A stretch of DNA of 64,000 nucleotides from an uncultured Bdellovibrionales bacterium (GTDB taxonomy: Bacteria; Bdellovibrionota; FAC87; UBA2466). Below are positions 1-64,000 of the stretch, piece after piece. The notes beneath the pieces are model-generated. The model was not told where the DNA came from, searched no databases, and saw nothing but the letters and a program-made list of their open reading frames with translations. The translations under genes were made by a program, and so were the position numbers. How positions within the stretch are numbered: the stretch's first letter is position 1; every line of letters starts with the position of its first letter. The stretch lies in assembly GCA_937903155.1 (NCBI GenBank), contig CALCZU010000132.1, forward strand, positions 18,043-82,042, in the 5' to 3' direction.

Positions 1-1734
1 CTCTTCGGGCAAAATTGCTCGCGAACCATCGCCGAGCTCTACAAACGAATCGCCTTTTTTCAAGGCTTCTAAAATCTGAGGCATGTCCGTTTTCGACCGG
101 CTTCCCTCTTCGATGAACTTGAGATCGAACCAATCAATGCCGGATGTGACCTCGATTCGCACTTCTCCTAAATTACGAACAGAAACTCTTTCGGACTCAA
201 CTCTCCAACCGCTTTTGAGAAGATCTTGCACCGCTGGAACAAAAAATCTTGGAGGCACTCGATACTCATCATTGGGCCCCGTGAAGTAGCGCGAGGGCTC
301 AAGCCCTAGAGTCGCCAACTTATCGCGCGCCACTTTTTCAAAAGCATCATCGCGGATATAAATCAGTTTTTTCGCTTTATCTAAAAAGATAGAGGCTTCC
401 GCATCTTTTTTAGAGCGAGAAGTTCCGTAGAGAAAACTTAAGTATCCTGTGATTTCGGGCGATCCGCCGTTACTGCCTTCAGAAATAAAACTGATTTTTG
501 GAGTCGGTTTTTCTTTAACCACTTTCCATTGAAAAGATTCGGGCAAATGAATATCTGGAATGCCTCTTTCCATTTCGGTCATTCGCATCACAAAAGCTTC
601 GGCTTCGCTCGTTTGAATGAAAAGCCCCTCGGCACGACGGAGCTGCTGAATCCAAGGAATGGATTCGGGGTTCGAGAATCGGCACAAAGTTTCTTTGAAG
701 ACAATAATCCCGGTCTGAATGAAAGCGATGGGTTCGGTGATTTCTACCACTTGTTCTTCTCGGACCAAACGGCCGTGAACTTTCCAGCCTTTTTCTTCGA
801 CCTCTTCAAAATAAAGTTCGAATTTCCACGGAGCTCCTAAATCCCATCCCAATAGATTTAGCTCGTTGGGTTGTTTGTTCGCATCGGGCGACCAACCAAT
901 TCGGTTTAGAGCACAAAGGCGCTCTAAAATCACATCTTGATTGAGGCGTGAAAGCGTTGTTCCTACATACAAGGGTTGATGAGAAACATTCGGCGTGTAT
1001 TCCATCGTGGGCCGGCTTCCGATCATCATCGCCAAAACTTTTTTATCTTCGGGAGGAAAATTCTCAATCTGAGCGTCTGAAAATTTCAAAGCCTTGAGAC
1101 GTCCCGGAACGCCTGCGCGTGTGAGCGCTCGTTTATGAAATTTGATCACGGGCGACGGAACGAAAGTGTGAGTCAGAACAAGTTGGTAACAAATCTCACT
1201 GCCGATTTCTAAAGTCAGATTGGGATCCGATTCAAAATGGGATTGAGACTGAATGGCCGCCGTATCTTGGTCGATTCTATCAATCTGATGTCGCCAGGAA
1301 ACAAAACGTTGACGCTCGGCCCGCTCGGGTTGGGCTGTTCGGCGCGGAGGTCTTCTAAAGGCCCCCTCACGCGATCCGCTGTCGCGTGGCAACGTGTGGG
1401 ACAGGACAATATTTGAGGCGGTCTCAAAAAATACCAAAAATTCTGCGGAAAGTTCTGGGGTCAAACGCATTTGTTCTTCCACCGCGAGGAGGGTCGCCCA
1501 GAGATGTTTGCAGAAAAAACCATCCGCAAAATGAGGGCAAGTGCAGGAAGTTTCCAGTTCTTCTTCCGACTCGGCCCATTCGAGCCTTGTCTGGTATGGA
1601 AACGTCCCTTGGACGATCGCATTGATACTTCCCCCAGCTAATTCAATATCTTGAACGCTACCCTTGACGTAGTAGACGTGCCCCTGCGAGCGGGCATTAC
1701 TGGAGAAATAATTAGAAAAGCGGTTCGAAAGCAT
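1..1734 (-). CDS. SWIM zinc-finger domain protein, 5' part only (runs off window start); probably the N-terminal extension of an SNF2-family helicase
   Basis: The minus-strand frame is open from a start at 1734 to the window edge. An in-frame stop lies just upstream of that ATG. The translation contains a CxC...CxH SWIM-type motif (SCTCPHFADGFFCKHLWATLL). The six-frame track shows no competing long ORF in 290..1740. Confidence 0.4.
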   Translation of the reverse strand, partial: MLSNRFSNYFSSNARSQGHVYYVKGSVQDIELAGGSINAIVQGTFPYQTRLEWAESEEELETSCTCPHFADGFFCKHLWATLLAVEEQMRLTPELSAEFLVFFETASNIVLSHTLPRDSGSREGAFRRPPRRTAQPERAERQRFVSWRHQIDRIDQDTAAIQSQSHFESDPNLTLEIGSEICYQLVLTHTFVPSPVIKFHKRALTRAGVPGRLKALKFSDAQIENFPPEDKKVLAMMIGSRPTMEYTPNVSHQPLYVGTTLSRLNQDVILERLCALNRIGWSPDANKQPNELNLLGWDLGAPWKFELYFEEVEEKGWKVHGRLVREEQVVEITEPIAFIQTGIIVFKETLCRFSNPESIPWIQQLRRAEGLFIQTSEAEAFVMRMTEMERGIPDIHLPESFQWKVVKEKPTPKISFISEGSNGGSPEITGYLSFLYGTSRSKKDAEASIFLDKAKKLIYIRDDAFEKVARDKLATLGLEPSRYFTGPNDEYRVPPRFFVPAVQDLLKSGWRVESERVSVRNLGEVRIEVTSGIDWFDLKFIEEGSRSKTDMPQILEALKKGDSFVELGDGSRAILPEE

Positions 1735-1784
1735 CGATGGGTAATAGTCTAAGTGAGTAGTTTAGGCAAATAAAGGCTAAAACA

Positions 1785-2492
1785 TTAGAATAATTCAAAT
1801 AAGATGAATTCTGGCCTTTTTTCGTTTGCTTCACCACTCGGGTTTAAATTTAAAGTGTCTTCGCCTTCGATCGCGAGTCCATCGCCGGCGGAAATTTCGG
1901 TGGAATTGACCTGAAGGCTTCCCTTCACCATCTGAATCCAAACCGATGCGCCCTTTTTGGGCTGATAGGCTTTTACTTCGCCCGCTTTGAATTTCACATG
2001 AGTGACGACCGCGTTTTGATCGAGTCGAATTTGTCCGACTTTTTCTTCCGAAGAAGCGACCACACGCCAAAAAGAATCTTCGTTACTCTTTTTGAGTTGA
2101 TCATAGCGCGGCTTTGCACTGTGCACATTGGGTTTGATCCAAATTTGAAAGAGGTGCACCGACGTGGTTTGAGAAGGGTTGAACTCGCTGTGTTCGACCC
2201 CACTTCCCGCGCTCATATATTGCCATTCGCCGGCACTGATTTGGGCGCCTGTTCCCATACTGTCTTTATGCTCGAGTGTGCCAGAAACAATATACGTAAT
2301 GATGTTCATGTCCCTGTGGCCGTGAGTTCCAAAGCCTTGAGCGGGAGAAATAAAATCTTCGTTGATGACTCGTAGTGTTTTAAAGCCGAGATGCGCGGGA
2401 TCGTAGTAGTCGGCGAATGAAAACGAATGATGGGTTTTTAACCATCCGTGTTCGAATGAACCTCTATCTTTTGCCAGTCGAGTTCGGATCAT
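1785..2492 (-). CDS. Pirin family protein (cupin)
   Basis: 235 aa. N-terminal HGWLxTxHSFSFAxYYDP and downstream GFGTHGHRDMNIITYIVSG...H...SAGEWQYMSAGSGVEHSE are typical pirin/YhhW metal-binding cupin motifs. Confidence 0.85.
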   Translation of the reverse strand: MIRTRLAKDRGSFEHGWLKTHHSFSFADYYDPAHLGFKTLRVINEDFISPAQGFGTHGHRDMNIITYIVSGTLEHKDSMGTGAQISAGEWQYMSAGSGVEHSEFNPSQTTSVHLFQIWIKPNVHSAKPRYDQLKKSNEDSFWRVVASSEEKVGQIRLDQNAVVTHVKFKAGEVKAYQPKKGASVWIQMVKGSLQVNSTEISAGDGLAIEGEDTLNLNPSGEANEKRPEFILFELF

Positions 2493-2628
2493 CTTTTCTT
2501 AACGCGCCCTGTGAGCGCGCTCCCCGTTTACATCGTCTATGAAAATCAGTTACCATTTCTTCATAACGTTCGTTTCACCCTACAATTTATAAACCATTCG
2601 CGGTCATTGCGAAAGAGCGGAGCTAAAA

Positions 2629-4452
2629 ATGAAATCCCCCGTTTATTTTCTCATCGTTTGCATTTTGATTTTATCTCATTCCCTTCAAGCTTCTGATTTT
2701 AAAGTGGCCGAGAGAGATTCGGGAAATTCTATCGAAGTTTTCGGGACCTTTGATCGCGAAGTGCTCGTGCCGAGCGCCGACCAAAAGTTTGAAATTAAAA
2801 AGAATGGTCTTCTTCAAACCATGGAAGCGGGTCTTCCCTCGGTTCCGGTCAAAACGTTTCTCGTTGCTCTTCCCTCAGGAAGAAATTTTCAAAAAGCAAA
2901 GTTCGAAGTCACGGGGACCAGAGCTTATTCAGGACAAATCGTAACATCAGCCGCCCAAATGCCAATCTCATGGATTGGAAACGCGCCAAAAGATCTCAAA
3001 CACGAAGCAGCTCCGCAATACGATTCCCAGTATCCTGCCCAGAAATATACGGTTTCTAAACAAGTGCTTCATGGTGTGACGGTTCTTGTCGTCAATGTCT
3101 ATCCCATTCGTGAAATCGACCACAAGAGCATCGAAGCCTTCTCTCAATTCAAACTTACGCTTTCAACGTCAAGAAGCTCCGAAGCTCCAGTAAAACTTTT
3201 TTCTCACCAAGCAAAAGAACTGAAGAACCTCGTCAGCAATCCTGAAACAATTTCGGCGTATGCTTCTCGCGAAGAAGCAACAAACGACTACTTAATTTTA
3301 GCAACTCCTAAAGTGATCGGATTTACCGGAGCAAACGGACTCGAGGACCTTCAAAAAAGTCTCACCGAAAAAGGTTTAAAATCCAAAGTCGTTTCGCTTG
3401 CGAAAATCGATGAAGCTGCGGGAACAGACAGAGTCGAAAAAATCCGTAATTTTATCCGTGACGAATACAAAACTACGGGTATCCAGTACGTTTTACTCGT
3501 TGGAAAAAGTGTGAAGTCTTCTTCGGAACCTTTCTTTCCAGCAAGACCGCTTTGGACAAAAATCAAAGCGTATTTCGGATACTGGACAACGCTCGAAGAA
3601 AATATTCCCGCAGATCTCTACTACAGCAATCTCGATGGAACCTTTAACGGCAACGGAAATGACAAGTGGGGGGAAACAACCGATGGCGAAAACGGGGGAG
3701 ATGTCGATTTTCTTCCTGAAGTCACCGTGGGTCGCGTAGTCGTTGAAACTCAAGCCCAACTCCAAAACTTTGTTCGAAAAACTCTCTACACAAAGTCTCA
3801 TAAACTTTCTCAAGAGACAGCGCTTCTCGGAGAAGAACTTTTTAAAGAGTTAAATCTTTACGGCGACGATTACATGAATCAGCTGGTCGGCGAATGCTCA
3901 GACCATAATTTTACAACGACAGGATATTCCAATGATTGGAAATTGACGAAGTTTTACGACAAGGCTTCGAAGTGGTCCGGAAAAGACGCACAAAAGGCGA
4001 TTTCCCAAAATCCTATCAGCATGGTCAATCATTTAGGGCATTCGAATCAATCGACGAATATGAAACTGAGTTCATCGAACATTTCTGCATTTACCAACGC
4101 CAATCCTTTTGTTTACTACACTCAAGGATGCTTGGCCGCGAAGTTCACGGTCGGTTCTTTCGTGGATAAAATGGTTACGGCGACAAATGCTGCGGTCTCT
4201 GCGATCGGAAACTCGTCTTATGGGTTAGCTCCAGAAGATCCAGATCCAAATTCGACCAAAACTCCCGGCGGTTCGCAAATGCTTCACCGTCAATTTATTC
4301 ATTCGATTTTCACAAATCATCTGACTCAGTTGGGAAAAGCCCATCAAGCTTCTAAAGTGGCTTTTGTCGGAATGAAAGACATTCAAGAAGTCCGCTGGAT
4401 CAACTGGACCGCGCATTACTTCGGTGATCCGAGTTTAGAATTGAGTTTCTAG
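2629..4452 (+). CDS. Secreted cysteine peptidase-like protein, possibly peptidase C25 (gingipain) family
   Basis: 607 aa with an N-terminal signal peptide (MKSPVYFLIVCILILSHSLQA). Motifs DLYYSNLDGTFNGNGNDKWGE and a His (NHLGHS) about 33 residues before a Cys (YYTQGCLAAKF) resemble the gingipain His/Cys dyad spacing. Family assignment is tentative. Confidence 0.45.
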   Translation: MKSPVYFLIVCILILSHSLQASDFKVAERDSGNSIEVFGTFDREVLVPSADQKFEIKKNGLLQTMEAGLPSVPVKTFLVALPSGRNFQKAKFEVTGTRAYSGQIVTSAAQMPISWIGNAPKDLKHEAAPQYDSQYPAQKYTVSKQVLHGVTVLVVNVYPIREIDHKSIEAFSQFKLTLSTSRSSEAPVKLFSHQAKELKNLVSNPETISAYASREEATNDYLILATPKVIGFTGANGLEDLQKSLTEKGLKSKVVSLAKIDEAAGTDRVEKIRNFIRDEYKTTGIQYVLLVGKSVKSSSEPFFPARPLWTKIKAYFGYWTTLEENIPADLYYSNLDGTFNGNGNDKWGETTDGENGGDVDFLPEVTVGRVVVETQAQLQNFVRKTLYTKSHKLSQETALLGEELFKELNLYGDDYMNQLVGECSDHNFTTTGYSNDWKLTKFYDKASKWSGKDAQKAISQNPISMVNHLGHSNQSTNMKLSSSNISAFTNANPFVYYTQGCLAAKFTVGSFVDKMVTATNAAVSAIGNSSYGLAPEDPDPNSTKTPGGSQMLHRQFIHSIFTNHLTQLGKAHQASKVAFVGMKDIQEVRWINWTAHYFGDPSLELSF

Positions 4453-4479
4453 AAAGCAATCTCGCAGAACTCGAGTGTT

Positions 4480-4573
4480 CCGTCATTGCGAGGGTGCGTA
4501 GCACCCGCGGCAACCTTCCCAGTTTCGGAACACAAAGGTTGCCGCGGCTGCTACACACCCTCGCAATGACAAG
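4480..4573. repeat. REP-like palindromic element: two inverted copies of the GTCATTGCGAG(G)GTGCGTAGCAC unit
   Basis: The left arm ccgtcattgcgagggtgcgtagcacccgcggcaacc and right arm ggttgccgcggctgctacacaccctcgcaatgacaag are near-perfect reverse complements. The same core recurs at 13432, 18501, 25034, 39446, 53837 and in weaker form at 7441 and 41491. Confidence 0.6.
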
Positions 4574-4704
4574 TTTCTTTTCTTCGCACCTATCGACGAT
4601 TTCGAGCGGCAGTTAATTTTTGTCTTCATTAATCACACTTCGCGTCATCCAAAAATTGTTTCAGTTAATGCTCCATGTTAACTCTTTTTTTCCGAGGAGC
4701 TTAT

Positions 4705-6036
4705 ATGAAACTTTCGACTTTTGTTCTGCTTTTTTGCTCTCTTTCTGTTTTCGCTTTTGATTGTACGACTCAATTTGCGACGGCTTTTGGAACTCGCGAT
4801 GTCCGCACCGCTTCTTACGACAAGTCGAGAGGCTTTACCTGGTACGACGATCAGATCGTCGAGGTTGATGGAGTTCCCACCCCGCAGTTTAAATTGGCTT
4901 ACGAACCAAGGGCCACCCGACTCTGGAACCAAGTTCGTTCTTTTGCCATCCAACCTCAATTGGACCAAGGCGCGTACGCAATGGTTCTCGACGGAACCGG
5001 CGTTTTGAAATTTTATAGCCCAGATAGAGTCGCTCTGAATATTTCTCCAGAAAGTATTGGAACCCTCAGTGCCGCCACCCTTTTTAAACCCATCCATCGT
5101 GAGTTGGAGCGGGATTCTTTTCCGGTGCGATATCTCCGCTCTGTCGCAGAGAAAAAACATCCGATTCGAGACGCGCAAGATAGAAAGGATTTGGCTGCTG
5201 CCGAAAAGGTAACTCCGACCTATCTTTATGTCGCGAGTGATAATCATGTTTATCGTACCAAAGTCGTCCCGACTCGAATCGCTGCAAATAGCGAAGTGGC
5301 AAGAGCTCTTTTAGTCGGGCCTGTTCGAGTGACCGGCGACGTCGAGCCACGATTAGGACAGCCGACCTATAAGATTGAACCGATAAAAACGGGCTTAGTT
5401 GATTTTCAATCGAAAGATGCCTCGGAGAGAGTCCTCATTCCTTCAACTCATCCCGAATTCGCGTACCAATTGGAGCGTTTTGAGAGGGTCATTACGATTA
5501 AGGACAGAGAGAACTTGGTCAACGGGATCGATTTTATCCATGTGTTATCCGATAAAAATCTTCTGTTGGCGAACAACCTAGGTCAGGTCATTATTGTGGA
5601 ACCTCAAAAGCTGCAATTAGAAAAAACTTTAAGTTTTCCGGGAAAAGTATGGCTTAACTCAATCTCGGCTCATCAAATCGGAGATGAAATTCAGGTTTGG
5701 GCGATTAATTCAATCGATAAATCTCTGTACTACTGGAACTCAACGTCCGGCGAAAGCGGTATGACGCCGTATCCAGAAAAGCTACCTGACGGAGAAATTC
5801 CTTTGCGAGTCACTTCAAGTGGCCAAATCATTCCCGTTTCCTCCGGGATTGGAAAAAATAGCTACTACTACAACCATTATTCTCTGAAAGGTGACGAAAT
5901 AGCGGAACAAAGGGTTCTCGTTATGACTGCCACCGGAAAAATTTTTGGACTGGTCGATGGCGGTAAAAAATTAGAAACGGAGTTCCCCGTAAAACTTCAT
6001 TGGGAAAGTCAAACTTTTACAAGGCGAAGAGATTAA
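4705..6036 (+). CDS. Hypothetical secreted protein
   Basis: The long ORF has an internal ATG at 4705 preceded by GAGGAG 9 bp upstream, a good RBS. A signal peptide follows (MKLSTFVLLFCSLSVFAFDC). No recognisable catalytic motifs. Confidence 0.5.
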   Translation: MKLSTFVLLFCSLSVFAFDCTTQFATAFGTRDVRTASYDKSRGFTWYDDQIVEVDGVPTPQFKLAYEPRATRLWNQVRSFAIQPQLDQGAYAMVLDGTGVLKFYSPDRVALNISPESIGTLSAATLFKPIHRELERDSFPVRYLRSVAEKKHPIRDAQDRKDLAAAEKVTPTYLYVASDNHVYRTKVVPTRIAANSEVARALLVGPVRVTGDVEPRLGQPTYKIEPIKTGLVDFQSKDASERVLIPSTHPEFAYQLERFERVITIKDRENLVNGIDFIHVLSDKNLLLANNLGQVIIVEPQKLQLEKTLSFPGKVWLNSISAHQIGDEIQVWAINSIDKSLYYWNSTSGESGMTPYPEKLPDGEIPLRVTSSGQIIPVSSGIGKNSYYYNHYSLKGDEIAEQRVLVMTATGKIFGLVDGGKKLETEFPVKLHWESQTFTRRRD

Positions 6037-7418
6037 AGCTTCGGCGACCCGCAATCTCCCCAGAGCTCAGATTTTGAAAATTTCTTTTTAAAGCAAAAGC
6101 CTTGAACAGAAAGTTCTTCCGTTCCCAGCGTATCGAGGTAATAAAAAAGACGTCTTCCCGTTTTTGTAGGAATAAAAGTGCGGGGCGATTTGATGTATTC
6201 GATTTCGCGCTCGGTATACCAAGCAATCCGAGAAGCGCCGAGAAAATTCATCTCATATTGATCCGTAATTAAAACCATCACAGGAGAATCAGAGTACTTT
6301 TGTAAGGCGTCTCGTTCTTCGGGCGCTTTTAACCCATGCACTCTGACAGGTAACCACTGAGCGACGAACACGATTGCAATTGCGAGCGTGACGCTTGCTT
6401 TTTTTGCGGAACTCACAGCCCAAGGAATTTTAGAGAGAATCAAGTCGGCTCCGAAAAGAGCAATCCAAGGCAGGAGCATCAACCAGTATTGAGTGCCTTT
6501 CCGATAGGTCACGGCGTACATCACTAAAAAACTCGTAAAAAACGCGAGGGGGATCAAATACTGTTTCTTTCTTATCGCAAGCCCGAAAGCGGCGGGGAGA
6601 ATGAGAAGAAATCCGTAGGAATCGAAAAGGAGTTCCTTCCAAAAAGGAGGATCGAGAAGTCCCAGGAAGCTCCACGCTTTGGCGAATCGATTGGTCATTT
6701 GGTGTTCCCAATAGATATCGAAAAAATCAGGAACACTGCTGTTCAAAACAATCCCCAGATACGCAAGAAGTGGAAGGATAAAACCCACAACAAAAATTAA
6801 ACTGCAGCTTAATTTTTCAATAGCGGATCGTCTGATAAAAACGAGCGGAACCAAAAAAACAGGTAAAAATCCGACGACGGTGAGGCCTTTGTACATTGCA
6901 GAAAGTGCCAGAGCCATTCCTCCTAAAAACGCGAAACTTCTTTTGGCTTCTTCGATGGATATTTCAAAAAGCAGAATTGAGCTGAAGCCGAGAAATAAAC
7001 ATCCTGGGTCGAGATAGACGTTCGAAAAGAAATTTGAAAATCGGTAAAACGACCAAAGTAAAATGACGGACCAAAAGGCGGTTTTCTCCGAAAACTTTTT
7101 TTGAATCCACAAAAAGTAAATCCATAGAAAGAGGATATAAAACAAGTGGCCGGGAATTCTTGCGGACCAGTCTGCGATAGGGAGAACTTTAAAGACGGCG
7201 GCTAAGACCCAATAGCCTAAATGTGGGTGTTCGACGTAGTACGGCTCAAAACCGGGGACACTCGTCGACATGCGCAGCCAATCGCCCGACTTCACAATGT
7301 TTCGAGCGACGGTGGAGTAAAAAGGCGCATCGCTCGAAAGGCCTTCTTCAAAGTTTCGAAGTCCTACGGCAACGAAAGAAAGAATGGTGACCCACAAAAG
7401 CACATCTCTTTTACGCAT
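6033..7418 (-). CDS. Glycosyltransferase family 39-like (ArnT/PMT-type) integral membrane protein
   Basis: 461 aa and polytopic. The N-terminal region (FEEGLSSDAPFYSTVARNIVKSGDWLRM...) and the many aromatic-rich TM helices are typical of undecaprenyl/dolichyl-phosphate-sugar dependent GT-C transferases. Confidence 0.55.
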   Translation of the reverse strand: MRKRDVLLWVTILSFVAVGLRNFEEGLSSDAPFYSTVARNIVKSGDWLRMSTSVPGFEPYYVEHPHLGYWVLAAVFKVLPIADWSARIPGHLFYILFLWIYFLWIQKKFSEKTAFWSVILLWSFYRFSNFFSNVYLDPGCLFLGFSSILLFEISIEEAKRSFAFLGGMALALSAMYKGLTVVGFLPVFLVPLVFIRRSAIEKLSCSLIFVVGFILPLLAYLGIVLNSSVPDFFDIYWEHQMTNRFAKAWSFLGLLDPPFWKELLFDSYGFLLILPAAFGLAIRKKQYLIPLAFFTSFLVMYAVTYRKGTQYWLMLLPWIALFGADLILSKIPWAVSSAKKASVTLAIAIVFVAQWLPVRVHGLKAPEERDALQKYSDSPVMVLITDQYEMNFLGASRIAWYTEREIEYIKSPRTFIPTKTGRRLFYYLDTLGTEELSVQGFCFKKKFSKSELWGDCGSPKL

Positions 7419-7456
7419 TTGATGAGCTTACTTTATAACCTCGTCATTGCGAACTA

Positions 7457-8050
7457 CTAAGTATGCAGAGGGATCCACAAACAGGATGCGCGATCGGACG
7501 TGGCGACGGCTCGTAGGTTTAGGAATTCTTTTTTAGATTTGCGGGAAACCTGCAAAGTCTCGCCGGCTTTTAAATGGATTTTCTCGGCGTTATTGGATTC
7601 GAGGACTTCGATTTGGCCTTCGACACAATAAATAAAATGTTCAGTCCCAGAGATTGGAAATTGCATCTCTGCATTTCGTTTTAAAAACGTGGGGTAAAGA
7701 CTCCCGCGGCATTTTTCTTGAAGAAGTAAGACGTTAAAATCGACGGCCATGGATTTGAGTCGAGCCTCGGTTTTCCAGCTTCCGTCGAAAGTGTAAGGAG
7801 TCATTTCAGACAACACTCGTCCTTTTTTTTCTGCATGCTGAATATCAACCGGTCCGCCTTTGAGCAAAACAAAAAGTCGCTGGTAAGAAGTGTAATCCGA
7901 AAAGGGCCCATCTTCTTTCAGGAGCGCTCGGCTCAGTCGCCAGAGGAAAGGAGAATGCTCATCCATTGCGATGACCGAAGTCTCGCCCTTGCCGTTTTTC
8001 CAGGGCTCTGTGCGGTAATCCGAATCTGTATAGTGTTTGATGTTGAGCAT
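7457..8050 (-). CDS. HutD/Ves family protein
   Basis: 197 aa. The N-terminal motif EPWKNGKGETSVI matches the conserved pW-NGgG-TrEi signature of HutD. Confidence 0.6.
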   Translation of the reverse strand: MLNIKHYTDSDYRTEPWKNGKGETSVIAMDEHSPFLWRLSRALLKEDGPFSDYTSYQRLFVLLKGGPVDIQHAEKKGRVLSEMTPYTFDGSWKTEARLKSMAVDFNVLLLQEKCRGSLYPTFLKRNAEMQFPISGTEHFIYCVEGQIEVLESNNAEKIHLKAGETLQVSRKSKKEFLNLRAVATSDRASCLWIPLHT

Positions 8051-8125
8051 GGCGGAGTCTGCTAGCTCTCTAAATGATACTCCATTCGATAGGCACCCCG
8101 CAAGATTTGAGGTATACTCGGCCGC

Positions 8126-8620
8126 ATGAAACCATTTCTTATTTTTATCGGGCTTTTTCTCTCAGTCTTCTCTTTGGCGGATGATGTCAAAAAAGATGTG
8201 AAACCCGAAGACTATTTAAAAATCACTTCGGTCAAAGCCGCAACCATTCAGCCCGGGAAACCCGGTGAGGCCATCATCACCGCGAAAGTTTATCCGGGAA
8301 TGCATGTTCAAGCGAATCCCGCTTCCAAACCAAACCTCATCGCCACAGCGTTAACCGTGACTTCAAAAGAGGGTCTCGAAGTAAAAACGCCGACTTATCC
8401 GGAAGGCAAACCTTACCGCCTAAAAGATTCTTCTGAAGATATTTCCTGTTACGAAGATGAGTTTCAGATTCGAGTTCCCATTGGAACGGGAGTCGCCAGT
8501 AAACTGGGAAAAGTAGAATTAGACGCGTCGTTGAGATTTCAAGCTTGTAACGATAAAACTTGTTTCTTCCCACAAAAGCGCGAAATGAAAATTCCCGTTC
8601 AAATCGTTGTGAAAAAATAA
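8126..8620 (+). CDS. Secreted protein resembling the N-terminal (alpha) domain of thiol:disulfide interchange protein DsbD
   Basis: 164 aa with a signal peptide. The C-terminal FQACNDKTCFFPQ matches the DsbD-alpha pattern Q-G/A-C-x-x-x-x-C-Y/F-P-P. Confidence 0.4.
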   Translation: MKPFLIFIGLFLSVFSLADDVKKDVKPEDYLKITSVKAATIQPGKPGEAIITAKVYPGMHVQANPASKPNLIATALTVTSKEGLEVKTPTYPEGKPYRLKDSSEDISCYEDEFQIRVPIGTGVASKLGKVELDASLRFQACNDKTCFFPQKREMKIPVQIVVKK

Positions 8621-9574
8621 GTGCTCAGTAATTTCGATCACATTCTCCCCGACCAGATCTTTCAAGCAGCAGAAATTTTAGGCGGACGTTGCACGGGTCG
8701 ATTCCAAGCACTCAACGCAATGGAAAACCGAGTGTATGACGTCGAGTTCGAAGATGCCTCCCATATCGTCATCAAGTTTTATCGACCGGGTCGATGGTCG
8801 AAAGACACGATTTTGGCCGAGCATGAATTTTTACTGAAATCTCTCGAAGCGGAAATTCCCGTAGTTCCTCCGACTAAAAATGAAAAGGGTGAAACGCTTT
8901 TTGAAATTAACGGGGTTTTTTATTCGATTTTTGAAAAGCGTCCCGGAAGACTTGAGCCCGAATTAAATCCCGAACAATTAAAAAGATTGGGCCACTACCT
9001 CGCACGTCTTCACAATGTCGGCGATAAACTCAAAAAGGCTCCACGCATGTCCTTAACGCCGCAAACTTACGGGACGGATTCTCTAAAAATTTTAAAAGAC
9101 ATCGGCCTTCTCGGAGACGGCTTAGGCCCTCGGTACCAGCAGATTTGTTCGGATATCGTACAAGCTATCGAACCTCGATTCAAAAATCTTCCCATGACGC
9201 TCATCCACGGCGATTGCCATGCGGGCAATATTTTATGGCGCGGGGACGAACCCTACTTCATCGACTTTGACGACATGCTTTACGGTCCGGCCGTTCAGGA
9301 CTTTTGGATGCTTATCGGCGGAGACGACGAGTACGCGATGAAAAATCGTGACATTCTGGTCGGCTCTTACGAAACCCTCCGAGATTTTGACGACGAACAT
9401 TTTAAATTGATCGAACCTTTGAGAGCTCTACGTCTCATCTATTTCTCGGCATGGATCGCGCGACGTAAAGACGACGGCGCTTTTAAATTGGCGTTTCCCC
9501 ATTTCGGAACCGAACGCTATTGGCAGGAGCAAATCGATCACCTTTCGATTCAACGCGACCGGGTTTTAATGTGA
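8621..9574 (+). CDS. srkA: Stress-response Ser/Thr kinase SrkA (YihE/RdoA family)
   Basis: 317 aa with a GTG start. Blocks ALNAMENRVYDVEFEDASHIVIKFYRPGRWSKDTILAEHEFL, HGDCHAGNILWRGDEPYFIDFDD and GPAVQDFWML are near-identical in pattern to E. coli SrkA. Confidence 0.8.
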   Translation: MLSNFDHILPDQIFQAAEILGGRCTGRFQALNAMENRVYDVEFEDASHIVIKFYRPGRWSKDTILAEHEFLLKSLEAEIPVVPPTKNEKGETLFEINGVFYSIFEKRPGRLEPELNPEQLKRLGHYLARLHNVGDKLKKAPRMSLTPQTYGTDSLKILKDIGLLGDGLGPRYQQICSDIVQAIEPRFKNLPMTLIHGDCHAGNILWRGDEPYFIDFDDMLYGPAVQDFWMLIGGDDEYAMKNRDILVGSYETLRDFDDEHFKLIEPLRALRLIYFSAWIARRKDDGAFKLAFPHFGTERYWQEQIDHLSIQRDRVLM

Positions 9575-9593
9575 TTTTGATTATGGTAAGACT

Positions 9594-10721
9594 GTGTCAC
9601 TTGGAGCGTCTATGACAAATACTGCGAATCGCCCCTTAAGAGGCGCAATTATTGGATACGGATTTATCTCTTCTTTAGGCCATGCGGCCGCTTACGAAGC
9701 TCGTAACAAAATGGGAAAAGATGTCGAAATCGTCGCGATTGCCGATATCTGTGAAGCGAGACGGGATCTCGCGATGCAAAAACATCCCGGAGTTAGACTT
9801 TACACCGACTACGAAATTCTTCTCGAACAAGAAGCCGAGAACCTAGACTTCATCGATATTTCAACGCCTCCCGTATTTCACGCCGAGATTGCGCTCCTCG
9901 CTTTCGAAAAAGGACTGCATGTTCTCTGCGAAAAACCTTTGACGGTGAATTTAGGAGAAGCAAAAGAACTTTTACAGGCTGCCCAAAAATACAAACGTGT
10001 TCTATTTCCTTGTCACAACTACAAGCACGCTCCTGTTGTGAAAGCGATTCAAGAAGTGATTGAAAGCGGACAAATCGGAAAAGTTCGCTCGTTGACACTG
10101 AATACATTTCGCAACACCCATGCAAAAGGGGTGACCGAGTGGAAAACGAATTGGAGACGCAGCAAACAATACAGCGGTGGCGGAATTGCAATGGATCATG
10201 GAAGTCATACGTTTTATCTAACGTTTGACTGGCTAAAAAGTTATCCGACGGCCGTCACGGCGAAGATGTCGAATCTCGAACCCGAAAAATGGGATACCGA
10301 AGATAATTTTTCAGCCGTCCTGACTTTTCCAACCGGAATTGCCAATGTGAATTTGACTTGGACCGCGGGCGTTCGAAAAGTGATTTACACGATTCAAGGC
10401 GAATTTGGCGCGATCACCGTCGATGATGATGAGATGCAGGTTGCGCTCATGCAAAAGACTTCGGGACCTGATGTCGCACAGGGTGCCGTCACCTGGCATG
10501 TCGATAAAAGGCAGATCGCTTCGAACTGGATGGATGCAAGCCATGCGACCTGGTTTAACTCCATGTTTGATCTTTTCAAAAAAGCGATTGCGACAAACGA
10601 TTACGTCAGCAAAGAAGCGAAAGAAGCTTATCTGTGCATTCAACTTATTTCCGCCGCATACCAATCGGCGAGTGAGCGGTCTGTGGAGCTTCCCCTCTCT
10701 AGCGAAATCCCTATTAATTAA
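9594..10721 (+). CDS. Gfo/Idh/MocA family NAD(P)-dependent oxidoreductase
   Basis: 375 aa. It has the Rossmann N-terminus GAIIGYGFIS, the family motif LCEKPL and a C-terminal alpha/beta domain. The start may be the internal Met at about 9612. Confidence 0.8.
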   Translation: MSLGASMTNTANRPLRGAIIGYGFISSLGHAAAYEARNKMGKDVEIVAIADICEARRDLAMQKHPGVRLYTDYEILLEQEAENLDFIDISTPPVFHAEIALLAFEKGLHVLCEKPLTVNLGEAKELLQAAQKYKRVLFPCHNYKHAPVVKAIQEVIESGQIGKVRSLTLNTFRNTHAKGVTEWKTNWRRSKQYSGGGIAMDHGSHTFYLTFDWLKSYPTAVTAKMSNLEPEKWDTEDNFSAVLTFPTGIANVNLTWTAGVRKVIYTIQGEFGAITVDDDEMQVALMQKTSGPDVAQGAVTWHVDKRQIASNWMDASHATWFNSMFDLFKKAIATNDYVSKEAKEAYLCIQLISAAYQSASERSVELPLSSEIPIN

Positions 10722-10803
10722 GAATACTTATATCAATTTTGAAGTCGGATGAGAGAAGTTGCAGAAAATCTTAAATCCGCTTATAAAGGGGTAGGAATTT
10801 CAA

Positions 10804-11688
10804 ATGCTTGCTTATGACGTCGTAAATTCGATTGCCCTCATTGGAATTCTTCTCCTCGTCGTTCTGGCTTATACCTTTCGGGTAATGACTCGAGGCAAAG
10901 CTCAGTTTTCAAGAGTCGACAAACAAGGGGGAAGTGTTCTTTTAGGCAAAGGCTTAATGGAAATGGCCTATTGGTCTCTCCAACCGATTGCTCGCTTTTT
11001 AGTGTTCACCGGAATTACTCCCAATCAACTTTCGTGGGCTTCTTTGGTACTCGGCGGACTGGCCGGAACTTCTTTAGCGTACGGTTATTTTGGTTTTGGG
11101 GCGCTCTTCGCAACCTACTCTGCATTTTTAGATACACTCGATGGCATGGTCGCAAGATTGACTCACGTGGCTTCCGATGCGGGAGAAGTTTTAGATGCGG
11201 CAGTGGACAGATATGTTGAGTTTTTCTTTTTAGCGGGCGTCGTGATTTACTACCGACAAGTCGCTCCTCTACAAATTATTGCGCTCTTCGCACTCGCGGG
11301 ATCTTTTATGGTGAGTTACTCGACGGCAAAGGCGGAAGCGCTTCATATTCCGCCGCCTCCGGGGATTATGAGACGTCCTGAGCGCGCGTTTTATTTGATT
11401 TTAGGAGCGGCGCTTTCGCCGATTCCGATGCCGTGGCTTGATACGTTTTTTAATTTTCCACTGACTGTGGGATACCCGCTGCTTCTCGCAACGTTCTTCG
11501 TTGCACTCTTAAGTAATATTTCTGCGATCGAACGTCTTTGGACGATTGGTCGTGCGATGAGACAAAGAGAAGCTGCCGCTCACGCGCAGAACGCGAGCGC
11601 CGAAGAAAACCTCGATGATTCTTTAGAAGCGAACTCTGTGATCACAAGCGAAGAAGAACTCGCTCTTTCTCCTAAAAAACCCCACTAA
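10804..11688 (+). CDS. CDP-alcohol phosphatidyltransferase family membrane protein
   Basis: 294 aa. The signature D-G-x2-A-R-x8-G-x3-D-x3-D is present as DTLDGMVARLTHVASDAGEVLDAAVDR, along with multiple TM segments. The C-terminal hydrophilic tail is unusual. Confidence 0.7.
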   Translation: MLAYDVVNSIALIGILLLVVLAYTFRVMTRGKAQFSRVDKQGGSVLLGKGLMEMAYWSLQPIARFLVFTGITPNQLSWASLVLGGLAGTSLAYGYFGFGALFATYSAFLDTLDGMVARLTHVASDAGEVLDAAVDRYVEFFFLAGVVIYYRQVAPLQIIALFALAGSFMVSYSTAKAEALHIPPPPGIMRRPERAFYLILGAALSPIPMPWLDTFFNFPLTVGYPLLLATFFVALLSNISAIERLWTIGRAMRQREAAAHAQNASAEENLDDSLEANSVITSEEELALSPKKPH

Positions 11689-13388
11689 TTCGGCTTTGCC
11701 GGATTGATGACAAGCTCTTTCAGCTGGTAGTTCAAACCCATGCCTTGAAGACTGCGTTTCGCAACGTCTTCCACTTTGGTTTTTAATTCGGGAGATACCT
11801 TTTTTCCCGTAATAAACCCTGTCACTTCAAACCCGAGAGGCGTTGAGATCGCACTGAACGCCAGATCGACGTCGTTCGATTTGAACTCTTTACGAATAGA
11901 CTTTTCAAGAATCTCGAGCTGAACAGCGACTTCAGATTTCTCGAGGTCGGATAATTCCTTCGAGTGATTCCAACCCTTCATCTGCCGTTCGGGAACGGCC
12001 ACACGAAATTGCCCAGGCGATTTTGCATGCAGAAGCGCTAGAAATTTTTTAAACTTTTCGGAATTTAGATCCTTCTCGCTACAAGTAATTGTCATATCGT
12101 CGCCCGAAAAACGCACTTGAGATGCAGAGTCGACAAGTTTACTTAAACGAGCCGCCGTTTGAACCGTGTCTCTTTGGCGATCCACCCACTCCGTCGCCTC
12201 TTTTTCGCTCTCGCGGGCCGCATTGACCGCATCTAAAACCAAATCCTCGTGAGTGCGCGTTCGGTCCATTTTTACGAGATGTTTAATCAGCTTTTGAAGA
12301 TTGAGTGCACCCACTCCTTTAATATCGACGCTAATCGGCTGACCTTCGAACGTGGGCCTCTCACCCCCAGTGGAATTGATGGAGGGCGAAAACTTATCCG
12401 ACAAACTCGACAAATCTCTGAGTTGAATGATCTCCTCATTTGAAAGTTCAGGGAGGTTTGCTTCTTTCATTTGCGTTTTGATGTATGCCAAATAACGCTC
12501 GAACGCGGTATTGGGTTGAACACCCTCACTTGAAAAGGACGGGGCCTTTCGAAAAATATCCAGAAGTTCGTAGCTGGGAAGAGCGACACCGTCTTCGATT
12601 TCCACGAGGCCTTTCGGAAGGTTTTTAAGGGAAACGGCATCGTGGTGTTCCCAAATCCTTTTTAAGGTTTCAGCAATCTTCGCGTCGTTTGTCCGTATGG
12701 GAATTACATTTTTATCGGTTCTTTGTCCGAAATCTTCTCGTGCAAAACGCGCTCTTAAGCCCGCAAGATCCGCGATCACTACGGGATTCGACACCCCATT
12801 TTTCTGCGCGAAGCCCGCCGTATGCCATGAGGCAATTTGGGAATCTAATCGAGTTTTGGGTGCCGTTTCGATGCGATGGCTAATATCCGGGGCGAGTTCT
12901 TGTAAAGAGGGACCTAAATCTTTCGCAAAGCTTTCGTTTACCTTTTCAAACAAAGCTTTTAGACGAGTGTCGAACGCGGGCTTTGCAAACGCAGGCACGG
13001 CCTTAAAGGCAAGTCGCATCGTTTTAAAATCTGAATATTTCGACAAGAGGTAAGGAAATAAAAAGTCGTCGTTTTCGAGCGCTTCTTGAAACTTTTTTCG
13101 AAAAAGGTTTTCGGCGGCATCGACGACTTCTTTGCTCTGCATGCCGTAATCGTTTTGCCACTTTTTATTCGCAGAATCGATATGAAGTATCGAATCAACT
13201 TGATTGCTTTTGGCAGTCAGTCTTTTGAGATGCGCCTCATTGTCCGCATTGGTGGTGAATGAATAGAACCTGGCTACCTTCTGATAGAGCGCCGCCAGAA
13301 TTTTTTCGCAGCGGAGGTTCGCGCTGCAAATATTCGCAACGGCGAGCCATAAAAACAGCGCAATTTTAAAGGCAGACGGACGCATCAT
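11685..13388 (-). CDS. Hypothetical secreted protein
   Basis: 567 aa with an N-terminal signal peptide (MMRPSAFKIALFLWLAVANICSA). No motif recognised. Confidence 0.4.
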   Translation of the reverse strand: MMRPSAFKIALFLWLAVANICSANLRCEKILAALYQKVARFYSFTTNADNEAHLKRLTAKSNQVDSILHIDSANKKWQNDYGMQSKEVVDAAENLFRKKFQEALENDDFLFPYLLSKYSDFKTMRLAFKAVPAFAKPAFDTRLKALFEKVNESFAKDLGPSLQELAPDISHRIETAPKTRLDSQIASWHTAGFAQKNGVSNPVVIADLAGLRARFAREDFGQRTDKNVIPIRTNDAKIAETLKRIWEHHDAVSLKNLPKGLVEIEDGVALPSYELLDIFRKAPSFSSEGVQPNTAFERYLAYIKTQMKEANLPELSNEEIIQLRDLSSLSDKFSPSINSTGGERPTFEGQPISVDIKGVGALNLQKLIKHLVKMDRTRTHEDLVLDAVNAARESEKEATEWVDRQRDTVQTAARLSKLVDSASQVRFSGDDMTITCSEKDLNSEKFKKFLALLHAKSPGQFRVAVPERQMKGWNHSKELSDLEKSEVAVQLEILEKSIRKEFKSNDVDLAFSAISTPLGFEVTGFITGKKVSPELKTKVEDVAKRSLQGMGLNYQLKELVINPAKPN

Positions 13389-13431
13389 AGCTCTTCTCTT
13401 TCGGCATTCATTAGGAAAACCTTGAATCAGA

Positions 13432-13459
13432 CCGTCGTTGCGAGGAGCGGAGCGACGAG
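13432..13459. repeat. REP-like element copy (CCGTCGTTGCGAGGAGCGGAGCGACGAG)
   Basis: Nearly identical to the copy at 25034..25062. It lies in the intergenic gap between two minus-strand genes. Confidence 0.5.
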
Positions 13460-13468
13460 ATGGAAGAA

Positions 13469-13915
13469 TTAAACGGGATCAATCGTCATTTCGCATTTGA
13501 GGGAATTAGCGATAAAGCAGTTTGCATGGGATTTTTCATGCATCGTTTTGAGCTTTTCCGGGCTCGGGGCTTCGCCACTGAACGTGACTTTGGGATTCAA
13601 TCGAATATGGGTGACACACATTTTGCCGTTTTCACCTTTATCGAGTTTTGCGACGGCATTGTCAGTATAGCTATCGACCGTCAGTCGGCTTTTTGCAGCA
13701 ACCGCAAGAAAGGTTAGCATATGGCAGCTCGCTAATGCGGCGGCCAGCATTTCTTCGGGGTTCGCCAATTCTTTTTTCCCCGAAAATTCTGGCGCGGATG
13801 ACGCCGAAATCAGACTTCCTCCTCCGTAAACGACGGTATGAGTGCGATCATATGTTTCGTAAGCGAAATCAGGGGTCAGTCTTTTCCAAGTTACTTTTGC
13901 ATGGTGTTCGGACAT
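13469..13915 (-). CDS. OsmC/Ohr family peroxiredoxin-like protein
   Basis: 148 aa. The Cys-containing motifs ALASCHMLTF and HANCFIANS are typical of OsmC. Confidence 0.8.
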   Translation of the reverse strand: MSEHHAKVTWKRLTPDFAYETYDRTHTVVYGGGSLISASSAPEFSGKKELANPEEMLAAALASCHMLTFLAVAAKSRLTVDSYTDNAVAKLDKGENGKMCVTHIRLNPKVTFSGEAPSPEKLKTMHEKSHANCFIANSLKCEMTIDPV

Positions 13916-13998
13916 TTTTGGCCTCCAAAAACGTTTATTGTGAACACAAAGTTTTGCGAAGACAAGCCCTTCTCACGAAATTTTGATTCTCCCAAGAC

Positions 13999-15378
13999 TT
14001 GAGGTATAACGCTGGCGCTATGGAAATAAACGCTTCCCAACCCAAGAACCAAAAAGCCCAAATCAAAACTGCAATCCCAGGTCCGAAAAGCCGGGAACTG
14101 AGGGCCCGAGAAGAAAAAAACTTGGCTCCCGGTCTCCAGGGGTTCGCCTTAAAAGCGGGCGTCGTCGCACAAGAGGCCAAAGGCAGTACGGTTACTGACA
14201 TCGACGGCAATACCTTTTTAGATATTATTGGTGGAATCGGAGTCAACGGACTTGGTCATTCCCATCCGACTTACGTGAATGCGATCAAAAACCAAGTCGA
14301 AAAAATTTCGGTCGGAAGTTTTACAAGCGAAGCGCGGGTGGAACTTTTCGAACGCATCGGCAATCATCCTCCTGCCCCGGGTGTCGACCAAGCTCAACTT
14401 TATTCGGGCGGTTCTGAAGCCGTCGAATCTGCTTTGCGTCTTTCGAAGTGCTATACCGGAAAATACGAGTTTGTGAGTTTTTGGGGCGGTTTTCATGGAA
14501 AAACGATGGGAACCCTTTCGCTGATGGGATCGGATTTCAAAGACAAGCTAGGACCCATGGTACCTGGCGCGCATATTATCCCCTACGCCAATTGCTACCG
14601 TTGTCCGTTTAAGCTGGAGCCCGAATCGTGCGGAATGGCTTGTGTGGATTTTGCGAGGAAGCATTTGAAATATGCGAGCAGCGGAGAAATTGCGGCCTTT
14701 ATCGCGGAACCGATGCAGGGTACAGCCGGAAATATTATTCCTCCCAAAGATTTTCTTCCCGCGATTAAAGAAGTCGCCAAAGAATTTGGCGCACTCATGA
14801 TCGTCGACGAAATGATCACGGGCTTTGGTCGCACCGGCAAATATTGGGGAGCAGAACACTCAGGCGTTCAACCCGATATCGTAACCCTTGGAAAACAATT
14901 CGGTGGCGGATTCCCCATCGCGGCCCTTCTCTCGAAAAAAGAAATTGTAGAGACCAAACCTTGGTCTAACCCATCGGGTTCTTCTTCAAGCTACGGAGGA
15001 AATCCTCTCGCATCGGTTGCCGCCGCGACTTCACTCCGAATTATTGACGAAGAAGGGCTTGTCGAAAATTCAAAAGTCGTCGGAGAATACTTCCTTCAAA
15101 AAATTAAACACTTCGAAGAAAAGTATCCGTTCATTGGTCAGGTCCGAGGCGCTGGGCTTTTTATGGCGATTGAAATGGTCAAAGACAAAAAGACCAAAGA
15201 ACCTCTTTCGAAAAACGAATGTGACAAGGTCTTTATGGAGTTCCTCCAGGAAGGTCTCTTGACGATGTCTTACGCTCCCAGTTTCCGGATTCAACCTGCG
15301 ATGACGATCGACAAAGGAACCGTCGACGAAGTGGTCAAAATCATGGAATGTGTCTTCGATAAAATGAAGAGCGTCTGA
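13999..15378 (+). CDS. Class III (AT-III) PLP-dependent aminotransferase
   Basis: 459 aa. GNTFLDIIGGIGVNGLGHSHP, the DEMITGFGRTGKYW PLP-Lys region and a C-terminal AT-III fold pattern. An alternative start is at 14020. Confidence 0.85.
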   Translation: MRYNAGAMEINASQPKNQKAQIKTAIPGPKSRELRAREEKNLAPGLQGFALKAGVVAQEAKGSTVTDIDGNTFLDIIGGIGVNGLGHSHPTYVNAIKNQVEKISVGSFTSEARVELFERIGNHPPAPGVDQAQLYSGGSEAVESALRLSKCYTGKYEFVSFWGGFHGKTMGTLSLMGSDFKDKLGPMVPGAHIIPYANCYRCPFKLEPESCGMACVDFARKHLKYASSGEIAAFIAEPMQGTAGNIIPPKDFLPAIKEVAKEFGALMIVDEMITGFGRTGKYWGAEHSGVQPDIVTLGKQFGGGFPIAALLSKKEIVETKPWSNPSGSSSSYGGNPLASVAAATSLRIIDEEGLVENSKVVGEYFLQKIKHFEEKYPFIGQVRGAGLFMAIEMVKDKKTKEPLSKNECDKVFMEFLQEGLLTMSYAPSFRIQPAMTIDKGTVDEVVKIMECVFDKMKSV

Positions 15379-16284
15379 TTATTTAGACAGAGATTTCCAA
15401 ACTTCTGCAACTCCGTTTTCAATGAAATTCGGATAATCGTAACTGGGATATTTCTGTAAAATTGTTTTTACAATTTTTTCGGAGTCCGATTTCTTGAGCG
15501 CTTTGCCTTTTTTAGGGTGAAACGATTTGAACGTCCGAATGACGGTATTTAAATATTCGCTTTCGCGCGTTAAGACATCGGCATCGCCCGAACCACCCCT
15601 TCCGGTGCGAACATAAGTGGGTTCCATCGCATTGATTTCTTCAATTCGCTTTAGCCATTCTTCGGGTTGACCTAACTCTAACCAGCTGTGAAATCCAATC
15701 GTTGCGAGATCACCCACAAAAACATTGTCTTCGAACTGCACGACAACATGCGCGTCACTACAGCCTTTTCCTAAAACGTGCGCTTTAACGGTCAGTCCTG
15801 CGGCTTTCAATTCAGTCGTTTTATCGCCAAAAGATTCGGGCTTCGGAACCTCGGTGGGATAGTCGGGTTTAAAACTTTCAAAGAACCACGACGTCCGCAA
15901 TTTGTGAACCGCAGGAATTAGACTTAAAACTTGCGAGGAGGTTACCACTCGAATCCCTCGTTTTTGAAAAAGCTCGGTGCCGTTAAATTTATCGGGATTA
16001 GGATGAAGAATAATCGCGAGTTTCGCCTTTTTCGCAGTCACTTTCTCTGCCCAGTTCAACATCTCTTCTGAAGCGCTGGGTAGAAATTGCGTGTCGATCA
16101 GGATTAAGCCGTCGGGCCCTTCAATCCAGTACGAGGAAGTCCGAAATCCTTTCCAGCTTGAAACGTAGGTTCCGATGCGTCCGTCTCCTTGAGTCATCGT
16201 GACTTCCGCTTTTTCAGGAAGCAAGGACGCGGAACAGAGAATCGATAAAAAGGATAAGATAAAAACGAAATAGAAGGGTTTCAT
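15379..16284 (-). CDS. MBL-fold metallo-hydrolase, secreted
   Basis: Starts at MKPFYF with a signal peptide. LILIDTQF and HVLGKGCSDAHVVV are beta-lactamase-fold-like blocks. Motif identification is weak. Confidence 0.5.
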   Translation of the reverse strand: MKPFYFVFILSFLSILCSASLLPEKAEVTMTQGDGRIGTYVSSWKGFRTSSYWIEGPDGLILIDTQFLPSASEEMLNWAEKVTAKKAKLAIILHPNPDKFNGTELFQKRGIRVVTSSQVLSLIPAVHKLRTSWFFESFKPDYPTEVPKPESFGDKTTELKAAGLTVKAHVLGKGCSDAHVVVQFEDNVFVGDLATIGFHSWLELGQPEEWLKRIEEINAMEPTYVRTGRGGSGDADVLTRESEYLNTVIRTFKSFHPKKGKALKKSDSEKIVKTILQKYPSYDYPNFIENGVAEVWKSLSK

Positions 16285-16366
16285 GCGGATTCGAGTAACA
16301 TGACCGAATGGTAAGCGCAAATTTTTGATGTGTTATTCGCAAACATTGCATGTATGATTTTGTCTC

Positions 16367-17281
16367 ATGAGTTGGAAAATCTCTATCCTCTTTTACTTTC
16401 TATTCGCTTCTCTAGCTTATCCCATTGTCGAAAAAATCAACGGACCTGAGGCGGGAATGGAAGCCGTTCCTTCGGCTCTATTAACCGATACGGATTCAAA
16501 ACTTCCTTTGGGCAAGGCGTCCCATGAATCTTTCTATGCGAATTTATTTTTTCCGATTGAAGTGAAGAGTCTTGGATTCAGTTTAGTTCCCAAAGTCGAT
16601 TTTTATCATGAGCGCCGACATCAAACAGAGGTTTTAAACCCCGTTTTAAATTCTGGAAATGCCATGAACTCTCTTTCGACACTTGCAACGGGGGCATTTT
16701 TCATCAAAGAAAAGACGGCGTCATTGCCCGAAATCGTGATTGGCGAAAGTCGCTACACAGGAGTGAGTGTCGGCGGAGGCCCTGGCAGCCTATGGGAGAC
16801 GATTTTAGGTGCGACCTTCGAAGGCTTGTACCCCGAACTTGGAAGCGGCAAAAACGAAACGTTCTTTGGCGTTCGTTGGAGACACTATCCGGGATTCGAT
16901 CAGTTTCTTCCGCTGATTTTCAAACGCCTCAGTTTTGAAGACGGTTGGTATTTCGATGTTCAGATTCCAACGCATATGTATTTAGGTTGGATTACCGAAG
17001 ATCGGGGGTGGGATTTTTTCACGGGCCCCAAACTTTCGGATGTTCAGTACCCTCACGACACTTCGGTTTTTCAGGGATGGATGCGGGGAACTCGAATTGA
17101 CATCGTTTTAGGCGCACGTCGCAATCTTGCGGGCGTTTTTTATGCTTCTTTAGAAACGGGGATACAGGGCGACTCCCTCACCTTTAATCGAAGCGATGGA
17201 ACCGAAGCCCTTTCGATGAAAAGCAGCTTTCGACCCGTTGTGCGATTCTCACTGCAAACCTGGTTTGACAGGGCTCCTTGA
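16367..17281 (+). CDS. Hypothetical secreted protein
   Basis: 304 aa with an N-terminal hydrophobic leader. No motif recognised. Confidence 0.4.
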   Translation: MSWKISILFYFLFASLAYPIVEKINGPEAGMEAVPSALLTDTDSKLPLGKASHESFYANLFFPIEVKSLGFSLVPKVDFYHERRHQTEVLNPVLNSGNAMNSLSTLATGAFFIKEKTASLPEIVIGESRYTGVSVGGGPGSLWETILGATFEGLYPELGSGKNETFFGVRWRHYPGFDQFLPLIFKRLSFEDGWYFDVQIPTHMYLGWITEDRGWDFFTGPKLSDVQYPHDTSVFQGWMRGTRIDIVLGARRNLAGVFYASLETGIQGDSLTFNRSDGTEALSMKSSFRPVVRFSLQTWFDRAP

Positions 17282-17312
17282 CAATAAGTAGCCGACATAT
17301 TTCAACTAAGGG

Positions 17313-18494
17313 ATGAAGATTCCCCTCCTGGATTTAAAAAAGCAGTACCAAACGCTTAAACCTGCGATTTTAAAAGCCATCGAAAACATCGTCGAAAGTG
17401 GCCATTTCATCATGGGCCCCGACATCGAAGCGTTCGAAAAAGAAGTCGCAGGTTACTTAGGGGTGAAGTACGCGTTGGGAGTGACGAGCGGAACCGATGC
17501 GCTTTACATGGCACTCAAATCTTACGAGATTGGACACGGCGATAAAGTCCTCACAACCCCTTTCACTTTTTTTGCAACCGCGAGCGCGATTTGTAATGCG
17601 GGAGCCGAACCTGTTTTCGCAGATATTTTAGAAGATACGTTTAATATCGATCCCGAAAAAGTAGAGGATGTTCTCAAACGCGACATCCATAAAAAAATTA
17701 AAGCCATGATGCCCGTGCATCTTTACGGACAAGCCGCCGAAATGGGTGCGTTGCAAAGCTTGGCACGCAAATACAATGTGAGAATCATTGAAGACGCCGC
17801 GCAATCGATCGGAACCACTTTCCAAGGAAAAATGACGGGAACTTTTGGCGGATACGGCTGTTTCAGTTTATTTCCGACAAAAAACTTAGGAGCCATGGGA
17901 GATGCGGGCTTCTTAACGACTCAAGATGAAGTGGCTTATCAGAAAGCAAAATTAATTCGCGTGCATGGCGGCGCAAAGCAATACCATCACGATATTATCG
18001 GAAGTAATTTTAGAATTGATACGATGCAAGCGGCAATCTTACGAGTAATGTTGCCGCATCTTCCGACTTGGATCTCTGCTCGCCAGGGTCTCGCTCAGAA
18101 ATACAATGAAGCGTTTGAAGAGATGACACCCCTTGTGACGGCTCCTAAAACAAGTCAGAACTCCAATCACACTTATCACCAATATACGATTCGGGTGCAA
18201 AACGGACTCAGAGATTCTTTAAAAGAACATCTCACGCAAAAAAATATCGCCTCTGCGATCTACTATCCGATTCCTTGTCACTTACAAAAGGCGCTTTCGA
18301 ATTTAGGTTATCAGCCCGGCAATTTCCCTGTGACTGAAAAAGCGTCCCAAGAAGTTTTAAGCTTACCCGTGTATCCGGTTTTAGAAGCTGCCGAACAACA
18401 ATATGTAATCGATTCGATCAAAGAGTGGGCATCCCTGCAAACTCATCGCACGATGCCGTTAAGCAGAGACATCGGACAAAGTCCCGAAGCGTAG
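17313..18494 (+). CDS. DegT/DnrJ/EryC1/StrS family PLP-dependent sugar aminotransferase
   Basis: 393 aa. The N-terminus IPLLDLKKQY...ESGHFIMGPDIEAFEKEVAGYLGVKYALGVTSGTDALYMAL is canonical for this family. Confidence 0.9.
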   Translation: MKIPLLDLKKQYQTLKPAILKAIENIVESGHFIMGPDIEAFEKEVAGYLGVKYALGVTSGTDALYMALKSYEIGHGDKVLTTPFTFFATASAICNAGAEPVFADILEDTFNIDPEKVEDVLKRDIHKKIKAMMPVHLYGQAAEMGALQSLARKYNVRIIEDAAQSIGTTFQGKMTGTFGGYGCFSLFPTKNLGAMGDAGFLTTQDEVAYQKAKLIRVHGGAKQYHHDIIGSNFRIDTMQAAILRVMLPHLPTWISARQGLAQKYNEAFEEMTPLVTAPKTSQNSNHTYHQYTIRVQNGLRDSLKEHLTQKNIASAIYYPIPCHLQKALSNLGYQPGNFPVTEKASQEVLSLPVYPVLEAAEQQYVIDSIKEWASLQTHRTMPLSRDIGQSPEA

Positions 18495-18500
18495 AAACCC

Positions 18501-18540
18501 TTGTCATTGCGAGCGTCCGTAGCACGCGCGGCAATGACAG
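18501..18540. repeat. REP-like element copy (TTGTCATTGCGAGCGTCCGTAGCACGCGCGGCAATGACAG)
   Basis: Shares the GTCATTGCGAG core and GCGTAGCAC with the other copies and is internally palindromic. It sits between convergent genes. Confidence 0.55.
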
Positions 18541-18562
18541 AATGCGCTCTCCATCAAAAAAG

Positions 18563-19534
18563 TTAAGTTGGAACGGTGCCGGGGACGATGATGCCTTTTT
18601 TCTTGAGGCGGTGATTCCAGTAGGCATCGAGGGACATTGCGACGATGATTGCGTAAGCCGATCCCCATAAAATATCTAAGATGTAGTGGTGATTTAAATA
18701 CACGGCCGAAAAACACATCAATAAATAGTAAAGCGTTGTGAAGATTCTAAGCGATCCAAAACGGAACGCCCAATAAACAGAAATCAGTGGATAGGCGATA
18801 TGCAGCGAGGGAATCGCTCCGTGCACATCCGCGCTGCGCCCGTAAAAGTTTGCAAAAACCGGCAAGCCCACAAACTGATCAAAACGCACACAGCCGGCCA
18901 AGTTTGCGGGGACATCTAATCGCGCAGGTCCTAAACCATAAAGCGCCACATACCAAGGCGGCGAAGCCGCATACCAGTAGTAGGTCGAAAATCCGAGCAT
19001 ATTGACCCAAAAAAACGCCCACATGATTTGAGGCGATCGATAAAAAACCGAATGCGGGTGACAGATTTTTGTCCCCTTCCCCGAGAGCCAAAAGCGGTAA
19101 TAGCCTGCGACGATAATGTAAACAGGCACAAAGATGATGTAAGCAATCCCGCAAATAAAATCGAGAAATCCTATCGTATGCTTTTGCCACCACTCATTGG
19201 GAGTTAAAACCCCTTCGAGTGTTTTAATTCCAAAGAAATATTTATCAAACTCATAAGGCTCGCGAACGTGAATGGGTCCCCGAATGAGGTCTGCGTAGTA
19301 GCGTTGAGTATCGTAAATAATCAGCATTAAAAAAAGCGGGAATAGAAAATCAAAAAGGGGACGCGTTTTTTTTCCCCCGTAATAGAGCAGTGTCGGAACA
19401 AGACCCATTAAAATAATCTCGGCCCGGATTCCGCTCGTTTTTGAAGAGATAAGGACGTTGGAGACTTTTCCGTCCAAAAAATAGATGAGACCCCAGTAAG
19501 CAAACATCAAAACAATGGGGAAAATCTTTTTCAC
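18563..19534 (-). CDS. PAP2-superfamily integral membrane protein with sphingomyelin-synthase / AUR1 (IPC synthase)-like motifs
   Basis: 323 aa, polytopic. IPSLHIAYP resembles the SGH box and NHHYILDILWG resembles H-Y-x-x-D-[VI]. These are the SMS/AUR1 D3/D4-like motifs. Confidence 0.45.
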   Translation of the reverse strand: MKKIFPIVLMFAYWGLIYFLDGKVSNVLISSKTSGIRAEIILMGLVPTLLYYGGKKTRPLFDFLFPLFLMLIIYDTQRYYADLIRGPIHVREPYEFDKYFFGIKTLEGVLTPNEWWQKHTIGFLDFICGIAYIIFVPVYIIVAGYYRFWLSGKGTKICHPHSVFYRSPQIMWAFFWVNMLGFSTYYWYAASPPWYVALYGLGPARLDVPANLAGCVRFDQFVGLPVFANFYGRSADVHGAIPSLHIAYPLISVYWAFRFGSLRIFTTLYYLLMCFSAVYLNHHYILDILWGSAYAIIVAMSLDAYWNHRLKKKGIIVPGTVPT

Positions 19535-19540
19535 AATTTT

Positions 19541-20680
19541 TTAGATATAATTTTTTCTTTTGATTTTCTCAATGATGATTTTTTCGGGCATCGTGGGGTC
19601 GCGAGGATCGACCGTAAAGAAAGCTTGCTGCTCACAACGTCTTTTGTTTTTCAAAAGCCAATGAAGGATTTCGGAGAGTCCTTTATTCTTTTTGTCTTTA
19701 AAAAACGGATCGTTTTTCAGCGCATCCGCCGCTTTTTTAAGCGCTCGCGCCTCACCGACATCGGTTTCTTTCACCGGATAGTCGTTGAGATCATACTTTT
19801 TGATATCTTCAGGCAAAACGCCCAAGAAGCGGACTTCGGGAGCGGAGAAATCTGAGTTTCGAATCAAGCTCGCAGCACTTCCGGCTTTCAGCGTTCTAAA
19901 AATATTTTGCATCGTATAGGCGTCCAGATCCCCGAAGAAGTAAATCGGAACATCTAACTCATCTTGGATGAGCTTACACCAACCTCGAACCGCATTACTG
20001 GGAACCCCTTGGGCACCCATTAAAATGCAGTTGTTTCGTTTGCAAAATCCGTTTGAGACGAACGTATTTGCGGTACCTTCGGATTCGACAACTAAGCAGA
20101 AGTCGATTTTTTTCTTCGCCTTTAATTTCAAACTTTGAGGGCGGTTTTTCGGTTGAAACGGGGTCGTTCCAAGAGAACTTAAATCCACAACCGCTTTTCC
20201 ACCATCGGGAAGCGTTTCTGTGACGACCAGCTGGTTCGAATACGTTTGGCCTCCGCGATCATTGGCAAAACAATTTAATTCTTCACGGTAGCACTCAAGC
20301 ATTTCGCAGATGAAATCGATGACAGAGTCACTCTCGGTCTGATCTAAAAAGTCGAGCGGTTTCAAAGCAGGATTATGCTTCACTTCACCTTTCGCGATGT
20401 AGTAAAGCTCACGCTTCGTATTGACCGCACCCGTTTCGAGGTTTCTTAAAAAAATCTCGAGAAGAAAAATCGCACGCGACATTTTTTGGACCGAGCTGAC
20501 ATTGAGTTCCGTGCGGACCATTTTATCGCCTGGGGTCAGGTATCCGACCTTAGGATTATAATTCGAATTATCGAGAGAACATTTGACGGCTTCCATCACC
20601 GGACGCTTCGCATTTTCGAGATCCGTCAAAAGGCGGCTACAAAGATCTTTTGACATTTCTGGGATGGTTTCGTCTCTCAT
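19541..20680 (-). CDS. top6A: DNA topoisomerase VI subunit A (Spo11/Top6A)
   Basis: 379 aa. The catalytic-tyrosine motif TKRELYYIA sits in a winged-helix region. The Toprim region has VVESEGT and the acidic FFGDLDAYTM DxD motif. Size and order, downstream of top6B, are as in archaeal operons. Confidence 0.8.
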   Translation of the reverse strand: MRDETIPEMSKDLCSRLLTDLENAKRPVMEAVKCSLDNSNYNPKVGYLTPGDKMVRTELNVSSVQKMSRAIFLLEIFLRNLETGAVNTKRELYYIAKGEVKHNPALKPLDFLDQTESDSVIDFICEMLECYREELNCFANDRGGQTYSNQLVVTETLPDGGKAVVDLSSLGTTPFQPKNRPQSLKLKAKKKIDFCLVVESEGTANTFVSNGFCKRNNCILMGAQGVPSNAVRGWCKLIQDELDVPIYFFGDLDAYTMQNIFRTLKAGSAASLIRNSDFSAPEVRFLGVLPEDIKKYDLNDYPVKETDVGEARALKKAADALKNDPFFKDKKNKGLSEILHWLLKNKRRCEQQAFFTVDPRDPTMPEKIIIEKIKRKNYI

Positions 20681-20684
20681 GACT

Positions 20685-22472
20685 CTAGTCTACTTTCTCA
20701 ATTTGTTTCTTTTCAGTTTTCTTCTTCGGAGCCGGTTTCGCCTTTTTTTCTTTGATTTCGACGTCAGGCGTTTCCGCTTCGAGTTCCACCGGAGCTTCTT
20801 CTTTCGTCTCGTCTTCGTCTTTTTTGACGACCTGGAGTTTTCCGGACTTCTTCGCTTTTTCAGCGTGGACTTCGGCTTCTTCAAGCTGCTTTTTTGCGAG
20901 ATTAATATCACGGCCCAAAAGCTTCACTAAACCTTCATTCGCCTTTTTCTTACGTGCCGCCGGCGCTTTGGTAATTCGGCAAAGACAGTCGACCAGAATC
21001 GGACAGAATTGCTCGATATGTCTTAACTTCTCTTCTAAATCGTTAGCCTTCGTTTCTTTACGAATATGCCGCGAAAGTCTTTGTCCGGCTTGAATCAATG
21101 TCCGGCGAATTTCTTCGACAAGCTCATCACTCGCATCGACCGTTTCTTTGGAAGCATTTTTAAATTTAATAAACGGCGAAACAAGACTGAGGGCAATCAC
21201 GTAAGGCCCATTCGGAAGACTATCTTTAGGCTGTTGAAGGCCGTAAGCTCTCCAATTCACAGTCTCAATTGCTTTGACCATCGCACAGGCCGATTTATCA
21301 AACTGTAAAGGGACGCGATTTGCAAAACGCAAAACCTGAACCGGAGGATCATTTCCCTCCGAACCATCGCGGACCAAATTCTTCAATCGCGCAATTGCAA
21401 CTTCAACCGCCACCGGTTTGAAATCGCAAATCGTAGGTTTACGAGTCACGACCGAAAAGAAATCCACTTCGCCAAGACGTCGGACACTTTTCGAAAACGC
21501 TTCTTCACCAATAATCATGACTGAACGCGTACTCGGCGCCATGAGTTCTGTTTTGTGAATCGCACCAAAAACTTCTTTGAATTGTAATTCACTTAACTTA
21601 TCAATCGATTCATCCACATATTTTTTAGGAAGTCCGTTTTTAATAAACTCCTGAATCGTATTATCCGTAATGCGCGAAAAGGCTTTCTTCAGCCAAACCT
21701 TTAAAGTCACTCGCCCAAAGAGATGGGAAAAAGCAATAAACTCTCCCAACTTCATCGTGTGAGGATGAGGCTCCGTCGCCTCGGGAATGTCAGGCCCTTT
21801 ATCGGTAACTCTCAGAATTTTCTGCTTGGGCTGATCGAGAAGTTTGTAAGTCAGATTGAGATGCGGATTTACAAGCGCGGTTCCATTCAAATAGGTAAGA
21901 AGACCGCCTTCTCCCTGCAACTGAATTCGTCCGTCAATTTCAAACTCAACGCTCACGCCATGGGGTCTGTCCCAAGTAATCGATTTTTTATCTTTTAATA
22001 AACCTTTATTGTTTTTAATATCGACTTCGACTCGCGCCGAAACCGCTTGCCGCATGCCCTTCGTCTTCGTGATGACGGTCGCTCCCTTTGCCGAAGTCAA
22101 TTGCGCCCACGTCGTCGCCGCCGAAATCCCAATCCCCTGCTGCCCACGCGAACATCTTCCACGCCCAAATTTAGAACTCGCAAGGTACTCACCAAAAACT
22201 TTTGTCACTTCTTCTGCATCGAGTCCAGGACCATTGTCCGAGATCTTAATCCGAATCAAATCCGTATTTTTTAAAGTCCCTGTCCCAATTTTTTCGATGA
22301 CGACATCAATCTCAGGCAGGATTTCGTGGTCTTCACAAGCATCCAAAGAGTTATCAACCGCCTCTTTAAGCGTTGTCAGCACAGCTTTCGTAGGAGACGA
22401 AAACCCCACTTGCTGAAGATTCTTAGAAAAATATTCCGCAGTACTACTAGATGTAATTTTCTGTTTTGCCAC
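20685..22472 (-). CDS. top6B: DNA topoisomerase VI subunit B (GHKL ATPase, Top6B) with lysine-rich C-terminal tail
   Basis: 595 aa. Bergerat-fold boxes EAVDNSLDA (N), ISDNGPGL (G1) and SRGQQGIG (G2) are present. The transducer block VLRFANRVPLQFDKSACAMVKAIETVNWRAYG aligns with Sulfolobus Top6B. The last ~60 aa are K/E-rich. Confidence 0.85.
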   Translation of the reverse strand: MAKQKITSSSTAEYFSKNLQQVGFSSPTKAVLTTLKEAVDNSLDACEDHEILPEIDVVIEKIGTGTLKNTDLIRIKISDNGPGLDAEEVTKVFGEYLASSKFGRGRCSRGQQGIGISAATTWAQLTSAKGATVITKTKGMRQAVSARVEVDIKNNKGLLKDKKSITWDRPHGVSVEFEIDGRIQLQGEGGLLTYLNGTALVNPHLNLTYKLLDQPKQKILRVTDKGPDIPEATEPHPHTMKLGEFIAFSHLFGRVTLKVWLKKAFSRITDNTIQEFIKNGLPKKYVDESIDKLSELQFKEVFGAIHKTELMAPSTRSVMIIGEEAFSKSVRRLGEVDFFSVVTRKPTICDFKPVAVEVAIARLKNLVRDGSEGNDPPVQVLRFANRVPLQFDKSACAMVKAIETVNWRAYGLQQPKDSLPNGPYVIALSLVSPFIKFKNASKETVDASDELVEEIRRTLIQAGQRLSRHIRKETKANDLEEKLRHIEQFCPILVDCLCRITKAPAARKKKANEGLVKLLGRDINLAKKQLEEAEVHAEKAKKSGKLQVVKKDEDETKEEAPVELEAETPDVEIKEKKAKPAPKKKTEKKQIEKVD

Positions 22473-22630
22473 GCTGCAAGAAATCCTTAAGTTGTAACGA
22501 GCTATTTATTTGAATGTGCTCTAACCATTAAATGTACGAGGGAACACGGAAAATGTCCAGACAAAGGAAAAAACCTGCCTGCCCCGCCTCGGAATGGTTA
22601 AAGGAAAAACTATTAGAAACCTTTCAGAAA

Positions 22631-22771
22631 GAAGAGACGTGCGGGTCCTGTCAGCTGCGTCCGATCCCACTGTCTCTTCGCGCGTTCAATCTGGTGCTGC
22701 GAAATGCAGTAGATTGAATAAGCGAAGAGACAGTGGGATCTAACGCAGCTCACAGGACCCGCACTCTTTTC
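22631..22771. repeat. Long nested inverted repeat (~50-bp arms, ~40-nt loop) between gltA 3' end and top6B 5' region
   Basis: The left arm GAAGAGACGTGCGGGTCCTGTCAGCTGCGTCCGATCCCACTGTCTCTTCGC matches the reverse complement of the right arm with 3 to 4 mismatches. Each arm is itself bounded by GAAGAGAC / GTCTCTTC. Confidence 0.6.
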
Positions 22772-22812
22772 CAACAGAAAAGTTTGTGATGGCCCCGTTC
22801 CTTTGAACTTTC

Positions 22813-24114
22813 TTACTTTCCGGTTCGCTGCGCTGCCGGGACGTAGTCGGTTTCGCGCGAGCCGGTGTAGATTTGGCGTGGGCGGCCGATTTTTGAGTCT
22901 GGGGTTTCGACCATTTCTTTCCATTGGGCTATCCAGCCGGGGCAGCGTCCGATGGCGAACATGACGGTGAACATGTTTGTTGGGATTCCGATCGCTCGGT
23001 AGATGATGCCGGAATAGAAGTCGACGTTTGGATAGAGTTTTCTGGAGACGAAGTATTCGTCTTTTAAGGCGACTTCTTCGAGTTCCTTTGCGTATTCGAG
23101 AAGTGGATCGTGGATTCCGAGTTTTGTTAAGATCGTATCGCAGGAGCGTTTGATGATTTTGGCTCGAGGATCGAAGTTTTTGTAGACGCGGTGGCCGAAG
23201 CCCATGAGTCTCGCGCCGCCCTCTTTGTTTTTTACTTTATCGACGAATTTTTTGACGCTATCGCCGGAATCTTTAATTCCTTGGAGCATCTCTACCACTT
23301 CTTGGTTTGCTCCCCCGTGTAATGGGCCCCAGAGTGCGGAAATTCCTGCCGAGACGGAGGCGTATAAGTTTGCGCGACTGCTGCCGACTAATCTTACCGT
23401 CGATGTGGAGCAGTTTTGTTCGTGATCGGCGTGCAGGATTAAAAGAAGATCAAGCGCTTTTGCGACTTCGGGATCGACGTAATATTCTTCAGCGGGGACT
23501 GCGAACATCATTTTTAAGAAGTTCGAGCAGTAGTCTAAGCTATTCGTTGGGTAAACGAACGGTTGGCCGATCGATTTTTTGTACGAGAATGCGGCAATCG
23601 TTGGAATTTTTGCGAGCAATCTGAAAATAGAAAGTTCGACGTCGATGGTGTCGCTTGAGTTGAGCGAGTCTTGATAAAACGTCGAGAGCGTGCTGATGGC
23701 GGACGAAAGCGTTGCCATCGGATGCGCATCTCTTGGGAAGCCGTCGTAAAAACGCTTCATGTCTTCGTGAAGCATGGTGTGACGGGTGAGATTTGTCGAA
23801 AATTTTTCGAGTTCGTGTTGGAGGGGGAGCTTTCCGAAAATGAGAAGATACGCTGTTTCTAAGAACGTTGAATTTTCTGCGAGTTGTTCGATGGGAATTC
23901 CGCGGTAGCGTAAAATTCCTTTTTCGCCATCCAAGAAGGTAATGCCGCTCGTGCAAGCGCCCGTATTCATGTAACCGCTGTCGAGAGTGACGTGGCCTGT
24001 GAGATCTCTCAGCTTTCGGATATCGATGGCGCGTTCGCCTTCGGAGCCCTCATAGATAGGAAGTTCAATTTCTTTTCCATCTAAGATTATTTTTGCCGTC
24101 TTTGCCATAGTCAC
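22813..24114 (-). CDS. gltA: Citrate synthase (type II, hexameric class)
   Basis: 433 aa. LDGKEIELPIYEGSEGERAIDIRKL, the catalytic-His blocks GPLHGGANQ and MGFGHRVYK, and the C-terminal IPTNMFTVMFAIGRCPGWIAQW. Confidence 0.95.
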   Translation of the reverse strand: MTMAKTAKIILDGKEIELPIYEGSEGERAIDIRKLRDLTGHVTLDSGYMNTGACTSGITFLDGEKGILRYRGIPIEQLAENSTFLETAYLLIFGKLPLQHELEKFSTNLTRHTMLHEDMKRFYDGFPRDAHPMATLSSAISTLSTFYQDSLNSSDTIDVELSIFRLLAKIPTIAAFSYKKSIGQPFVYPTNSLDYCSNFLKMMFAVPAEEYYVDPEVAKALDLLLILHADHEQNCSTSTVRLVGSSRANLYASVSAGISALWGPLHGGANQEVVEMLQGIKDSGDSVKKFVDKVKNKEGGARLMGFGHRVYKNFDPRAKIIKRSCDTILTKLGIHDPLLEYAKELEEVALKDEYFVSRKLYPNVDFYSGIIYRAIGIPTNMFTVMFAIGRCPGWIAQWKEMVETPDSKIGRPRQIYTGSRETDYVPAAQRTGK

Positions 24115-24150
24115 CTCTTTTTGGAAAGTTTCAATTTTCTTAAACTTGTT

Positions 24151-24975
24151 TTAAAGCTTTGCGAGCTTCGCCAAACTCTTCGCCCGTTTTGTGGCCTGCA
24201 CAACCGCTTTAATAAGTGTAACACGAAGCTTTCCATCTTCGAGTTCCATTAACCCATCAATAGTACAGCCGGCGGGCGTGGTCACTTCATCTTTGAGTGC
24301 CGCAGGGTGCTTACCCGTTTCAATGAGCATCTTCGCCGCCCCTAAAACCGTGTGGGCCGCGAGTTTCGTCGCCAAATCTCTCGGCAAACCGACTTTAATT
24401 CCGCCATCCGTCAAAGATTCTAAAACCATGTAGATATATGCCGGGCCGCAGCCACTTAAACCGGTAACCGCATCCATGTGTTTCTCATCAGCTGCGACTA
24501 AACTACCCAACGGATCAAAAATCATTTTCGCAATTTCGGCACTCTTTGAATTGGCGTTTTTTCCTAAGCAGAATGCGGTGATCCCCGCGCCCACAAAGGC
24601 TGGCGTGTTGGGCATCGCGCGAATGACGGCAACTTTTTTGGTAATTTTATTTTCCATTTCCCAAGTGGAAATACTGGCCACGATTGAGACGAGCGTTTTT
24701 TCAGGCGTTAGGCTCGGACCGATTTCGGTGAGAACTTCCCCGATATTCTGCGGTTTGACCGCGAGCAAAATAATATCGCAGTCTTTAACGAGCTCCAGAT
24801 TGGATTTTTTGCGGGTAATTTTTAAAGATTTCTCTAAATCATGCGAAGACTCAGCGTGTCGTGTCGTAAAAGCGACTTGAGAACTGGTAAATTGCGAAGA
24901 TTCTAAAAGGCCAGTGACAATGCACTGCCCCATCCGTCCCAATCCAATGATGCCGACTTTTAATGCCTTAGACAT
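24151..24975 (-). CDS. proC: Pyrroline-5-carboxylate reductase
   Basis: Rossmann VGIIGLGRMGQ, LAVKPQ and MPNTPAFVGAGITA, with a C-terminal dimerisation domain. The likely start is MSKALK at 24975, not the upstream Met at 25011. Confidence 0.85.
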   Translation of the reverse strand: MSKALKVGIIGLGRMGQCIVTGLLESSQFTSSQVAFTTRHAESSHDLEKSLKITRKKSNLELVKDCDIILLAVKPQNIGEVLTEIGPSLTPEKTLVSIVASISTWEMENKITKKVAVIRAMPNTPAFVGAGITAFCLGKNANSKSAEIAKMIFDPLGSLVAADEKHMDAVTGLSGCGPAYIYMVLESLTDGGIKVGLPRDLATKLAAHTVLGAAKMLIETGKHPAALKDEVTTPAGCTIDGLMELEDGKLRVTLIKAVVQATKRAKSLAKLAKL

Positions 24976-25033
24976 GTCGCATAGGCTACCAAAGATAAAA
25001 ATGGAAGCCAAGCGAAGTAGCTCGCGGAGGATT

Positions 25034-25062
25034 CCGTCGTTGCGAGGAGCGTAAGCGACGAC
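25034..25062. repeat. REP-like element copy (CCGTCGTTGCGAGGAGCGTAAGCGACGAC)
   Basis: Near-identical to the copy at 13432. It lies between proC start and the stop of the adjacent gene. Confidence 0.5.
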
Positions 25063-26289
25063 TTATTTAAGCGAAATCACACGCAGCGTGTTTGTTTGAA
25101 GATTGATTTCACCTGTGGGCGACGTCGAATATTTTTCGTGTCGAATTTCGAATGCTTTTACGAGTTGGCCCGAATCGTAAGTCCGCGTCGAAGAAAACTC
25201 ATGTGTGACGCCAGAGTTTTTCACTTTCCCGCGGAGTCGACTAAACCAAACAGGTTTTCCTAAGACTTCGTCTTCGCGATTCTGCAAAAGAACGCACTCG
25301 CTAAAATTCGGTTTGGGTTTAAAGACCGGAACAATCACGCCCGACGAATCGGAAATGACAGGCGCTACGCCGAGTTTCATTTTGTCGTAAGTTAAATATA
25401 AAACCTCTTCGGATCCTTGAGAACTTCCTTCTTCAATTTTTCGAGTGACTTTGAGGGTGATTGTTTTGTCATTTTGATTTTCAAACTCAAATGTCAGATA
25501 AGCGCGTGCAACATTGTCCTGAATCAGAGGTTCTTCAGTCGTCAACTCAAAGACCACTCGATTGCTCTTGGTCCAACTTAAGGGATTCAGATTCAAGACC
25601 CCCGAATTGAGCCCTGGATAAAAATTGGCGTTCGCGCAATCGAGATCCATAAGATTCAATTCTTCCACTTTGCGTTGATACTCTGCTTGATCCATGTAAT
25701 CGGCATGCCGAGAACTCATGAGTCCAACGTAGATGCGAGACAGAATCGAATTTTTTTGTCCTAACTGAGTCGCATCGTAATAAACAATCTCATGCAGAAT
25801 CAATGCGGCTCGACTGTCGTCAGTCAGAAGACTGTTATCCCAAAGATCTTTATTCACGAGATAAATTCGGTCTTCCGGAACGCGCTTTGTTCTCCGCGCA
25901 GCGAGTTGCTCGATGGTGCAACCGGGCTCTAGAGGTACAAAACCGAAATCGTCTGTACTGGGAATAATGACTTTCTCGGTGAAGGTCACGTTGTTGAAAA
26001 AATCATTCGCTTTGATTCGATAGCGACGCGCTCGGACCGGATCGAACCTCTCGATTCGGGCGAGCAGAATTTCGAGCTTTGAATAAATCGACAGTTCTTT
26101 TCCGCCAATCTCGACGTCGAGACTTCGGAATCTATTTTCAAATAAATCCAAAAGTTCAATCGATTTAACCTGCTGAGAAGAGTCTCGACAAACCACGATA
26201 CCGCCACCGCTCCCGCGGTCATTTCCGGCAAAAGTTGAACCTGCGAAAACTCCGAACCAGAATAGAATTCCAATAAATCGACTTGTCAT
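25063..26289 (-). CDS. Hypothetical secreted protein
   Basis: 408 aa with a signal peptide (MTSRFIGILFWFGVFAGSTFA). No motif recognised. It overlaps the upstream gene by 4 bp. Confidence 0.4.
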   Translation of the reverse strand: MTSRFIGILFWFGVFAGSTFAGNDRGSGGGIVVCRDSSQQVKSIELLDLFENRFRSLDVEIGGKELSIYSKLEILLARIERFDPVRARRYRIKANDFFNNVTFTEKVIIPSTDDFGFVPLEPGCTIEQLAARRTKRVPEDRIYLVNKDLWDNSLLTDDSRAALILHEIVYYDATQLGQKNSILSRIYVGLMSSRHADYMDQAEYQRKVEELNLMDLDCANANFYPGLNSGVLNLNPLSWTKSNRVVFELTTEEPLIQDNVARAYLTFEFENQNDKTITLKVTRKIEEGSSQGSEEVLYLTYDKMKLGVAPVISDSSGVIVPVFKPKPNFSECVLLQNREDEVLGKPVWFSRLRGKVKNSGVTHEFSSTRTYDSGQLVKAFEIRHEKYSTSPTGEINLQTNTLRVISLK

Positions 26290-27107
26290 CTTTCGGTCCC
26301 TCTTAAATCAGAGACGGGAATGAGTTGTACATTTAAGTTGTACACTTCGGTCCGTTCTCCAGTTTCTAGAACTCTTGCCAAGTATCTTCGAAAGTTTTGT
26401 ATGAGCTCTTTTGCGATTTGAATCTTTTTAGGATCAATCGCCATCGTGATTGAAGTTATATCAGAATCCTTTACGGAGACTTCGTCAAGCGCCGAGATCG
26501 CCTGTTCTAAGCTTTGTCGATGCGATTCTCTTAGCGCAGCGCAAGGAGTATTACTCGTCGTGGCAACCCCATTTTGTGCTGGACGTAACTTTTTACCTTC
26601 GCTCACAATAAAACCCATTCGGATCAGTCTATCGACGGCTTCTTTCACTTCGCGAACCGTAATCTTAAGTCGAGACGCCATCCATTTCGGATCATTTTTA
26701 AAATCATCGGTTTCGATCAGACTGAGAAGCGCAAAATGATACCAGTCCGCAACGATAGCGAACTGATCGAACGAAATCTGTTTGTAGTCCGAATGGTGCT
26801 TTCCTAAATTTTCTCCTTCTTTAATCACGGTTGCGGAATCTTCTTGCTCGACAATCAAAGAGAGAAACGCTTTTTTCTCTTCTTCGGAAAATCCCAATCT
26901 ATCGGCGATACGGATCCCCATTTTTGTGGTGAGGGTTCGTTTGCGCGCAATGATTTCAGAAAGCGGACCGGCCGGAACTTGCAAATTACGAGCGAATGCG
27001 CGCAGCGAATAGGAATGATTGCGATTACGGCGTGTTTGAAACTCTTTGGTGAGCCACGAGATGGGATCTTTTTCCCGTCGATGATTTTCGTTTTCGTGTT
27101 GGGACAT
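26286..27107 (-). CDS. HTH-containing protein, resembles TIGR02147 paralogous family
   Basis: 273 aa. The N-terminal block HSYSLRAFARNLQVPAGPLSEIIARKR is a helix-turn-helix-like segment. Family recall is from memory and not verified. Confidence 0.4.
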   Translation of the reverse strand: MSQHENENHRREKDPISWLTKEFQTRRNRNHSYSLRAFARNLQVPAGPLSEIIARKRTLTTKMGIRIADRLGFSEEEKKAFLSLIVEQEDSATVIKEGENLGKHHSDYKQISFDQFAIVADWYHFALLSLIETDDFKNDPKWMASRLKITVREVKEAVDRLIRMGFIVSEGKKLRPAQNGVATTSNTPCAALRESHRQSLEQAISALDEVSVKDSDITSITMAIDPKKIQIAKELIQNFRRYLARVLETGERTEVYNLNVQLIPVSDLRGTER

Positions 27108-27252
27108 TAGGATAATGAAATTTCACTAAATAAAGGGGGGGTTGTCGAGCACAAATTGGAACAAAGTGTTCCTTTCTGCTAAGGAACGATTGCGGGAATA
27201 AAACAACCAGCGTTTGATACTCAAATGAAACCTCAAGGTGTGGAGATCGGAA

Positions 27253-27894
27253 ATGGATAAAGTGATGAAAAAGTTTTGTTGCGTTATGATTTTTGCTGCG
27301 TGCATCAGACTGACTGCGGATCCTATCGAGTATTGTCAGAAATCTGAGTTTCAATTTTTTAACGCTTATGCTTCCACAGTCATCAATCCATCCCAGTGGA
27401 ATGAAGCAAGCCAAGCCACTATTTTATTCGGGGCAAAACCGATTTACTCCGAAGGATCTAGTTTTCGAAAAGAACTTTATCTCGTGAAATTTACTTTCCA
27501 CTCCAAAAAAGATGGAGAACTCACTTTAAAAGGAGAAATCAAACAGGTCGACGCCCCGAATCCCGAAAAGTCGAGCAGAGAGTGTTGGAAGACGGCCCTC
27601 TATTTTGTTTATAACTTAAACGACCACAACGCTTATCCCGAAATTTACACTTCTGATTTTGTGCATGTTCCGATGCTGAACGACAATTTGGTTTTTAAAT
27701 CCTGCTCGGTCCTGTCTCGAGAAAAATTGCCGCCTTCTCAAAATGAAATTGTTTCGGGCATTACGTCCGAGGGGGATGAGTATCGATTTTTAATGACCTA
27801 TGCGCGGCCTGAATCCTTATTGAAGGCCTACGAAGGTCAACGCACCAAGAATGCGAAAACAGTCTTCTTTGAAACCATCGGCCTTAAAAACTGA
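27253..27894 (+). CDS. Hypothetical secreted protein
   Basis: Start MDKVMKKF with GGAG 8 bp upstream, and a signal peptide. No motif recognised. Confidence 0.4.
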   Translation: MDKVMKKFCCVMIFAACIRLTADPIEYCQKSEFQFFNAYASTVINPSQWNEASQATILFGAKPIYSEGSSFRKELYLVKFTFHSKKDGELTLKGEIKQVDAPNPEKSSRECWKTALYFVYNLNDHNAYPEIYTSDFVHVPMLNDNLVFKSCSVLSREKLPPSQNEIVSGITSEGDEYRFLMTYARPESLLKAYEGQRTKNAKTVFFETIGLKN

Positions 27895-27928
27895 TGGTTT
27901 CAGAAAAATCCCCAATCACCCCCAAAAA

Positions 27929-27959
27929 TTTGAGGGGGGAACTGCCTTCCCCCCTCAAA
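27929..27959. terminator. Stem-loop (11-bp G/C-rich arms TTTGAGGGGGG / CCCCCCTCAAA, 9-nt loop) downstream of the 27253..27894 gene
   Basis: Seen directly in the sequence. No canonical T-run follows on the plus strand, so terminator function is uncertain. Confidence 0.3.
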
Positions 27960-28038
27960 TCAATCCTACCGAAAACCGATTTTTAGAGAAATTTGACTGG
28001 AAGCTCTCCACGCTATATGACTCACGCATCTTAGTTAA

Positions 28039-28112
28039 GGGTGTTTAGCTCAGTTGGTTAGAGCACCTCGCTTACACCGAGGGGGTCCACGGTTCGAGTC
28101 CGTGAATACCCA
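28039..28112 (+). tRNA. tRNA-Val (anticodon TAC)
   Basis: Manual cloverleaf: acceptor GGGTGTT/AATACCC, D-arm GCTC..GAGC, anticodon stem CCTCG/CGAGG with loop CTTACAC, T-arm CACGG-TTCGAGT-CCGTG, discriminator A. CCA is not encoded. Confidence 0.9.
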
Positions 28113-28160
28113 AACTTTTCCGCCGCCACGAATCAGTGAACATTTTGCTATAATAGACGA

Positions 28161-29255
28161 ATGCCTATCAGAGCATTTCTCTTCCTCGCCCTTACCTTTT
28201 CCATTTCACTACAGGCGACCCCCTGGGGTTATTGCAAAAGAGTTTTTCATACGATGACTCGGGGGCGGTTCCAAACGAAGATAGGTTTTTCAGAAAGATC
28301 TGAACGGTGGCTTGGGTCGGGGACCCATCCGTTAGACGTAGTCTTCTATCGCGCTTATGACGGCTATCGGGAAGTCTTTGAAGACGTTTATAAAAATGAG
28401 GTAGATGCCCTCACAAAAGACGACCTCTATATCGATGTGGGATGCGGATTGGGACTCGCCCCCCTCGAAGTGGCAAAGAAAAACGTGAATACCGTCGGGA
28501 TCACTCATATCGATTATTGGAAAGAAGTGGAAAAGCTTAAAAAACTTGGGCCCGCGGATCTGGATTTTCAAATGACTGATGGAGACACAAGAAAAACTCT
28601 CGTTACTCGTATCGGCGACGTCTCTCTGCATTCGATCTACTCGCTTAATAAATTAGTAAAGGGTCCTCTCGAGGCGAATTATTATGTAAACGGCACTCAG
28701 GAAATTGTAGCGCCGAAATCAGGAGGAGTTTACAGCCCCGGTGCCACCGCAAAAGCCATCCATACCTTAGCAGACAAGGTGGCCGAACTGAAACGGAATG
28801 CCCCTGCAGAGTTTAGGTTGACTGTGGGTGACACTCGCACTGAGCTCGCAAAGCACGCCGGAAAAGCGAAGTTAATTTCTGACCTTTATGGTGATTACCA
28901 ATACGACTTCGATCCGGCATCTTTAATCTCCGCCTATGGCAGTGCACTTGCACCCAATGGAAAAGCACTCGTGTTAGCGCAGGCGCGAACCGCTTGGGAG
29001 GGTTTAAAAGGCGGACCTTCGGTCAAAACAAAGACGGGAGACCAAATCTCCCTACATGAATATCTCGCAAGCAAGTACCCGCAAAATTTTTCAACAGAAA
29101 CAATCGATATCATGGGTGGGTTTAAAACCATCCTCACCCTTAAAAAAGGCGCGGACGGAAAGTTTCCTGAGTTCAATCTTAAAAAGGTCTCAAGCTCGAA
29201 GCCGAAAGACACCCTCTACGATACTTCCCGCTACATCCTCTACGAAGAAGGCTAA
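28161..29255 (+). CDS. Hypothetical protein with N-terminal leader and class-I SAM-methyltransferase-like glycine motif
   Basis: 364 aa. The leader is MPIRAFLFLALTFSISLQA. LYIDVGCGLGLAPLEVAKK resembles MTase motif I. A TATAAT hexamer lies 8 to 13 bp upstream of the ATG. Confidence 0.35.
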   Translation: MPIRAFLFLALTFSISLQATPWGYCKRVFHTMTRGRFQTKIGFSERSERWLGSGTHPLDVVFYRAYDGYREVFEDVYKNEVDALTKDDLYIDVGCGLGLAPLEVAKKNVNTVGITHIDYWKEVEKLKKLGPADLDFQMTDGDTRKTLVTRIGDVSLHSIYSLNKLVKGPLEANYYVNGTQEIVAPKSGGVYSPGATAKAIHTLADKVAELKRNAPAEFRLTVGDTRTELAKHAGKAKLISDLYGDYQYDFDPASLISAYGSALAPNGKALVLAQARTAWEGLKGGPSVKTKTGDQISLHEYLASKYPQNFSTETIDIMGGFKTILTLKKGADGKFPEFNLKKVSSSKPKDTLYDTSRYILYEEG

Positions 29256-29269
29256 AAGATCCGGCCTCC

Positions 29270-32200
29270 CTATTTTTTAAACGGAGCTAAGAGAGGTTCG
29301 TAGTCATTGGATTCGCTGAAACGGGTGTCTGGGAGTGCGATTCCTTTTAGGTTTGCGTAGAGTTCGATGACTCGGACGATTTGATTTGCGCTGTGGGGTG
29401 ACTTTGCATCGATTGCGTTTGTGAGAAGTTCTTTAGAGGGAGGAGCGTTGCCGAAAATGAGTTGCATTCGTTCATCCCACTTTGTTTGTTGTTCTGGAGA
29501 AAGGGCGGCTCTCATTCCTGAGGTCACGAGTGCAAAATCATCCTGGGCTTTGAATACGGTTTTGATTTCTTGAAGAAGATTCCTGTATCTTCCGTAAGTT
29601 TCTGGCGTAATCCAATTCTTTCGGAGAAACGCTTTATAAAGGATATCGGCTCTCTTTTCTCCGAGTTTTTTCCCACCGACACCGAGATCAAAACCTTTGA
29701 GCTGAGCGTAGTAGTCGAGCATTTCTATGATCTGAATCGAGGTCGGTTGGTCGGCGACAGAATTTGATTTAAAAATGTCTTTTATCTTGAGATCCCACTG
29801 GTCGCCGACAGAATCATCGAGCGAGTTCCTTAGTTCCGCTAAATAGTTTGAAAAATCATCTGATTTGAAAGTTTTTTGTAACCGCTCTAAAAATGGAATG
29901 TATTCAGGGAATAGATTTCGCTTGATAGGAGACGCTGCCTTCCTCGGAGCTTCTACTACGGGCACCGCAGGGAGGTCTGGTTCTAAATCTGGTTTGAAGG
30001 ACTTTAGGAAAGTCGTAAATTTTTTAGCATCTTTAAAATCCTCTTTCGAAAGCGGGGAACCTCTCAATTGGGAATAAAATTCCATTAGAGTTAGAATGCG
30101 ATTCGCATGATTTGCATTCTGATGAAAAAGAGTCGTTGTGAGTAAAGCGGGTGGCGGCCCGCTGGCAAAAATACGATCAATCTCTTGATCGAGTTTAACG
30201 AGATCTTCTTTTTGAAGATAACTTTTCATGCCTGCAATCACCTTGCTAAACTGATTACTCGCAGTGAAAGTTTTTTGTAGAGTCTCTAAAAAAGGACGGT
30301 ATTCGTGGAAGTTTTCGCTGGTAACGACTTGTTCTACGATCCCAAAAGAGTGAAAAAGCTTGAGGAATGTTTTTGGTTTTTCCAGATCTCCCGCAGTAAC
30401 GGAAAGGCCTTTTAATTTTGCATAAAGAAGGGCCAGCTTTACAAGTTTATTAGCCTTCGGAGTCGACCGATCTCTAACCATTCCTGTGAAGAAACTCTTC
30501 GAGGGTTTCTTTTTTTCAAAAATCTCAAGGACGCCCTCATCCCATTCCTCGTGCGTTGAAAGATCCAGATCCTTTTTAAAGGCCGTAGTTACCTTTAAAA
30601 AATTGTCACCTGGTTCAAACGTTTCTCCTAATTGTTCTAGAAATGGAATATACGCGGAAAAATTTTCAGAATGGACGGGCGTTGAGTCAGCAACTCCATA
30701 CTGATCCAAGAATTCATCCAGCTTATTCGGTTTTCTGAGCTCAGATGGGCTCAGTCGAAGTCCCTTCAATCGTGCGACTTCTGCAAGAAATCTTAAGACT
30801 TTATCGGCATTCGCGTCGGATTTGCTATAGATCGTGGTATTTAGAATAAAATTCGAAGGACCCGAAGGGCCAAAAATTTCTTTTGTTTTTAAATAATAAA
30901 CTATTTGCTCGGAAGGAGAAAGCTGGTCTCTGAAATGGGAAATCACTTTCGAGAAGTCGACTTGCGCTTTCAGATTATCCGATAGTTTTTTGATCAAAGG
31001 CAAAAAGGTATCAAAATTGGATTTTGTGACAATCGCTTCTTTCGACCCCAAAGTTTTTAGGAATTTATTGTACTCTTTTGTTTGATGTAGATTGTCCGGC
31101 GAGACTTTGACCCCGGCAAGCTTTCCGTAAAGCTCGAGGACTTTCAATATCCTGTCTGCATGGTTCAATGACTTCCTCTGGAGTAGAGTCGTGAAAAGGA
31201 CAGGTAGTGGGCCGTTTTCGCCGAAAATTTCTTTAATTCCCTTCTCCCAGTTTTCATGTAGTCCGGGACCAATGTTTTTTTTGAGGGCCTCGAGAAATCT
31301 ACTAAAATCTACGGATGCTTTAAACAGAGTCTGAAGTTTTTTGAAAAACTTTAGATAACCTTCAATATTATCCGGATTCGCATATCCGCCTTCTTTCGAA
31401 GGCGCGTTCCAAAAATCGATCCGCCCTGCCTCACGAATCAATGCGATATAGTCTTCTAGAGCAATCACAGGATGATGATCTTCTTTTTTCCGTTTAGACT
31501 TCCCTGCAGTGCCTTTTCGTTCGATATCGTCCATACGCTTTGCAAGCGCTTCGTGATCCAGAGATTGAGCTAAGTAAATTTCCACATCTCGCTTGCCAGG
31601 CGCGGTTCTGACTACGCGCCCAAATCTCTGAGTGAGCGAGAAAGGATTGGGATCGTCCCGCAGATCGACGAGACACGAGGCTATCGGAAGATCGACGGCT
31701 TCATTCAGTCTATCGACAGAAACTAAAACATGAATTTCACCTTTATTATACCGTTCTAAAATCTCTGTGACTGGAGTGACAACGAGTTGCCCGTCTTTGT
31801 TTTCGACATAGCCTTCATAATCCGAAGTGTAGACAGCGACTTTTCTACCGTGGGGAGTGAGTTGTCTTGAGAGATATTCGGTCAACCTCAGCGCTTCTTT
31901 TTGGGAGTTGACTGAAAACAGACTTGGACGGCTCAAAAGAGAATCGCGAGTTTGCTCGAATAAAGAAGCATAGTGCTGGTCGAGAAGCTCTGCTCTTTGT
32001 CCGCGGTCGACTGGAGTATAAATCGGATCTCCTTCTTTCAGTGCGAAAACCAAAGGTCGCACTTTCTCAAAGCCTACTAAGTCGCCATTTGCAAAGGCCG
32101 CCTCAAGTTGCTTCATCACGTCGCCCGGAGAGCGATCCGCAGCTCCCCGCTTCTCTAACCATGCTTCAGGCGTATCGAGGTAAGTGTAAAACCCTCGGCC

Positions 32201-33346
32201 TCCCGCCATTCTTTGAACACGGCTATCCGGGGTGGCCGTGATCAAAAGGGCCGAAGCTTCGGGATTCTCTTTTAAAGTTTCATCAAAAATTTTTCCGATT
32301 TGTAATGCGCCTGCATGGTGAGCTTCATCGTAGATCCAGTATTTTAAAATGGATCTTAAGTGTTGGACATTTTTGGGATCTGGCAAAAATTCAGGTTCTT
32401 CATTTTCGTTCGTAACCTTTTCTCCTTTAATTCGCGAACGTAATGAGGATGCAGTGGTGACAAGAATCACGGGCTCGTTCCCGCTCTCAACAAGTGCTTC
32501 AAGCTCTTCAAAAGTCTTTGCATCGGCGTTGCGTTTTCCACCGTCTCCCCATTCAACCAGCTTGATTCCGATAGGAGGTTCTCCCTCAATTCCACTTTGA
32601 ATTTTTTTTACCTCTTTTGTCAGTTGGGAGACGGTATTTGTTTGATCGCTTAGGACGATATATAAACCCTTCCCTTTTGTCTTAAGACGGTCTCGTAAAA
32701 GGGCACGAACGATTTCGGATTTTCCCGTGCCCGTTGGGGATACCGCGAGAAAAACCTGGTCCTCTGCATTTTTATCTTTATCAAATTTTTTAAGAAGCGT
32801 TTGTCCGAGGTCAATCACTTCATTTTGAATCTCGCGGTGAACGAGTGCAGGTTCCCCCAAAGCTTTTCGCTCTGCCTGATGAGGTCCATTGGGATCCACG
32901 AGAAAAGGATAGAGTGGATGACCTAAAAATGTATTTCGAATCAGCCCCGTTCGATTAGGGAATTTACTCCAATCAAACTCGTGAGGAATTTCTAACGTTC
33001 TAAGTTTCGCATCGATGTTGACCATGCGAGGAGTAGTAACTCCCTCTACAAATCGAATCTCAACCGCAAATCCCTCTGGCGAAGTACTTCTCAAATGCCC
33101 TTCAGAAGTTCGCTCCCACCTCGGAGTTTTTTTCGATCCCACAATGGCTCTTCCACCTAATTCCGGAAGCAGGTTTTCAAGAAACCGAACTTCATCGGCA
33201 CTCATCGCCAGCCGCTTTTTTTGAAGCGCAAACTCCGCAAAAACTTTCGCACAAGGGGTAGAAAAAAGCGGCTGGCGCGCGTTGCCCACAGAACAGGCAA
33301 AAAGAAGCCCTAAAATGAAAACAAAATTTAAAATGGGGTGAGACAC
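29270..33346 (-). CDS. Large SF2 helicase (ResIII/DEAH-like core) with signal-peptide-like leader and ~6 C-terminal ~125-aa tandem repeats
   Basis: 1358 aa with GTG start at 33346. Walker A is AVSPTGTGKSEIV and the DEAH box is IYDEAHHAG. Motif III ITATP and motif VI QRFGRVVR are also present. The C-terminal half has repeated units matching [FY]IPFLE-x-L-x-TF...FSKV...W...IFG...ANxxL...LYAKLKG. An alternative start is at MSADEVRF, about 46 codons in. Confidence 0.7.
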   Translation of the reverse strand: MSHPILNFVFILGLLFACSVGNARQPLFSTPCAKVFAEFALQKKRLAMSADEVRFLENLLPELGGRAIVGSKKTPRWERTSEGHLRSTSPEGFAVEIRFVEGVTTPRMVNIDAKLRTLEIPHEFDWSKFPNRTGLIRNTFLGHPLYPFLVDPNGPHQAERKALGEPALVHREIQNEVIDLGQTLLKKFDKDKNAEDQVFLAVSPTGTGKSEIVRALLRDRLKTKGKGLYIVLSDQTNTVSQLTKEVKKIQSGIEGEPPIGIKLVEWGDGGKRNADAKTFEELEALVESGNEPVILVTTASSLRSRIKGEKVTNENEEPEFLPDPKNVQHLRSILKYWIYDEAHHAGALQIGKIFDETLKENPEASALLITATPDSRVQRMAGGRGFYTYLDTPEAWLEKRGAADRSPGDVMKQLEAAFANGDLVGFEKVRPLVFALKEGDPIYTPVDRGQRAELLDQHYASLFEQTRDSLLSRPSLFSVNSQKEALRLTEYLSRQLTPHGRKVAVYTSDYEGYVENKDGQLVVTPVTEILERYNKGEIHVLVSVDRLNEAVDLPIASCLVDLRDDPNPFSLTQRFGRVVRTAPGKRDVEIYLAQSLDHEALAKRMDDIERKGTAGKSKRKKEDHHPVIALEDYIALIREAGRIDFWNAPSKEGGYANPDNIEGYLKFFKKLQTLFKASVDFSRFLEALKKNIGPGLHENWEKGIKEIFGENGPLPVLFTTLLQRKSLNHADRILKVLELYGKLAGVKVSPDNLHQTKEYNKFLKTLGSKEAIVTKSNFDTFLPLIKKLSDNLKAQVDFSKVISHFRDQLSPSEQIVYYLKTKEIFGPSGPSNFILNTTIYSKSDANADKVLRFLAEVARLKGLRLSPSELRKPNKLDEFLDQYGVADSTPVHSENFSAYIPFLEQLGETFEPGDNFLKVTTAFKKDLDLSTHEEWDEGVLEIFEKKKPSKSFFTGMVRDRSTPKANKLVKLALLYAKLKGLSVTAGDLEKPKTFLKLFHSFGIVEQVVTSENFHEYRPFLETLQKTFTASNQFSKVIAGMKSYLQKEDLVKLDQEIDRIFASGPPPALLTTTLFHQNANHANRILTLMEFYSQLRGSPLSKEDFKDAKKFTTFLKSFKPDLEPDLPAVPVVEAPRKAASPIKRNLFPEYIPFLERLQKTFKSDDFSNYLAELRNSLDDSVGDQWDLKIKDIFKSNSVADQPTSIQIIEMLDYYAQLKGFDLGVGGKKLGEKRADILYKAFLRKNWITPETYGRYRNLLQEIKTVFKAQDDFALVTSGMRAALSPEQQTKWDERMQLIFGNAPPSKELLTNAIDAKSPHSANQIVRVIELYANLKGIALPDTRFSESNDYEPLLAPFKK

Positions 33347-33511
33347 TCTTAATTTTTCGGTAAAGATTTCGAGCTACTTAACACGAAACCACCCCAAACA
33401 TGCAGAATTTTCTCGCCTTGCATCAAGACAAGCTTTTAAAGGACAACACACACTTCCCACCGGACAGAAACTGAATCGTGTAACTCTTTGTTATCTTTCG
33501 ACTCTAGTCTC

Positions 33512-33937
33512 TTACGGTTGGAATGCGTTTTTTCTGGCGGGAAGATTTCTGACGTCGGGAAGGTCTTTGGAAAGAGAAATCGCTTTGGCACTTGCCCATT
33601 GCTTAGGGGCAGGAAGGTTTTTCATCCCCGCATCCATACTCGGAGGGGCCGTGCCCATGACTCCTTGAGGAATTTCAAAACCGGGAGCTGTAGGAAAGTG
33701 CATTCCTAAATTCTGATCGGGACCGGCAATATTTCTTCCTGGAAAGGAGTTCGCTTTAACTACGTGAGGATCCATCGGAGGAGGCAACTCTTTACCGACT
33801 TGGGGAAGAGGAATCTGTGGCAAAGCTGGAGACGAACTAATCTCTCGAATGCTTTTCTTAGAGAAGTGTTTTTTTACTTCAAGCCCCGTGACTACGACGA
33901 GCAAAATCACGACGGTGTATTTGATATTCGCGCTCAT
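33512..33937 (-). CDS. Small membrane-anchored proline-rich protein
   Basis: 141 aa with an N-terminal TM (VVILLVVVTGL) and a Pro-rich C-terminal half. It overlaps the upstream pilin-like gene by 1 bp, which suggests co-translation. Confidence 0.3.
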   Translation of the reverse strand: MSANIKYTVVILLVVVTGLEVKKHFSKKSIREISSSPALPQIPLPQVGKELPPPMDPHVVKANSFPGRNIAGPDQNLGMHFPTAPGFEIPQGVMGTAPPSMDAGMKNLPAPKQWASAKAISLSKDLPDVRNLPARKNAFQP

Positions 33938-35157
33938 TAATAGGTCTTCTTGTGAAACGTGATTTTAGCTTTGACGTAAGGATGCACTAAAAGACTGACT
34001 CGATAGGGGTCCGTGTAAGGCACGTTAATTGGCTTCACCGGGTTCGGGCAGTACTGATGGGTGTAATTGAATACATAAGCCCATTGGTAGGGCTGCAAGA
34101 CCGTCATCTGTCGACCATCGCCGAGGGCAAACCAGTTATAATATGGCCACGCAATTTGGCCCGTTAACCCAGTCCAGGTGTTATTGCTCAGAGAAGGTTG
34201 CTCCAAAAACATATCGGCCGTAAACGTCGTCACGTAATCGTAATACGTTTTGTGCTGCATATTAAATGAGATCGTACAGCCCAATTCTCCACCGCAAATA
34301 TCTTTAATGTCGATGTTCTCCACGCAACCCCAAGTACTTAAGTCCGGCGGGATAATGTCGTAGCTGACAGGGTACTCAGAAGTTTCCGAGAAACACCCCG
34401 CGACTTCTCTTGTTTGTGAATCGGCTAAAAGACCGACAAAGAAATCTTTCGAGTAAACTTTTCGATTCATGAGATCGGATTTTGAGGAAGCTTCCAAATG
34501 CACCTTCGCAACGTACTTATCTAAATTTTGATTGTTGCGAGTGTCTTTTCCCGCGTTAGACAAACTATCGATTTGAAGTCGGTTGATTCGAAGCGTTCCA
34601 CTCGCATATTCCCCTAACGCGGCGACGGTCGAAACTCCTGTCGTCACTACGGTTGAAGACGATTGACCACTGACTGCCGTCGGAGAACGGTTATCCATCG
34701 TGCCTGAACCTTGGCTCGCACCGCCTGAACCGTCTGCGGAAGAAGGCACAGAATCCCCACTCCCCACGGTGCTCGAACGATTTTCTACGGAAAGGGTTGT
34801 ATTTTTAAGAGCGTCTGGAATCACTTCCTGAAGCGTTGTCACAGCCATCGCCCCTGGTAACTGAATCGCGCTGATGGCAAGTGGGAGTTTATTCAATTCG
34901 ACTTTTAAAGGGAGGCCATTGTTCGCCATGCGCAATGTCTGACCGCAGGTCGTAGGATTTGATAAAACGAGCTGCATTCCCATCACTAAATTTTGAAAAT
35001 CTGATTTTGAATCAATTGCAGTTTGTGACTTAAACATCGAACCTAAAAGCTGAGAATGATAAACCCCGACCAGTGCAATGAGCGAAGATGCAAGTAACAC
35101 TTCTACTAACGTAAATCCTTTTTGATTTTTGCGAATCTTCATTTTGATTTTACCCAT
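33937..35157 (-). CDS. Prepilin-type N-terminal cleavage/methylation domain protein (large type IV pilin-like / pseudopilin-like)
   Basis: The N-terminus ...KNQKG|FTLVEVLLASSLIALVGV is the class-III leader peptide motif G-F-T-L-[IV]-E. 406 aa is larger than major pilins. The likely true start is MKIRKNQKG at 35142. Confidence 0.6.
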   Translation of the reverse strand: MGKIKMKIRKNQKGFTLVEVLLASSLIALVGVYHSQLLGSMFKSQTAIDSKSDFQNLVMGMQLVLSNPTTCGQTLRMANNGLPLKVELNKLPLAISAIQLPGAMAVTTLQEVIPDALKNTTLSVENRSSTVGSGDSVPSSADGSGGASQGSGTMDNRSPTAVSGQSSSTVVTTGVSTVAALGEYASGTLRINRLQIDSLSNAGKDTRNNQNLDKYVAKVHLEASSKSDLMNRKVYSKDFFVGLLADSQTREVAGCFSETSEYPVSYDIIPPDLSTWGCVENIDIKDICGGELGCTISFNMQHKTYYDYVTTFTADMFLEQPSLSNNTWTGLTGQIAWPYYNWFALGDGRQMTVLQPYQWAYVFNYTHQYCPNPVKPINVPYTDPYRVSLLVHPYVKAKITFHKKTY

Positions 35158-35326
35158 GTATAGTTATCGGCTGATTCTATAGATTAGCTGATATGAAGAA
35201 GGCTTCTCAACTGTAACGTTTTAGTCATTTTTTGTGCCTAGAATTATGTCCGTTCAGACACAATGTAAAAAAGTCCCTATCTCCATTCGAAGATAGGGAC
35301 TTTAAGAGCTATTATACGGATCCGGA

Positions 35327-37444
35327 TTACCAGCGCGGACGGGGAATCGGTGGTGGTTTAGTCGGTACCGACGGCAAAGAAATGGGCGGCTTCGGCAACG
35401 GTGGCAAGATACTGCCTGGATTCGGAATAGGAATCGACGGAACCCAGGAACGAATGCGCGCTTCCAAGTTCGCGGCCTCTCGCGAAAGTTGATTAAAGAG
35501 ATCTGTTAAACGACTCAAATCTTTCGACAGGTTTCCATAATCGGTGACAAAGTTGTTGATCTGAGGCCCCAACAGCAAGAGTCTATTTGCTAGAACGTCG
35601 ATAGAGTTTTTTAGTCGCGCTTCTTCTGCCCCGAGACTTCCAAGCCGCGTGCGAAGGTTTTGCAAAACCTGACTTGCACCATCGAAAGCGACGGCCGCTT
35701 GATTCGACACGACTTCTGCAGCATCGAGCTTTGCCTTCAGCGAGATAAGCGTTTCTGTGAGTCCTTGCGTCTTCGAACGAATACTTGCAAGGGATGTCTT
35801 CGTTGCTGCCTGGAGCAGATCCATCGCACCGATTCGAAATGAAGAACTCTGATTTTTGTACCAATCATTGAGTGCTGTCGCCGCGTCTTCAAGACGTCCC
35901 CAGCTTTGCTGGTGGAGGATATCTACGGTCACATTGACGGCCATGCGATTGAGATCGAACTCAAACTGAGTCACTGTCGCTTTTCCTTCATTTCCTTGCG
36001 CGAGGTACACAAGCCGTTGTTCTAAAACTTGAGCGGCTCTCGTTCCTTTTAAGTCAATGATGGGATTTCCTTCTTGATAACGGCTCATCATCTCACTCGA
36101 GTTGACTCCGATAGAGGTCATCATCTTTGCGGTGTTGAGTTGTCCCGCGATACTGGCCGCGACAACCGCGTAGTCAAACCCGCCGAGAAGTTTTTGCACG
36201 TTTCTCGATGCATTTCCTAGGAGTCTTTGAGAGGCGATTTTAAAAAGTCTCTCGGTTTGACCTTGAACTTCTGCTCTCGAATCGAAATTTTGAATTCGAT
36301 CCCGGAAGCTTGTCGCACGAGTGCTTCCCAATCCACCTTTCAACCCAAAGGCCAAGTGACTCGACGGGAGCGTCGCACTCATACCAGAAGGAATTTTTAA
36401 ATTGGGCAAGAACATCGTAGGAATATTTGTCATCCAACTGCTTTTGGTTTTGTAAATGCAGTCGACGCCTTCTGCTTGAACAGCGAACTGGACTCCGATA
36501 TCTAAAGGACAAGCTTCTCCTAAGATGGAACTTAAGGCACAAGTTGCCGCATTTTCGAGATCCTGCTGTCCACTTTGGAGGATAAAGGCGACGACATCGT
36601 TGAACTCAAGCAGCAGTTGGTCTTGAGCTTCTCGCAAGGATTGCTCAACACTTTTTCCGGCAGTCGCAATTCCTAAAGCAATGTGGTGGGCGCCTGTTTC
36701 AACACTCGCCCAGTCGACAAAGCGTTCCGAAGCGTAATAGCTGTGGGCAGCGCCGGATTGAGCGTAAAATCGATCGCGTGCAGTTCGGTACTTCGTTTCG
36801 TGTTGTAATTGCTGAAAAGCCGCAGAACTAAAAAGAAACTCGACGGGATTCACTCGTGGGATGGCGAGCGTTCCACTCAACCAGCTCTCAATTTTCTTAG
36901 AGTCGAGCGTGATTCCGTTTCCTAAATTCACTTCGCCGAAGAAAGTTCCTGCTTTGAAATTGTAAGAGAGTTTAGCCTCGGTATTTAGCGAATAGGCGAG
37001 AATTTTTTGGTTCAGGTTAAAATCAAGAAGGGCTTGATACTGTTTTCCATACTCCAGAAGTTGATCCGAAAGAGCGGCTCTCTGTGCGATCAGACTGTTG
37101 ACGGCAGCTTTACTGGCATTCAGCCTTTCTTGGAGAGGGGCAGCGGCCGATTGCGCCTGGGCAACTTGCTGGTTTACCGCAACGACAAGACCCTGAACAT
37201 TATTTAAGTTCGCCGTTTCATTTGCGATTTGTTGATTAATCGAATTGAATGCGGCACGGGCATTCGCAAGGTCCCTATCGACCACGCCGATTCGAGCGCT
37301 CACAGCGTCCATCTCTCTTTTGACTCCATCTCTTCGGCCGGCAACATTGCTTAATTGGTTTTTAAGATCGGTGAGCGGATCTGCAGTCAGGGTCAGTGCA
37401 AATAAAAAAAGTCCTAATAGGACCTTCCAGTTTCTACCATTCAT
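35327..37444 (-). CDS. Secreted coiled-coil protein with proline-rich C-terminus
   Basis: About 706 aa from MNGRNWKVLLGLFLFALTLTA, which is a signal peptide. Long heptad-like stretches rich in A/Q/L/N sit in the N-terminal third. The C-terminus is PIPNPGSILPPLPKPPISLPSVPTKPPPIPRPRW. Confidence 0.45.
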   Translation of the reverse strand: MNGRNWKVLLGLFLFALTLTADPLTDLKNQLSNVAGRRDGVKREMDAVSARIGVVDRDLANARAAFNSINQQIANETANLNNVQGLVVAVNQQVAQAQSAAAPLQERLNASKAAVNSLIAQRAALSDQLLEYGKQYQALLDFNLNQKILAYSLNTEAKLSYNFKAGTFFGEVNLGNGITLDSKKIESWLSGTLAIPRVNPVEFLFSSAAFQQLQHETKYRTARDRFYAQSGAAHSYYASERFVDWASVETGAHHIALGIATAGKSVEQSLREAQDQLLLEFNDVVAFILQSGQQDLENAATCALSSILGEACPLDIGVQFAVQAEGVDCIYKTKSSWMTNIPTMFLPNLKIPSGMSATLPSSHLAFGLKGGLGSTRATSFRDRIQNFDSRAEVQGQTERLFKIASQRLLGNASRNVQKLLGGFDYAVVAASIAGQLNTAKMMTSIGVNSSEMMSRYQEGNPIIDLKGTRAAQVLEQRLVYLAQGNEGKATVTQFEFDLNRMAVNVTVDILHQQSWGRLEDAATALNDWYKNQSSSFRIGAMDLLQAATKTSLASIRSKTQGLTETLISLKAKLDAAEVVSNQAAVAFDGASQVLQNLRTRLGSLGAEEARLKNSIDVLANRLLLLGPQINNFVTDYGNLSKDLSRLTDLFNQLSREAANLEARIRSWVPSIPIPNPGSILPPLPKPPISLPSVPTKPPPIPRPRW

Positions 37445-37653
37445 TTCAGCGTACATCCTAGTTCCTCTCTGGTTTTTTGATTTCACAACTTTTACTAAGA
37501 GCAAATCAGATGCCAGCGCCAAAACCTTTTTTTCGTGCGTAAAAGCGATTTGAAAATGCATTTTGCAAAACCCAAAATTAAAAAATTACTTGAGTGGGGA
37601 CAGATTGGCCCTGAGCAGCATTCATTTGTGTAAGAGGGAATTTCGCAATATGC

Positions 37654-37682
37654 TTAACTCTGTTAAATATAAACAGAGTTAA
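37654..37682. promoter_or_regulatory. Perfect 11-bp inverted repeat TTAACTCTGTT-N7-AACAGAGTTAA, candidate MarR operator
   Basis: Located 32 bp upstream of the MarR-family gene start at 37715, in the divergent intergenic region. MarR dimers typically bind such palindromes. Confidence 0.4.
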
Positions 37683-37714
37683 TTATTTTTATTTGAAAAG
37701 CCGATAGGAAAGTT

Positions 37715-38194
37715 ATGAAGCCGCACCCCACTTTATCTAAACCCTCCGATGCCCAGCTCGCAGAACTGATTCTGGACGTGGTCCCCGGACAAATGCGCCT
37801 GCTCCGAGCAAAAATGCGAGCAAATGCCGAAGGCGAATTCACTGTTCCCCAGCTCAGAGTCATGGCTCATGTCTATAAGGGGGCGGCGACGGCGAACGAA
37901 CTGGCAAGCCTTCAGGGAGTCAGCTTACCCGCGATTTCAAAACTCGTCGATACACTGGTCACAAAGCATCTACTTGTCCGCGAATATAAAGAAGGAAATC
38001 GCAAGCAGGTCTTTCTTTCGCTCAGTAAAAAAGGTGAGAAACGTTTTCTAGAGATCAGAAAGCGCACTGAAATCGAACTTGCAGAATCGTATGCCTCCCT
38101 TTCGTCAGAACAAAGAGGAAGCATTTGTGAAGGATTAAAAGCACTTAAAGATTTTGAGTCACAAACTTTTTCCAATCAAAAGCGGGGTAATTAA
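37715..38194 (+). CDS. MarR family transcriptional regulator
   Basis: 159 aa. The winged-helix block FTVPQLRVMAHVYKGAATANELASLQGVSLPAISKLVDTLVTKHLLVREYKEGNRKQVFLSLSKKGEKRF is a canonical MarR fold. Confidence 0.8.
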   Translation: MKPHPTLSKPSDAQLAELILDVVPGQMRLLRAKMRANAEGEFTVPQLRVMAHVYKGAATANELASLQGVSLPAISKLVDTLVTKHLLVREYKEGNRKQVFLSLSKKGEKRFLEIRKRTEIELAESYASLSSEQRGSICEGLKALKDFESQTFSNQKRGN

Positions 38195-38196
38195 AA

Positions 38197-38707
38197 ATGG
38201 TTCTTTCGGATCTTTCTATTCGTCGTCCCGTCTTTGCTTGGATGCTCATGCTGGGACTGATCGCTTTCGGCGGCTTATCCTTTCTCCGCCTAGGCGTGAG
38301 CCAGCTCCCCGACGTCGATTTTCCAGTGATTTCCGTTTCTGTCCATCTCGAAGGCGCACCGCCCGAAGTGATGGAGCAAGATGTAGTGGACGTTCTCGAA
38401 GATAAACTCATGAGTATTGAAGGCGTTCGGGCGGTGAGTTCTTCTTCCAAAAGTAGCTTTGCAACCATCAAAGTGGAATTCTATTTAAGTCGCAAAATCG
38501 ATATCGCACTTCAGGACGTTCAGGCCAAAACTGACGGGAGAATCACTTAACATCTACAGTATGATCGGTCTGATTCTTCTCATGGGTATTGCGAAGAAAA
38601 ATTCCATTCTTCTTGTCGACTTCACAAATCAAACTCGAGAGTCTGAAGGAAAAAACATCATCGATGCACTCTTGCATGCCTGCCTTATCCGGCTTCAGCC
38701 GATTTGA
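38197..38707 (+). pseudogene. Remnant of an RND (AcrB/HAE1-type) efflux transporter gene with a large internal deletion
   Basis: The first 117 codons encode a typical RND N-terminus (MVLSDLSIRRPVFAWMLMLGLIAFG...VISVSVHLEGAPPEVMEQDVV) and then hit a stop. From 38552, in a different frame, about 52 codons encode the extreme RND C-terminus (IYSMIGLILLMGIAKKNSILLVDFTNQTRESEGKNIIDALLHACLIRLQPI*). Roughly 900 codons in between are missing. Confidence 0.6.
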
Positions 38708-38814
38708 GGATCGCCAGTCGCTTCTGGAAAAAGAAACCCAATCAGCCGCGTAAACATCACTTCCGAAGGAGTGCTGCTTTACTCCAAGACTCTACCGACT
38801 ATAATGGTTAGTAA

Positions 38815-39438
38815 ATGGCATTGAAAACCGCTCCTAAAGCGCTCCTTTTAGACCTCGGAAATGTTATTTTCGAATTGGATTGGGAAAAACCGATTCAAAC
38901 TTTAGGTCTCAGAGGATCTCGGCTTGAAAAAATCCTGCTGCATCAAATCCAAGCGTGGGGTCCTTACGATCAATACGAACGAGGGAAACTCACGACCGAT
39001 GAGTTCTTGATTTTCCTAAATCAAAACTGTGATCATCCCATCAAACGCGCTGATTTTTTAGAAGCCTGGCAATCGTTGATAGCAGGCTATTTTATCGGAA
39101 TGGAAGAGCTGCTAGAAAAACTCTCGGACACTTTACCTTTGTACGCGCTCACCAACACTAACCCCGCACATTACGACTATATCCTTTCACTCAAAGGGAT
39201 GTCGCATTTTAGACAAATCTTTTCGAGCGTGACGACCGGCTTCCGCAAACCCGAAAATCAGATTTTTGAAACCGTATTAGAAACCTTAGAACTGCCGCCC
39301 GAAGAAATTTTATATATCGACGACACCGAAAGCCATGTGGAGGCCGCAAAAGCACTCGGCTTTCGCGCAGAAGTTTTCCGAGGCAGTAGCGCCACCGATC
39401 TCATCAGAGTTCTCTGGCGCCACCGAATCGAAGTTTAG
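38815..39438 (+). CDS. HAD-superfamily phosphatase (YihX-like, subfamily IA)
   Basis: 207 aa. The N-terminal ALLLDLGNVIFELDW mirrors E. coli YihX MLYIFDLGNVIVDIDF. Downstream LTNTN and the C-terminal YIDDTESHVEAAKALGF match HAD motifs III and IV. Confidence 0.7.
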   Translation: MALKTAPKALLLDLGNVIFELDWEKPIQTLGLRGSRLEKILLHQIQAWGPYDQYERGKLTTDEFLIFLNQNCDHPIKRADFLEAWQSLIAGYFIGMEELLEKLSDTLPLYALTNTNPAHYDYILSLKGMSHFRQIFSSVTTGFRKPENQIFETVLETLELPPEEILYIDDTESHVEAAKALGFRAEVFRGSSATDLIRVLWRHRIEV

Positions 39439-39445
39439 TATCGAG

Positions 39446-39546
39446 CAGTCATTGCGAGAAGCGAAGCGACGAAGCAATCTCGCTGATAACAAGAGCGCTC
39501 TTTCGCGTCGAGATTGCTTCGTCGCTTCGCTCCTCGCAATGACAGC
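39446..39546. repeat. REP-like palindromic element pair between convergent genes
   Basis: The left arm CAGTCATTGCGAGAAGCGAAGCGACGAAGCAATCTCG and right arm CGAGATTGCTTCGTCGCTTCGCTCCTCGCAATGACAGC are reverse complements. Confidence 0.6.
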
Positions 39547-39549
39547 GTT

Positions 39550-40761
39550 CTATGAAAGTTGGACGCCTTTGGCGATGGGGACGTGAAGGACTCTAACGAC
39601 TCCTAAGACTGCAGAGATGAAAAGAGTGATTAAACAAAGTGCGGTAATCGTAAGAATGTCATTTGGAAAATAACTCACGGTAATCTGGCTCCCGAGTGTC
39701 ATTCCAGGGGCGGGAGGCATCGCAATCCCGTTCGCAAGAAAAGTGCGTGAAACCATCACAACAAGAATGACGCCGCAGATCGCTGATCCCGCGCCTAAAA
39801 GGGACATTTCCGTAAATAAAAGGCGTAAAATATCGACTTTCTTCTCTCCATTCGCTCGGGCGACTGAAAATTCGTAGCATCTTTCGGCAACCGAAACCGT
39901 AACCGCATTAAAAATACCAAGAAGGATAATCACGAGAATGATCAACTCAAAAATCCGGCTCTGCCCCTTTAACCATCTCACCCCATTCACGTAGTTGATC
40001 TGGTCGAGCTCTTCAAAACTGAAAAACTCTACGTCATTTTTTTCCCACAACGAGGCTTTTAAATCTTCCCATTCCACGCCCGGCTTCAGGGCAACCGCAA
40101 CCGATTCTATCGCTTGGGTATCGAGGAGCACTTGTGCATCTTCTAACTCGACTTTGAAAGAAACATCATCGACGGCTTTGACGCCTGTCTCAAAAACCCC
40201 GACCAAAACAAAACTCATCATATTGACCGACCCATCCACGGTCGTCGTCAAAAAGCTCAGCGATTGGCCCAACTTCACGTTCAGTGCTTGGGCGAGCCCC
40301 TTACCAATAAAAATATTCCCTCGACTGCCATCGAGTGGGTGACCTTCAATGATTTTCAAGCGATCAAAGAAAGCGGCCTCTCGGACTCCTTTCACACCCA
40401 TTCCCAAGCCACTGAGAGAAACCGTTCCATTTCCGATCAGACCCGAGAGTCCCAGCCGCGGAAAAGAATCTTGAAGCAAACCCGATTGGGTGAGGTGGGG
40501 AAGAATCTCATCCGCATTTTTAAACCAACCCTTCCATGCATTTTCTTTCGTCTCGGTTCCATGATAGCCCTTCTTAAAGAGTGTTCCATGTCCGTAGCGG
40601 GAGTGAATCGACATTTCACGATAGTCCGAAAGAATTCCGTGATTAATCCCTCTAAAGAGTAAAAGTGCCGCCGCTCCAAAAGCAATCGTCGAAAAAATCA
40701 ATAAAGATCGCCTCGGGTTTCTGAGGAGATTTCTTAATCCGAATTTAAAAATTCTCGTCAC
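39550..40761 (-). CDS. ABC transporter permease, FtsX-like (MacB/LolCE family)
   Basis: 403 aa. N-terminal TM, a large periplasmic domain, three C-terminal TMs and the conserved FtsX-family block. It overlaps the upstream ATPase gene by 4 bp. Confidence 0.8.
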   Translation of the reverse strand: MTRIFKFGLRNLLRNPRRSLLIFSTIAFGAAALLLFRGINHGILSDYREMSIHSRYGHGTLFKKGYHGTETKENAWKGWFKNADEILPHLTQSGLLQDSFPRLGLSGLIGNGTVSLSGLGMGVKGVREAAFFDRLKIIEGHPLDGSRGNIFIGKGLAQALNVKLGQSLSFLTTTVDGSVNMMSFVLVGVFETGVKAVDDVSFKVELEDAQVLLDTQAIESVAVALKPGVEWEDLKASLWEKNDVEFFSFEELDQINYVNGVRWLKGQSRIFELIILVIILLGIFNAVTVSVAERCYEFSVARANGEKKVDILRLLFTEMSLLGAGSAICGVILVVMVSRTFLANGIAMPPAPGMTLGSQITVSYFPNDILTITALCLITLFISAVLGVVRVLHVPIAKGVQLS

Positions 40762-41441
40762 GTTCGGTCGATCTTTCCATCTCTTAATCGGATATTATCG
40801 TCGGCGCTTTCTAAAACCATTCCGTCATGACTTGCGACAATGGCACTCAATCCAAATTGCCGGCAGCCTTCTTTCAAAATCTGAATCACCTGTTTGCCAT
40901 TCGCCTGATCTAAACTCGCCGTCGGCTCATCCGCTAGAATTACCGAAGGTTTTTTCGCAAGCGCTCTCGCAATCGCGACTCTTTGCCTTTGTCCGCCGCT
41001 CATCTGATGCGGAAATTTTTTCTTCTGCCCTTCGATACCGACCATTTTCAAAGCTTCGTCCACGCGTTCTCGGCGTTTCAACTTACTCAGTCCCTGCCGA
41101 TGAAGGAAATACTCTACGTTTTCCTCGGCCGTTAACGTCGGAAAAAGATTAAAGCTCTGAAAAATAAAGCCTAAGTCAAAAAGACGGGCTTTCTCTTTCT
41201 CTTTTTCCGAAAGACGATTCACATCCTGTCCCTTAAAAAAAAGTTTTCCAGACTTCGGTTTGTCCAAAAGTCCAAAGAGATTCAAAAGCGTGCTCTTCCC
41301 CGAACCCGAAGGCCCTGAAAGACACACAAGCCTTCCGCTGGGAATTGAGGTTTCTATCGACTGCAAAGCCTCAATCGTTTCTTCCCCTAGACGATAGGAA
41401 TAACTCAATCCCTCAACGTGAAAAATACTATTTGTCTTCAT
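40758..41441 (-). CDS. ABC transporter ATP-binding protein (MacB/LolD-type)
   Basis: 227 aa. Walker A GPSGSGKST, signature LSGGQRQRVAIARAL and Walker B ILADEPTASLD. Confidence 0.9.
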   Translation of the reverse strand: MKTNSIFHVEGLSYSYRLGEETIEALQSIETSIPSGRLVCLSGPSGSGKSTLLNLFGLLDKPKSGKLFFKGQDVNRLSEKEKEKARLFDLGFIFQSFNLFPTLTAEENVEYFLHRQGLSKLKRRERVDEALKMVGIEGQKKKFPHQMSGGQRQRVAIARALAKKPSVILADEPTASLDQANGKQVIQILKEGCRQFGLSAIVASHDGMVLESADDNIRLRDGKIDRT

Positions 41442-42454
41442 ACTTCACTCACACAGTAGGCCTTGAAACTGTTTTTTACCGTTTCACGATCGCTTTTTGT
41501 CATTCCGAGGCACGGATCCCACTTCATCCCCACTCCTAAAGCTCCGTTATATTCGACGGCGCCGACACCCAGAGGTTGACCGGGATGGACGGGCGGAACG
41601 ACTGCCCAACCGACGAATCCTTTTTCTTCTTTTCCGCACCATCTCCCTAAGTTGCTGAAAGTTCCGACTCTTTTTTTCTTCGCTACCGTCGATGCGAGGA
41701 TTTTTCGATTCAAATTGTCCGAAAGAAAATCATTTAAGAGAACCGCTACAATCGTGCCCCAATAAGATTGCAGATCCACTTCTTTTTTGACCTTCGCATG
41801 GACGATTTCCGCCGTGTCATTATCCGCAAGATTAACTTCCATGATAGAGGTTTTAATACCCGGCGCTTTCGCTTCTTCAAAACTTTCGTAAAGTGAGACC
41901 GGAACAATCCACGTGCTATTATCTTTTTCTGACGGTTCTAGATAGGGTCTGACGGCACCATTCAAACTGTGAAGCAGGTGTGAGTTCACAGAAACTCCCC
42001 GTTTTTTTGCAGATTGACGCGTTTTTTGGGTTTCTTCTTCGCTTAAAAAAATCCAATCACACACGATTGTCGATTCACAACGCGGTTTTTCTTTCCACTC
42101 TCGGCTCTTTCGGGAGAACTGAACGAGCACGCGAAAAAACTGGATGATCCGCTTAAACCACTTCACTAAAAAACCGCTCTCATCGCGAGGGGGAACCGGC
42201 GGAAACGAGGTTTCCGTAATTTGGCCTTTGTCAGTGAGAAGTTTCACAAGTCCATTCATTCCATCGTAATCCGAATGGGGAATCTCAATCGTTTGAATTC
42301 CGGTTACATCCTTTGCAGCGTAGAGAATAGAAGTATCAAACCCCAACTCCGCAAAAAGATGAAAAGAGCGCTTAAAGGCATGGCCACCCGTAATCTGTTT
42401 TTTAACCACTCCATTACGAGACATCATAGATTCCTCTTTGTCCGGTTTTTTCAA
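41438..42454 (-). CDS. Hypothetical protein, possibly acyltransferase-like (weak WS/DGAT or condensation-type motifs)
   Basis: 338 aa. HSDYDG is a degenerate HHxxxDG. The C-terminal GTFSNLGRW resembles the WS/DGAT SNVPGP block. Speculative. Confidence 0.3.
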   Translation of the reverse strand: MKKPDKEESMMSRNGVVKKQITGGHAFKRSFHLFAELGFDTSILYAAKDVTGIQTIEIPHSDYDGMNGLVKLLTDKGQITETSFPPVPPRDESGFLVKWFKRIIQFFRVLVQFSRKSREWKEKPRCESTIVCDWIFLSEEETQKTRQSAKKRGVSVNSHLLHSLNGAVRPYLEPSEKDNSTWIVPVSLYESFEEAKAPGIKTSIMEVNLADNDTAEIVHAKVKKEVDLQSYWGTIVAVLLNDFLSDNLNRKILASTVAKKKRVGTFSNLGRWCGKEEKGFVGWAVVPPVHPGQPLGVGAVEYNGALGVGMKWDPCLGMTKSDRETVKNSFKAYCVSEV

Positions 42455-43304
42455 TAAAAGGTTGTTTCATTTGCGCCATCAAACGGTTTGAAACGGGGGA
42501 ATAATCATCCCTCGTTCCCACTTCTTTTACAAAATCGGTTTCCCGGTAATACCAGGTTCGAAAAAAGACGTCCCAAACACAGAGAACCTTGCCGTAATTT
42601 TTCTGATACTCCCCTGCTACCGTCGAATGGTGCCAGCGATGAAGTTCGGAAGTATTAAAAATTCGATTTGCGGTTCGAGAGGCATATTGAATATTCGCGT
42701 GTTCTAAAAGTCCTGTGACGATATTGATCGCAACGAAAAGACAGAGAATCTGTTCATTGGCTCCCATCAAATACACCGGAAAAAAATAGAGCGTCATCGT
42801 CAAAAAGAGATCGAAGGGATGAAAGCGAGCCGCATTTGCCCAATACACTCTATCGGCCCCGTGATGGATGCGGTGAAACCTCCACAAAAATCGATTTTCG
42901 TGCGCGAATCGATGAATGAGATAGAAAAAAAGCTCTGCAAATAAAAGAGTGACTAAGAACTTCAAGGCCAGGGACTGATTTAAAAGCTCAAACTGAAACG
43001 TCGGAATTGAAAACCCAGTAAAAAACCATCGATTTAACCAAGAGCTTAAAAGAACAATGACCGGAAAAAGAACAAAGGAGTGGATCAGATCGGCTAAAAA
43101 ATCCCCCTGATTGAGAAGCCAGTCTTTCCTCGCCGGATCTTTCTTTTCAAGCCAAATCATCGCGACAATCAGTGGAGAAGAAAAAAGGAGCGGGTAGACT
43201 TCTAAAAACTCGACGGGAACAAAACGCATTGTCAGAGCGATAAAAGTCATAAAGGCGGCAACGAGACTTAAATATCCCCAATGTGTATGTAATTTTTTAA
43301 ACAT
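42414..43304 (-). CDS. Sterol desaturase / fatty acid hydroxylase superfamily membrane protein
   Basis: Histidine boxes HRFAH, HRIHH and HRWHH sit in a polytopic membrane protein. The likely start is MFKKLHT at 43304. Confidence 0.75.
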   Translation of the reverse strand: MFKKLHTHWGYLSLVAAFMTFIALTMRFVPVEFLEVYPLLFSSPLIVAMIWLEKKDPARKDWLLNQGDFLADLIHSFVLFPVIVLLSSWLNRWFFTGFSIPTFQFELLNQSLALKFLVTLLFAELFFYLIHRFAHENRFLWRFHRIHHGADRVYWANAARFHPFDLFLTMTLYFFPVYLMGANEQILCLFVAINIVTGLLEHANIQYASRTANRIFNTSELHRWHHSTVAGEYQKNYGKVLCVWDVFFRTWYYRETDFVKEVGTRDDYSPVSNRLMAQMKQPFIEKTGQRGIYDVS

Positions 43305-44523
43305 GGCTGAGAAGCTCCACGAGAGTTTTTTTCTCCACCTGTCTAAGAGCGTAGAGCGTCGCGAGTAACGAGCAGGCAATCCCTAAGGCAGACCACTTCA
43401 CGGCACTTAGCGAACTCAGTCGAATTTGCGCGTAATAAAACCCTTCAAAACCTGGGGGCGGCGCCATCCAGACTCCTTTTGGGAAGAAAACCGCAAGAGC
43501 GCTGATCACAATGATCAGTCCGAGAGCAGCGCCCGCGCATCCGAGGATGAAAGCCTCGAGCAAAAAGATTTTCTTCACATTAATGCTCGTCTCGCCATTA
43601 GAGCGTAAGACTCCAATTTCTTTTGAGCGGTCTAAAACCCCGAGGGATGAGGTGTTAAAGACTCCTAAAAAGATGACGGAGGTGAAGATGACAAGAATGA
43701 GAAGAAACTGACTGTCGAGCCAGACTTTTGAAGTCTGATACATGACCTTATCCATTTCCTCGAATGAAAAAGCCTCGAGTTCAGGGAACCGAGGTAAAAC
43801 TTCAGAGTGAAATAAAGACCATTTGTCGGGATCTTTTAAACCGACCGAGAAAAATTCAACCTTCTCTGTTTCTAGTAACTGAAACGCTTGCTTCAGTTGT
43901 ACTCTAAAAAAACTATGATCCAGATCCGCATTCCCAGTGGAAACAATCCCTGCCACTTTACATTCGATTCCATTTAAATTTCCGCGCACCGTTTGTGAGA
44001 GCACGGTAATCGTATCGCCGACTTTTGCGTTGAGGGATTCTGCAACACCTATTGCGAGAATGATTCCATCTGGTTCATCTGTTAGATTTTTTCCGTAATG
44101 GATTTTAAGCGAATCAAAAAACGGAGCTTCTTTACCGCCATCGATCCCCTCTCCTCTTCCTGAAAAATTACTGCTACTCGCGCTTCCCTTTGAGAGTAGC
44201 GCTGTAAAACTCACGCGCGGATAAATGCCCGCAACGATCGGATTCTTTTCCATGTCAGAGACAATGTTTTGCCAATCCCCAATCCAGCCTTCAAAAGATT
44301 TCTCCTGAACGCTCTCGTAATACCCTTTACTAAATATTTTACCGTTTCCCACCTGCTGATGAATCACTTTATCGCGGTACTCACCCATCATCCCATCGTT
44401 AAACCCTTGGAATGCAAAAAGCCCTCCGACGCCCGCAGCGAGCGTAAAAAGGATTAAAAAAGAACGCATCGAGTGTCGGAGGCAATTTCGAAAAGCGAAA
44501 GGAAGAATCACTTTAAGATTCAC
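43297..44523 (-). CDS. ABC transporter permease, FtsX-like (second copy)
   Basis: 408 aa with the same architecture as 39550..40761. The N-terminus is MNLKVILPFAFRNCLRHSMRSFLILFTLAAGVGGLFA. Confidence 0.75.
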   Translation of the reverse strand: MNLKVILPFAFRNCLRHSMRSFLILFTLAAGVGGLFAFQGFNDGMMGEYRDKVIHQQVGNGKIFSKGYYESVQEKSFEGWIGDWQNIVSDMEKNPIVAGIYPRVSFTALLSKGSASSSNFSGRGEGIDGGKEAPFFDSLKIHYGKNLTDEPDGIILAIGVAESLNAKVGDTITVLSQTVRGNLNGIECKVAGIVSTGNADLDHSFFRVQLKQAFQLLETEKVEFFSVGLKDPDKWSLFHSEVLPRFPELEAFSFEEMDKVMYQTSKVWLDSQFLLILVIFTSVIFLGVFNTSSLGVLDRSKEIGVLRSNGETSINVKKIFLLEAFILGCAGAALGLIIVISALAVFFPKGVWMAPPPGFEGFYYAQIRLSSLSAVKWSALGIACSLLATLYALRQVEKKTLVELLSHV

Positions 44524-45503
44524 AAAAAATCCTTACGATATAAAACGTAACGGTGGTCCCAGAGATCGCGTGATTTCTTATTGTAGGAAGCACTGTGATT
44601 GCCACGGTGGATTAAAGCCGTCGTAAACTTATCAATTCCGTTTTCAGAAGCTTTCAATGCGGGCAAGTAACTCAAGGCTGTCGAGATCCCTTTTCCCCGG
44701 TAGACCTCATCCACGACTATTGTTTTTAAAACCAGATACTCTTTTTCAACAAAGATAAAGAAAAATCCAATCTCTTTTCCTTCGGGAGAGACGGCGAAAT
44801 AGCTGTAACTATAATCCTGTTTCGCTGCGAGCGCAGAATAGAGTTGCTTGAATAGCGGCAAAGAAATGGGTTCATAGAGTTTGTTGTTTTTAAAACCTTC
44901 AATGCTTAAGGAGTAAAGTTTCTCAACTTCTTTTTCCATGAAGTTCTCAGAATCAAACGGTCGGAACTGATAACCCTCTTGAACTAATTTCTCCCAAGTC
45001 GGTTTGATTTTTTGGGCGTATTCCTTAAGTCCTTCAGACCCAGGGCTATGGTAGTGCTCTGCCGCGACAAAACCCGCTTCTAAAAAGTACTGATTGTAGA
45101 TGACCGGATTTTTTGGCTCCCAACTGAATTGTAAAGGATCTGAGTCCTCGCGAAACCGGTAGGGAAACCAGGTATTAAAAGCCATCGGCCCATAGACAGT
45201 TTTTGCCCCACGCGCTTTCATCCACACACTTGCAGAATCAATCAGGCTTTGCGCAACTTCAGCACTCGACGCTTCGAAAAGTCCAAACGTTCCGGTGTCA
45301 GGATAATCCCGCATGAGCCCAGCACTCATCCGACCGACAGGTTCGTTGTTTTCAAGAGCAACAAAGAAACAAGCACTCGCAGAAGGCGGAAAAAGAAGTA
45401 GAAAATATTTCTTAATCGCTTCCGGTTCGCTGCCAATTTTTAAAAAGGCCGATTCAAATTCATTTGAAGGATTCTCATTCGAAAGAATTTTAATTTTCGA
45501 CAT
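44520..45503 (-). CDS. Hypothetical protein (possible GNAT-like fold)
   Basis: 327 aa with no clear motif. It is translationally coupled within the operon. Confidence 0.3.
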   Translation of the reverse strand: MSKIKILSNENPSNEFESAFLKIGSEPEAIKKYFLLLFPPSASACFFVALENNEPVGRMSAGLMRDYPDTGTFGLFEASSAEVAQSLIDSASVWMKARGAKTVYGPMAFNTWFPYRFREDSDPLQFSWEPKNPVIYNQYFLEAGFVAAEHYHSPGSEGLKEYAQKIKPTWEKLVQEGYQFRPFDSENFMEKEVEKLYSLSIEGFKNNKLYEPISLPLFKQLYSALAAKQDYSYSYFAVSPEGKEIGFFFIFVEKEYLVLKTIVVDEVYRGKGISTALSYLPALKASENGIDKFTTALIHRGNHSASYNKKSRDLWDHRYVLYRKDFL

Positions 45504-45505
45504 CC

Positions 45506-48226
45506 CTACCTCAAAATTCTGATTTCACCCTTACCTGCGTCTACCCGCACTCGATCACCCGTTTTTAAACGCGTCATTAAGCCACCATTGACACCCACAA
45601 TCGTCGGAAGACCGAGCTCTCTCGCAACGACCGCCGAATGGGACAAAAGACTTCCTCGTTCAATTAAGAGGCCGCTACACGAAGGATAAATCGGCACCCA
45701 TCCTGGATCGGTTCTTCCCGTCACTAAGATTTCGCCATCAATCCCTTGCGCATCTTTTGCGGAATGCACGACGCGAACAACGCCTTCGATAATTCCGGGA
45801 CAACAAGGAGTTCCCATCAAGACATCCGGATCATCACTGACTAAGAGATTCCTTAAGAGATCCCCTTCGGCCATTACAGAGGGAAAGCGAGCTGCGGCTC
45901 CCAGCGCACCCATCGTCACCATGCGATCGGGAGGGGCGACCGTTTTGTCGAATGTCGCATACTCCGCTTTTCGGATGGCTACGATTTGCTTCAATTCAAG
46001 AGACACGGCACGGCCCTCGATGAAAGCCACAATTTCTTCCACTGTGAGATAGAAAACATCCTGTCGAGTCTCCAAGAATCCAAGCTGGGTAAGTTTTTCT
46101 CCCATCGCTCTAAAAAGATGACGACTCACCCCAAAAATCTTCGTCCGCGCGAATCTTAAATTTTCGCGATTGCGAACGGCTCGACGGGCCTGCTTTAAAA
46201 TCCAACGGTAGACAATTTTTTTAACGCCCGAAAGCGCTTCGTCCGCCACTTTCTCGGCGGCAATGCGAATTTCTCTTTCGCGGGCTTCCATGTGCTCGAT
46301 TCGGTAAGACTGCGTTTTTACGTAACTCACCACCGATGAAATCACAAAAGTCGGATCATCGTGCAAATCCGGTTCTTCGAGTTTTAATTCGTTAATACAA
46401 CGGAATCCGTAACGGTCGAGGAAGTCTGCGAGGTCCTTCGCGAGGAAGGTTTCCTTGCCTTCGCCTTTAATAAAGCTCCAAAGCTCTTCTGGTGTACTTT
46501 CTAAAGCTTTTTTCTTTAGAATCACATCTTGATCGAGTCGAGCAGCAATTCTCATTAAACATTTTGTCGGCTCGGTGGAATCTAAATCTCCTTGCCCGCA
46601 GAGCAAGTCATTTTGAAGAGAATCTGCTTTCGATGAGTCCTTCACAACCCATTCGCTAGTGAGCTTCTTTAGCAATCCGAAAAAGACCATGCAAAGATAA
46701 TCGTTGATGATCGGTGCCTTCCATTGCTTGAGAAGTTCTTCGTCTAGATAAAAGAAATAATCCGAGAGCTCTTGCAACGACATTGCGTTGAAATTTTTCT
46801 TTCGAGCAACGTCGTAACATTTATTAAATCGATTCTGAAACTCCGCAATAATCGAATCAATTTTTAAAAACCGATTCAAAGTCCTAACGGAAAGAACAAT
46901 TTTTGAGAATAAGGAATACTTCGGTGGCTCTTTTACGAAATCAAAAATTTCTTTCAACTCAGGCCGGACCTGATCTTTCACTCCCATCATGGTTTCCATG
47001 AAGCCCTTGTTGCTCGAGGACCCCGGGAGCATCAGAACGAGCTGATACCAATTCACGAGATTGTAATAAATTCGTCCGCGAATTAGGGCGAGCATATTGC
47101 GAAAGACCTTAGCTTGTTTATCGACGAGCTCTTGAGGCACGCCCATCAGCTCGCAAAACTGAATATAAACTTGGTTATACGCCCGGCTTGCGAAACTAAA
47201 AGTCAGCGGAGACGTCACTCCACTATAGCTTTCAATGATATTCGAGTTATCCCAAAGAATCGGTTGTTTACCGACAATCGTCGGATCGTAAAAAGCATCG
47301 GGAGGAAGACTCGTAATCGGTCTCGTCTGAACCAAAAAGATTTCATTTCCTTCAAGACACCATTCGATATCTTGAGGCGATCCTAGGCTTTCTTCCAATC
47401 GACACGCAAGACCTGCGATTTTTAAAACTTGAGAGTCGGAAAGAGAGGATTTTCCCTGAAGGGTCGCTTCAAGTCCGACTTTTTCAATTCCACCTGAAGA
47501 AAGCTGAGACATCTTCTCTTTTTTATCCGCGATTTTCGAAATAATGTTTTGTGTCTCGCGGTGAGCTTCGAAATCATCCGAATCGAGTTCACCACTGACA
47601 AGCCCTTCTCCCAGTCCCCACACCGAGCTAATTAAAACATGATCTCTGTCTAAAACTTTAATGGGATGCCTCGAGAAGGCGACGCCCGCACTGGTCGCAT
47701 TCACCATCTTCTGAATCACAACCCCCACTCGGATATTGTGAAGAGTGATTCCTCTTTCCAAACGATAGCTCAAAGCTCGTTCTGAAAAACCCGAAGCCCA
47801 GCAGGCTTTAATCGATTCACAGATCTGATCAAATCCTTTCTGAAATAAAAACGAAGAGAATTGTCCCGCAAAAGAGTGCTCGCTTGAATCCTCATCGATT
47901 CCGCTTGAACGAACGGCAACGAACGGGGTCAGAAGTCCCGCTTTTTCGAGTTCACTTTTTAAAATTTCGCCTAACGAAGCTGAAAACGGAGCTGAAGTAA
48001 TCTTCGAATGGATTCGCTCGCTTTCGGCGAGTGGCTCGCCATCGACGACGAGCGCGGACTCCAAATTGTTTTCTTGAATAAATCGGTCGAAAACTTCTGC
48101 ACCGACACAAATCCAGGGCGGCACCGGAAAATTTTTCTGGGAAATTTTAGCGAGATTTGTTGCTTTACCGCCCCCGCGGTTTTGAAAGAACTCAATGGGA
48201 TCATTCGGAGATAGGATCAGATTCAT
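45506..48226 (-). CDS. PEP-utilising phosphotransferase with PPDK_N ATP-grasp domain and C-terminal phospho-His swivel domain (rifampin-phosphotransferase/PEP-synthase-like architecture, no TIM-barrel PEP domain)
   Basis: 906 aa. The N-terminus GGGKATNLAKI is the PPDK_N nucleotide-binding motif. The extreme C-terminus ERGSLLSHSAVVARELGLPTIVGVNGGLMTRLKTGDRVRVDAGKGEI is the PEP-utilisers mobile-domain motif with the catalytic His. Confidence 0.7.
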   Translation of the reverse strand: MNLILSPNDPIEFFQNRGGGKATNLAKISQKNFPVPPWICVGAEVFDRFIQENNLESALVVDGEPLAESERIHSKITSAPFSASLGEILKSELEKAGLLTPFVAVRSSGIDEDSSEHSFAGQFSSFLFQKGFDQICESIKACWASGFSERALSYRLERGITLHNIRVGVVIQKMVNATSAGVAFSRHPIKVLDRDHVLISSVWGLGEGLVSGELDSDDFEAHRETQNIISKIADKKEKMSQLSSGGIEKVGLEATLQGKSSLSDSQVLKIAGLACRLEESLGSPQDIEWCLEGNEIFLVQTRPITSLPPDAFYDPTIVGKQPILWDNSNIIESYSGVTSPLTFSFASRAYNQVYIQFCELMGVPQELVDKQAKVFRNMLALIRGRIYYNLVNWYQLVLMLPGSSSNKGFMETMMGVKDQVRPELKEIFDFVKEPPKYSLFSKIVLSVRTLNRFLKIDSIIAEFQNRFNKCYDVARKKNFNAMSLQELSDYFFYLDEELLKQWKAPIINDYLCMVFFGLLKKLTSEWVVKDSSKADSLQNDLLCGQGDLDSTEPTKCLMRIAARLDQDVILKKKALESTPEELWSFIKGEGKETFLAKDLADFLDRYGFRCINELKLEEPDLHDDPTFVISSVVSYVKTQSYRIEHMEAREREIRIAAEKVADEALSGVKKIVYRWILKQARRAVRNRENLRFARTKIFGVSRHLFRAMGEKLTQLGFLETRQDVFYLTVEEIVAFIEGRAVSLELKQIVAIRKAEYATFDKTVAPPDRMVTMGALGAAARFPSVMAEGDLLRNLLVSDDPDVLMGTPCCPGIIEGVVRVVHSAKDAQGIDGEILVTGRTDPGWVPIYPSCSGLLIERGSLLSHSAVVARELGLPTIVGVNGGLMTRLKTGDRVRVDAGKGEIRILR

Positions 48227-48238
48227 AAAGTTTTCCCT

Positions 48239-49087
48239 CTATAGTTTTCCAAACAGTTTTAATAAAAAAACCGACCAAATATGAATCACTAAGCTGAGAC
48301 TCGCCACAGCCTCTACCACTTTGTGAAGACGAAATCGAAGCAAAAGATAGGAGAGGGGAACGGCAATCGCAAATACTGCGGTCAGAGGATAAACCCCTAA
48401 ATAATAACCGCTTATGAGGGCTATCGTAGTAGTCACTAAAATGATCCCTAAACAGCCTTTGATTCCATACATCTGCCGGTAGGTTTTTAGAAGAACATGA
48501 GCATTCGGGTCGAGCTTACGAGACACTTCGTATGTGAAAAAAGAACCCAGCACGGTAAAGGCGTAGTACCAGGAATAAGATTTAGCGAGCGCTTGCGAAT
48601 CCGTCATAACGACGGGAAACAGACTGACCCAGACGAGAACTAACTGGTGGGTTGTCGCATACAAAATCTGGCGCGCCTCAAGCCACGGGCCTAAATAAAA
48701 CTCCACATACATCAGCCAAAGATGCACGGTGAGCCCCAAAAAGATAAGCCCGCTCACAGGTGAATGCGCGAAGAAAAGACAGCCAGCAAAAAGACCCATT
48801 CCCAAAACGACCAAAAGGATGACTTTCTTCACTTGTTCAACAGGGAGAAGCCCTCGAGGAAGCGGGCGGGTCGGATTTGCGATACAGTCTTTGTGGTAAT
48901 CCTTCACCTCATCCATCATTCTTAACATCGCGAAAAAAACCATAAGTCCCAGAAAAGAGAAGAGAAACTCTCTGGAAAGGAGAATGCCGCCGGCCAAAAG
49001 AGTTCCCGAGGCGCTAAATCCGCCCACCAAAATCGTATACACGACGAGAGGGAATCGCTCTTTTGTGTAGATCCACCAAGCCTTCAT
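48239..49087 (-). CDS. UbiA family aromatic/isoprenoid prenyltransferase (membrane)
   Basis: 282 aa. The first Asp-rich motif is RMMDEVKDYHKD (NDxxDxxxD type) followed by PTRPLPRGLL, in a 7 to 9 TM protein. Confidence 0.75.
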   Translation of the reverse strand: MKAWWIYTKERFPLVVYTILVGGFSASGTLLAGGILLSREFLFSFLGLMVFFAMLRMMDEVKDYHKDCIANPTRPLPRGLLPVEQVKKVILLVVLGMGLFAGCLFFAHSPVSGLIFLGLTVHLWLMYVEFYLGPWLEARQILYATTHQLVLVWVSLFPVVMTDSQALAKSYSWYYAFTVLGSFFTYEVSRKLDPNAHVLLKTYRQMYGIKGCLGIILVTTTIALISGYYLGVYPLTAVFAIAVPLSYLLLRFRLHKVVEAVASLSLVIHIWSVFLLKLFGKL

Positions 49088-49265
49088 TTTTTGTCCTTTA
49101 AACTACTTCAGTCCTACAAAACTACTGGCCCCCACTACAGCCTTGTGCACTTCGAGATGTGTCCTAAAACTTCCTCCACCCGAACACTTCAGTCAAGTGG
49201 GGAGGGACTTTTTTAAAGACTTGAAGTAAGGTTTTTGCTAACGCCTTATCCAAGGGGAAACGAAG

Positions 49266-49976
49266 ATGAAAAACCTCAGTTATTTTTTCGCATTGGCTCT
49301 TTTCATAGGGGCTTCAAGCTTTGCCATCACCCCTCCCGAAATCATCTCGAATGCCGATGCGATTCGAAATCCTTCGCAGAATTTTCACCTCAAAGTCGCC
49401 GTTACGAGCACGGACACCGATGACCAGTCTATTTTTGATGTTTCGATCCAGGGAAATACCCGAACGTTGATTCGGACGTTAAGTCCGGCCCGAGACAAGG
49501 GACGCAATATGCTGATGCTCGAAGAAGACATGTGGTCATACTTGCCCACTTTAAAAAGAGCGGTGCGAGTGAGCTTGAGCCAAAAACTCACCGGCCAAGC
49601 TGCGAATGGAGATATCAGCCGAATGAGGTGGGCCGAAGATTACGAAGCCACCCTCACCCAAGAAACACCCAAAGAGTGGGTTTTGCATTTAAAAGGAAAG
49701 AAGAAAGGTCTGACTTATGATCAGTTAGATGTTTGGGTTGAAAAAGATTCTTTTCGTCCTCTCAAAGCAAATTATCTAAGCGTTACCGGACAGACTTTAA
49801 AAGAAGCGAGTTATCTCGATTACAAACTGATGGCTGGCAAGCAACGACCTACCAAAATCGTGATTCAAGATGCGATTAAAAAATCTGCATCTTCGATTTT
49901 GACCATCCTCGAAATGGAATCACGCGATTTTCCACAATCCCTTTTCACTCAAGGAAATCTATCCCGCAGTGAATAG
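49266..49976 (+). CDS. Outer-membrane lipoprotein-sorting protein, LolA-like fold family
   Basis: 236 aa with a signal peptide. Composition and pattern are typical of small LolA-like (pfam17131-type) proteins. It overlaps the next gene by 8 bp. Confidence 0.5.
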   Translation: MKNLSYFFALALFIGASSFAITPPEIISNADAIRNPSQNFHLKVAVTSTDTDDQSIFDVSIQGNTRTLIRTLSPARDKGRNMLMLEEDMWSYLPTLKRAVRVSLSQKLTGQAANGDISRMRWAEDYEATLTQETPKEWVLHLKGKKKGLTYDQLDVWVEKDSFRPLKANYLSVTGQTLKEASYLDYKLMAGKQRPTKIVIQDAIKKSASSILTILEMESRDFPQSLFTQGNLSRSE

Positions 49977-51174
49977 ACTCGCCTTCACCCTTTTTATTTT
50001 GCTAAGTGCGTTTTATCGCTCTGCAAATGCTTACGAGTTTTCTAAAATCCAATGGACACCCGACTTTGAACTGGGACATCAGCTCGTCTACGGAGCAAAA
50101 GAAAACAAACTTTCGAAGAACTTAGGTTACACCGTTCTCTCGCTCAAGACGGACTTCCCCACCGAGTCGGCGACAGATCTCATCAACACGCGCATTTCTC
50201 TCAGGGGAGCACTGGACACCCAAGGGCCCGATGAAATTTCGATTCGTGCTTTTAACCTCAATTACGGAAACAACTGGCTGACCGTTACTGCAGGTTTTCA
50301 AGAAATAGCGTGGGGAGAAACTTTCGGGGTTTATATTTCCGATCTCGTCAATTCTAAGGACTTAAGAGATCCGTTCCTAAACGATTTGAGTTGGATTCGA
50401 ATTCCAACGGCGTCTTTACTCGCGCAAATCAATCTCGATAATTGGACACTCCAAGCCATCGTCACTCCGTTTCCGAAGAACAATCAATTCCCAGACGAAA
50501 TCAATCACCTTAAAATTGTTGAGCCTCCGGCGCTTCGACGAGACAATGTCTTTGAGCAAGCCGAGTGGGGCGCAAAGTTAGGACGTCTCTTTTCAACGGG
50601 CCTGGACGTGAATTTTTTCGCGCTCTACCATTGGAATCGAAACCCAGTGTTTGCACCTCAGCTTGTGGGAACGACGATTGGACTCATGCCCATTGTCCAG
50701 CAAACAAAATCGACAGGGCTGAGCTTTACTCAAGCGTGGGATAAAGTCGTTCTTCGAGGAGATTTCGTTTACCATTTACAAACACCGTTACAACCCGACT
50801 TCACCCAAAGACACCGAATCGGGAATTTTTTCCAAGCCATTCTGGGATCGGACCTCACGCTCGAGGAAAATTTGATCTTAGGGGCGCAATATCATGGGGA
50901 CTACGACGATGCTTCGAACCGGCATTGGTTGGGTTTGAGGGTCTCCAAACCCTTGCTTCGGCAAAAATTAACGCCAGAGCTTTTTGTTTTTCAAGGAATC
51001 AACAATAGCGACACCTGGATCCAACCCAAAATCCGATGGAATACTTCAGCAAATCTATCTCTTGATTTTGAATACTCTTGGATTCCCAATTTTCGAAGAA
51101 CGGCTCAGCCTGGATACTTTGGAACGTTTGAGAATTATCACCGGGTGTTTAGCTGGCTAAAATACAAATTTTAG
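49969..51174 (+). CDS. Putative outer-membrane beta-barrel protein
   Basis: 401 aa with a signal peptide. Alternating amphipathic beta-strand pattern and a C-terminal aromatic residue (...WLKYKF). Confidence 0.4.
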   Translation: MNRLAFTLFILLSAFYRSANAYEFSKIQWTPDFELGHQLVYGAKENKLSKNLGYTVLSLKTDFPTESATDLINTRISLRGALDTQGPDEISIRAFNLNYGNNWLTVTAGFQEIAWGETFGVYISDLVNSKDLRDPFLNDLSWIRIPTASLLAQINLDNWTLQAIVTPFPKNNQFPDEINHLKIVEPPALRRDNVFEQAEWGAKLGRLFSTGLDVNFFALYHWNRNPVFAPQLVGTTIGLMPIVQQTKSTGLSFTQAWDKVVLRGDFVYHLQTPLQPDFTQRHRIGNFFQAILGSDLTLEENLILGAQYHGDYDDASNRHWLGLRVSKPLLRQKLTPELFVFQGINNSDTWIQPKIRWNTSANLSLDFEYSWIPNFRRTAQPGYFGTFENYHRVFSWLKYKF

Positions 51175-52259
51175 ATCTTTTTCAGAAGTTCCACTTCGTA
51201 AACACCGACTTTTTCTTTCGAAATTAATTCGCGGTAGTTTTGAGTGATGTCGACGTAACCTGTTTTGTCACTGTTCTCAGGGATGTGGAGGTAATGTCGT
51301 AAGACGACCAATGCATTTTTTGAAAGATGCGGTAAGAGATCCGCAAGGTACTTCTTTTCTTTATTTCCCGTAAAATAAGACGGAACATCGGAGAGTGAAT
51401 AAAAATCAATCGGGGAATTCGCCGTTTGAGCGAGTTCAATCACATCTCCCTGCTGATATGAAACCTCACAGTTTTTTGCGCCTTCTTTTGCTGCAGCAAA
51501 AACATCGGGATGACATTCCACAGTACAGCCTTCGGGATAGGCAATTTCTCCCATAAAAAGAAGCTGCAAAAAGAAATTTTCGCGCGCTAACGTATTTTCA
51601 AAAAGATGGGCAAAGACTCGATTGTAAAACCCGACGTAACTCTCGGAGATATTCTTCTTGGTAAAATCGCCTTTATAGAGGAGCGCATTAAAAACCGAGG
51701 CATTTCCTAAGAGCGCGAGCACTAGTTTCCAACGCAAACGCGGAAAACGTTTTTTAAAGTACTCCTTTTGCTCTTTTAAATCTCGGCATTCAAAAATTTT
51801 TCTCCCCGCACGGCCTGTGATTTTGGAATTTACTTTGGAGAGATTTACAAAAAGATTTTCCCACTTACCGAGATACAATAAAGGCTTCCAGTAAATCGAT
51901 TCAAACATTCCCGAGAGATATTCGCGCGCAGGATTCGAGAGTGTCAGAGAATTAAAAATCTTTTTTCTCTCTTCGGCCGTCGCTTCTACTCCGGGATAAC
52001 CGAAAAGTTTTTTAAATTCATCGAGAGAAAGCGCTTTAACGCCTTCAATTCGCATTTCGGTCAGATAGAGCTGAAAAGGAGAAACATCGACGCAAGTGAG
52101 TTTCTTTGGCGCGCGAGAGAGGAGAGGCATGGCTCGCCCGCCACTTCCCGCAACGGTAAAAACATGGGAAGCATTTAGCGGGAGCAAGGCGACTTCTAAA
52201 GCCGTATCTTCATTAGCTAAAGTGTAGTTCAGTTTATTTTCAAAATATTGATTGCTCAC
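51171..52259 (-). CDS. DUF3419 / BtaA-like protein (SAM:diacylglycerol 3-amino-3-carboxypropyl transferase family)
   Basis: 362 aa. The N-terminus LNYTLANEDTALEVALLPLNASHVFTVAGSGGRAMPLL....LTCVDVSPFQLYLTEMR matches the BtaA/DUF3419 pattern (NY..cWED...L.....vl.itSgGcnaL..L....v.aVD.np.Q..L.eLK). Confidence 0.5.
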   Translation of the reverse strand: MSNQYFENKLNYTLANEDTALEVALLPLNASHVFTVAGSGGRAMPLLSRAPKKLTCVDVSPFQLYLTEMRIEGVKALSLDEFKKLFGYPGVEATAEERKKIFNSLTLSNPAREYLSGMFESIYWKPLLYLGKWENLFVNLSKVNSKITGRAGRKIFECRDLKEQKEYFKKRFPRLRWKLVLALLGNASVFNALLYKGDFTKKNISESYVGFYNRVFAHLFENTLARENFFLQLLFMGEIAYPEGCTVECHPDVFAAAKEGAKNCEVSYQQGDVIELAQTANSPIDFYSLSDVPSYFTGNKEKKYLADLLPHLSKNALVVLRHYLHIPENSDKTGYVDITQNYRELISKEKVGVYEVELLKKI

Positions 52260-52361
52260 GACCGCATCCCTCTCAAACCTTGTAGATGCCCCGCCCGCCT
52301 CACTATTAGAAAATTTCGCCTAAATTAGCAAGCCGTTCCTATCAATCTATGGTAACTCTTT

Positions 52362-53780
52362 TTGAAAATTTATAACTTTATGAATTGTATAGAAATTTTT
52401 GCGGAACGACAAAAAGAGGTCAAAGACAATCTCGCTCTATGGTGTCCTGGCCAAGAGAAAATGAGTTTCGGAGAATTATACTCGCTCGCCGCTCGCATTC
52501 AGATTGAACTTTTGAAGCAGGGGTTACGTCCAGAAGATCCGGTTTTAGTTTTTGAAGGTTTATCACCTCGACTTTATGCGACGATTTTAGCCCTTTTATC
52601 GACGGGAGCGACGATTCTCTTCGTTGAGCCTTGGATGCCTTTGAAAAAAATTGAACATGTGATTCAAACTGCAAAACCTCGTTTCTTTCTTGCGGGAGTC
52701 GTTGGTAAACTTTGGGGTTTAAGAGTTCCTGCAATCCGCAAAATTCCAAATTGGATCAGTGTCAACTCGCTCGCAAAAGCTACCAAAACGGGAGAGCTTA
52801 AAATCGAATCGGTTCCCGGCGAAGTTCCAGGGATTATCACTTTTACAACTGGCACAACGGGAAAACCGAAAGGCGTTGTTCGACACCAAAGTTATCTTCT
52901 CGAACAGTACCGCGTTTTTTCAAAGTCTCTTTCAATTAACGATCATTCGGGACCTGACTTGTGCATTTTTGCAAACTTTGCGCTCGCCAATCTTGCAGCA
53001 GGTAGAGGCAGTCTCATTATTCCCTCTGGATGGAAGAAAAAGCATTTAAAACAGCTCGATCATTTTTCCGCGAAAGAAAAACCGGAGACAATGACTTCGG
53101 GCCCGGCGTTCCTCATGCGTTTAATGGAACTTGGGGTCGCAAGAGATCTCAAATCGATTCATATCGGTGGAGCTCTCACCGATTGTGCGATTTTCGAAAA
53201 GGGATTTGCTCACTGGCCAAAAACACACTGGATGCACCTCTATGGAAGCAGCGAAGCTGAGCCCGTAGCACTTGCAGATGCCGAAGAAGCCGTTCGAAAA
53301 AGCCGCGAAAAAGGCCTGTTTCAAACTCTCTATCTGGGAAAACCGATTTCCGAAGTCGAAGCAAGAGTCGAGGACAAAGGCCTTTGGATCACAGGCCCTC
53401 ATGTTTGCCCAAAATACTTTGCAAACGAAGATGAGAATCGAATCCACAAACACACCGATGAAAAAGGTCGAGTGTGGCACGCGATGGGAGATCGGATTGA
53501 AGAAGACTCTAGCGGATGGTGGTATTCGGGAAGGGCTCAGCAATCGCGCGCTGATTTTACGTTAGAACAAAATATTTATTCTCACCTTCAATCGAGCAAC
53601 GCCTTTCTTCATCGAGACAAAGACAAGTTGATTGTTTATGGAAAAAATCTCGAGAAACGAAAAGGCGAACTTCTAAAAGCATTTCCTTCTCTGACAGATT
53701 GTTTTTCCGCACCCATTGTCCGAGATCGCAGACACCGCGCCCGAATCGACCGCGTCGAAAGCCGCAAGCGCGCGAAGTAA
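52362..53780 (+). CDS. AMP-dependent synthetase/ligase (adenylate-forming enzyme)
   Basis: 472 aa. The core motif ITFTTGTTGKPKGVV is the A3 box (T/S)GTTGxPKG. Confidence 0.75.
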   Translation: MKIYNFMNCIEIFAERQKEVKDNLALWCPGQEKMSFGELYSLAARIQIELLKQGLRPEDPVLVFEGLSPRLYATILALLSTGATILFVEPWMPLKKIEHVIQTAKPRFFLAGVVGKLWGLRVPAIRKIPNWISVNSLAKATKTGELKIESVPGEVPGIITFTTGTTGKPKGVVRHQSYLLEQYRVFSKSLSINDHSGPDLCIFANFALANLAAGRGSLIIPSGWKKKHLKQLDHFSAKEKPETMTSGPAFLMRLMELGVARDLKSIHIGGALTDCAIFEKGFAHWPKTHWMHLYGSSEAEPVALADAEEAVRKSREKGLFQTLYLGKPISEVEARVEDKGLWITGPHVCPKYFANEDENRIHKHTDEKGRVWHAMGDRIEEDSSGWWYSGRAQQSRADFTLEQNIYSHLQSSNAFLHRDKDKLIVYGKNLEKRKGELLKAFPSLTDCFSAPIVRDRRHRARIDRVESRKRAK

Positions 53781-53836
53781 ATCGGTCGAAGCCCGTCAAG
53801 GTTTCACCGGCACAAGATCAAAAACTGTGATTGCGC

Positions 53837-53866
53837 GGGTGCTACGCACCCTCGCAATGACGGCGT
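53837..53866. repeat. REP-like element copy (GGGTGCTACGCACCCTCGCAATGACGGCG)
   Basis: Matches the right-arm unit of the 4480..4573 element. It lies between convergent genes. Confidence 0.5.
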
Positions 53867-53897
53867 ATCCAAAATTCTTCTCAAGTACTGCTAGAAA

Positions 53898-55982
<2,085 letters not shown>

Positions 55983-58046
55983 TTAGTGAGCCCAGTCTCT
56001 GAGACCTTCGCGTCCTAAGTTTCTCGCCTGAGCGATTCTTTCAGGCGTAATAAATCCTTCGGGCCCGCGAATCGCCGAGAGTTTTGCACCGTGTTTTAAA
56101 CCAATTTTATAAATTTCTTTCACTCGATCCATTGAGAGTTCGCGAGAGAGAGAAAAGGGCTCATATCGGCCTTCCATCGTGAGAAGAATCGTTTCTGCTA
56201 GGCACGCATAGACCGAAGGTTTGGGCAGTCCGATATCGACGTTGTAGTCGGGAGTTCCTGGAAGATGCACTTCTCCGCTTTCGATCACCAAAACATCGGG
56301 GCGCTTCGCCGCGTCTTCCGCACTAATATCGAGTGGCCGCGAGCAATCGCAAATCACTGCCCCCGGTTTCACTTCGTTAATATTTAAAATGCTGCCAGAG
56401 AGATTTGAGGTCGCCGTCACAATGAGATCGGCCGTCGGAAGATCCGCATTGGCATGAGTCGACAACTTTACTTTGGTGTGAGGAGACTTCGCTAAGACTT
56501 CTTCTCTTAACTCCAAAAGCTTGTCCGAACGCTGCCCAACAAGCACAATATCGTCGAAAACCAATGACACCAGAAGCGAAGCCACGCGCCCGATACTACC
56601 GGTCGCGCCAATAATCATCGCTCTTCCGTGAACTCGTTTGCCATTTTCATGGGGTTTTACAAATCCCATTTGAGCAACCATATCTCTCGCAGCCCAAAGT
56701 GTTGTCGCAACTGAATAAGAATTCCCTGTCGTGACAGGAAGTGGAGAGCGCCTGGAAACCGTCACTCCCGCATCCCCCACAATTTTGGTGTAAGCTCCGA
56801 GACCGAAAAGCAAAGCGCCATCTTTTTGTGCCATGACACTTGCGTTGACGAGTTTTTTGTAAATCATTTCTTCTGAGTTTGAGAGAAGTTGTTTCGGTGT
56901 TCCCATGATCCCGTAAATATCGCAGACCACTTCTTGACCATTAAAAGCACTCTGTGCACCAGTCAAAAGTCCGTATTTAAACACAGGGAGACGAATTAAA
57001 GACTTCTCAACCAAATCCTTCACCGGTTTAGACGTTTTTTTAAAGGGCCGAAACGCAGGAACTCTAAAAATATCCCTTTGGCTGAGAGGATGAACGATGA
57101 AGGCACAACGTCTTGCCCCTTCGACTCTTTCCCCTTTTAACCGGTTAGGTCGAATTTTTAATTTCGAAATCCATTCCAAAGCGAAATCATTGAATGCGAG
57201 TGGGCTATCTTCTGCGAGACGAATCTGATCAATCGTCGCTGAAAGCAACGAAAAGGGTTTTGCTCGCATGGCTTCAAGAAGCGGGTGGTGCGGAACAAAT
57301 TCGATAACCTGAGCCACTCCATTGGCTTCCAATTGTTCTCGCTGCGAACGAGAGAGAAAATCAACAAAAACAATCTTCCCTTTAACGACACTTAAATCAG
57401 GAATGTGTTCGAAGAGACTCGAGTAAGTGACAAAAACGTCGGACTGCTTGACCCACTCGCCCAGTTTCTTGAGCAAAGGCTGCTTTTTGTTATTGGGATT
57501 AAAGTAACTTTTCACCCAATTTAAAACTTTTAGCCCTTTGGTGAGGCGCTCTACGTTTGCTTCCCCTTCGAGTAAAACGGGGAGAGACGAAAAGACAAGC
57601 GCATCAGCACTAAAAATACGCGCACCATTTGCTTTGAAGACTTCGTAAAAGGAACTCGCTAGCACTGAGTGGAAGAGAACTTTTTTTCCACGAACCAGAT
57701 GCGGGTGATCTTTAAACACCTTTTTAAGTGTCCATTCTGCAAATAGGTTTCGAATTTCGTCGCCAATGTAAACCTGGCTTCTTTTTGCCAATCGAAAAAG
57801 GGCGAGCGTTTGGTCGTGAAATACTTGGGTCTGGCCAATTCCAATCGATTTACGTGTTCCGCTGAGAGCAATCGCATCCACATAGCCGTCATAGCGTTGG
57901 ATCAAGGCTTCGGCCGTTTTAAAATCCCATCCGATCGAGTGCGTTTGGACGTTAAAATCAATGCCTTCCATCTCGAAGATAAACTCTTGAGGGGTAGCGA
58001 CATTCAAAAAATCTAAAATTAAAATTTTTCTCTCTTTGCGAATCAT
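55983..58046 (-). CDS. Two-domain protein: N-terminal ~300-aa unknown domain fused to a C-terminal acyl-ACP reductase (AAR)-like NAD(P)-binding domain
   Basis: The C-terminal half aligns block-by-block with cyanobacterial AAR: AFIVHPLS vs FGLIGHLTS, TTGNSYSVA vs TTGNTHTAY, IIGATGSIGRVAS vs VVGATGDIGSAVC, LVGQRSDKLLELREEV vs LTARNQERLDNLQAEL. The comparison is from memory of the AAR sequence. Confidence 0.5.
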   Translation of the reverse strand: MIRKERKILILDFLNVATPQEFIFEMEGIDFNVQTHSIGWDFKTAEALIQRYDGYVDAIALSGTRKSIGIGQTQVFHDQTLALFRLAKRSQVYIGDEIRNLFAEWTLKKVFKDHPHLVRGKKVLFHSVLASSFYEVFKANGARIFSADALVFSSLPVLLEGEANVERLTKGLKVLNWVKSYFNPNNKKQPLLKKLGEWVKQSDVFVTYSSLFEHIPDLSVVKGKIVFVDFLSRSQREQLEANGVAQVIEFVPHHPLLEAMRAKPFSLLSATIDQIRLAEDSPLAFNDFALEWISKLKIRPNRLKGERVEGARRCAFIVHPLSQRDIFRVPAFRPFKKTSKPVKDLVEKSLIRLPVFKYGLLTGAQSAFNGQEVVCDIYGIMGTPKQLLSNSEEMIYKKLVNASVMAQKDGALLFGLGAYTKIVGDAGVTVSRRSPLPVTTGNSYSVATTLWAARDMVAQMGFVKPHENGKRVHGRAMIIGATGSIGRVASLLVSLVFDDIVLVGQRSDKLLELREEVLAKSPHTKVKLSTHANADLPTADLIVTATSNLSGSILNINEVKPGAVICDCSRPLDISAEDAAKRPDVLVIESGEVHLPGTPDYNVDIGLPKPSVYACLAETILLTMEGRYEPFSLSRELSMDRVKEIYKIGLKHGAKLSAIRGPEGFITPERIAQARNLGREGLRDWAH

Positions 58047-59047
58047 GCGTTTTCCCTCTGTAAAAAATCGCTATACCCTCTAAAAAATACATCTTGGTAT
58101 TTTTGAAAGGAAGGCACGAGGTTTTCTGAAAAGTCTCTGGTAAATTCCGGGTTTTTTAATTCCGTCGGAGTAAAACAAAAATCAAAAAGTTGAGACGGTA
58201 TATGCGTGTACCGAGTTTGTAGTTTCAGTGTCATAGAGGGGGCTCGGGTCATCAAAACTTTGGTTCGCGGAAAATATCGCCGCACCATCAAATTTGCTAA
58301 AATCGAGGCTCTCAGACTGTTGGGATTGTAAACACCATAAATCGGTTTGAGATCATTCATAAAGAGTGCCTTTACAAAGGCAAGGGCCGCCACATCGACG
58401 GGCACCAATGGGAGCAACGCTTTTCGTGCTCCTGGAATCGGAAGCACAGGGAGCCTTCCCAAAACTCTATTGGACTTTAAATTTTGTAAAAAATTTAAAA
58501 GGTAGTAAGGCCCATCTAGTTTTGCGATTTCACCTGATTGGCTGTCACCCACGAGAATTCCCAAGCGCAGTGCAACGCCTCTGACAGAAGACTCTAACAC
58601 GAGCTTCTCCGCCATCGCTTTGGTATGCGCGTAGGCTTTTTTCTTTGACGGCAGTGCGGTTAAAGGCAATTCATTTGAAACCGCTCCCCACGAGTCATTT
58701 TCGACAGCGTAACTAGAAGCATGCAGAAACAGCGGCTGATTCTGCGTTCTTTGCGCCCACTGGACAATCGAAGACGTTGCTAAAATATTATGGAGGTAAC
58801 ACTCTCGGTAATTCGCTTCGAATTGATAAAGGCCGGCCAGATGAATGATCGCATCGACTTTATTTTTCACGCCGTAAAGAGAGGTCGGGTCCGAGAGATC
58901 ACATTTGACGGATTTGATTCGACTATCGAGAAACTTCCGTTCACTTCTTGAGAGAAGGATAATCTCTGAAACTCTTTCTTCTTTTAACAGTTCACTTAAA
59001 ACCTGTTTCCCCAAAAATCCTGTCGCGCCGGTTAATAAAACTTTCAT
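58043..59047 (-). CDS. SDR-family NAD(P)-dependent epimerase/dehydratase/reductase
   Basis: 334 aa. N-terminal LLTGATGFLG Rossmann motif and a catalytic YxxxK region. It overlaps neighbours by 4 bp on both sides, so it is part of an operon. Confidence 0.65.
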   Translation of the reverse strand: MKVLLTGATGFLGKQVLSELLKEERVSEIILLSRSERKFLDSRIKSVKCDLSDPTSLYGVKNKVDAIIHLAGLYQFEANYRECYLHNILATSSIVQWAQRTQNQPLFLHASSYAVENDSWGAVSNELPLTALPSKKKAYAHTKAMAEKLVLESSVRGVALRLGILVGDSQSGEIAKLDGPYYLLNFLQNLKSNRVLGRLPVLPIPGARKALLPLVPVDVAALAFVKALFMNDLKPIYGVYNPNSLRASILANLMVRRYFPRTKVLMTRAPSMTLKLQTRYTHIPSQLFDFCFTPTELKNPEFTRDFSENLVPSFQKYQDVFFRGYSDFLQRENA

Positions 59048-60006
59048 ACGGATTCACTCAATAATTCTGGATACGTCTCTGTCATCGTTTTACGAAGTCG
59101 ATTGGTTCGATACACTTTTAGAGAAGACGGAAGAATGGAAAACTCGAGACGACTCGCTTTGGTCAAAGTTTCACCATCGCCAAAAACACAGAGTTTCTCA
59201 CCATCAATGGACTCTACAACGACCTTTTTTGAGGTAAAGGTAATGGCACCCTCGGGAGGTCTCCCTCTTTTGATATCCGAAAAAACTTTGAGAACATCTA
59301 CGGCACGCGTTTTTGCGATAATCAGCGATTCCATATAGCCGTCGCTGTTTCTGGCATTGGGAGAGACCCAGAGATCCCCTCCGAGCTTTTGTTGATTGCA
59401 AATGAAAATAGCCGCGGTGTCGTGCACGCCATGATAACTCTCAGAAGTAATGCGCACCTTGTGCTTATAGCCATTCTGGAAAAAGATTTGTTCGAGAGAG
59501 AGAAAAGAATAAATCTGTGACTTCATTTTTTTCGCAAGCCAGTTGATCGGTTTGAATCGATTGCGGAGCTGATTAAACTGCAGCGTGAGCAACGCGCCAA
59601 AACCAATTCCGCCAACTGTCGCAAAAGGACATCCATTCACAATAATGAGGTCCATCTCCTCATATTGTTTTTCTTGGATGAGTTCCGGAACTTTTTCCCA
59701 GTTCACTCTCATCCCGAGTTCTTCAACGAGATCATTTGCGGTGCCACCCGCAATTAACAAGAGAGGAAGATTTCTTCCCATCACCGCCGGCAATGCTTGG
59801 TTCAAAGTGCCGTCGCCCCCGATTAAAATCACGCATTCATAATCCGCGGGCTGGAGCTTCCAAAGACACTCGCGCAGTTCTTCGGTAGATTCGGGACAAG
59901 CAAATTGAGTTTGGAAATTTTTTAAGAATTTTTCTGCCATCAATTGATGGAGTTGAATTTCGGCTTTGGCCTTACAGCCATTCACTACAATAAAAACTTT
60001 TTTCAT
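59044..60006 (-). CDS. Lipid kinase, diacylglycerol-kinase catalytic-domain family (YegS/BmrU-like)
   Basis: 320 aa. The DAGK_cat signature is VILIGGDGTLNQALPAV. Gly-rich nucleotide loops IAGGTANDL and GGIGFG are present. Confidence 0.7.
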   Translation of the reverse strand: MKKVFIVVNGCKAKAEIQLHQLMAEKFLKNFQTQFACPESTEELRECLWKLQPADYECVILIGGDGTLNQALPAVMGRNLPLLLIAGGTANDLVEELGMRVNWEKVPELIQEKQYEEMDLIIVNGCPFATVGGIGFGALLTLQFNQLRNRFKPINWLAKKMKSQIYSFLSLEQIFFQNGYKHKVRITSESYHGVHDTAAIFICNQQKLGGDLWVSPNARNSDGYMESLIIAKTRAVDVLKVFSDIKRGRPPEGAITFTSKKVVVESIDGEKLCVFGDGETLTKASRLEFSILPSSLKVYRTNRLRKTMTETYPELLSESV

Positions 60007-60142
60007 TTTTTAATCACCCAGCCTAAGCCTGCAAGCTGACATAATGCGTTAGCAGTGTAAACCACGCTTTAAAGAAATGATTTTTTTCTGTGGTTCTAGG
60101 TGTTTACGGGGATTAAAAACAGTTGAATTTGAGAGGGGATTT

Positions 60143-61273
60143 TTACTTCTTAACCAAGTGCTTAAGTGGGTTAGGAGTACACGGATCAAAACCTTCTGCC
60201 AAAAGGACATCGGGCTTTTTATTTGCGAAGTTTTTATTAAACGATTGAAAAATTTGTGGATCAAATTTTCCGGGTTGCATCCCGTACATTGTATTCAAAG
60301 CTTCTACCGGAGGAATCGCTTTATGGTACGAGCGATCGGTCGTTAAAGCATCAAAGACATCCGCGATCGCGACAATTCTCGAGAGAGGAGCGATCTGATC
60401 GCCTTTTAATTTTTGAGGATATCCGGTGCCGTCAAAATTTTCGTGGTGTTCGTGCACAACGTTTCGCGTTTCCAGCGGAATGTTTTCGATATCTCCGACC
60501 AGCTCTTTTCCATAAATCGGGTGTCTTTTGACTTCTTCCCACTCGTCTTTTGTGAGCGCAGAACTTTTATTGATGATTTTGACATCAATCTTACGTTTGC
60601 CGATATCGTGTAGTAAGCCGCCGAGCCCCGCAAGCATCAACATGTTCTTATCTTCGCCAAAAAATTTTTTCGCAAGGGCAATGGAATAGACAGCCACATC
60701 CACGCAATGATTATAAGTGTAATAATCGTGAGTCGAAAGTCTCATAAGAGATGCGACAGCATTCACGTCTTCCGACACAAAATTCACCATCTCGGAGACC
60801 AGGTCTTTTGCTTCCATCAGGGTTGCCGCGACATTTTCTTTTGTGAAAAGATCGTGCACATGTAGAAACGCAGACTCTTTAATGAACTGACTTTTAAGTT
60901 CTGTCCCCGTACTCGGGTTACTGATCACATCTTTCAACGATTTTAAGTAAAGATCACGTTGATCCTCAGGAACCAAAAATCTTTCACCCCCGTGATGCAG
61001 GAGTTGTTTAATCCGCTCCTTGGAGAGGAGCTCGTTGCGTTTACGGAAAAGAACGGGGTTTCCGCCGACCGTTAAGTAAATATCGTAAGGGAGAGGCGCT
61101 TGGACCGCGACACTTTTTACTCGGATTTCAAAAAACGGAGTCGCTGTTAATTTTTGTGCAGGCTGTGACACTGAATGGTCTCCTTCCCCTTCTATTCGGA
61201 AAAAATCGGCGTAAACTACAGGCGCAAGTGAGAATAACAACGCGAAGCAACAACTAAGAAGGAATTTCCTCAT
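60143..61273 (-). CDS. HD-GYP domain phosphohydrolase (probable c-di-GMP phosphodiesterase) with N-terminal hydrophobic leader
   Basis: 376 aa. HD motifs are HCVDVA....LLHDIGK....HHENFDGTGYP...DVFDALTTDRSY. The leader is MRKFLLSCCFALLFSLAPVVYA. Confidence 0.85.
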   Translation of the reverse strand: MRKFLLSCCFALLFSLAPVVYADFFRIEGEGDHSVSQPAQKLTATPFFEIRVKSVAVQAPLPYDIYLTVGGNPVLFRKRNELLSKERIKQLLHHGGERFLVPEDQRDLYLKSLKDVISNPSTGTELKSQFIKESAFLHVHDLFTKENVAATLMEAKDLVSEMVNFVSEDVNAVASLMRLSTHDYYTYNHCVDVAVYSIALAKKFFGEDKNMLMLAGLGGLLHDIGKRKIDVKIINKSSALTKDEWEEVKRHPIYGKELVGDIENIPLETRNVVHEHHENFDGTGYPQKLKGDQIAPLSRIVAIADVFDALTTDRSYHKAIPPVEALNTMYGMQPGKFDPQIFQSFNKNFANKKPDVLLAEGFDPCTPNPLKHLVKK

Positions 61274-61317
61274 TTATGACAAACTGCATTCACTTTCCTC
61301 CGCTATCCTCTGGGAAT

Positions 61318-62520
61318 ATGAAAAATTTTTTAGCCTTGTTTCTGGGATTTTTAGCGGGTTTTAGCTCATTTGCGTTCGCACAAGACTGCACTCCAAACTG
61401 GGAAGTCTTTTCTTCTGAGCCTTATGTCGAAAAAGCGTTTCCCGACACAAATGTGACCTACTGGCGATACCGCTTTGAGGTTCCCGAAAATTCAACGACA
61501 GGACTTAAGATTAGCGGCAAATTCCCGTACTCCCGCTACATGAACTACAACGTTTACGATCAAAAGACTTTGGATACTGCAGGGTCGCTACCCGACCGCG
61601 AGATTCTTCCTGAAGATGGATCTAAAAACCCTTTCTTAGAAAACGCCGATCGCAAAATGGTTCAAAGAGATTATTCGACCTGGATAGTCCCCTCTGCTTA
61701 TCTCTCAATGCCTTTGCCCAATATTTTACCCCTTCCCAATGGTCAGTATGTCGAAGTTTGGTACCGGGTCTACGCGCCCGATAAAGGAAAAGATAAGAAC
61801 GGAGGAGTCGCTTTACCGACGATAAAAAGCATCGATCTTCTCACCGGAGAAGAAACGGCTTGTCCTAAAGCGAAAGCCTTGAAAACCCCACCCTTCTTGG
61901 CTTTCGGGTCTCTTCCCCCTGGCACCAATCGCGACAAAATCGAATTCTATCGCCCTAAACCAGGTGGCTTTTATCCCAATAAAGACAATACGTATCTCGT
62001 CGGCTTTTTGTCGTCAGATCGAAAAGACGTCAACGTGATCCAGATGAGGGTTCCTACTTTTGCAAAGACCGACCCAGGAGAACCCTTCTTCTCCGATAAA
62101 AACGAAACTCGATATTGGTCACTCTGTTCAGGAGGCGTTTCGCAAAAAACTGCCGATTGCATGAGAGACTTTCACTTTAAACAACGCAAAGACGGATTCA
62201 TCACCGCAGTCGTTGGGCCCGCTTCTATCCGTGAAAAAGTCGAAGCGCGTGGATTAAATTTTATCAATCGAGGGGAATTTGTTTTCTCAGTCATGATTTA
62301 TCGAAATCTACTCGCGCAAGAAAATTTTGTCGGAAACCAACGCAAGGTGCCTATGTTACCGGCTCCCGAGCTATTTAATGAAAAAGAACGCCGAAGATAT
62401 GCCGCTCAAAATTATATCGGCGATTACGCCCCCCAAGGCCAAAGTTGTTCCGTCGAAACGTTCCTCGCCGAACTCGAGATCGGAAAATCGACTCTTTGTA
62501 ACGTCCCCTCTGGTCTCTAA
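61318..62520 (+). CDS. Hypothetical secreted protein
   Basis: Start taken at MKNFLALFLGFLAGFSSFAFAQ, a signal peptide. About 400 aa with no motif recognised. Confidence 0.4.
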   Translation: MKNFLALFLGFLAGFSSFAFAQDCTPNWEVFSSEPYVEKAFPDTNVTYWRYRFEVPENSTTGLKISGKFPYSRYMNYNVYDQKTLDTAGSLPDREILPEDGSKNPFLENADRKMVQRDYSTWIVPSAYLSMPLPNILPLPNGQYVEVWYRVYAPDKGKDKNGGVALPTIKSIDLLTGEETACPKAKALKTPPFLAFGSLPPGTNRDKIEFYRPKPGGFYPNKDNTYLVGFLSSDRKDVNVIQMRVPTFAKTDPGEPFFSDKNETRYWSLCSGGVSQKTADCMRDFHFKQRKDGFITAVVGPASIREKVEARGLNFINRGEFVFSVMIYRNLLAQENFVGNQRKVPMLPAPELFNEKERRRYAAQNYIGDYAPQGQSCSVETFLAELEIGKSTLCNVPSGL

Positions 62521-62698
62521 GACCGGTTCTCAGCCAGCCTCTTGCGTCCTTGATGACGCGTGATGCATTTCTGCCGTCGCATTAAGATTTATCGACGACT
62601 TGGCAATCTGCATTCCCGTGGATACAATGGCATCAAGTTCGAATTCCGTCCGTACATTACCAAAAACAAAAAGCAGTTATTACTTAGGAGGTTCTTCC

Positions 62699-64000
62699 AT
62701 GAGAAGTACTTTAAAGTTAATGGGACTTAGTCTCATGATCAGTGCAGTGACGTTTGCTGCGAAAATTGCCGTGGTCGATAGTGGCGTTGATTACAAACAT
62801 CCCGAGCTCAGTGGCAAAATTTGGGACAATGCCGGCGGCACCGTTACCGATGCCGATGGAAAAAAATACGCCAACGTCACTCAAGGGTGGAATTTCGCGG
62901 AAAACAATAATCAAGTGATTGATTATAAATACTTAGGAACTTTCTCTGCGGATTGCACAAAAATCTTCGAAGTTCAGGCGAAGATTTTAAAAGAAGAAGC
63001 TTCTGAGGAAGAAAAATCCTGGTATGCCTCCAAGAAAAAAGACGAAACCTTCTTAAAGGAACTTGGCAAATTCGGAAACTTCGTCCATGGAACTCACGTT
63101 TCGGGAGTTTCTGCACACGAAGCCGGCGATGCTGAAATCGTCGCGGTCAAAATCATTCCGACGGCTCCTCCCGGTAGCCGCGCTCAAGAAATGCTGAACC
63201 AATTTATGGTGGGCAGAAGAGCCGAAAACCCTCTCGTAAAAATGTTCTTAGGCATGCTCGCTAAAAAACAAGGGGACATGCTGACGGGCTTCGGAAAATT
63301 CGTTGCAGCGACGAACTCGCAAGTGGCTAACGGATCTTTTGGCACAAGCGTGAAAGCAGTCATTCCTGCAATCACTCCCCTTCTGACTCAGCTTTTAGGC
63401 AAAGAGCCCACTGAAGAAGAAAAATCCGAATACGCAAAATATTTCGTCGAACAAATTCTTGTTTCGTCGAAAGGTTTTGTGGATTCTTCCAAAGAAACGC
63501 TCTTCGTGTTCGCCGCTGGAAATGACGGAACAAACAATGATTCGCTCCCGACGTCTCCTGCGAACTTAAAACAAGACAACACGATCGCCGTCGCGGCAAC
63601 GAATGGTTATACAGCCCTTGCAAGCTTCTCGAACTTCGGTTCGAAGATGGTAGAAGTGGCAGCTCCTGGGGTCGCAATCGTTGCGGCAATTCCCGGTGAC
63701 GCTACTCTTGCCATGAGCGGCACCAGCATGGCGGCTCCCTTTGTAACGAACGTCGCGGGTCTTGTGAAAGATGCCAACGAAAAACTTGAGTCGGTCAATA
63801 TCCGCAAAGTCCTCATGGAAACTGTGGATAAAAAAGATTTCCTAAAAGGAAAAGTCACCACCGGCGGAATCGTAAACAAAGCCCGAGCGCTTCGTGCAGC
63901 GGATCTTTCTCGCACGATGTCTTTGAGCGAAGCGATTCTTGCAGCTCGTCGTGATGTGAGAGATGTCGTCGAACACGATTCTCGACTCACAACACTCGAG
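62699..64000 (+). CDS. Subtilisin-like serine peptidase (S8 family), 3'-truncated by window end
   Basis: ATG at 62699, with the frame open to the window end, so it is absent from the ORF track. Signal peptide MRSTLKLMGLSLMISAVTFA. The catalytic triad is visible as Asp in VAVVDSGVD, His in HGTHVSG and Ser in GTSMAAP, with the oxyanion Asn in AAGNDG. Confidence 0.8.
   Translation, partial: MRSTLKLMGLSLMISAVTFAAKIAVVDSGVDYKHPELSGKIWDNAGGTVTDADGKKYANVTQGWNFAENNNQVIDYKYLGTFSADCTKIFEVQAKILKEEASEEEKSWYASKKKDETFLKELGKFGNFVHGTHVSGVSAHEAGDAEIVAVKIIPTAPPGSRAQEMLNQFMVGRRAENPLVKMFLGMLAKKQGDMLTGFGKFVAATNSQVANGSFGTSVKAVIPAITPLLTQLLGKEPTEEEKSEYAKYFVEQILVSSKGFVDSSKETLFVFAAGNDGTNNDSLPTSPANLKQDNTIAVAATNGYTALASFSNFGSKMVEVAAPGVAIVAAIPGDATLAMSGTSMAAPFVTNVAGLVKDANEKLESVNIRKVLMETVDKKDFLKGKVTTGGIVNKARALRAADLSRTMSLSEAILAARRDVRDVVEHDSRLTTLE

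Follow-up and report, generated by a model that had tools for sequence, protein, structure and literature searches.

An operon for a UbiA-like transferase, a phospho-histidine swivel phosphotransferase and a MacB-type pump as a likely version of a patchily conserved cassette

In phytol salvage, the phytol kinase VTE5 and the phytyl-phosphate kinase VTE6 feed UbiA-type prenyltransferases, and the O-prenylating members of the UbiA superfamily include archaeal DGGGP synthase and chlorophyll synthase. Rifampin phosphotransferase (RPH) and the condensing enzymes PigC, RedH and TamQ share an ATP-grasp domain, a substrate-binding middle domain and a C-terminal phospho-His swivel. The exporters MacAB-TolC, DevBCA-HgdD and LolCDE-LolA-LolB comprise ABC ATPases and FtsX permeases with MacB-type periplasmic domains, and a DUF1302-like outer-membrane partner is found in the RND-linked AmeABCD system for hydrophobic compounds (PMC6394551). 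In the synthesis of the betaine lipid DGTS, BtaA, a member of the DUF3419 family, transfers the 3-amino-3-carboxypropyl group of S-adenosylmethionine to a lipid hydroxyl (PMC6642084). Here we compare these systems with a locus in a 64,000-nucleotide stretch (the window) of DNA from an uncultured Bdellovibrionales bacterium. On balance, we favor the reading that an operon at this locus is the form taken in the window by a conserved but patchily distributed cassette, joined to an envelope-spanning exporter.

All eight minus-strand open reading frames that the first-pass annotation had placed between 49087 and 39550 were found there, with the same coordinates and on the same strand. Its claim that every junction spans 4 bp or less fails at three junctions, but all are overlaps or gaps of at most 12 nt. 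Gaps of 12 nt and 2 nt separate the UbiA-like gene from the PPDK-like gene and the latter from the GNAT gene. The GNAT and FtsX permease 1 genes overlap by 4 nt, and the FtsX permease 1 and hydroxylase genes by 8 nt with the start ATG 43304, or by 83 nt with the longest-ORF start TTG 43379. The hydroxylase gene and the following "338-aa gene" overlap by 11 nt with ATG 42424, the start of the public protein P0113 (328 aa), while the 338-aa gene and the ABC gene, and the ABC and FtsX permease 2 genes, each overlap by 4 nt. A long, imperfect hairpin with 55-nt arms (39428–39563) lies at the 3′ end of the operon, before a convergent HAD gene, and promoter and terminator scans gave results at chance level. 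The eight-gene arrangement is far beyond chance, because the same genes adjoin in dozens of genomes from several phyla.

The eight genes do not, however, form the complete unit that had been proposed, as the core also needs an AMP-binding gene (52362–53780, plus strand) and a DUF3419 gene (51171–52259, minus strand), both outside 39550–49087. Comparison of 80 related loci revealed a common cassette in the order AMP-binding, UbiA-like, PPDK_N/His-swivel and tandem GNAT, with DUF3419 usually present. These loci come from at least six phyla, with Bdellovibrionota, Caldilineaceae, Chlamydiota, Gemmatimonadales, Polyangiaceae and Planctomycetia represented. Among cultured bacteria, Bdellovibrio sp. 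HCB-162 and Oligoflexus tunisiensis Shr3 carry the core. Prevalence was counted among the long loci (those of at least 14 kb, n = 53), in which the AMP-binding gene is present in 51/53, the PPDK-like gene in 48/53, the GNAT gene in 46/53 and DUF3419 in 38/53, the last being missing from about 28%. The catalytic motifs are conserved across the cassette families. Among the other neighbors there is no recurrent family, and no polyprenyl synthase, glycosyltransferase or PKS/ACP gene recurs. The cassette is rare, with 128 matches among 185,579 species genomes and 437 representative proteins (E ≤ 1e-30) among 1.84 billion. In the window, its genes are scattered over a 20-kb locus (39550–60006) that also encodes an outer-membrane barrel, a LolA-like carrier, a lipid kinase and two reductases. 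The view that the eight genes belong to one system for biosynthesis and export is supported: the linkage of the UbiA-like, PPDK-like and GNAT genes to the ABC/FtsX genes survives rearrangement in other genomes. The eight genes are only part of the locus.

The UbiA-superfamily membrane transferase (282 aa; 48239–49087, minus strand) is a core protein with a UbiA fold, and its closest sequence matches are the O-prenylating members, with DGGGP synthase as the closest solved relative by sequence profile. Comparison with DGGGP synthase and chlorophyll synthase nevertheless showed only 13–15% identity, a second motif of Y-E-x-x-R-K-L-D in place of the canonical DxxxD, and different genomic partners. 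The protein reaches no MenA, UbiA, CtaB, ChlG or DGGGPS equivalog threshold in NCBIfam, and it falls outside the housekeeping MenA, UbiA and CtaB enzymes. The AMP-binding gene encodes a stand-alone adenylate-forming (ANL) core enzyme (Pfam AMP-binding) with the motifs TGTTGKPKG, YGSSEAEP and GDR..GR. It sits apart from the UbiA-like gene in this genome, whereas elsewhere it usually overlaps the UbiA-like start (median distance from stop to start of −16 nt in the related loci). Among the best 150 representative proteins, at least 12 protein clusters show a fusion of the two, and the N-terminal part of one such protein (P0128) is 46% identical to the window AMP-binding protein (E = 1e-139).

The core ATP-dependent phosphotransferase (906 aa; 45506–48226, minus strand) consists of three domains: a PPDK_N ATP-grasp domain, a middle domain of about 500 aa and a C-terminal phospho-His swivel of the PEP-utilizers type, the first and last of which, recognized at first reading, were both detected by Pfam. 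The phospho-His motif GSLLSHSAVVAR (SHSAVVAR) is kept in 61/62 homologues, and the gene follows the UbiA-like gene at a median distance of +3 nt in the related loci. The closest PDB match is the rifampin phosphotransferase 5fbs. In NCBIfam, the PigC, RedH and RPH models each score about 340 bits, against equivalog cut-offs of 999–1350, with PigC and RedH aligning along the whole protein; the two RPH equivalog models score 338 bits (cut-off 999) and 243 bits (cut-off 1700). The model NF004881 ("phosphoenolpyruvate synthase") is reached with 887.8 bits (cut-off 883), and Pfam detected no PEP-utilizers_C (PEP/pyruvate-binding) domain. In contrast to RPH, PigC and RedH, the 906-aa family always has a UbiA-like membrane protein as its partner, and the window locus has no rifamycin, pyrrole or bipyrrole genes.

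The core gene at 44520–45503 (minus strand), previously listed as a 327-aa unknown, encodes a tandem-repeat GNAT N-acyltransferase; structural neighbors of its tandem-GNAT fold include the Eis aminoglycoside acetyltransferases. The near-core DUF3419 (BtaA-like) protein matches PF11899 over nearly its full length (130.7 bits), and its gene occurs in Caldilineaceae and Chlamydiota among other groups. Its Pfam E value of 1e-37 is moderate, compared with the 2e-106 reported for BtaA itself. Unlike in the BtaA/BtaB pathway, no BtaB-type N-methyltransferase is linked to the window locus, where the linked genes are instead those for the tandem GNAT, the adenylating enzyme, the UbiA-like protein and the His-swivel phosphotransferase. 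A BtaA-type transfer would install the very amine and carboxylate that the GNAT and the adenylating enzyme would require. The head group may be N-acetylated, unlike that of a trimethylated betaine lipid.

The exporter genes on the minus strand encode two FtsX/MacB-type permeases, FtsX permease 1 (408 aa; 43297–44523) and FtsX permease 2 (403 aa; 39550–40761), and a DevA/MacB/LolD-like ABC ATPase (227 aa; 40758–41441), as first annotated; Pfam found FtsX and MacB_PCD in both permeases and ABC_tran in the ATPase, which scores 196 bits with DevA (TIGR02982). Divergent from the operon, on the plus strand, lie genes for a periplasmic LolA-like carrier with a signal peptide (49266–49976; PF17131, 143.8 bits) and a DUF1302-like outer-membrane beta-barrel (49969–51174; Pfam) with a signal peptide and the C-terminal end ...YKF. 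This neighborhood makes the suggested outer-membrane destination plausible. Homologues of FtsX permease 1 adjoin the core in 13/53 long loci, and the LolA-like gene does so in 12/53; the barrel gene co-occurs in 8/53, and a homologue of FtsX permease 2 lies upstream of the UbiA-like gene in two loci (L001 and L084). In diderm lineages, the core is found with exporter genes in differing, rearranged orders, and the Caldilineaceae loci have no exporter genes. Like MacAB-TolC, DevBCA-HgdD and LolCDE-LolA-LolB, the window combines an ABC ATPase and FtsX permeases bearing MacB-type periplasmic domains with a LolA-fold periplasmic protein and an outer-membrane component. It differs from them in lacking a membrane-fusion protein (MacA/DevB) and TolC, and in that its proteins reach no LolC/D/E equivalog (the LolCE model scores 88 bits with the FtsX proteins, NCBIfam cut-off 362). 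Its outer-membrane partner is the DUF1302-like barrel, and its transporter block embeds a cytoplasmic HxxxDG protein of 328 aa.

This HxxxDG protein (41438–42424, minus strand) is the product of the 338-aa gene and has no assigned family. In favor of its earlier description as acyltransferase-like are an invariant H50-x3-D54-G55 and a 17-bit NCBIfam match to WS/DGAT, but no Pfam or PDB profile matched, and that assignment is unproven. Only eight homologues were found, in every context between FtsX permease 1 and the ABC ATPase; L081 carries the gene within a transporter block but lacks a biosynthetic core close by. The neighboring fatty-acid-hydroxylase-superfamily di-iron enzyme (42414–43304, minus strand; likely start ATG 43304; FA_hydroxylase, 94.7 bits) indeed carries three His boxes (HRFAH, HRIHH and HRWHH). 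The ornithine-lipid hydroxylase OlsE, of the same family, is the best NCBIfam match (152 bits, cut-off 475); however, the window locus lacks OlsB, OlsA and OlsF, and the 321-aa hydroxylase gene occurs only in the window's close relatives, including L084. Neither the hydroxylase gene nor the 338-aa gene has a match in the 80 related loci; therefore, the proposed series of prenylation, phosphorylation, oxygenation and acylation mixes core steps with late, clade-specific tailoring. Both genes are lineage-specific additions, confined to close relatives and nested in the ABC/FtsX block.

The minus-strand operon at 53898–60006 also belongs to the locus. It encodes a DAGK_cat/YegS-family lipid kinase (320 aa; 59044–60006; Pfam DAGK_cat and YegS_C; NCBIfam lipid kinase, 95.5 bits; 14/53 long loci), an NAD_binding_4/SDR reductase (334 aa; 58043–59047; Pfam, 102.5 bits; 15/53) and a 687-aa protein (55983–58046; 16/53, Bdellovibrionota only). 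The N-terminal 315 aa of the last have no assigned family, and its C-terminal acyl-thioester reductase domain resembles AAR and the PigE N-terminal domain (NCBIfam PigE 143 bits, AAR 59 bits; PDB 4ppm and 6jzq). The last gene of the operon, for an OYE/FadH-type flavoenzyme (691 aa; 53898–55973; Pfam Oxidored_FMN and Pyr_redox_2), has no match in the 80 loci and was found only in the window.

Taken together, our best guess is that the product would be an amphiphile, a prenyl or alkyl ether or ester whose homoserine-type head group is derived from SAM and N-acetylated. The UbiA-like protein, working on the cytoplasmic side of the inner membrane, may use a lipid diphosphate donor to alkylate or prenylate an oxygen nucleophile, yielding an ether or ester, as DGGGP synthase and chlorophyll synthase, its closest relatives, do. 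The His-swivel enzyme would use ATP to phosphorylate a hydroxyl, phosphate or carbonyl oxygen, either converting a lipid monophosphate into the diphosphate donor or activating the intermediate. The BtaA-like enzyme would then add the aminocarboxypropyl group to a lipid hydroxyl, the tandem GNAT could N-acetylate or N-acylate the amine, and the adenylating enzyme, whose gene is translationally coupled to that of the UbiA-like protein or fused with it, could activate a carboxylate. In Bdellovibrionota, the lipid kinase and the two reductases may form a reduce-and-phosphorylate branch, and in the window's clade the di-iron hydroxylase and the HxxxDG protein would act in late tailoring. Finally, the MacB-type pump is predicted to extract the amphiphile from the inner membrane and pass it via the LolA-like protein to the DUF1302-like barrel, for insertion or release. 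Against this scheme, the loci have no linked gene for a BtaB-like methyltransferase, a carrier protein or a polyprenyl synthase, and the fusion of the AMP-binding and UbiA-like proteins fits poorly with an adenylating enzyme that only feeds distant reductases.

The cassette could also be a specialized-metabolite cluster making a diffusible, prenylated, N-acylated small molecule, an antibiotic or a signal for predatory or host-associated bacteria, in which the PigC-like protein is an ATP-dependent condensing enzyme, the ABC/FtsX pump serves as self-protection efflux and the product is no structural envelope lipid. We regard this reading, which overlaps our main explanation, as possible but doubtful. 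Its rare, patchy spread, the full-length PigC/RedH alignments and the exchange of tailoring and export genes by lineage (Bdellovibrio sp. HCB-162 has a P450 with an MFS transporter, four loci have an AlkP-type phosphodiesterase, and the window's clade has the hydroxylase) speak for it, as does the pairing of an AMP-binding enzyme with a PigE-N-like reductase, which presumably recalls the alkylamine branch of tambjamine synthesis. However, the LolA-like carrier and barrel suggest that a very hydrophobic cargo is brought to the outer membrane and not simply pumped out, the BtaA-like and DAGK-type genes point to lipid substrates, and pyrrole, PKS and NRPS genes are absent. An improbable alternative is a salvage-type route through alkyl or prenyl diphosphates to ether lipids, in which an isoprenoid alcohol, or one that the adenylating enzyme and two reductases produce from a fatty acid, is converted to the monophosphate by the lipid kinase and to the diphosphate by the His-swivel enzyme before a DGGGPS-like UbiA forms the ether bond. 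This would be a bacterial analogue of the phytol kinase and phytyl-phosphate kinase pair feeding chlorophyll and tocopherol prenyltransferases, with, as we take it, the similar logic of lipid-alcohol kinases encoded with a UbiA-type transferase. The array in Bdellovibrionota does hold every enzyme type (AMP-binding, AAR-like, NAD_binding_4, DAGK-type, His-swivel and UbiA-like), DGGGP synthase is the closest solved relative of the transferase, and an unrelated polytopic membrane domain is either found alongside the core or joined to the GNAT as a fusion in Chlamydiota and in one gammaproteobacterial and one Planctomycetia MAG. The motifs of this domain are presumably like those of polyprenol kinases, but Pfam, NCBIfam and PDB gave no match for it, and the window kinases belong to unrelated families (DAGK_cat and His-swivel) with no profile match in support of the analogy. 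Moreover, the reductases and kinase are missing outside Bdellovibrionota, while the AMP-binding gene is universal and forms fusions with the UbiA-like gene, which argues for direct partnership and not for first and last steps. Saturated alkyl diphosphates are poor electrophiles in UbiA-type chemistry, and the salvage route gives no role to the GNAT or DUF3419.

It is very improbable that the locus is a xenobiotic-resistance cassette of a rifamycin-type phosphotransferase, an Eis-like tandem GNAT and MacB-type efflux with the other genes as bystanders. The 906-aa protein has rifampin phosphotransferase as its best solved relative, Eis enzymes are among the structural neighbors of the GNAT and the pump is MacB-like, yet the RPH equivalog scores lie far below cut-off, the exporter is missing from most loci, and such a cassette does not explain why the phosphotransferase and GNAT are locked beside the UbiA-like, adenylating and BtaA-like genes across phyla. 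A chance neighborhood of housekeeping genes, that is, a quinone or haem prenyltransferase, a gluconeogenic PEP synthase and a Lol system, is hardly credible: against the NF004881 match and the weak LolC/E matches of the FtsX proteins stand the missing PEP-utilizers_C domain, the C-terminal His domain as in RPH and PigC, the UbiA-like protein that reaches no housekeeping equivalog, the LolCE score, the rarity of the family and the synteny kept across phyla.

As the first-pass annotation had recognized no described pathway, so the literature that we searched holds no description of this enzyme combination; the core enzyme set corresponds to no pathway described so far and makes an interesting orphan one, whose chemistry we infer. 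Since the kinase and reductases occur only in Bdellovibrionota and DUF3419 is lacking in a share of the loci, the pathway may differ between lineages. With its patchy spread and its changing tailoring and export genes, it resembles a specialized-metabolite cluster no less than a membrane-lipid pathway, and in diderm hosts the MacB-type pump would export the amphiphile.

A scan in which each species was represented by a single genome, with the UbiA-like family alignment as query, gave 128 confirmed matches; 80 of these loci were taken with 10-kb flanks. Mapping of the window proteins onto these loci, together with clustering of all ORFs, revealed a conserved cassette with the co-directional order AMP-binding enzyme, UbiA-like transferase, PPDK-like phosphotransferase, and tandem GNAT protein. 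The loci belong to Bdellovibrionota (including the cultured Bdellovibrio sp. HCB-162 and HCB-110 and Oligoflexus tunisiensis Shr3), Caldilineaceae (Chloroflexota), Chlamydiota, Gemmatimonadales, Polyangiaceae, Planctomycetia, and a few unclassified MAGs. When family presence was counted over the 53 loci of at least 14 kb, the AMP-binding enzyme was found in 51, the PPDK-like protein in 48, the tandem GNAT in 46, and a DUF3419 (BtaA-like) protein in 38, with Caldilineaceae and Chlamydiota among the carriers of the last. In the related loci, the median distance is −16 nt from the AMP-binding stop to the UbiA-like start and +3 nt from the UbiA-like to the PPDK-like gene, and the catalytic motifs of the cassette families are conserved among homologues. 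A 687-aa reductase (AAR/PigE-N-like, 16/53), an NAD_binding_4 reductase (15/53), and a DAGK-type lipid kinase (14/53) accompany the core in Bdellovibrionota only. The FtsX permease (13/53), the ABC ATPase (12/53, at least 40% identical), the LolA-like carrier (12/53), and the DUF1302-like barrel (8/53) stand beside the core only in diderm lineages, and none of these exporter families was found in the Caldilineaceae loci. Among 108 other neighbouring ORFs scanned in bulk with Pfam, no additional family was recurrent; this applies to polyprenyl synthases, glycosyltransferases, PKSs, and carrier proteins.

Three related loci (L004, L005, and L006) carry twelve families as a single co-directional array, and the same families are all present in the window, distributed over five transcription units between 39550 and 60006, with the AMP-binding gene 3.3 kb from the UbiA-like gene on the opposite strand. 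The first-pass annotation had described an eight-gene minus-strand operon at 39550-49087, and all eight ORFs were found there with exactly matching positions. The operon is not the unit, however; its boundaries were drawn too narrowly, and the conserved cassette is wider, with the AMP-binding enzyme and the DUF3419 protein among its members. A variant array was observed in the two Bdellovibrio loci (HCB-162 and HCB-110), with AMP-binding, GNAT, cytochrome P450, MFS transporter, UbiA-like, and PPDK-like genes in this order, in which the oxygenase and exporter families differ from those of the window. In four Bdellovibrionota loci (L013:14531-16129, L015, L020, and L027), the GNAT gene is followed by a gene for a secreted AlkP-type phosphodiesterase/nucleotide pyrophosphatase (PF01663), a hint that an intermediate with a phosphate or diphosphate linkage is processed extracytoplasmically.

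Analysis of the operon junctions gave gaps of 12 nt between the UbiA-like gene (48239-49087, minus strand) and the PPDK-like gene (45506-48226, minus strand) and of 2 nt between the latter and the 327-aa gene (44520-45503, minus strand). Overlaps of 4 nt join the 327-aa gene to FtsX1, the 338-aa gene to the ABC ATPase, and the ATPase to FtsX2. FtsX1 and the hydroxylase overlap by 8 nt, with ATG 43304 rather than the upstream TTG 43379 as the hydroxylase start, and the hydroxylase and the 338-aa gene overlap by 11 nt when the latter starts at ATG 42424, which yields a 328-aa protein corresponding to P0113 of the public collection. A long imperfect hairpin (39428-39563) lies between the operon 3' end and a convergent HAD-hydrolase gene. 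This palindrome and another at 4482-4570 have the common termini GTCATTGCGAG...CTCGCAATGAC and may represent a REP- or MITE-like repeat family. Consensus scans were at chance level and uninformative either way for both promoters (11 found, 14.6 expected) and terminators (22 found, 20.4 expected), and an Rfam search returned one tRNA and no riboswitch. Elsewhere in the window, an intergenic inverted repeat at 22639-22764 has 59-nt arms (86% complementary) and an 8-nt spacer. Directly after a MarR-family regulator gene (37715-38194) lies a 117-aa ORF (38197-38550, plus strand) whose match to the AcrB/RND pump model covers only positions 2-109 of 1021; it appears to be the remnant of a truncated efflux pump. 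A gene for an HD-GYP/HD_5-domain protein, a possible c-di-GMP phosphodiesterase (60143-61273, minus strand), lies on the same strand 137 nt upstream of the lipid-kinase operon and is not conserved in the related loci.

The 282-aa UbiA-like protein adopts, in a structure predicted from a shallow alignment of 13 database homologues, the all-alpha polytopic membrane fold of the UbiA superfamily (PF01040) with 8-9 helices. The protein itself has no Pfam match at E ≤ 0.01, and many of its homologues carry PF01040. In the family alignment, the first Asp-rich motif (N/D-D-x-x-D-x-x-x-D) corresponds to D59-E60-x-x-D63-x-x-x-D67, is invariant or near-invariant, and is followed by RPLPRG; a regular expression recovered it in 59 of 63 homologues, and a profile match aligns it with NDIFDIEID of DGGGPS. 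The second Asp-rich region, Y186-E187-x-x-R190-K191-L-D193, contains acidic residues at a spacing that differs from the canonical DxxxD. Comparison of the family profile with solved structures ranked archaeal DGGGP synthase first and chlorophyll synthase next. The PF01040 matches of the homologues, the conserved Asp motif, and the DGGGPS profile match together support assignment of the protein to the UbiA superfamily. None of the NCBIfam housekeeping equivalogs (MenA, UbiA/COQ2, CtaB, ChlG, and DGGGPS) reached its cut-off, the best scores being 38.8 bits against 443 for PRK13592, 21 against 269 for PRK12884, and 18.6 against 313 for ChlG. The family is rare: when its profile was run with HMMER against all 1.84 billion representative proteins, just 437 were retrieved at E ≤ 1e-30. 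On these scores and this rarity, a MenA, UbiA, or CtaB housekeeping prenyltransferase was rejected. A few members are labelled or look fungal (P0087, labelled Podila humilis, and P0225 and P0229, which have long low-complexity N-termini and a C-terminal insertion) and could reflect horizontal transfer or endosymbiont DNA. Two Chlamydiota loci (L046 and L050) contain distant homologues (35-36% identity) after two tandem ABC-type proteins of ~600 aa and without the remaining cassette; these may be a sister subfamily in another context.

Among the best 150 UbiA-like matches, at least 12 are ~750-aa proteins in which the UbiA-like domain is C-terminal to an AMP-binding domain (P0128, P0154, P0161, P0171, P0205, P0217, P0234, P0238, P0240, P0241, P0247, and P0249). 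The N-terminal part of P0128 is 46% identical to the window AMP-binding protein (E = 1e-139). The two genes are also read through in frame as one ~750-aa protein in two Oligoflexia loci (L016:8585-10846 and L058:8600-10858). The single-protein form thus recurs in many lineages, and the fusions and the read-through indicate that the adenylating enzyme and the membrane transferase act together. A description of this fusion architecture was not found in the searchable literature.

The 906-aa protein contains a PPDK_N ATP-grasp domain (PF01326, 246.7 bits) and a phospho-His swivel domain (PF00391, 68.4 bits), the latter located C-terminally at residues 830-900; the phospho-His motif is GSLLSHSAVVAR. 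No Pfam match to the PEP/pyruvate-binding TIM-barrel domain (PEP-utilizers_C, PF02896) was obtained. The protein narrowly passes the NCBIfam model NF004881 'phosphoenolpyruvate synthase' (887.8 bits, cut-off 883), a name that is a homology-derived label. A gluconeogenic PEP synthase (PpsA) was ruled out because the PEP-binding domain is missing and the His domain is not central. The closest solved structure is the Listeria rifampin phosphotransferase, and the order of ATP-grasp domain, large middle domain, and C-terminal swivel His resembles that of RPH and PigC. The PigC and RedH models align with the full length of the protein in a single stretch, with scores far under their cut-offs (340 against 1300 and 347 against 1350), and RPH is likewise unreached (338 against 999). 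In one Chlamydiota MAG (L074), the PPDK-like gene is split into L074:10660-12555 (631 aa) and L074:12335-13393 (352 aa, swivel domain), and the cause may be a frameshift, pseudogene formation, or genuine splitting of the gene.

The single chain of the 327-aa protein contains two GNAT folds, the C-terminal one of which holds the acyl-CoA site; this is the architecture of a tandem-repeat GNAT N-acyltransferase. The DUF3419 protein matches PF11899 with 130.7 bits over positions 3-350 of 385, a family that BtaA also matches (PMC6642084; also PMC10685587). No BtaB-type N-methyltransferase, nor any other methyltransferase, is present in the window locus, and methyltransferases account for only 2 of the 108 other neighbouring ORFs. 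The chlamydial tandem GNAT follows a polytopic membrane domain of ~230 aa within one fused protein (L074:15688-17364 and L076:14137-15429, both minus strand). The domain also stands alone beside the core in a gammaproteobacterial MAG (L048:10900-12543, minus strand), and a tblastn match to it lies beside the core in a Planctomycetia MAG (L008, about 15441-16034, minus strand). It carries the motifs RKxxHLxSG, DxxAAxxG...KSxEGS, and EA...G.DN..P, which may resemble those of polyprenol/phytol kinases, as a lead only; searches of Pfam, NCBIfam, and PDB with the chlamydial domain gave no match.

Both permeases of the operon contain FtsX and MacB_PCD domains (Pfam) and the ATPase is DevA/MacB/LolD-like, as in a MacB-type exporter. 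The pump resembles DevBCA, MacAB, and Lol, but neither a MacA/DevB membrane-fusion adaptor nor a TolC-type duct was found in the region from 33 to 63 kb of the window. In their place, the locus encodes a LolA-fold periplasmic protein and a DUF1302-like barrel, each with a signal peptide, and the barrel has an aromatic residue at its C-terminus; a DUF1302-type outer-membrane partner is also present in the AmeABCD hydrophobic-compound system (PMC6394551). A true LolCDE lipoprotein-release system was ruled out by equivalog scores below cut-off (lolCE 88 and 55 bits against 362; LolD 182 against 308).

The hydroxylase (321 aa) matches PF04116 FA_hydroxylase with 94.7 bits and has three His boxes (HRFAH, HRIHH, and HRWHH). 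Its best named match is OlsE, at a distance; an ornithine-lipid locus was ruled out by the remoteness of this match and the absence of OlsB, OlsA, and OlsF. The 338-aa protein has only eight homologues in a large protein collection, all with an invariant H50-x-x-Y53-D54-G55 reminiscent of HHxxxDG acyltransferases. Pfam and PDB profile searches with it were empty, and its sole model match is a weak one to WS/DGAT (TIGR02946, 17.3 bits against 310). Searches of the same kind (Pfam, NCBIfam, and PDB) gave nothing usable for the N-terminal 315 aa of the 687-aa reductase. The 80 loci contain no counterpart of the hydroxylase, the 338-aa gene, or the OYE-type flavoenzyme. Two further loci were reached through homologues of the 338-aa protein. 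In L084 (~50-63% identity), FtsX1, the hydroxylase, the 338-aa gene, the ABC ATPase, FtsX2, the UbiA-like gene, and the PPDK-like gene are all present in this order, with the blocks permuted relative to the window. L081 contains FtsX1, the 338-aa gene, the ABC ATPase, FtsX2, the LolA-like gene, and then a 358-aa protein; it lacks the hydroxylase, and the biosynthetic core is absent from the surrounding 10 kb. These arrangements assign the 338-aa protein to the transporter block and show the hydroxylase to be a clade-specific gene that was added recently.

At the level of sequence, the five enzyme types form a conserved, co-inherited, and partly fused set with intact catalytic motifs, and in diderm hosts this set is linked with the MacB-type pump, the LolA-fold periplasmic protein, and the beta-barrel. 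The earlier interpretation holds in linking synthesis with export, a linkage kept in L084 despite the permuted order; in a likely outer-membrane destination, given the LolA-fold protein and the signal-peptide barrel alongside; and in a UbiA that is not housekeeping. Its treatment of the hydroxylase and the 338-aa gene as core steps, like its narrow boundaries, does not stand, both genes being clade-specific. On balance, we lean towards a cassette that produces a prenylated or alkylated hydrophobic amphiphile, together with a dedicated exporter. The main rival, which overlaps with this reading, is a specialised-metabolite cluster rather than a structural-lipid pathway; it is in keeping with the patchy occurrence of the cassette and with the exchange of tailoring and export genes. 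A rifamycin or aminoglycoside resistance cassette was rejected, since the equivalogs are unreached and the conserved partners would be left unexplained, and a housekeeping reading was dropped after the proteins fell outside the families concerned. Aryl-polyene, flexirubin, hopanoid, and carotenoid loci were excluded by the lack of KS/ACP, squalene, and phytoene genes in the window locus; none of these is found among the commonest families of the 108 other neighbours either.

For the amphiphile, family knowledge suggests the following chemistry. The UbiA-like enzyme, nearest to the O-prenylating DGGGP and chlorophyll synthases, would probably attach a prenyl, possibly an alkyl, chain taken from a diphosphate donor to an oxygen nucleophile. 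The His-swivel enzyme would use ATP to phosphorylate an oxygen of a hydroxyl, phosphate, or carbonyl group, and would thereby either make the diphosphate donor or activate an intermediate, the latter in the manner of PigC. From SAM, the BtaA-like enzyme would introduce a 3-amino-3-carboxypropyl group, which would offer exactly the amine for acetylation by the GNAT and the carboxylate for the adenylating enzyme. Tailoring could then follow, by the kinase-reductase branch in Bdellovibrionota and by the hydroxylase, the HxxxDG protein, and the OYE enzyme specifically in the window, and the product would finally be exported to the outer membrane. The specific head-group and donor chemistry is unlikely to be correct as drawn. 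About equally speculative is the complete proposal of an unrecognised class of bacterial membrane lipid, common to Bdellovibrionota, environmental Chlamydiota, Caldilineaceae, Gemmatimonadales, and others. It would have a prenyl or alkyl chain attached by the DGGGPS-like UbiA from a diphosphate donor supplied by the PEP-synthase-type His-swivel enzyme, an N-acetyl-homoserine-type head group made by the BtaA-like enzyme and GNAT, and an adenylating enzyme docked or fused on the transferase, with delivery to the outer membrane of diderms by a dedicated Lol-like route.

The locus shares a BtaA-like enzyme with DGTS synthesis, from which it differs in lacking BtaB, a DGGGPS-like enzyme with archaeal ether-lipid synthesis, and a domain architecture with RPH and PigC. 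Each part comes from a known superfamily, and in no case is the cut-off for a characterised family attained. The gene combination was not found described in the searchable literature; as lipid or metabolite biosynthesis with a dedicated exporter, the locus is not categorically new. With cultured carriers available (Bdellovibrio sp. HCB-162 and HCB-110 and O. tunisiensis Shr3), the question is directly testable. The transporter block, composed of two FtsX permeases, an ATPase, an embedded cytoplasmic HxxxDG protein, a LolA-like carrier, and a DUF1302-like barrel, offers a compact model for a MacB-type pump that hands a lipid over the periplasm without an adaptor protein. If the proposal is true, the NCBI 'phosphoenolpyruvate synthase' subfamily without a PEP-binding domain would gain its first function, and BtaA-type chemistry would reach beyond betaine lipids. 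A new envelope lipid would enlarge bacterial membrane biology by one lipid class and by two unusual pairings of enzymes, in which a UbiA transferase is combined with a His-swivel phosphotransferase or fused to an adenylating enzyme. Some of the carriers are predators or intracellular symbionts, for which the cell surface is important in contact with prey and host.

Follow-up and report, generated by a model that had tools for sequence, protein, structure and literature searches.

Among the closest described relatives of the protein considered here are single-chain enzymes of the rifampin phosphotransferase (RPH) type, in which an ATP-grasp domain, a helical substrate domain, and a C-terminal swivel domain with a phospho-histidine follow one another, as in RPH-Lm (PDB 5FBS/5HV1; PMC4844700). 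The catalytic residues of RPH were defined as K22, R117, R666/E667/K670, and H825, and distant clades keeping the Arg-Glu-Lys block were predicted to be active phosphotransferases with a different substrate (PMC4844700). The same study noted that RPH-type homologs are misannotated as phosphoenolpyruvate (PEP) synthase or pyruvate, phosphate dikinase (PPDK) and that RPH does not accept pyruvate as a substrate. PEP synthase and PPDK have homologous ATP-grasp and swivel His domains, with the His domain in the center and a PEP/pyruvate TIM barrel at the C-terminus. The zearalenone phosphotransferase ZPH of Bacillus is another single-chain, three-domain enzyme of RPH type and adds a phosphate to a hydroxyl group on a small hydrophobic compound; it is of the detoxification type and without conserved biosynthetic context (PMC11768653). 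The prodiginine ligases PigC, RedH, and HapC catalyze dedicated steps within biosynthetic clusters; HpeHI, CreHI, and the phenylphosphate synthase PpsAB are catabolic two-protein systems for small phenols (PMC12167813). For most characterized relatives, the group that receives the phosphate is a phenolic or polyketide hydroxyl. In 2016 the RPH homologs of unknown specificity were predicted to form a large family of small-molecule dikinases, and few substrates have been assigned since.

With these systems we compared a protein of 906 amino acids, hereafter the dikinase, encoded by an intact open reading frame (ORF check) in a 64,000-nucleotide stretch of DNA from an uncultured Bdellovibrionales bacterium (the window; Table 1). 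A preliminary description of this DNA had proposed the three-part layout of RPH without a PEP/pyruvate TIM barrel, pointing to a PPDK_N signature at the N-terminus (GGGKATNLAKI) and a swivel phospho-His motif near the C-terminus. The signature was found at residues 18–28 and the motif, LLSHSAVVARELGLPTIVG, at residues 860–878. Pfam set the domain boundaries at residues 19–307 for PPDK_N (PF01326, E-value 4.8e-73) and 830–900 for the PEP-utilizers swivel domain (PF00391, E-value 4e-19), and neither PEP-utilizers_C (PF02896) nor any further Pfam family was detected at E ≤ 0.01. In the AF2 model, the region from approximately residue 315 to 795 is all-helical and without a (beta/alpha)8 barrel, and a database protein identical to the dikinase (P0001) has a precomputed match to PF27448 (Rph_4th). 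RPH-Lm was the top full-length structural match of this model, which is of moderate confidence (pLDDT 73, and below 50 in the swivel domain), and comparison of the ATP-grasp domain with 5hv6 gave a TMt of 0.86–0.90. The dikinase has the RPH-type architecture, as had been proposed, and it is by this architecture that it is likened to ZPH.

Table 1. Features of the window in and around the dikinase gene (positions in nucleotides of the window).
Feature	Position	Strand	Basis or remark
FtsX permease	39550-40761	-	downstream operon gene
ABC ATPase	40758-41441	-	downstream operon gene
Unknown gene	41438-42454	-	downstream operon gene
OlsE-like fatty-acid hydroxylase	42414-43379	-	downstream operon gene
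FtsX/MacB_PCD permease	43297-44523	-	downstream operon gene
Five downstream operon genes, whole	39550-44523	-	Pfam/NCBIfam
Tandem-GNAT N-acyltransferase-like, 327 aa	44520-45503	-	starts 2 nt past dikinase stop
RPH/PigC-type small-molecule dikinase, 906 aa	45506-48226	-	NCBIfam NF004881 clade
Phospho-His swivel domain (PEP-utilizers), aa 830-900	45527-45739	-	Pfam
Swivel phospho-His motif, aa 860-878	45593-45649
Codon of catalytic His863	45638-45640
Helical substrate-binding domain (Rph_4th type), aa ~310-800	45827-47299	-	AF2 model; Rph_4th of identical protein
Block R687-E688-N-L-R691	46154-46168
ATP-grasp (PPDK_N) domain, aa 19-307	47306-48172	-	Pfam; K21, R106, S125 correspond to RPH K22, R117, T136
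PPDK_N signature, aa 18-28	48143-48175
Divergent UbiA-superfamily membrane protein, 282 aa	48239-49087	-	weak NCBIfam prenyltransferase hits; orthologs with PF01040
LolA-like	49266-49976	+	divergent pair member
DUF1302-like outer-membrane protein	49969-51174	+	divergent pair member
DUF3419 protein (family includes betaine-lipid synthases BtaA/BTA1)	51171-52259	-	Pfam
ANL (AMP-binding) adenylating enzyme, 466 aa	52380-53780	+	ortholog of cassette ANL
AAR/PigE-N-like thioester reductase, 687 aa	55983-58046	-	accessory trio
NAD_binding_4 SDR	58043-59047	-	accessory trio
DAGK_cat lipid kinase	59044-60006	-	accessory trio

The catalytic residues of RPH-Lm are shared with the dikinase. When 20 orthologs were aligned, K21, R106, and H863 were invariant, H863 matching RPH H825, so that the catalytic His on which the earlier proposal depended is in place. 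The block R666/E667/K670 corresponds to R687/E688/R691, which was likewise invariant in the 20 orthologs. Residues 310–566 could not be aligned to RPH, either with phmmer or with a 20-sequence profile, and the acceptor is therefore not readable from the sequence.

The dikinase scored 887.8 bits against NF004881 (PRK06241.2-2), a model named "phosphoenolpyruvate synthase" with a cut-off of 883 bits, and is thus a member of this clade. The same model was the best for cluster-linked homologs from Bdellovibrio (905.8 bits), Caldilineaceae (889.8), Brevibacillus (789.1), Linnemannia (689.2), and Roseinatronobacter (636), and many database sources call the dikinase or its homologs PEP synthase. That the protein is a genuine PEP synthase or PPDK, as the NCBIfam/PGAP name would have it, is nevertheless exceedingly improbable, and this identity was rejected. 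The protein lacks the PEP-utilizers_C TIM barrel, carries its His domain at the C-terminus instead of in the center, and has a helical middle domain like that of Rph; the models for PEP synthase itself fall far below their cut-offs (270 vs 739.75 bits for TIGR01418 PEP_synth and 269 vs 598 for PRK06464); the misannotation noted in the RPH literature points the same way. Judged from sequence, the NF004881 clade is misnamed, as its domain content does not support the name PEP synthase.

Directly upstream of the dikinase gene lies a gene for a UbiA-like membrane protein. Although the protein of the window has no Pfam match at E ≤ 0.01, PF01040 passes the cut-off in many of its orthologs and in fusions. 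Its first motif is kept (D59xxxD63xxxD67...R74PLPRGL, in which D63, D67, and R74/LPRGL are invariant and D59 nearly so), with Asp in place of the Asn of the NxxxDxxxD consensus. The second DxxxD motif is absent and a conserved YE187xxR190K191xD193 stands in its place; prenyl transfer by this protein is therefore only putative. A sequence search of the PDB with the UbiA-like and GNAT-like proteins gave no match, and the AF2 model of the latter is a generic tandem GNAT without a clue to the acceptor. The UbiA-like gene ends 12 nt before the ATG of the dikinase gene, and a GAGGG Shine-Dalgarno sequence overlaps its stop codon, which indicates tight packing without overlap. The preliminary description had taken the two genes to be translationally coupled; the adjacency is real, as in 66 of 71 loci a UbiA-like gene of the same strand immediately precedes the dikinase gene, but what was described as coupling is the 12-nt spacer with its Shine-Dalgarno sequence and not an overlap.

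This adjacency is part of a conserved cassette in the order ANL, UbiA-like, dikinase, tandem GNAT, which related loci of seven or more bacterial phyla share. A GNAT gene directly follows the dikinase gene in 59 of 66 loci. Of the 59 loci with enough flanking sequence, UbiA-like is present in 58, ANL in 57, and GNAT in 55, and 54 loci have the complete set. Represented among the loci are Bdellovibrionota/Oligoflexia, Caldilineaceae, Gemmatimonadota, Planctomycetia, Polyangiaceae, and Rokubacteria, and the module is retained at 32–37% identity in Roseinatronobacter (Alphaproteobacteria) and Brevibacillus. Five core genes (DUF3419, ANL, UbiA-like, dikinase, and GNAT) are present in locus L026 and in an operon on a Roseinatronobacter plasmid (L089). 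Gene fusions join the same partners: ANL::UbiA-like and dikinase::ANL::PP-binding (ACP) fusions exist, as do ANL::dikinase fusions in the early-diverging fungi Chytridiales, Linnemannia, and Mortierella (chytrids and Mortierellaceae). The ANL and tandem-GNAT partners, which like the fusions were absent from the preliminary description, are as conserved as the UbiA-like protein. At least 581 GTDB species genomes carry the clade, as counted with two clade-specific peptide patterns and tblastn confirmation. A literature search found no paper on the ANL/UbiA-like/dikinase/GNAT cassette.

The cassette bears on whether the dikinase could be a stand-alone kinase that inactivates xenobiotics or antibiotics, like RPH, the zearalenone/flavonoid phosphotransferases of Bacillus, or the catabolic phenolic dikinases. 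Every characterized single-chain relative besides the PigC type is such an enzyme, and some databases name the homologs "rifampicin phosphotransferase". Against this stand the synteny, fixed as in a biosynthetic cluster across phyla, the fusions with ANL, and the absence of catabolic genes nearby; whereas RPH-Lm is encoded by a stand-alone resistance gene, the dikinase gene is part of a conserved biosynthetic cassette. Its identity to RPH-Lm is 24–28%, compared with >42% within clade A (PMC4844700), the RIF-binding region is unalignable, and the Rph model NF041857 gave 338 bits with a cut-off of 999. A clade-A (rifamycin-inactivating) RPH was rejected on these grounds, in agreement with the earlier view that the gene does not serve antibiotic resistance, and we regard a stand-alone inactivating kinase in general as very unlikely.

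Frequent companions of the cassette are a BtaA-like DUF3419 protein, an oxygenase, a lipid kinase, a thioester reductase (AAR/SDR or HMG-CoA reductase), and envelope exporters. A lipid or isoprenoid flavor is given by DAGK_cat, a CTP_transf_1/DUF92-like membrane protein, HMG-CoA reductase, and an OlsE-like hydroxylase, and the P450 among the companions is closest to terpenoid oxygenases. MMPL, LolCDE-like ABC, LolA-like, and DUF1302-like proteins add to this flavor, and a membrane protein of 446–472 amino acids in some clusters has only weak matches to CTP_transf_1, DUF92, and UbiA. In the window, the label "lipid operon" given earlier is reasonable in view of the LolCDE-like ABC/FtsX, OlsE-like hydroxylase, LolA-like, DUF1302-like, DUF3419, and DAGK_cat genes, while counterparts of its OlsE-like hydroxylase and of the unknown gene next to it are absent from related loci. 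The trio of reductase, SDR, and DAGK_cat is found again in 24–27 loci, with a collinear arrangement of trio and cassette in L063 and L079; no family was detected in the first 315 amino acids of the 687-residue reductase. Promoter and terminator scans of the window were at chance level and do not define the operon ends. A sphingolipid/ceramide-type cluster was considered and dropped, as the recurrent neighbors do not include an Spt-like PLP enzyme.

In our preferred reading, to which we assign a probability of roughly 55%, the dikinase is a small-molecule dikinase that performs a dedicated step of a conserved pathway, and the likeliest acceptor is a hydroxyl on an intermediate of the UbiA-like/ANL enzymes. 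ATP would be bound by the ATP-grasp domain, and His863 of the swivel domain would attack its beta-phosphate, the gamma-phosphate leaving as Pi. The swivel domain would then carry the phosphate to the helical middle domain, where the R687/E688/R691 block may position it for transfer onto an oxygen of a hydrophobic acceptor, for a predicted net reaction of ATP + X-OH -> AMP + Pi + X-O-P. In the proposed pathway, ANL, the divergent UbiA-like membrane transferase, the dikinase, and the tandem GNAT would form the core, joined in most cases by a BtaA-like DUF3419 protein. The pathway probably yields an envelope compound of prenylated or lipidic nature that bears a carboxylate and an amine, and ABC/MMPL/MFS plus LolA-like systems may export it. 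Because the dikinase gene shares one cluster with the UbiA-like gene across phyla, the phosphate acceptor of the enzyme is most likely a lipid-like intermediate in an envelope pathway, and, with the preliminary description, we infer a lipid or isoprenoid hydroxyl as the acceptor. That the characterized relatives act on phenols, flavonoid/polyketide hydroxyls, or a pyrrole aldehyde counts against a lipid acceptor. As a second kinase (DAGK_cat or CTP_transf_1-like) is often found in the clusters, the phosphate chemistry may also be split differently.

A different outcome of the same chemistry is conceivable, in which the dikinase would be an ATP-dependent ligase like PigC/RedH: the phospho-His would activate a carbonyl, enol, or aldehyde oxygen as a leaving group, the middle domain would condense the activated compound with a second intermediate, and the final product would be phosphate-free. 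The dikinase resembles PigC/RedH/HapC in architecture and in its His/Arg phosphotransfer site, HapC and PigC employing the same His and Arg. The PigC and RedH models (339.6 and 347 bits) match it end to end in one stretch (residues 15–905) at scores no lower than the 338 bits of the Rph model, which come in two stretches spanning the ATP-grasp and C-terminal parts only, and the pattern is the same in cluster-associated homologs of Caldilineaceae, Bdellovibrio, and Brevibacillus. On this coverage, full-length for PigC/RedH and partial for Rph, an activating/condensing role fits equally well. Enzymes that form aldehydes (AAR/PigE-N-like reductase, thioester-reductase-type SDR, and HMG-CoA reductase) are also repeatedly encoded in the clusters, but these genes are accessory and many loci lack them, such as those of Caldilineaceae; some clusters, moreover, have Phosphodiest and lipid-kinase genes, which suggests lasting phosphate esters. 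An actual PigC/RedH equivalog was rejected, as the scores miss the cut-offs of 1300/1350 bits by approximately 1000 and no pig/red or bipyrrole/MAP pathway genes surround the dikinase gene, whose partners are instead ANL, UbiA-like, tandem GNAT, and DUF3419; the sole pig/red-like item in the context is the PigE-N-like reductase domain, which scored 143.5 bits with a cut-off of 850. Taken together, we consider a PigC-like ligase unlikely, though it is the foremost of the alternatives to phosphorylation of a pathway hydroxyl.

Less likely still is that the dikinase makes the donor for its neighbor, turning an alcohol or a monophosphate into a diphosphate (X-P -> X-PP, or transfer of pyrophosphoryl from His) for alkyl or prenyl transfer by the UbiA-like protein. 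An analogy is the route from phytol through phytyl-P and phytyl-PP to the UbiA-type VTE2. The minimal spacers at the conserved UbiA-like/dikinase junction favor such a role, as does the pairing in the clusters of a thioester-to-alcohol reductase (AAR+SDR or HMGR) with a first kinase. Among 37 loci with full flanks, DAGK_cat was present in 12 and the CTP_transf_1/DUF92-like kinase in 4, never together, and the invariant basic residues of the UbiA-like protein (R56, K62, R74, R78, R190, and K191) fit a polyanionic donor. A pyrophosphoryl-His intermediate is, moreover, accepted in the RPH/PPDK mechanism (PMC4844700). Yet the superfamily has no known member that uses a phosphate monoester as acceptor or hands on pyrophosphate, many loci contain no reductase/kinase module within ±10 kb (neither kinase occurs in 21 of the 37), and prenyl diphosphates are already supplied by primary metabolism. 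In its fullest and equally doubtful form, dikinase, ANL, and UbiA-like protein would together make and use their own donor as a module of a widespread envelope-lipid pathway: an acid activated by ANL would be reduced to an alcohol (by HMG-CoA reductase or AAR/SDR) and phosphorylated, the dikinase giving the second phosphate or the pyrophosphate, before alkyl/prenyl transfer by the UbiA-like protein. Brevibacillus and Roseinatronobacter probably use the MEP route and not mevalonate; such a module, if true, might explain HMG-CoA reductase genes in MEP-route bacteria and would be the first case of an RPH-type dikinase acting on a lipid or a phosphate ester.

The observed synteny and fusions tie the clade to ANL, UbiA-like, tandem GNAT, and BtaA-like proteins and thereby to a concrete orphan pathway, whose product in predatory Bdellovibrionota, Caldilineaceae, Gemmatimonadota, and others is probably a lipid of the cell envelope. 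The context of the cassette narrows the search space for the substrate of the dikinase, and renaming the NF004881 clade would spare metabolic reconstructions of these organisms a false "gluconeogenic PEP synthase".

The open reading frame encoding the dikinase, a protein of the RPH/PigC type, is intact and specifies 906 amino acids. The N-terminal ATP-grasp motif GGGKATNLAKI and the C-terminal swivel motif LLSHSAVVARELGLPTIVG, both claimed in the preliminary description, were located at residues 18–28 and 860–878, and a Pfam search placed PPDK_N (PF01326) at residues 19–307 (E = 4.8e-73) and the PEP-utilizers swivel (PF00391) at residues 830–900 (E = 4e-19). This search returned no other family and, as had been claimed of the PEP/pyruvate TIM barrel, no PEP-utilizers_C domain; a third family, Rph_4th (PF27448), is precomputed for the identical database protein P0001. 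In an AlphaFold2 model built from 20 orthologs (pLDDT 73, swivel domain poorly resolved), the region between the end domains is predicted to be all-helical, and the ATP-grasp domain, taken alone, superposes on 5hv6 with a TM of 0.86–0.90. The three-part architecture first read from the sequence is confirmed, far beyond chance. The residues defined experimentally as catalytic in the Listeria rifampin phosphotransferase RPH-Lm (K22, R117, T136, R666/E667/K670, and H825; PMC4844700) align with K21, R106, S125, R687/E688/R691, and H863 of the dikinase. All of these, including the catalytic His, are invariant among 20 orthologs of 54–63% identity, save S125, which is nearly so. No alignment to RPH was obtained, even by profile, for residues 310–566, which make up most of the substrate-binding domain. 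Stogios et al. described distant RPH clades that keep the Arg-Glu-Lys block without the RIF-binding blocks, are often misannotated as PEP synthase, and were predicted to 'retain general phosphotransferase activity' with a different substrate (PMC4844700); the dikinase shows exactly this pattern, with the Arg-Glu-Lys block kept and the RIF-binding region unalignable.

The dikinase scored below the cut-offs of the Rph equivalog model (338 bits; cut-off 999), the prodiginine ligase models PigC (340 bits; cut-off 1300) and RedH (347 bits; cut-off 1350), and the PEP synthase model TIGR01418 (270 bits; cut-off 739.75). The only model passed was NF004881 (PRK06241.2-2; 887.8 bits against a cut-off of 883), which bears the name 'phosphoenolpyruvate synthase'. 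As this model also ranked first for homologs linked to the cluster in Bdellovibrio, Caldilineaceae, Brevibacillus, Roseinatronobacter, and the fungus Linnemannia, it therefore defines the dikinase clade, and judged by the predicted domain content of that clade its name is wrong; that the dikinase is a true PEP synthase, as the name would have it, is exceedingly improbable. On dikinase-clade proteins the PigC and RedH models align in a single end-to-end stretch, whereas the Rph alignment is either broken into two segments or confined to the ATP-grasp domain, so the middle domain appears, if anything, slightly nearer to the prodiginine ligases. A PigC-like role, in which the dikinase would activate and condense, draws on this likeness; with the PigC score below cut-off, we consider it unlikely.

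In the window, the UbiA-like stop codon lies 12 nt before the dikinase ATG and is overlain by a GAGGG Shine-Dalgarno sequence. The minus-strand operon continues from UbiA-like and dikinase through GNAT-like, FtsX/MacB permease, OlsE-like fatty-acid hydroxylase, an unknown gene, ABC ATPase, and a second FtsX permease. LolA-like and DUF1302-like genes are transcribed divergently from it; beyond this pair lie first a gene of the DUF3419 family, which holds betaine-lipid synthases, then the gene for the ANL (AMP-binding adenylating) enzyme, and farther along the trio of AAR/PigE-N-like reductase, NAD_binding_4 SDR, and DAGK_cat lipid kinase. The OlsE-like hydroxylase and the following 338-aa protein, which has just a weak WS/DGAT match, have no counterpart in any related locus; as listed, their ORFs reach 83 and 41 nt into the genes before them, and translation therefore probably begins farther downstream. 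An OYE/FadH-type flavoenzyme (Oxidored_FMN and Pyr_redox_2), encoded between the ANL gene and the trio, is absent from the recurrent neighbours in related loci. Elsewhere, this Bdellovibrionota-type bacterium encodes a topoisomerase VI B-subunit-like protein (Topo-VIb_trans and HATPase_c), and the adjoining ORF may encode the A subunit; a gingipain-family protein (Peptidase_C25) and a glycosyltransferase of the PMT_2 family, also encoded in the window, are unrelated to the cassette.

Positions of features in the window and in related loci (L handles)
Feature	Sequence	Position	Strand
Dikinase	window	45506-48226	-
UbiA-like	window	48239-49087	-
GNAT-like	window	begins 2 nt past dikinase stop	-
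OlsE-like hydroxylase and 338-aa gene	window	41438-43379	-
ANL	window	52380-53780	+
OYE/FadH-type flavoenzyme	window	53898-55973	-
Topoisomerase VI B-like	window	20685-22472	-
Adjoining ORF	window	19541-20680	-
Peptidase_C25	window	2629-4452	+
PMT_2	window	6033-7418	-
Polytopic membrane protein	L004	6359-7753	
Polytopic membrane protein	L068	6341-7681	
Polytopic membrane protein	L088	12811-14130	
Polytopic membrane protein	L089	4932-6251	
HMG-CoA reductase	L088	6600-8060	
HMG-CoA reductase	L089	2-520	
Phosphodiest	L086	13790-15397	
Phosphodiest	L087	13811-15529	
DAGK_cat after dikinase	L085	12758-13678	
AurF-like/Bd3614-like	L035	6493-7473	
AurF-like/Bd3614-like	L065	14674-15372	
ANL::UbiA-like	L029	7591-9918	

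A genome scan confirmed relatives in at least 581 of the 599 pattern matches listed; 80 loci were kept and 7 more were added by exact protein look-up. Using tblastn and ORF clustering, a fixed same-strand cassette of ANL, UbiA-like, dikinase, and GNAT-like genes was defined in these loci. Among the 59 with enough flank, 58 have the UbiA-like gene, 57 the ANL gene, 55 the GNAT gene, and 54 all three. The link between dikinase and UbiA claimed for the window holds widely, with the UbiA-like gene directly upstream in 66/71 loci; the GNAT-like gene is directly downstream in 59/66. Beside this fixed neighbourhood, a stand-alone xenobiotic kinase, as the likeness to RPH-Lm might suggest, seems very improbable. 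The carriers are chiefly Bdellovibrionota/Oligoflexia, together with Caldilineaceae (full cassette in 10/10), Gemmatimonadota, Planctomycetia, Polyangiaceae, and Rokubacteria. Recurrent companions are DUF3419 (45 loci), the trio (24–27), P450 (20; nearest to terpenoid oxygenases), ABC/FtsX, MMPL or MFS exporters, and LolA-like genes; in Halobacteriovoraceae, cassette and companions form one collinear operon. Gemmatimonadota have HMG-CoA reductase and a 446–472 aa membrane protein in place of the trio, and DAGK_cat and this membrane protein co-occur in none of 37 full-flank loci (12 vs 4 singly). The recurrent polytopic membrane protein (439–472 aa) has only weak similarity to CTP_transf_1, DUF92, and UbiA. 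Far more diverged versions still keep the module: on a plasmid of Roseinatronobacter (32% identity) it comprises HMGR, UbiA, dikinase, DUF3419, a membrane protein of 439 aa, GNAT-like, and ANL, and on a replicon of Brevibacillus laterosporus (37%) these genes follow in the same order, with a P450 added. The HMG-CoA reductase gene is first in the cluster operon in both of these and in Gemmatimonadota (L088, L089, L066, L068, and L073). Individual loci show a Phosphodiest gene (PF01663, alkaline-phosphatase superfamily) directly after the GNAT gene, a DAGK_cat kinase directly after the dikinase (one locus), or, adjoining the cassette in one lineage (Silvanigrellaceae-type loci), a di-iron oxygenase resembling AurF and a deaminase resembling Bd3614.

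In about 10–14 loci, ANL and UbiA-like form one continuous ORF of ~750–870 aa, the ANL C-terminus (RDxRHxxRIDR) continuing directly into the UbiA-like N-terminus; these include L029, where Pfam identifies both AMP-binding and UbiA, the latter above its cut-off at 40.1 bits, and L009, L027, L035, L038, L039, L052, L053, L065, and L070. An exhaustive HMMER search with the dikinase (6,675 50%-identity clusters at E ≤ 1e-30) recovered one dikinase::ANL::PP-binding fusion and fungal ANL::dikinase fusions of 1665–1832 aa, 41–44% identical to the window dikinase, from Chytridiales sp. JEL 0842 (P0232) and Linnemannia hyalina (P0233, with members also from L. gamsii and Mortierella hygrophila). Together with a UbiA-like homolog in the fungus Podila humilis (P0207), these fusions suggest inter-kingdom transfer of the module to early-diverging fungi.

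In the UbiA-like family, the RPLPRGL loop and the Asp-rich motif before it are retained, a conserved YExxRKxD stands in place of the second DxxxD, and many basic residues are invariant. Production by the dikinase of a diphosphate donor for this enzyme would suit the paired genes and the invariant basic residues, but we find it distinctly unlikely. The ANL is nearest to PRK09274 fatty-acid-CoA-ligase-like proteins and OleC-type enzymes. The usual ANL C-terminal motif is GK(I/V)xR; in the short (466 aa) window ANL it reads RARIDR, so the A10 lysine is presumably replaced by arginine. A confident model of the GNAT-like protein (pLDDT 86) shows a tandem GNAT fold like that of MshD, Eis, or glucosamine N-acetyltransferase, and this predicted fold implies N-acylation of an amine.

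By homology, we infer that the dikinase would be an ATP-dependent dikinase in which His863 would accept the beta-phosphate within the ATP-grasp domain and carry it across to the helical domain, where R687/E688/R691 would position it for passage to an oxygen on a hydrophobic acceptor. Because of the synteny and fusions, this acceptor is placed within the pathway common to the ANL and UbiA-like enzymes, and the exporters and lipid-type companions favour an envelope lipid or meroterpenoid-like product; we assign this reading as a whole a probability of roughly 0.55. Whereas the domain layout, the conserved residues, the synteny, and the fusions were observed directly, the chemistry, acceptor, and product are our inference.

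The enzyme type is already known, non-RIF clades of RPH-type enzymes having been foreseen (Stogios et al., PMC4844700), and no paper on the ANL/UbiA-like/dikinase/GNAT cassette was found in the searchable literature. The novelty lies in delimiting a large clade, wrongly named, whose members stay tied to one particular multi-enzyme cassette in different phyla and as far as the early fungi.

What the first reader, a model, noticed from the sequence alone, without database searches (positions are those of the whole stretch)
49266..53780. LolA-like carrier plus outer-membrane barrel, BtaA/DUF3419-like enzyme and an adenylate-forming ligase flanking the lipid operon
Diverging from the UbiA operon, a signal-peptide LolA-fold protein and a beta-barrel-like protein overlap by 8 bp. 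Small LolA-like proteins next to MacB-type ABC pumps are typical of systems that hand a hydrophobic cargo across the periplasm. Convergent on these is a protein whose N-terminus matches the DUF3419/BtaA pattern. BtaA transfers the 3-amino-3-carboxypropyl group of SAM onto diacylglycerol to make homoserine (betaine-precursor) lipids. Next comes an AMP-dependent ligase. Together with the operon this gives both the means to build a headgroup-modified lipid and the means to carry it to the outer membrane.
Basis: partly seen in the sequence, partly recalled or inferred. Interest (0 to 1): 0.5.

Follow-up and report, generated by a model that had tools for sequence, protein, structure and literature searches.

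The report
Conserved Bdellovibrionota lipid synthesis-and-export cluster
The four genes are real and belong to a larger gene set, conserved across the predatory-bacteria phylum Bdellovibrionota, that most likely builds a still-unidentified membrane lipid and ships it to the outer membrane; the "betaine-lipid from diacylglycerol" reading is not supported.

Summary

In 82 related loci, nearly all Bdellovibrionota, these genes recur in one cluster. The usual order is YegS-like lipid kinase, thioester-reductase SDR, 687-aa acyl-ACP-reductase-like protein, DUF3419, (formyltransferase, hydrolase) ligase, UbiA-like, Rph/PigC-like kinase, (GNAT), ABC, FtsX, LolA-like, barrel.

- The ligase is fused to the UbiA-like protein in five genomes.
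- DUF3419 shares an operon with the export genes in several others.
- The window holds a scrambled copy.

The BtaA/DGTS reading fails the partner test. No BtaB methyltransferase occurs in any locus or among the scanned ORFs of the window. The Pfam match is far weaker than that of true BtaA. The enzyme's fixed partners are thioester reductases, and close homologues sit in non-lipid plasmid clusters.

Best reading: an uncharacterised pathway for an amino-acid-bearing lipid built on a reduced acyl chain, with a dedicated Lol-like export route. The product is unknown. No description of the cluster was found in the searchable literature.

The parts
49266..49976 (+). Periplasmic LolA-like carrier (PF17131 / TP_0789-like), 236 aa. 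Signal peptide, no lipobox.
   Evidence: Pfam 6.2e-42. PDB 3BUU at 3e-44. Only a weak NCBIfam LolA3 hit and no canonical LolA model. Found next to DUF3419-cluster genes in 31 of 82 loci.
49969..51174 (+). Outer-membrane beta-barrel, DUF1302-like, 401 aa. Best structural matches are 18-stranded barrels. Overlaps the LolA-like gene by 8 bp.
51171..52259 (-). DUF3419 (BtaA-superfamily) protein, 362 aa, predicted SAM-dependent transferase. Signature enzyme of the cluster.
   Evidence: Pfam 1e-37. Invariant VAGSGGR...D58 and N16-E17-D18 motifs in 29 sequences. 455 homologues, those with a taxon name all Bdellovibrionota. No PDB relative.
52362..53780 (+). Adenylate-forming (ANL) ligase, 472 aa. Substrate unresolved.
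   Evidence: Pfam 4.6e-29. Best NCBIfam hits are PRK09274 fatty-acid-CoA-ligase family at 3.9e-39 and the amino-acid adenylation domain at 1.7e-23. Best PDB hit is the LgrA A-domain at 9e-12. Sits directly upstream of UbiA in most of the loci that carry both, and is fused to it in L022, L035, L042, L061 and L073.
48239..49087 (-). Divergent UbiA-superfamily membrane transferase, 282 aa.
   Evidence: NCBIfam PRK13592 at 7e-10. Homologues carry PF01040. The RxxDExKDxxxD motif is 100% conserved in 39 sequences.
45506..48226 (-). PEP-synthase / Rph / PigC-like ATP-dependent phosphotransferase, 906 aa.
   Evidence: PPDK_N at 4.8e-73 plus PEP-utilizers. PRK06241.2-2 at 888 bits; RedH, PigC and Rph all near 1e-100. 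Phospho-His motif LLSH863SA invariant in 32 sequences. Present in 50 of 82 loci, next to UbiA in most of them.
44520..45503 (-). Tandem GNAT-like acyltransferase, 327 aa (type-A clusters).
   Evidence: Pfam Acetyltransf_1 at 2e-6. Present in 22 of 82 loci, downstream of the PEPS-like gene in most. Weak profile hits to amino-acid N-acetyltransferases.
43297..44523 (-). Type VII ABC permease (FtsX + MacB_PCD), LolC/E-like, 408 aa.
   Evidence: Pfam. PDB LolE at 2e-11. NCBIfam lolCE 88 bits against a cut-off of 362.
42414..43379 (-). Fatty-acid-hydroxylase-superfamily enzyme, OlsE-like, 321 aa. Window-specific tailoring gene.
   Evidence: Pfam 7.7e-27. NCBIfam OlsE at 1.4e-44, below cut-off. Absent from the 82 loci.
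41438..42454 (-). 338-aa protein of unknown function. Window-specific.
   Evidence: No Pfam hit. Weak WS/DGAT hit at 0.0018. Absent from the 82 loci.
40758..41441 (-). ABC ATPase, 227 aa, DevA/MacB/LolD type.
   Evidence: Pfam ABC_tran at 4e-35. NCBIfam DevA family at 4e-58, MacB at 8e-55, LolD at 1e-53.
39550..40761 (-). Second type VII ABC permease, 403 aa, paralogue of 43297-44523.
   Evidence: Pfam. 33% identity to the other permease. Other loci carry one permease.
55983..58046 (-). 687-aa two-domain protein. Residues 1-311 form an orphan alpha/beta domain. Residues 312-652 form an acyl-ACP-reductase (AAR/PigE-N/TAD)-like domain with invariant Cys615.
58043..59047 (-). Thioester-reductase / fatty-acyl-reductase-like SDR, 334 aa.
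   Evidence: NAD_binding_4 at 2.8e-29. TIGR01746 thioester-reductase domain at 5.9e-23. Present in 42 of 82 loci.
59044..60006 (-). YegS/BmrU-family lipid kinase, 320 aa.
   Evidence: DAGK_cat plus YegS_C. NCBIfam lipid kinase PRK13057 at 2.7e-27. Present in 49 of 82 loci.
53898..55973 (-). Old-yellow-enzyme + flavin-reductase protein (2,4-dienoyl-CoA-reductase-like), 691 aa. Window-specific. Occupies the slot after the 687-aa gene where DUF3419 sits elsewhere.
   Evidence: Oxidored_FMN at 1.8e-83 plus Pyr_redox_2. Absent from the 82 loci. Membership in the pathway is uncertain.

Best explanation
The four genes are pieces of one conserved gene cluster of about 12-16 genes in Bdellovibrionota. 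The cluster most likely makes a hydrophobic envelope lipid of unknown structure and delivers it to the outer membrane. The window holds a rearranged copy split into five transcription units.

**Shown**
- The families co-occur, share operons and are fused in other genomes.
- The domain and fold assignments hold.

**Inferred mechanism**
1. An acyl thioester is reduced by the AAR-like domain of the 687-aa protein and by the thioester-reductase-like SDR. The product is a long-chain aldehyde or alcohol.
2. The DUF3419 enzyme uses SAM to add a head group to a hydroxyl of this lipid. By analogy with BtaA the group would be 3-amino-3-carboxypropyl. The YegS-like kinase phosphorylates a lipid hydroxyl.
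3. The ligase, the UbiA-like transferase and the Rph/PigC-like phosphotransferase act as one membrane-associated unit that elaborates the molecule.
4. Tailoring is done by a GNAT in window-type clusters, or by a formyltransferase plus an alpha/beta-hydrolase in the other type. A P450 or an OlsE-like hydroxylase is sometimes added.
5. A LolCDE/MacB/DevCA-type ABC machine extracts the product from the inner membrane. The soluble LolA-like protein carries it across the periplasm. The barrel inserts or releases it at the outer membrane.

The acceptor is more likely this reduced acyl-derived alcohol than diacylglycerol. The end product is not DGTS.
For: **Cluster conservation**
- In 82 loci anchored on DUF3419 homologues, the neighbour counts are: 687-aa gene 56, ligase/UbiA group 54, PEPS-like 50, YegS 49, SDR 42, LolA-like 31, ABC 27, FtsX 25, barrel 25, GNAT 22.
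- Fractions are higher in the 31 loci with full flanks.
- The canonical single-strand order, with overlapping stops and starts, is seen in L001, L008, L011, L033, L057 and L060.

**Fusions and operons**
- Ligase::UbiA is a single ORF in L022, L035, L042, L061 and L073. Hydrolase::ligase fusions occur in eight further loci, including L003, L038, L068 and L069.
- DUF3419-ABC-FtsX-LolA-like-barrel operons occur in L002, L014, L025, L042, L088 and L090.
- A minimal set YegS-687aa-DUF3419-LolA-like-barrel occurs in nine loci, several of them labelled Silvanigrellaceae or Silvanigrella, plus three truncated copies.

**Folds and active sites**
- LolA-like match to 3BUU.
- AAR-like domain with an invariant Cys.
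- Phospho-His motif in the PEPS-like protein.
- Asp-rich motif in the UbiA-like protein.
- SAM-type glycine motif in DUF3419.

**Export type**
- The permeases match LolE best, and the ATPase matches DevA, MacB and LolD. All are far below the ortholog cut-offs, so this is a paralogous and presumably dedicated system.
- The same ABC-FtsX-PF17131 arrangement is embedded in ACP/KS clusters on E. coli and Rahnella plasmids.

**Precedents**
- LolA2/LolB2 in flexirubin loci (PMC11885536).
- DUF1302 + DUF1329 + RND cofitness, proposed to export an envelope component (bioRxiv 10.1101/072470).

**Hints of an amino-acid head group**
- DUF3419, together with a GNAT or formyltransferase, an OlsE-like hydroxylase and A-domain-like hits for the ligase.
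Against: - No product is known and no experiment exists. Every chemical step is inferred from family membership.
- DUF3419 chemistry is established only for BtaA. This subfamily is divergent and could catalyse another SAM reaction.
- Close homologues occur in plasmid clusters that do not look like lipid clusters.
- The ligase substrate is unresolved: fatty acid, amino acid and aromatic acid all remain possible.
- Ordinary saturated chains are poor substrates for the known UbiA-type chemistry, so the role of the UbiA/PEPS pair is obscure.
- About half of the fully flanked loci lack the export genes within 10 kb. The minimal clusters lack the ABC pump.
- AAR-like folds may also catalyse non-reductive off-loading. 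The carmabin TAD is proposed to amidate (10.1101/2024.10.28.620694).
- All comparison loci were selected with patterns from this DUF3419 subfamily, and most come from metagenome bins.
Confidence: 0.6

Rival explanations
1. The DUF3419 protein is a true BtaA that converts diacylglycerol and SAM to diacylglyceryl-homoserine, a betaine-lipid precursor. The LolA-like protein and barrel then carry this lipid to the outer membrane.
For: - PF11899 match above the gathering score, covering nearly the whole model.
- Conserved SAM-type motif.
- JGI annotates the homologues as SAM:DAG 3-amino-3-carboxypropyl transferase.
- In algae, presence of DUF3419 tracks DGTS (PMC6642084).
Against: - No BtaB-like methyltransferase in any of 82 loci or among the scanned window ORFs.
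- The Pfam E-value is 1e-37, against 2e-106 for Rhodobacter BtaA.
- No NCBIfam match.
- The obligate partners are thioester reductases and a kinase, which DAG chemistry does not need.
- Homologues of 38-45% identity sit in plasmid clusters with heme-oxygenase-like, SpeD and Asp-hydroxylase genes.
Confidence: 0.1
2. The cluster makes a diffusible or secreted secondary metabolite rather than a structural membrane lipid. Candidates include an alkyl-amine or alkaloid-like compound, a pigment, or a signalling or antibiotic lipid used in predation. The ABC/LolA-like/barrel set is its efflux route.
For: - The 687-aa protein's closest characterised relatives are the PigE N-domain and NRPS terminal TAD domains.
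- The 906-aa protein is as close to PigC and RedH as to Rph.
- AAR-like reductases feed tambjamine tails (10.1101/2025.08.11.669332).
- The same export arrangement accompanies ACP/KS clusters on plasmids.
- Tailoring genes vary between genomes, as in natural-product clusters.
Against: - No pyrrole, NRPS, PKS or carrier-protein genes in the cluster.
- Distribution with conserved order across three labelled classes of the phylum (Bdellovibrionia, Bacteriovoracia, Oligoflexia) is more typical of an envelope component.
- LolA-like carriers and type VII ABC extractors handle membrane-anchored cargo. This rests on established knowledge of LolCDE and MacB.
- A YegS-family lipid kinase and an OlsE-like hydroxylase point to membrane lipids.
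Confidence: 0.15
3. The barrel, LolA-like protein and ABC system import or salvage lipids, for example from prey. The ligase and reductases then process the scavenged fatty acids.
For: - Pseudomonas putida DUF1302/DUF1329 mutants are impaired on fatty esters such as Tween 20 (10.1101/2020.07.04.188060).
- Many carriers are predators.
- The barrel's best structural matches are the Occ/OprD uptake channels.
Against: - FtsX/MacB-type (type VII) ABC systems are extractors or exporters with no known importers (established knowledge). The ATPase's best matches are exporters: DevA, MacB and LolD.
- The cluster also occurs in contigs labelled with genera not known to me as obligate predators, Silvanigrella and Oligoflexus.
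- No beta-oxidation genes are conserved in the cluster.
- AlgE, an export barrel, scores almost as high as the uptake channels.
Confidence: 0.08
4. The LolA-like, FtsX and ABC genes are simply this phylum's housekeeping lipoprotein-sorting machinery and lie next to unrelated metabolic genes.
For: - PGAP names PF17131 proteins 'outer membrane lipoprotein-sorting protein'.
- The permeases' best named matches are LolC/E.
Against: - lolCE scores are 88 and 55 bits against a cut-off of 362. There is no canonical LolA model hit.
- The export genes travel with DUF3419 in many different arrangements, and in some loci are directly co-operonic with it.
- They are missing from the 10-kb flanks of about half of the fully flanked loci, and the same kind of cassette occurs on plasmids. 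Neither is expected for an essential housekeeping system.
Confidence: 0.05

Closest known systems
BtaA/BtaB pathway for the betaine lipid DGTS (Rhodobacter sphaeroides; BTA1 in algae)
   Same: Shares the PF11899/DUF3419 domain and a conserved SAM-type nucleotide-binding motif. A lipid hydroxyl is the plausible acceptor.
   Different: No BtaB partner. The match to the family model is much weaker than for BtaA. It is tied to thioester reductases, a lipid kinase, a UbiA-like enzyme and an Rph-like kinase. The acceptor is probably not diacylglycerol.
LolCDE-LolA-LolB lipoprotein trafficking
   Same: A type VII ABC machine with two paralogous FtsX/MacB_PCD permeases and one ATPase, plus a soluble periplasmic LolA-fold carrier.
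   Different: The scores are those of paralogues, not orthologues. The outer-membrane receiver is a barrel, not the LolB lipoprotein. The presumed cargo is a small lipid, not a lipoprotein.
DevBCA-HgdD heterocyst glycolipid exporter and MacAB-TolC
   Same: The ATPase's best NCBIfam hit is the DevA family, followed by MacB. These are MacB-type pumps that move an amphiphile out of the inner membrane to an outer layer.
   Different: No membrane-fusion protein or TolC-like duct. A LolA-like shuttle and a porin-sized barrel take their place.
Flexirubin loci with dedicated LolA2/LolB2 (Bacteroidota)
   Same: LolA-family paralogues are encoded inside a biosynthetic locus for an outer-membrane lipid (PMC11885536).
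   Different: The chemistry is unrelated (polyene/dialkylresorcinol). The receiver is LolB-like rather than a barrel. The phylum is different.
DUF1302 + DUF1329 (+ BNR protein + RND pump) module of Pseudomonas and Shewanella
   Same: An outer-membrane DUF1302 protein is paired with a LolA/LolB-fold protein and an inner-membrane pump. The module is proposed to export an envelope component (10.1101/072470).
   Different: Here the barrel is shorter (about 400 aa against a 541-position model) and matches DUF1302 only marginally. The carrier is PF17131, not DUF1329. The pump is ABC/FtsX, not RND.
Cyanobacterial acyl-ACP reductase, the PigE N-domain and NRPS terminal 'TAD' domains
   Different: It carries an orphan 310-residue N-terminal domain found almost only in this family. 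There is no deformylating oxygenase, transaminase or carrier protein nearby.
Rifampicin phosphotransferase (Rph) and the prodigiosin ligases PigC/RedH
   Same: Same three-part architecture (ATP-grasp, swivel, phospho-His domain) with a conserved catalytic His.
   Different: Equally distant from all three (about 1e-100). It is next to a UbiA-like membrane protein in most loci that carry it. The substrate is unknown.

Membership tests
BtaA (SAM:diacylglycerol 3-amino-3-carboxypropyl transferase) | PF11899/DUF3419 domain over most of the protein | tested here: met
   130.7 bits, 1e-37, model positions 3-350 of 385.
BtaA (SAM:diacylglycerol 3-amino-3-carboxypropyl transferase) | Partner N-methyltransferase BtaB, adjacent or fused (btaAB operon, BTA1) | tested here: not met
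   No methyltransferase family is conserved within 10 kb in 82 loci. None was found among the scanned window ORFs.
BtaA (SAM:diacylglycerol 3-amino-3-carboxypropyl transferase) | Close sequence similarity to characterised BtaA | tested here: inconclusive
   No BtaA sequence was available for direct comparison. Indirectly, Rhodobacter BtaA scores 2e-106 on PF11899 (PMC6642084) against 1e-37 here. No NCBIfam model matched.
BtaA (SAM:diacylglycerol 3-amino-3-carboxypropyl transferase) | Diacylglycerol as acceptor; DGHS as product | not testable with these tools
   Needs an enzyme assay or lipidomics. The gene context (thioester reductases, lipid kinase) argues for a different acceptor.
LolA superfamily, PF17131 (TP_0789-like) branch | Family HMM match and a homologue with a solved LolA-type structure | tested here: met
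   PF17131 at 6.2e-42 over the full model. PDB 3BUU at 3e-44 over residues 19-235.
LolA superfamily, PF17131 (TP_0789-like) branch | Secreted soluble protein: signal peptide, no lipobox | tested here: met
   N-terminus MKNLSYFFALALFIGASSFA/ITP with no Cys. Most homologues show a similar hydrophobic signal-like N-terminus by eye. No signal-peptide predictor was available.
Housekeeping LolA/LolCDE (lipoprotein sorting) | Ortholog-level scores to the LolA, LolC/E and LolD models | tested here: not met
   No LolA model hit. lolCE 88 and 55 bits against 362; LolD 182 bits against 308; DevA ranks higher.
DUF1302 (PF06980) outer-membrane proteins | Family HMM match | tested here: inconclusive
   24.3 bits against a cut-off of 23.2, covering model positions 155-427 of 541. 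Many homologues carry a precomputed PF06980 hit.
DUF1302 (PF06980) outer-membrane proteins | Transmembrane beta-barrel with signal peptide and C-terminal aromatic beta-signal | tested here: met
DUF1302 (PF06980) outer-membrane proteins | Genetic pairing with a LolA/LolB-fold protein | tested here: met
   All 25 loci with the barrel also carry the LolA-like gene, and it lies immediately upstream of the barrel in nearly all of them. The known pairing is DUF1302 + DUF1329.
ANL adenylate-forming enzymes | PF00501 domain with the phosphate-binding A3 motif and the hinge motif | tested here: met
   4.6e-29. TTGTTGKPKG at 167-176 and GDRIEEDSSGWWYSGR from 384.
ANL adenylate-forming enzymes | Assignment to a substrate class (fatty acyl-CoA ligase, FAAL, amino-acid A-domain, aryl-CoA ligase) | tested here: inconclusive
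   All NCBIfam hits are far below cut-off: PRK09274 134 bits against 478; A-domain 83 against 317. The only PDB hit is the LgrA A-domain at 9e-12.
Type VII (MacB/LolCDE/FtsEX) ABC transporters | FtsX four-helix permease with a MacB periplasmic core domain, plus a separate ATPase | tested here: met
   FtsX and MacB_PCD in both permeases, and ABC_tran in the 227-aa protein. PDB matches to LolE, LolF and MacB.

The most novel reading that the evidence does not exclude
Bdellovibrionota make a previously unseen class of outer-membrane lipid.

- **Backbone:** a fatty alcohol or diol made by thioester reduction, not diacylglycerol.
- **Head group:** an ether-linked 3-amino-3-carboxypropyl (homoserine-type) group installed by a divergent DUF3419 enzyme. 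It is then N-formylated or N-acylated.
- **Elaboration:** further steps by a fused adenylase-UbiA enzyme working with an Rph-like kinase.
- **Delivery:** a LolB-independent route of ABC extractor, LolA-like shuttle and barrel. This would be a new solution to the open question of how non-LPS lipids reach the outer membrane.
Probability: 0.2. Interest if true: 0.8.

Novelty: new variant of a known kind. Interest (0 to 1): 0.55.

Why it matters
How Gram-negative bacteria move lipids other than LPS and lipoproteins to the outer membrane is still debated. Here a carrier, a barrel and an ABC extractor are genetically tied to a specific biosynthetic pathway. That gives a defined cargo-and-transporter pair that could be reconstituted.

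The cluster is found in contigs labelled with three classes of the phylum (Bdellovibrionia, Bacteriovoracia, Oligoflexia). That phylum includes the predatory Bdellovibrio-like organisms, whose envelope chemistry matters for prey invasion and for their proposed use as living antibiotics.

The cluster also shows that a DUF3419 hit alone should not be read as 'betaine lipid synthesis'. It points to three unexplored enzyme problems:
- the orphan N-domain of the 687-aa reductase;
- the ligase::UbiA fusion;
- the UbiA/Rph-like pair.

Tried and rejected
**Searches that gave nothing**
- Promoter and terminator scans of 48.9-54.1 kb gave no more sites than shuffled sequence.
- Rfam found only a tRNA at 28 kb and no riboswitch near the cluster.
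- A profile search of the PDB with the DUF3419 alignment found nothing.
- The window's own proteins are in the protein collection, but without a contig on record or a name. The organism is therefore known only as an unnamed Bdellovibrionota relative.
- The afdb50 fold library was unavailable.
- Literature searches for DUF3419, Bdellovibrio with aminocarboxypropyl, TP0789, and Bdellovibrio with acyl-ACP reductase or prenyltransferase found no description of this cluster. An early search combining 'LolA' with TP0789 was swamped by the Drosophila gene lola.

**Leads that did not hold**
- A Rhizobium rhododendri replicon carries a DUF3419 gene (L085) that I examined as a possible genuine btaAB reference. 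No methyltransferase neighbour was present, so it could not be used.
- Fold searches with the 687-aa model returned only the C-terminal AAR-like domain and generic Rossmann folds. The N-domain stays unassigned.
- The roughly 400-aa gene after the LolA-like gene on the E. coli plasmid could not be shown to be homologous to the barrel. The hhalign probability was 0.5% and there was no Pfam hit.

**Pathways considered and set aside**
- Archaeal-type ether lipid via a DGGGPS-like UbiA. There are only weak NCBIfam hits, and no conserved cluster family was identified as GGGPS or G1P dehydrogenase.
- Sphingolipid pathway (ceramide-kinase-like YegS, SDR, GNAT). No conserved cluster family was identified as a serine-palmitoyltransferase-type enzyme.
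- Prodiginine or tambjamine pathway. There are PigC-like and PigE-N-like proteins but no pyrrole-forming genes.
- Menaquinone MenE/MenA pair. The ligase hits menE only weakly and no conserved cluster family matches another men gene.

Full report
**Observation**

- The 236-aa protein matches PF17131 (LolA_like / TP_0789-like) over the whole model at 6.2e-42. It also matches the solved 'LolA superfamily protein NE2245' (PDB 3BUU) at 3e-44. It starts with a Sec-type signal peptide and has no lipobox cysteine.
- The 401-aa ORF begins 8 bp before the LolA-like stop codon. Its Pfam hit to DUF1302 is only marginal (24.3 bits against a cut-off of 23.2).
  - An AlphaFold2 model built on 40 homologues is confident (pLDDT 92, pTM 0.85).
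  - It has a signal peptide and ends in ...KYKF. All complete homologues also end in Phe.
- The 362-aa protein matches PF11899/DUF3419 at 1e-37. The 472-aa protein is an ANL adenylate-forming enzyme with intact core motifs.

Both 'would refute' conditions that could be tested here, 'no DUF3419 hit' and 'not a barrel', are therefore not met. The third, expression uncorrelated with the adjacent operon, could not be tested.

**The genes belong to a larger, conserved cluster**

The DUF3419 protein has 455 homologues. Wherever a taxon is named, it is Bdellovibrionota.

I scanned one genome per species with an alignment of these homologues. This gave 80 loci, the large majority labelled Bdellovibrionia, Bacteriovoracia or Oligoflexia/Silvanigrellaceae.

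I compared all ORFs of these loci, plus two metagenome contigs, with the window's proteins. The number of the 82 loci carrying each family within 10 kb of DUF3419 was:

| Family | Loci (of 82) |
|---|---|
| 687-aa protein | 56 |
| Ligase/UbiA group | 54 |
| PEP-synthase-like protein | 50 |
| YegS-type lipid kinase | 49 |
| NAD_binding_4 reductase | 42 |
| Formyltransferase (not in the window) | 33 |
| LolA-like protein | 31 |
| ABC ATPase | 27 |
| FtsX permease | 25 |
| Barrel | 25 |
| GNAT-like protein | 22 |

Many loci are truncated. In the 31 loci with full flanks, the corresponding counts for the window's own families are 22, 22, 21, 24, 20, 14, 11, 9, 12 and 8.

The 687-aa protein, the reductase and the kinase are encoded in the window at 55983-60006. 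A non-conserved flavin-reductase gene separates them from the ligase.

Not conserved elsewhere, and so probably strain-specific additions or unrelated neighbours, are:
- the OlsE-like hydroxylase;
- the 338-aa protein;
- the HAD gene;
- the MarR gene;
- the flavin reductase.

**Gene order and fusions**

The usual order is YegS, reductase, 687 aa, DUF3419, (formyltransferase, alpha/beta-hydrolase) ligase, UbiA-like, PEPS-like, (GNAT), ABC, FtsX, LolA-like, barrel. It often lies on one strand with overlapping stops and starts.

- In most loci the 687-aa gene ends 4 bp inside the DUF3419 start.
- The ligase lies directly upstream of the UbiA-like gene in most loci that carry both. The two are a single ORF in five loci from different lineages: L022, L035, L042, L061 and L073. 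The ORF length is close to the sum of the two window proteins in four of them (745-756 aa) and 828 aa in L061.
- The hydrolase is fused to the ligase in eight further loci.
- DUF3419 is the first gene of a DUF3419-ABC-FtsX-LolA-like-barrel operon in L002, L014, L025, L042, L088 and L090. L090 comes from a relative with 56% identity.
- Nine loci, several labelled Silvanigrellaceae or Silvanigrella, carry a minimal set: YegS, 687 aa, DUF3419, LolA-like, barrel. Three truncated loci show parts of the same set.
- The barrel never occurs without the LolA-like gene (25 of 25).

The window holds a rearranged copy in five units. It cannot be shown from the window's own signals, because the promoter scan was at chance level.

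**Export part**

- The two permeases are 33% identical paralogues with FtsX and MacB periplasmic-core domains.
- Their best solved relatives are LolE, LolF and MacB.
- Against NCBIfam they reach only 88 and 55 bits on the lolCE model, whose cut-off is 362.
- The ATPase scores highest on the DevA family (heterocyst glycolipid exporter), then MacB, then LolD.
- The LolA-like protein matches no canonical LolA model.

This is therefore a paralogous system, not the housekeeping one.

PF17131 homologues on an E. coli IncK2/Z plasmid and a Rahnella plasmid lie in similar ABC, FtsX-type permease, LolA-like, roughly 400-450-aa-protein arrangements inside ACP/ketosynthase clusters (the Rahnella copy has one extra small gene). 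This suggests a portable export module for hydrophobic products. I could not show that the fourth gene there is homologous to the barrel.

Published precedents are:
- LolA2/LolB2 inside flexirubin loci (PMC11885536);
- the cofit DUF1302 + DUF1329 (LolB-like) + RND module, proposed to export an envelope component (10.1101/072470);
- an alternative esterase idea for that same module (10.1101/2020.07.04.188060).

**Is the DUF3419 protein BtaA?**

It has the domain and a conserved nucleotide-binding glycine motif followed by an invariant acidic residue. Four results argue against the canonical role.

1. There is no BtaB-type methyltransferase among the conserved neighbours, and none among the window ORFs that were scanned.
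2. Its PF11899 E-value is 1e-37, against 2e-106 reported for Rhodobacter BtaA. No NCBIfam model matches it.
3. Its fixed partners are not needed for diacylglycerol chemistry.
4. Homologues of 45% and 38% identity on Deefgea and Xylella plasmids sit beside a heme-oxygenase-like iron enzyme, SAM decarboxylase, a monooxygenase, an Asp beta-hydroxylase and a GNAT. These do not look like lipid clusters.

I could not obtain a characterised BtaA sequence for direct comparison, so orthology is judged only indirectly.

**What the partners say about the chemistry**

- **687-aa protein.** Its C-terminal half is an acyl-ACP-reductase-type domain.
  - A family profile hits the PigE N-domain at 7.5e-41 and cyanobacterial AAR at 4e-17.
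  - Cys615 is invariant.
  - Its N-terminal 311 residues form an alpha/beta domain with no recognisable relative. Only 71 representatives exist among 1.84 billion proteins, nearly all in this same architecture.
- **334-aa protein.** It resembles thioester-reductase (R) domains. The 320-aa protein is a YegS/BmrU lipid kinase.
- **906-aa protein.** It has the Rph/PigC/PEP-synthase architecture with an invariant phospho-His motif.
- **UbiA-like protein.** It keeps the first Asp-rich motif, but I did not see a canonical second one among the conserved positions.
- **GNAT-like protein.** It appears to be a tandem GNAT, with weak similarity to amino-acid N-acetyltransferases.

Taken together, two reductases acting on an activated acyl group point to a long-chain aldehyde or alcohol. 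DUF3419, a formyl- or acyl-transferase, an OlsE-like hydroxylase and the A-domain-like ligase point to an amino-acid-type head group. This is inference, not demonstration.

**Model and confidence**

- Shown: the four genes are parts of a conserved Bdellovibrionota cluster, and the fold and domain assignments hold.
- Likely (about 0.6): the cluster makes a hydrophobic envelope molecule. The molecule is extracted by the ABC/FtsX machine, carried by the LolA-like protein and received by the barrel.
- Tentative (about 0.2-0.3): the DUF3419 enzyme transfers the aminocarboxypropyl group of SAM onto an alcohol derived from thioester reduction, rather than onto diacylglycerol.
- Unexplained: the role of the ligase, UbiA and Rph-like triad.

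Rivals are the canonical BtaA reading (0.1), a secreted secondary metabolite (0.15), lipid import or salvage (0.08) and housekeeping lipoprotein sorting (0.05).

**Novelty and limits**

Every family here is known. The general idea of a biosynthetic locus with its own LolA-like carrier also has precedent. This enzyme combination, its conserved order across the phylum and its fusions were not described in anything the literature searches returned. I rate it a new variant of a known kind.

Limits:
- The comparison loci were chosen with peptide patterns from this DUF3419 subfamily.
- Most loci are metagenome bins, some with doubtful taxon labels.
- No expression or chemical data exist.

Noticed in passing
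window 19541-22472 (-): Adjacent genes for topoisomerase VI subunit A (TP6A_N + Toprim, 379 aa) and subunit B (Topo-VIb transducer + HATPase_c, 595 aa). This is an archaeal/eukaryotic-type enzyme that, to my knowledge, is uncommon in bacteria.
   Followed up: no
window 6033-19534: A second set of genes that look related to envelope or head-group synthesis:
- PMT_2 glycosyltransferase-like
- APH-family kinase
- GFO/IDH/MocA oxidoreductase
- CDP-alcohol phosphatidyltransferase
- 567-aa unknown protein
- class-III aminotransferase
- DegT/EryC1 aminotransferase
- PAP2_3 phosphatase

Possibly a pathway for an amino-sugar or inositol-type phospholipid head group.
   Followed up: no
window 53898-55973 (-): An Oxidored_FMN + Pyr_redox_2 protein (2,4-dienoyl-CoA-reductase-like) lies 10 bp downstream of the 687-aa gene. 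This is the position that DUF3419 holds in most other genomes. It is absent from all 82 related loci.
   Followed up: partly
window 51171-51174: The stop codons of the convergent barrel gene (TAG, 51172-51174) and DUF3419 gene (TAA, complement of 51171-51173) overlap. There is no intergenic space for a terminator between the two convergent genes.
   Followed up: partly
window 57114-58046 (-), residues 1-311 of the 687-aa protein: An orphan alpha/beta domain. It has only 71 representatives among 1.84 billion clustered proteins, almost all at the N-terminus of the same roughly 700-aa architecture. The motifs D53-G54..D57..G63, W105, D148, K224 and D229 are invariant or nearly so. No PDB match was found by sequence or fold.
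   Followed up: partly
L083 (Deefgea piscis plasmid) 12589-17109; L084 (Xylella fastidiosa pXF-CO33) 7059-14819: Homologues of the window's DUF3419 protein (45% and 38% identity) lie on plasmids next to a heme-oxygenase-like 'iron-containing redox enzyme'. Also nearby are SpeD, an ABM monooxygenase and a serine hydrolase in Deefgea, or an Asp beta-hydroxylase and a large GNAT in Xylella. These look like uncharacterised small-molecule pathways.
   Followed up: partly
L091 (E. coli IncK2/Z plasmid NZ_CP060058.1) locus coordinates 1-10726; L092 (Rahnella sikkimica plasmid): Similar ABC ATPase, permease, PF17131 LolA-like, roughly 400-450-aa hypothetical arrangements are embedded in clusters with ACP, ketosynthase-like, SDR, PfkB kinase, crotonase or malonyl-transferase genes (L092 has one extra small gene between ATPase and permease). 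The export module seems to be reused by other lipid or polyketide pathways, including on mobilisable plasmids.
   Followed up: partly
window 29270-33346 (-) and 2629-4452 (+): A 1358-aa helicase/ResIII protein with a weak type-ISP coupler match, possibly a restriction-modification-like enzyme. Separately, a Peptidase_C25 (gingipain-family) protein.
   Followed up: no
L005, L029, L035, L039, L040, L045, L064, L066, L080: In nine window-type clusters a cytochrome P450 lies in the locus, directly after DUF3419 in seven of them. The window has an OlsE-like hydroxylase instead. Oxidative tailoring therefore seems interchangeable between genomes.
   Followed up: partly
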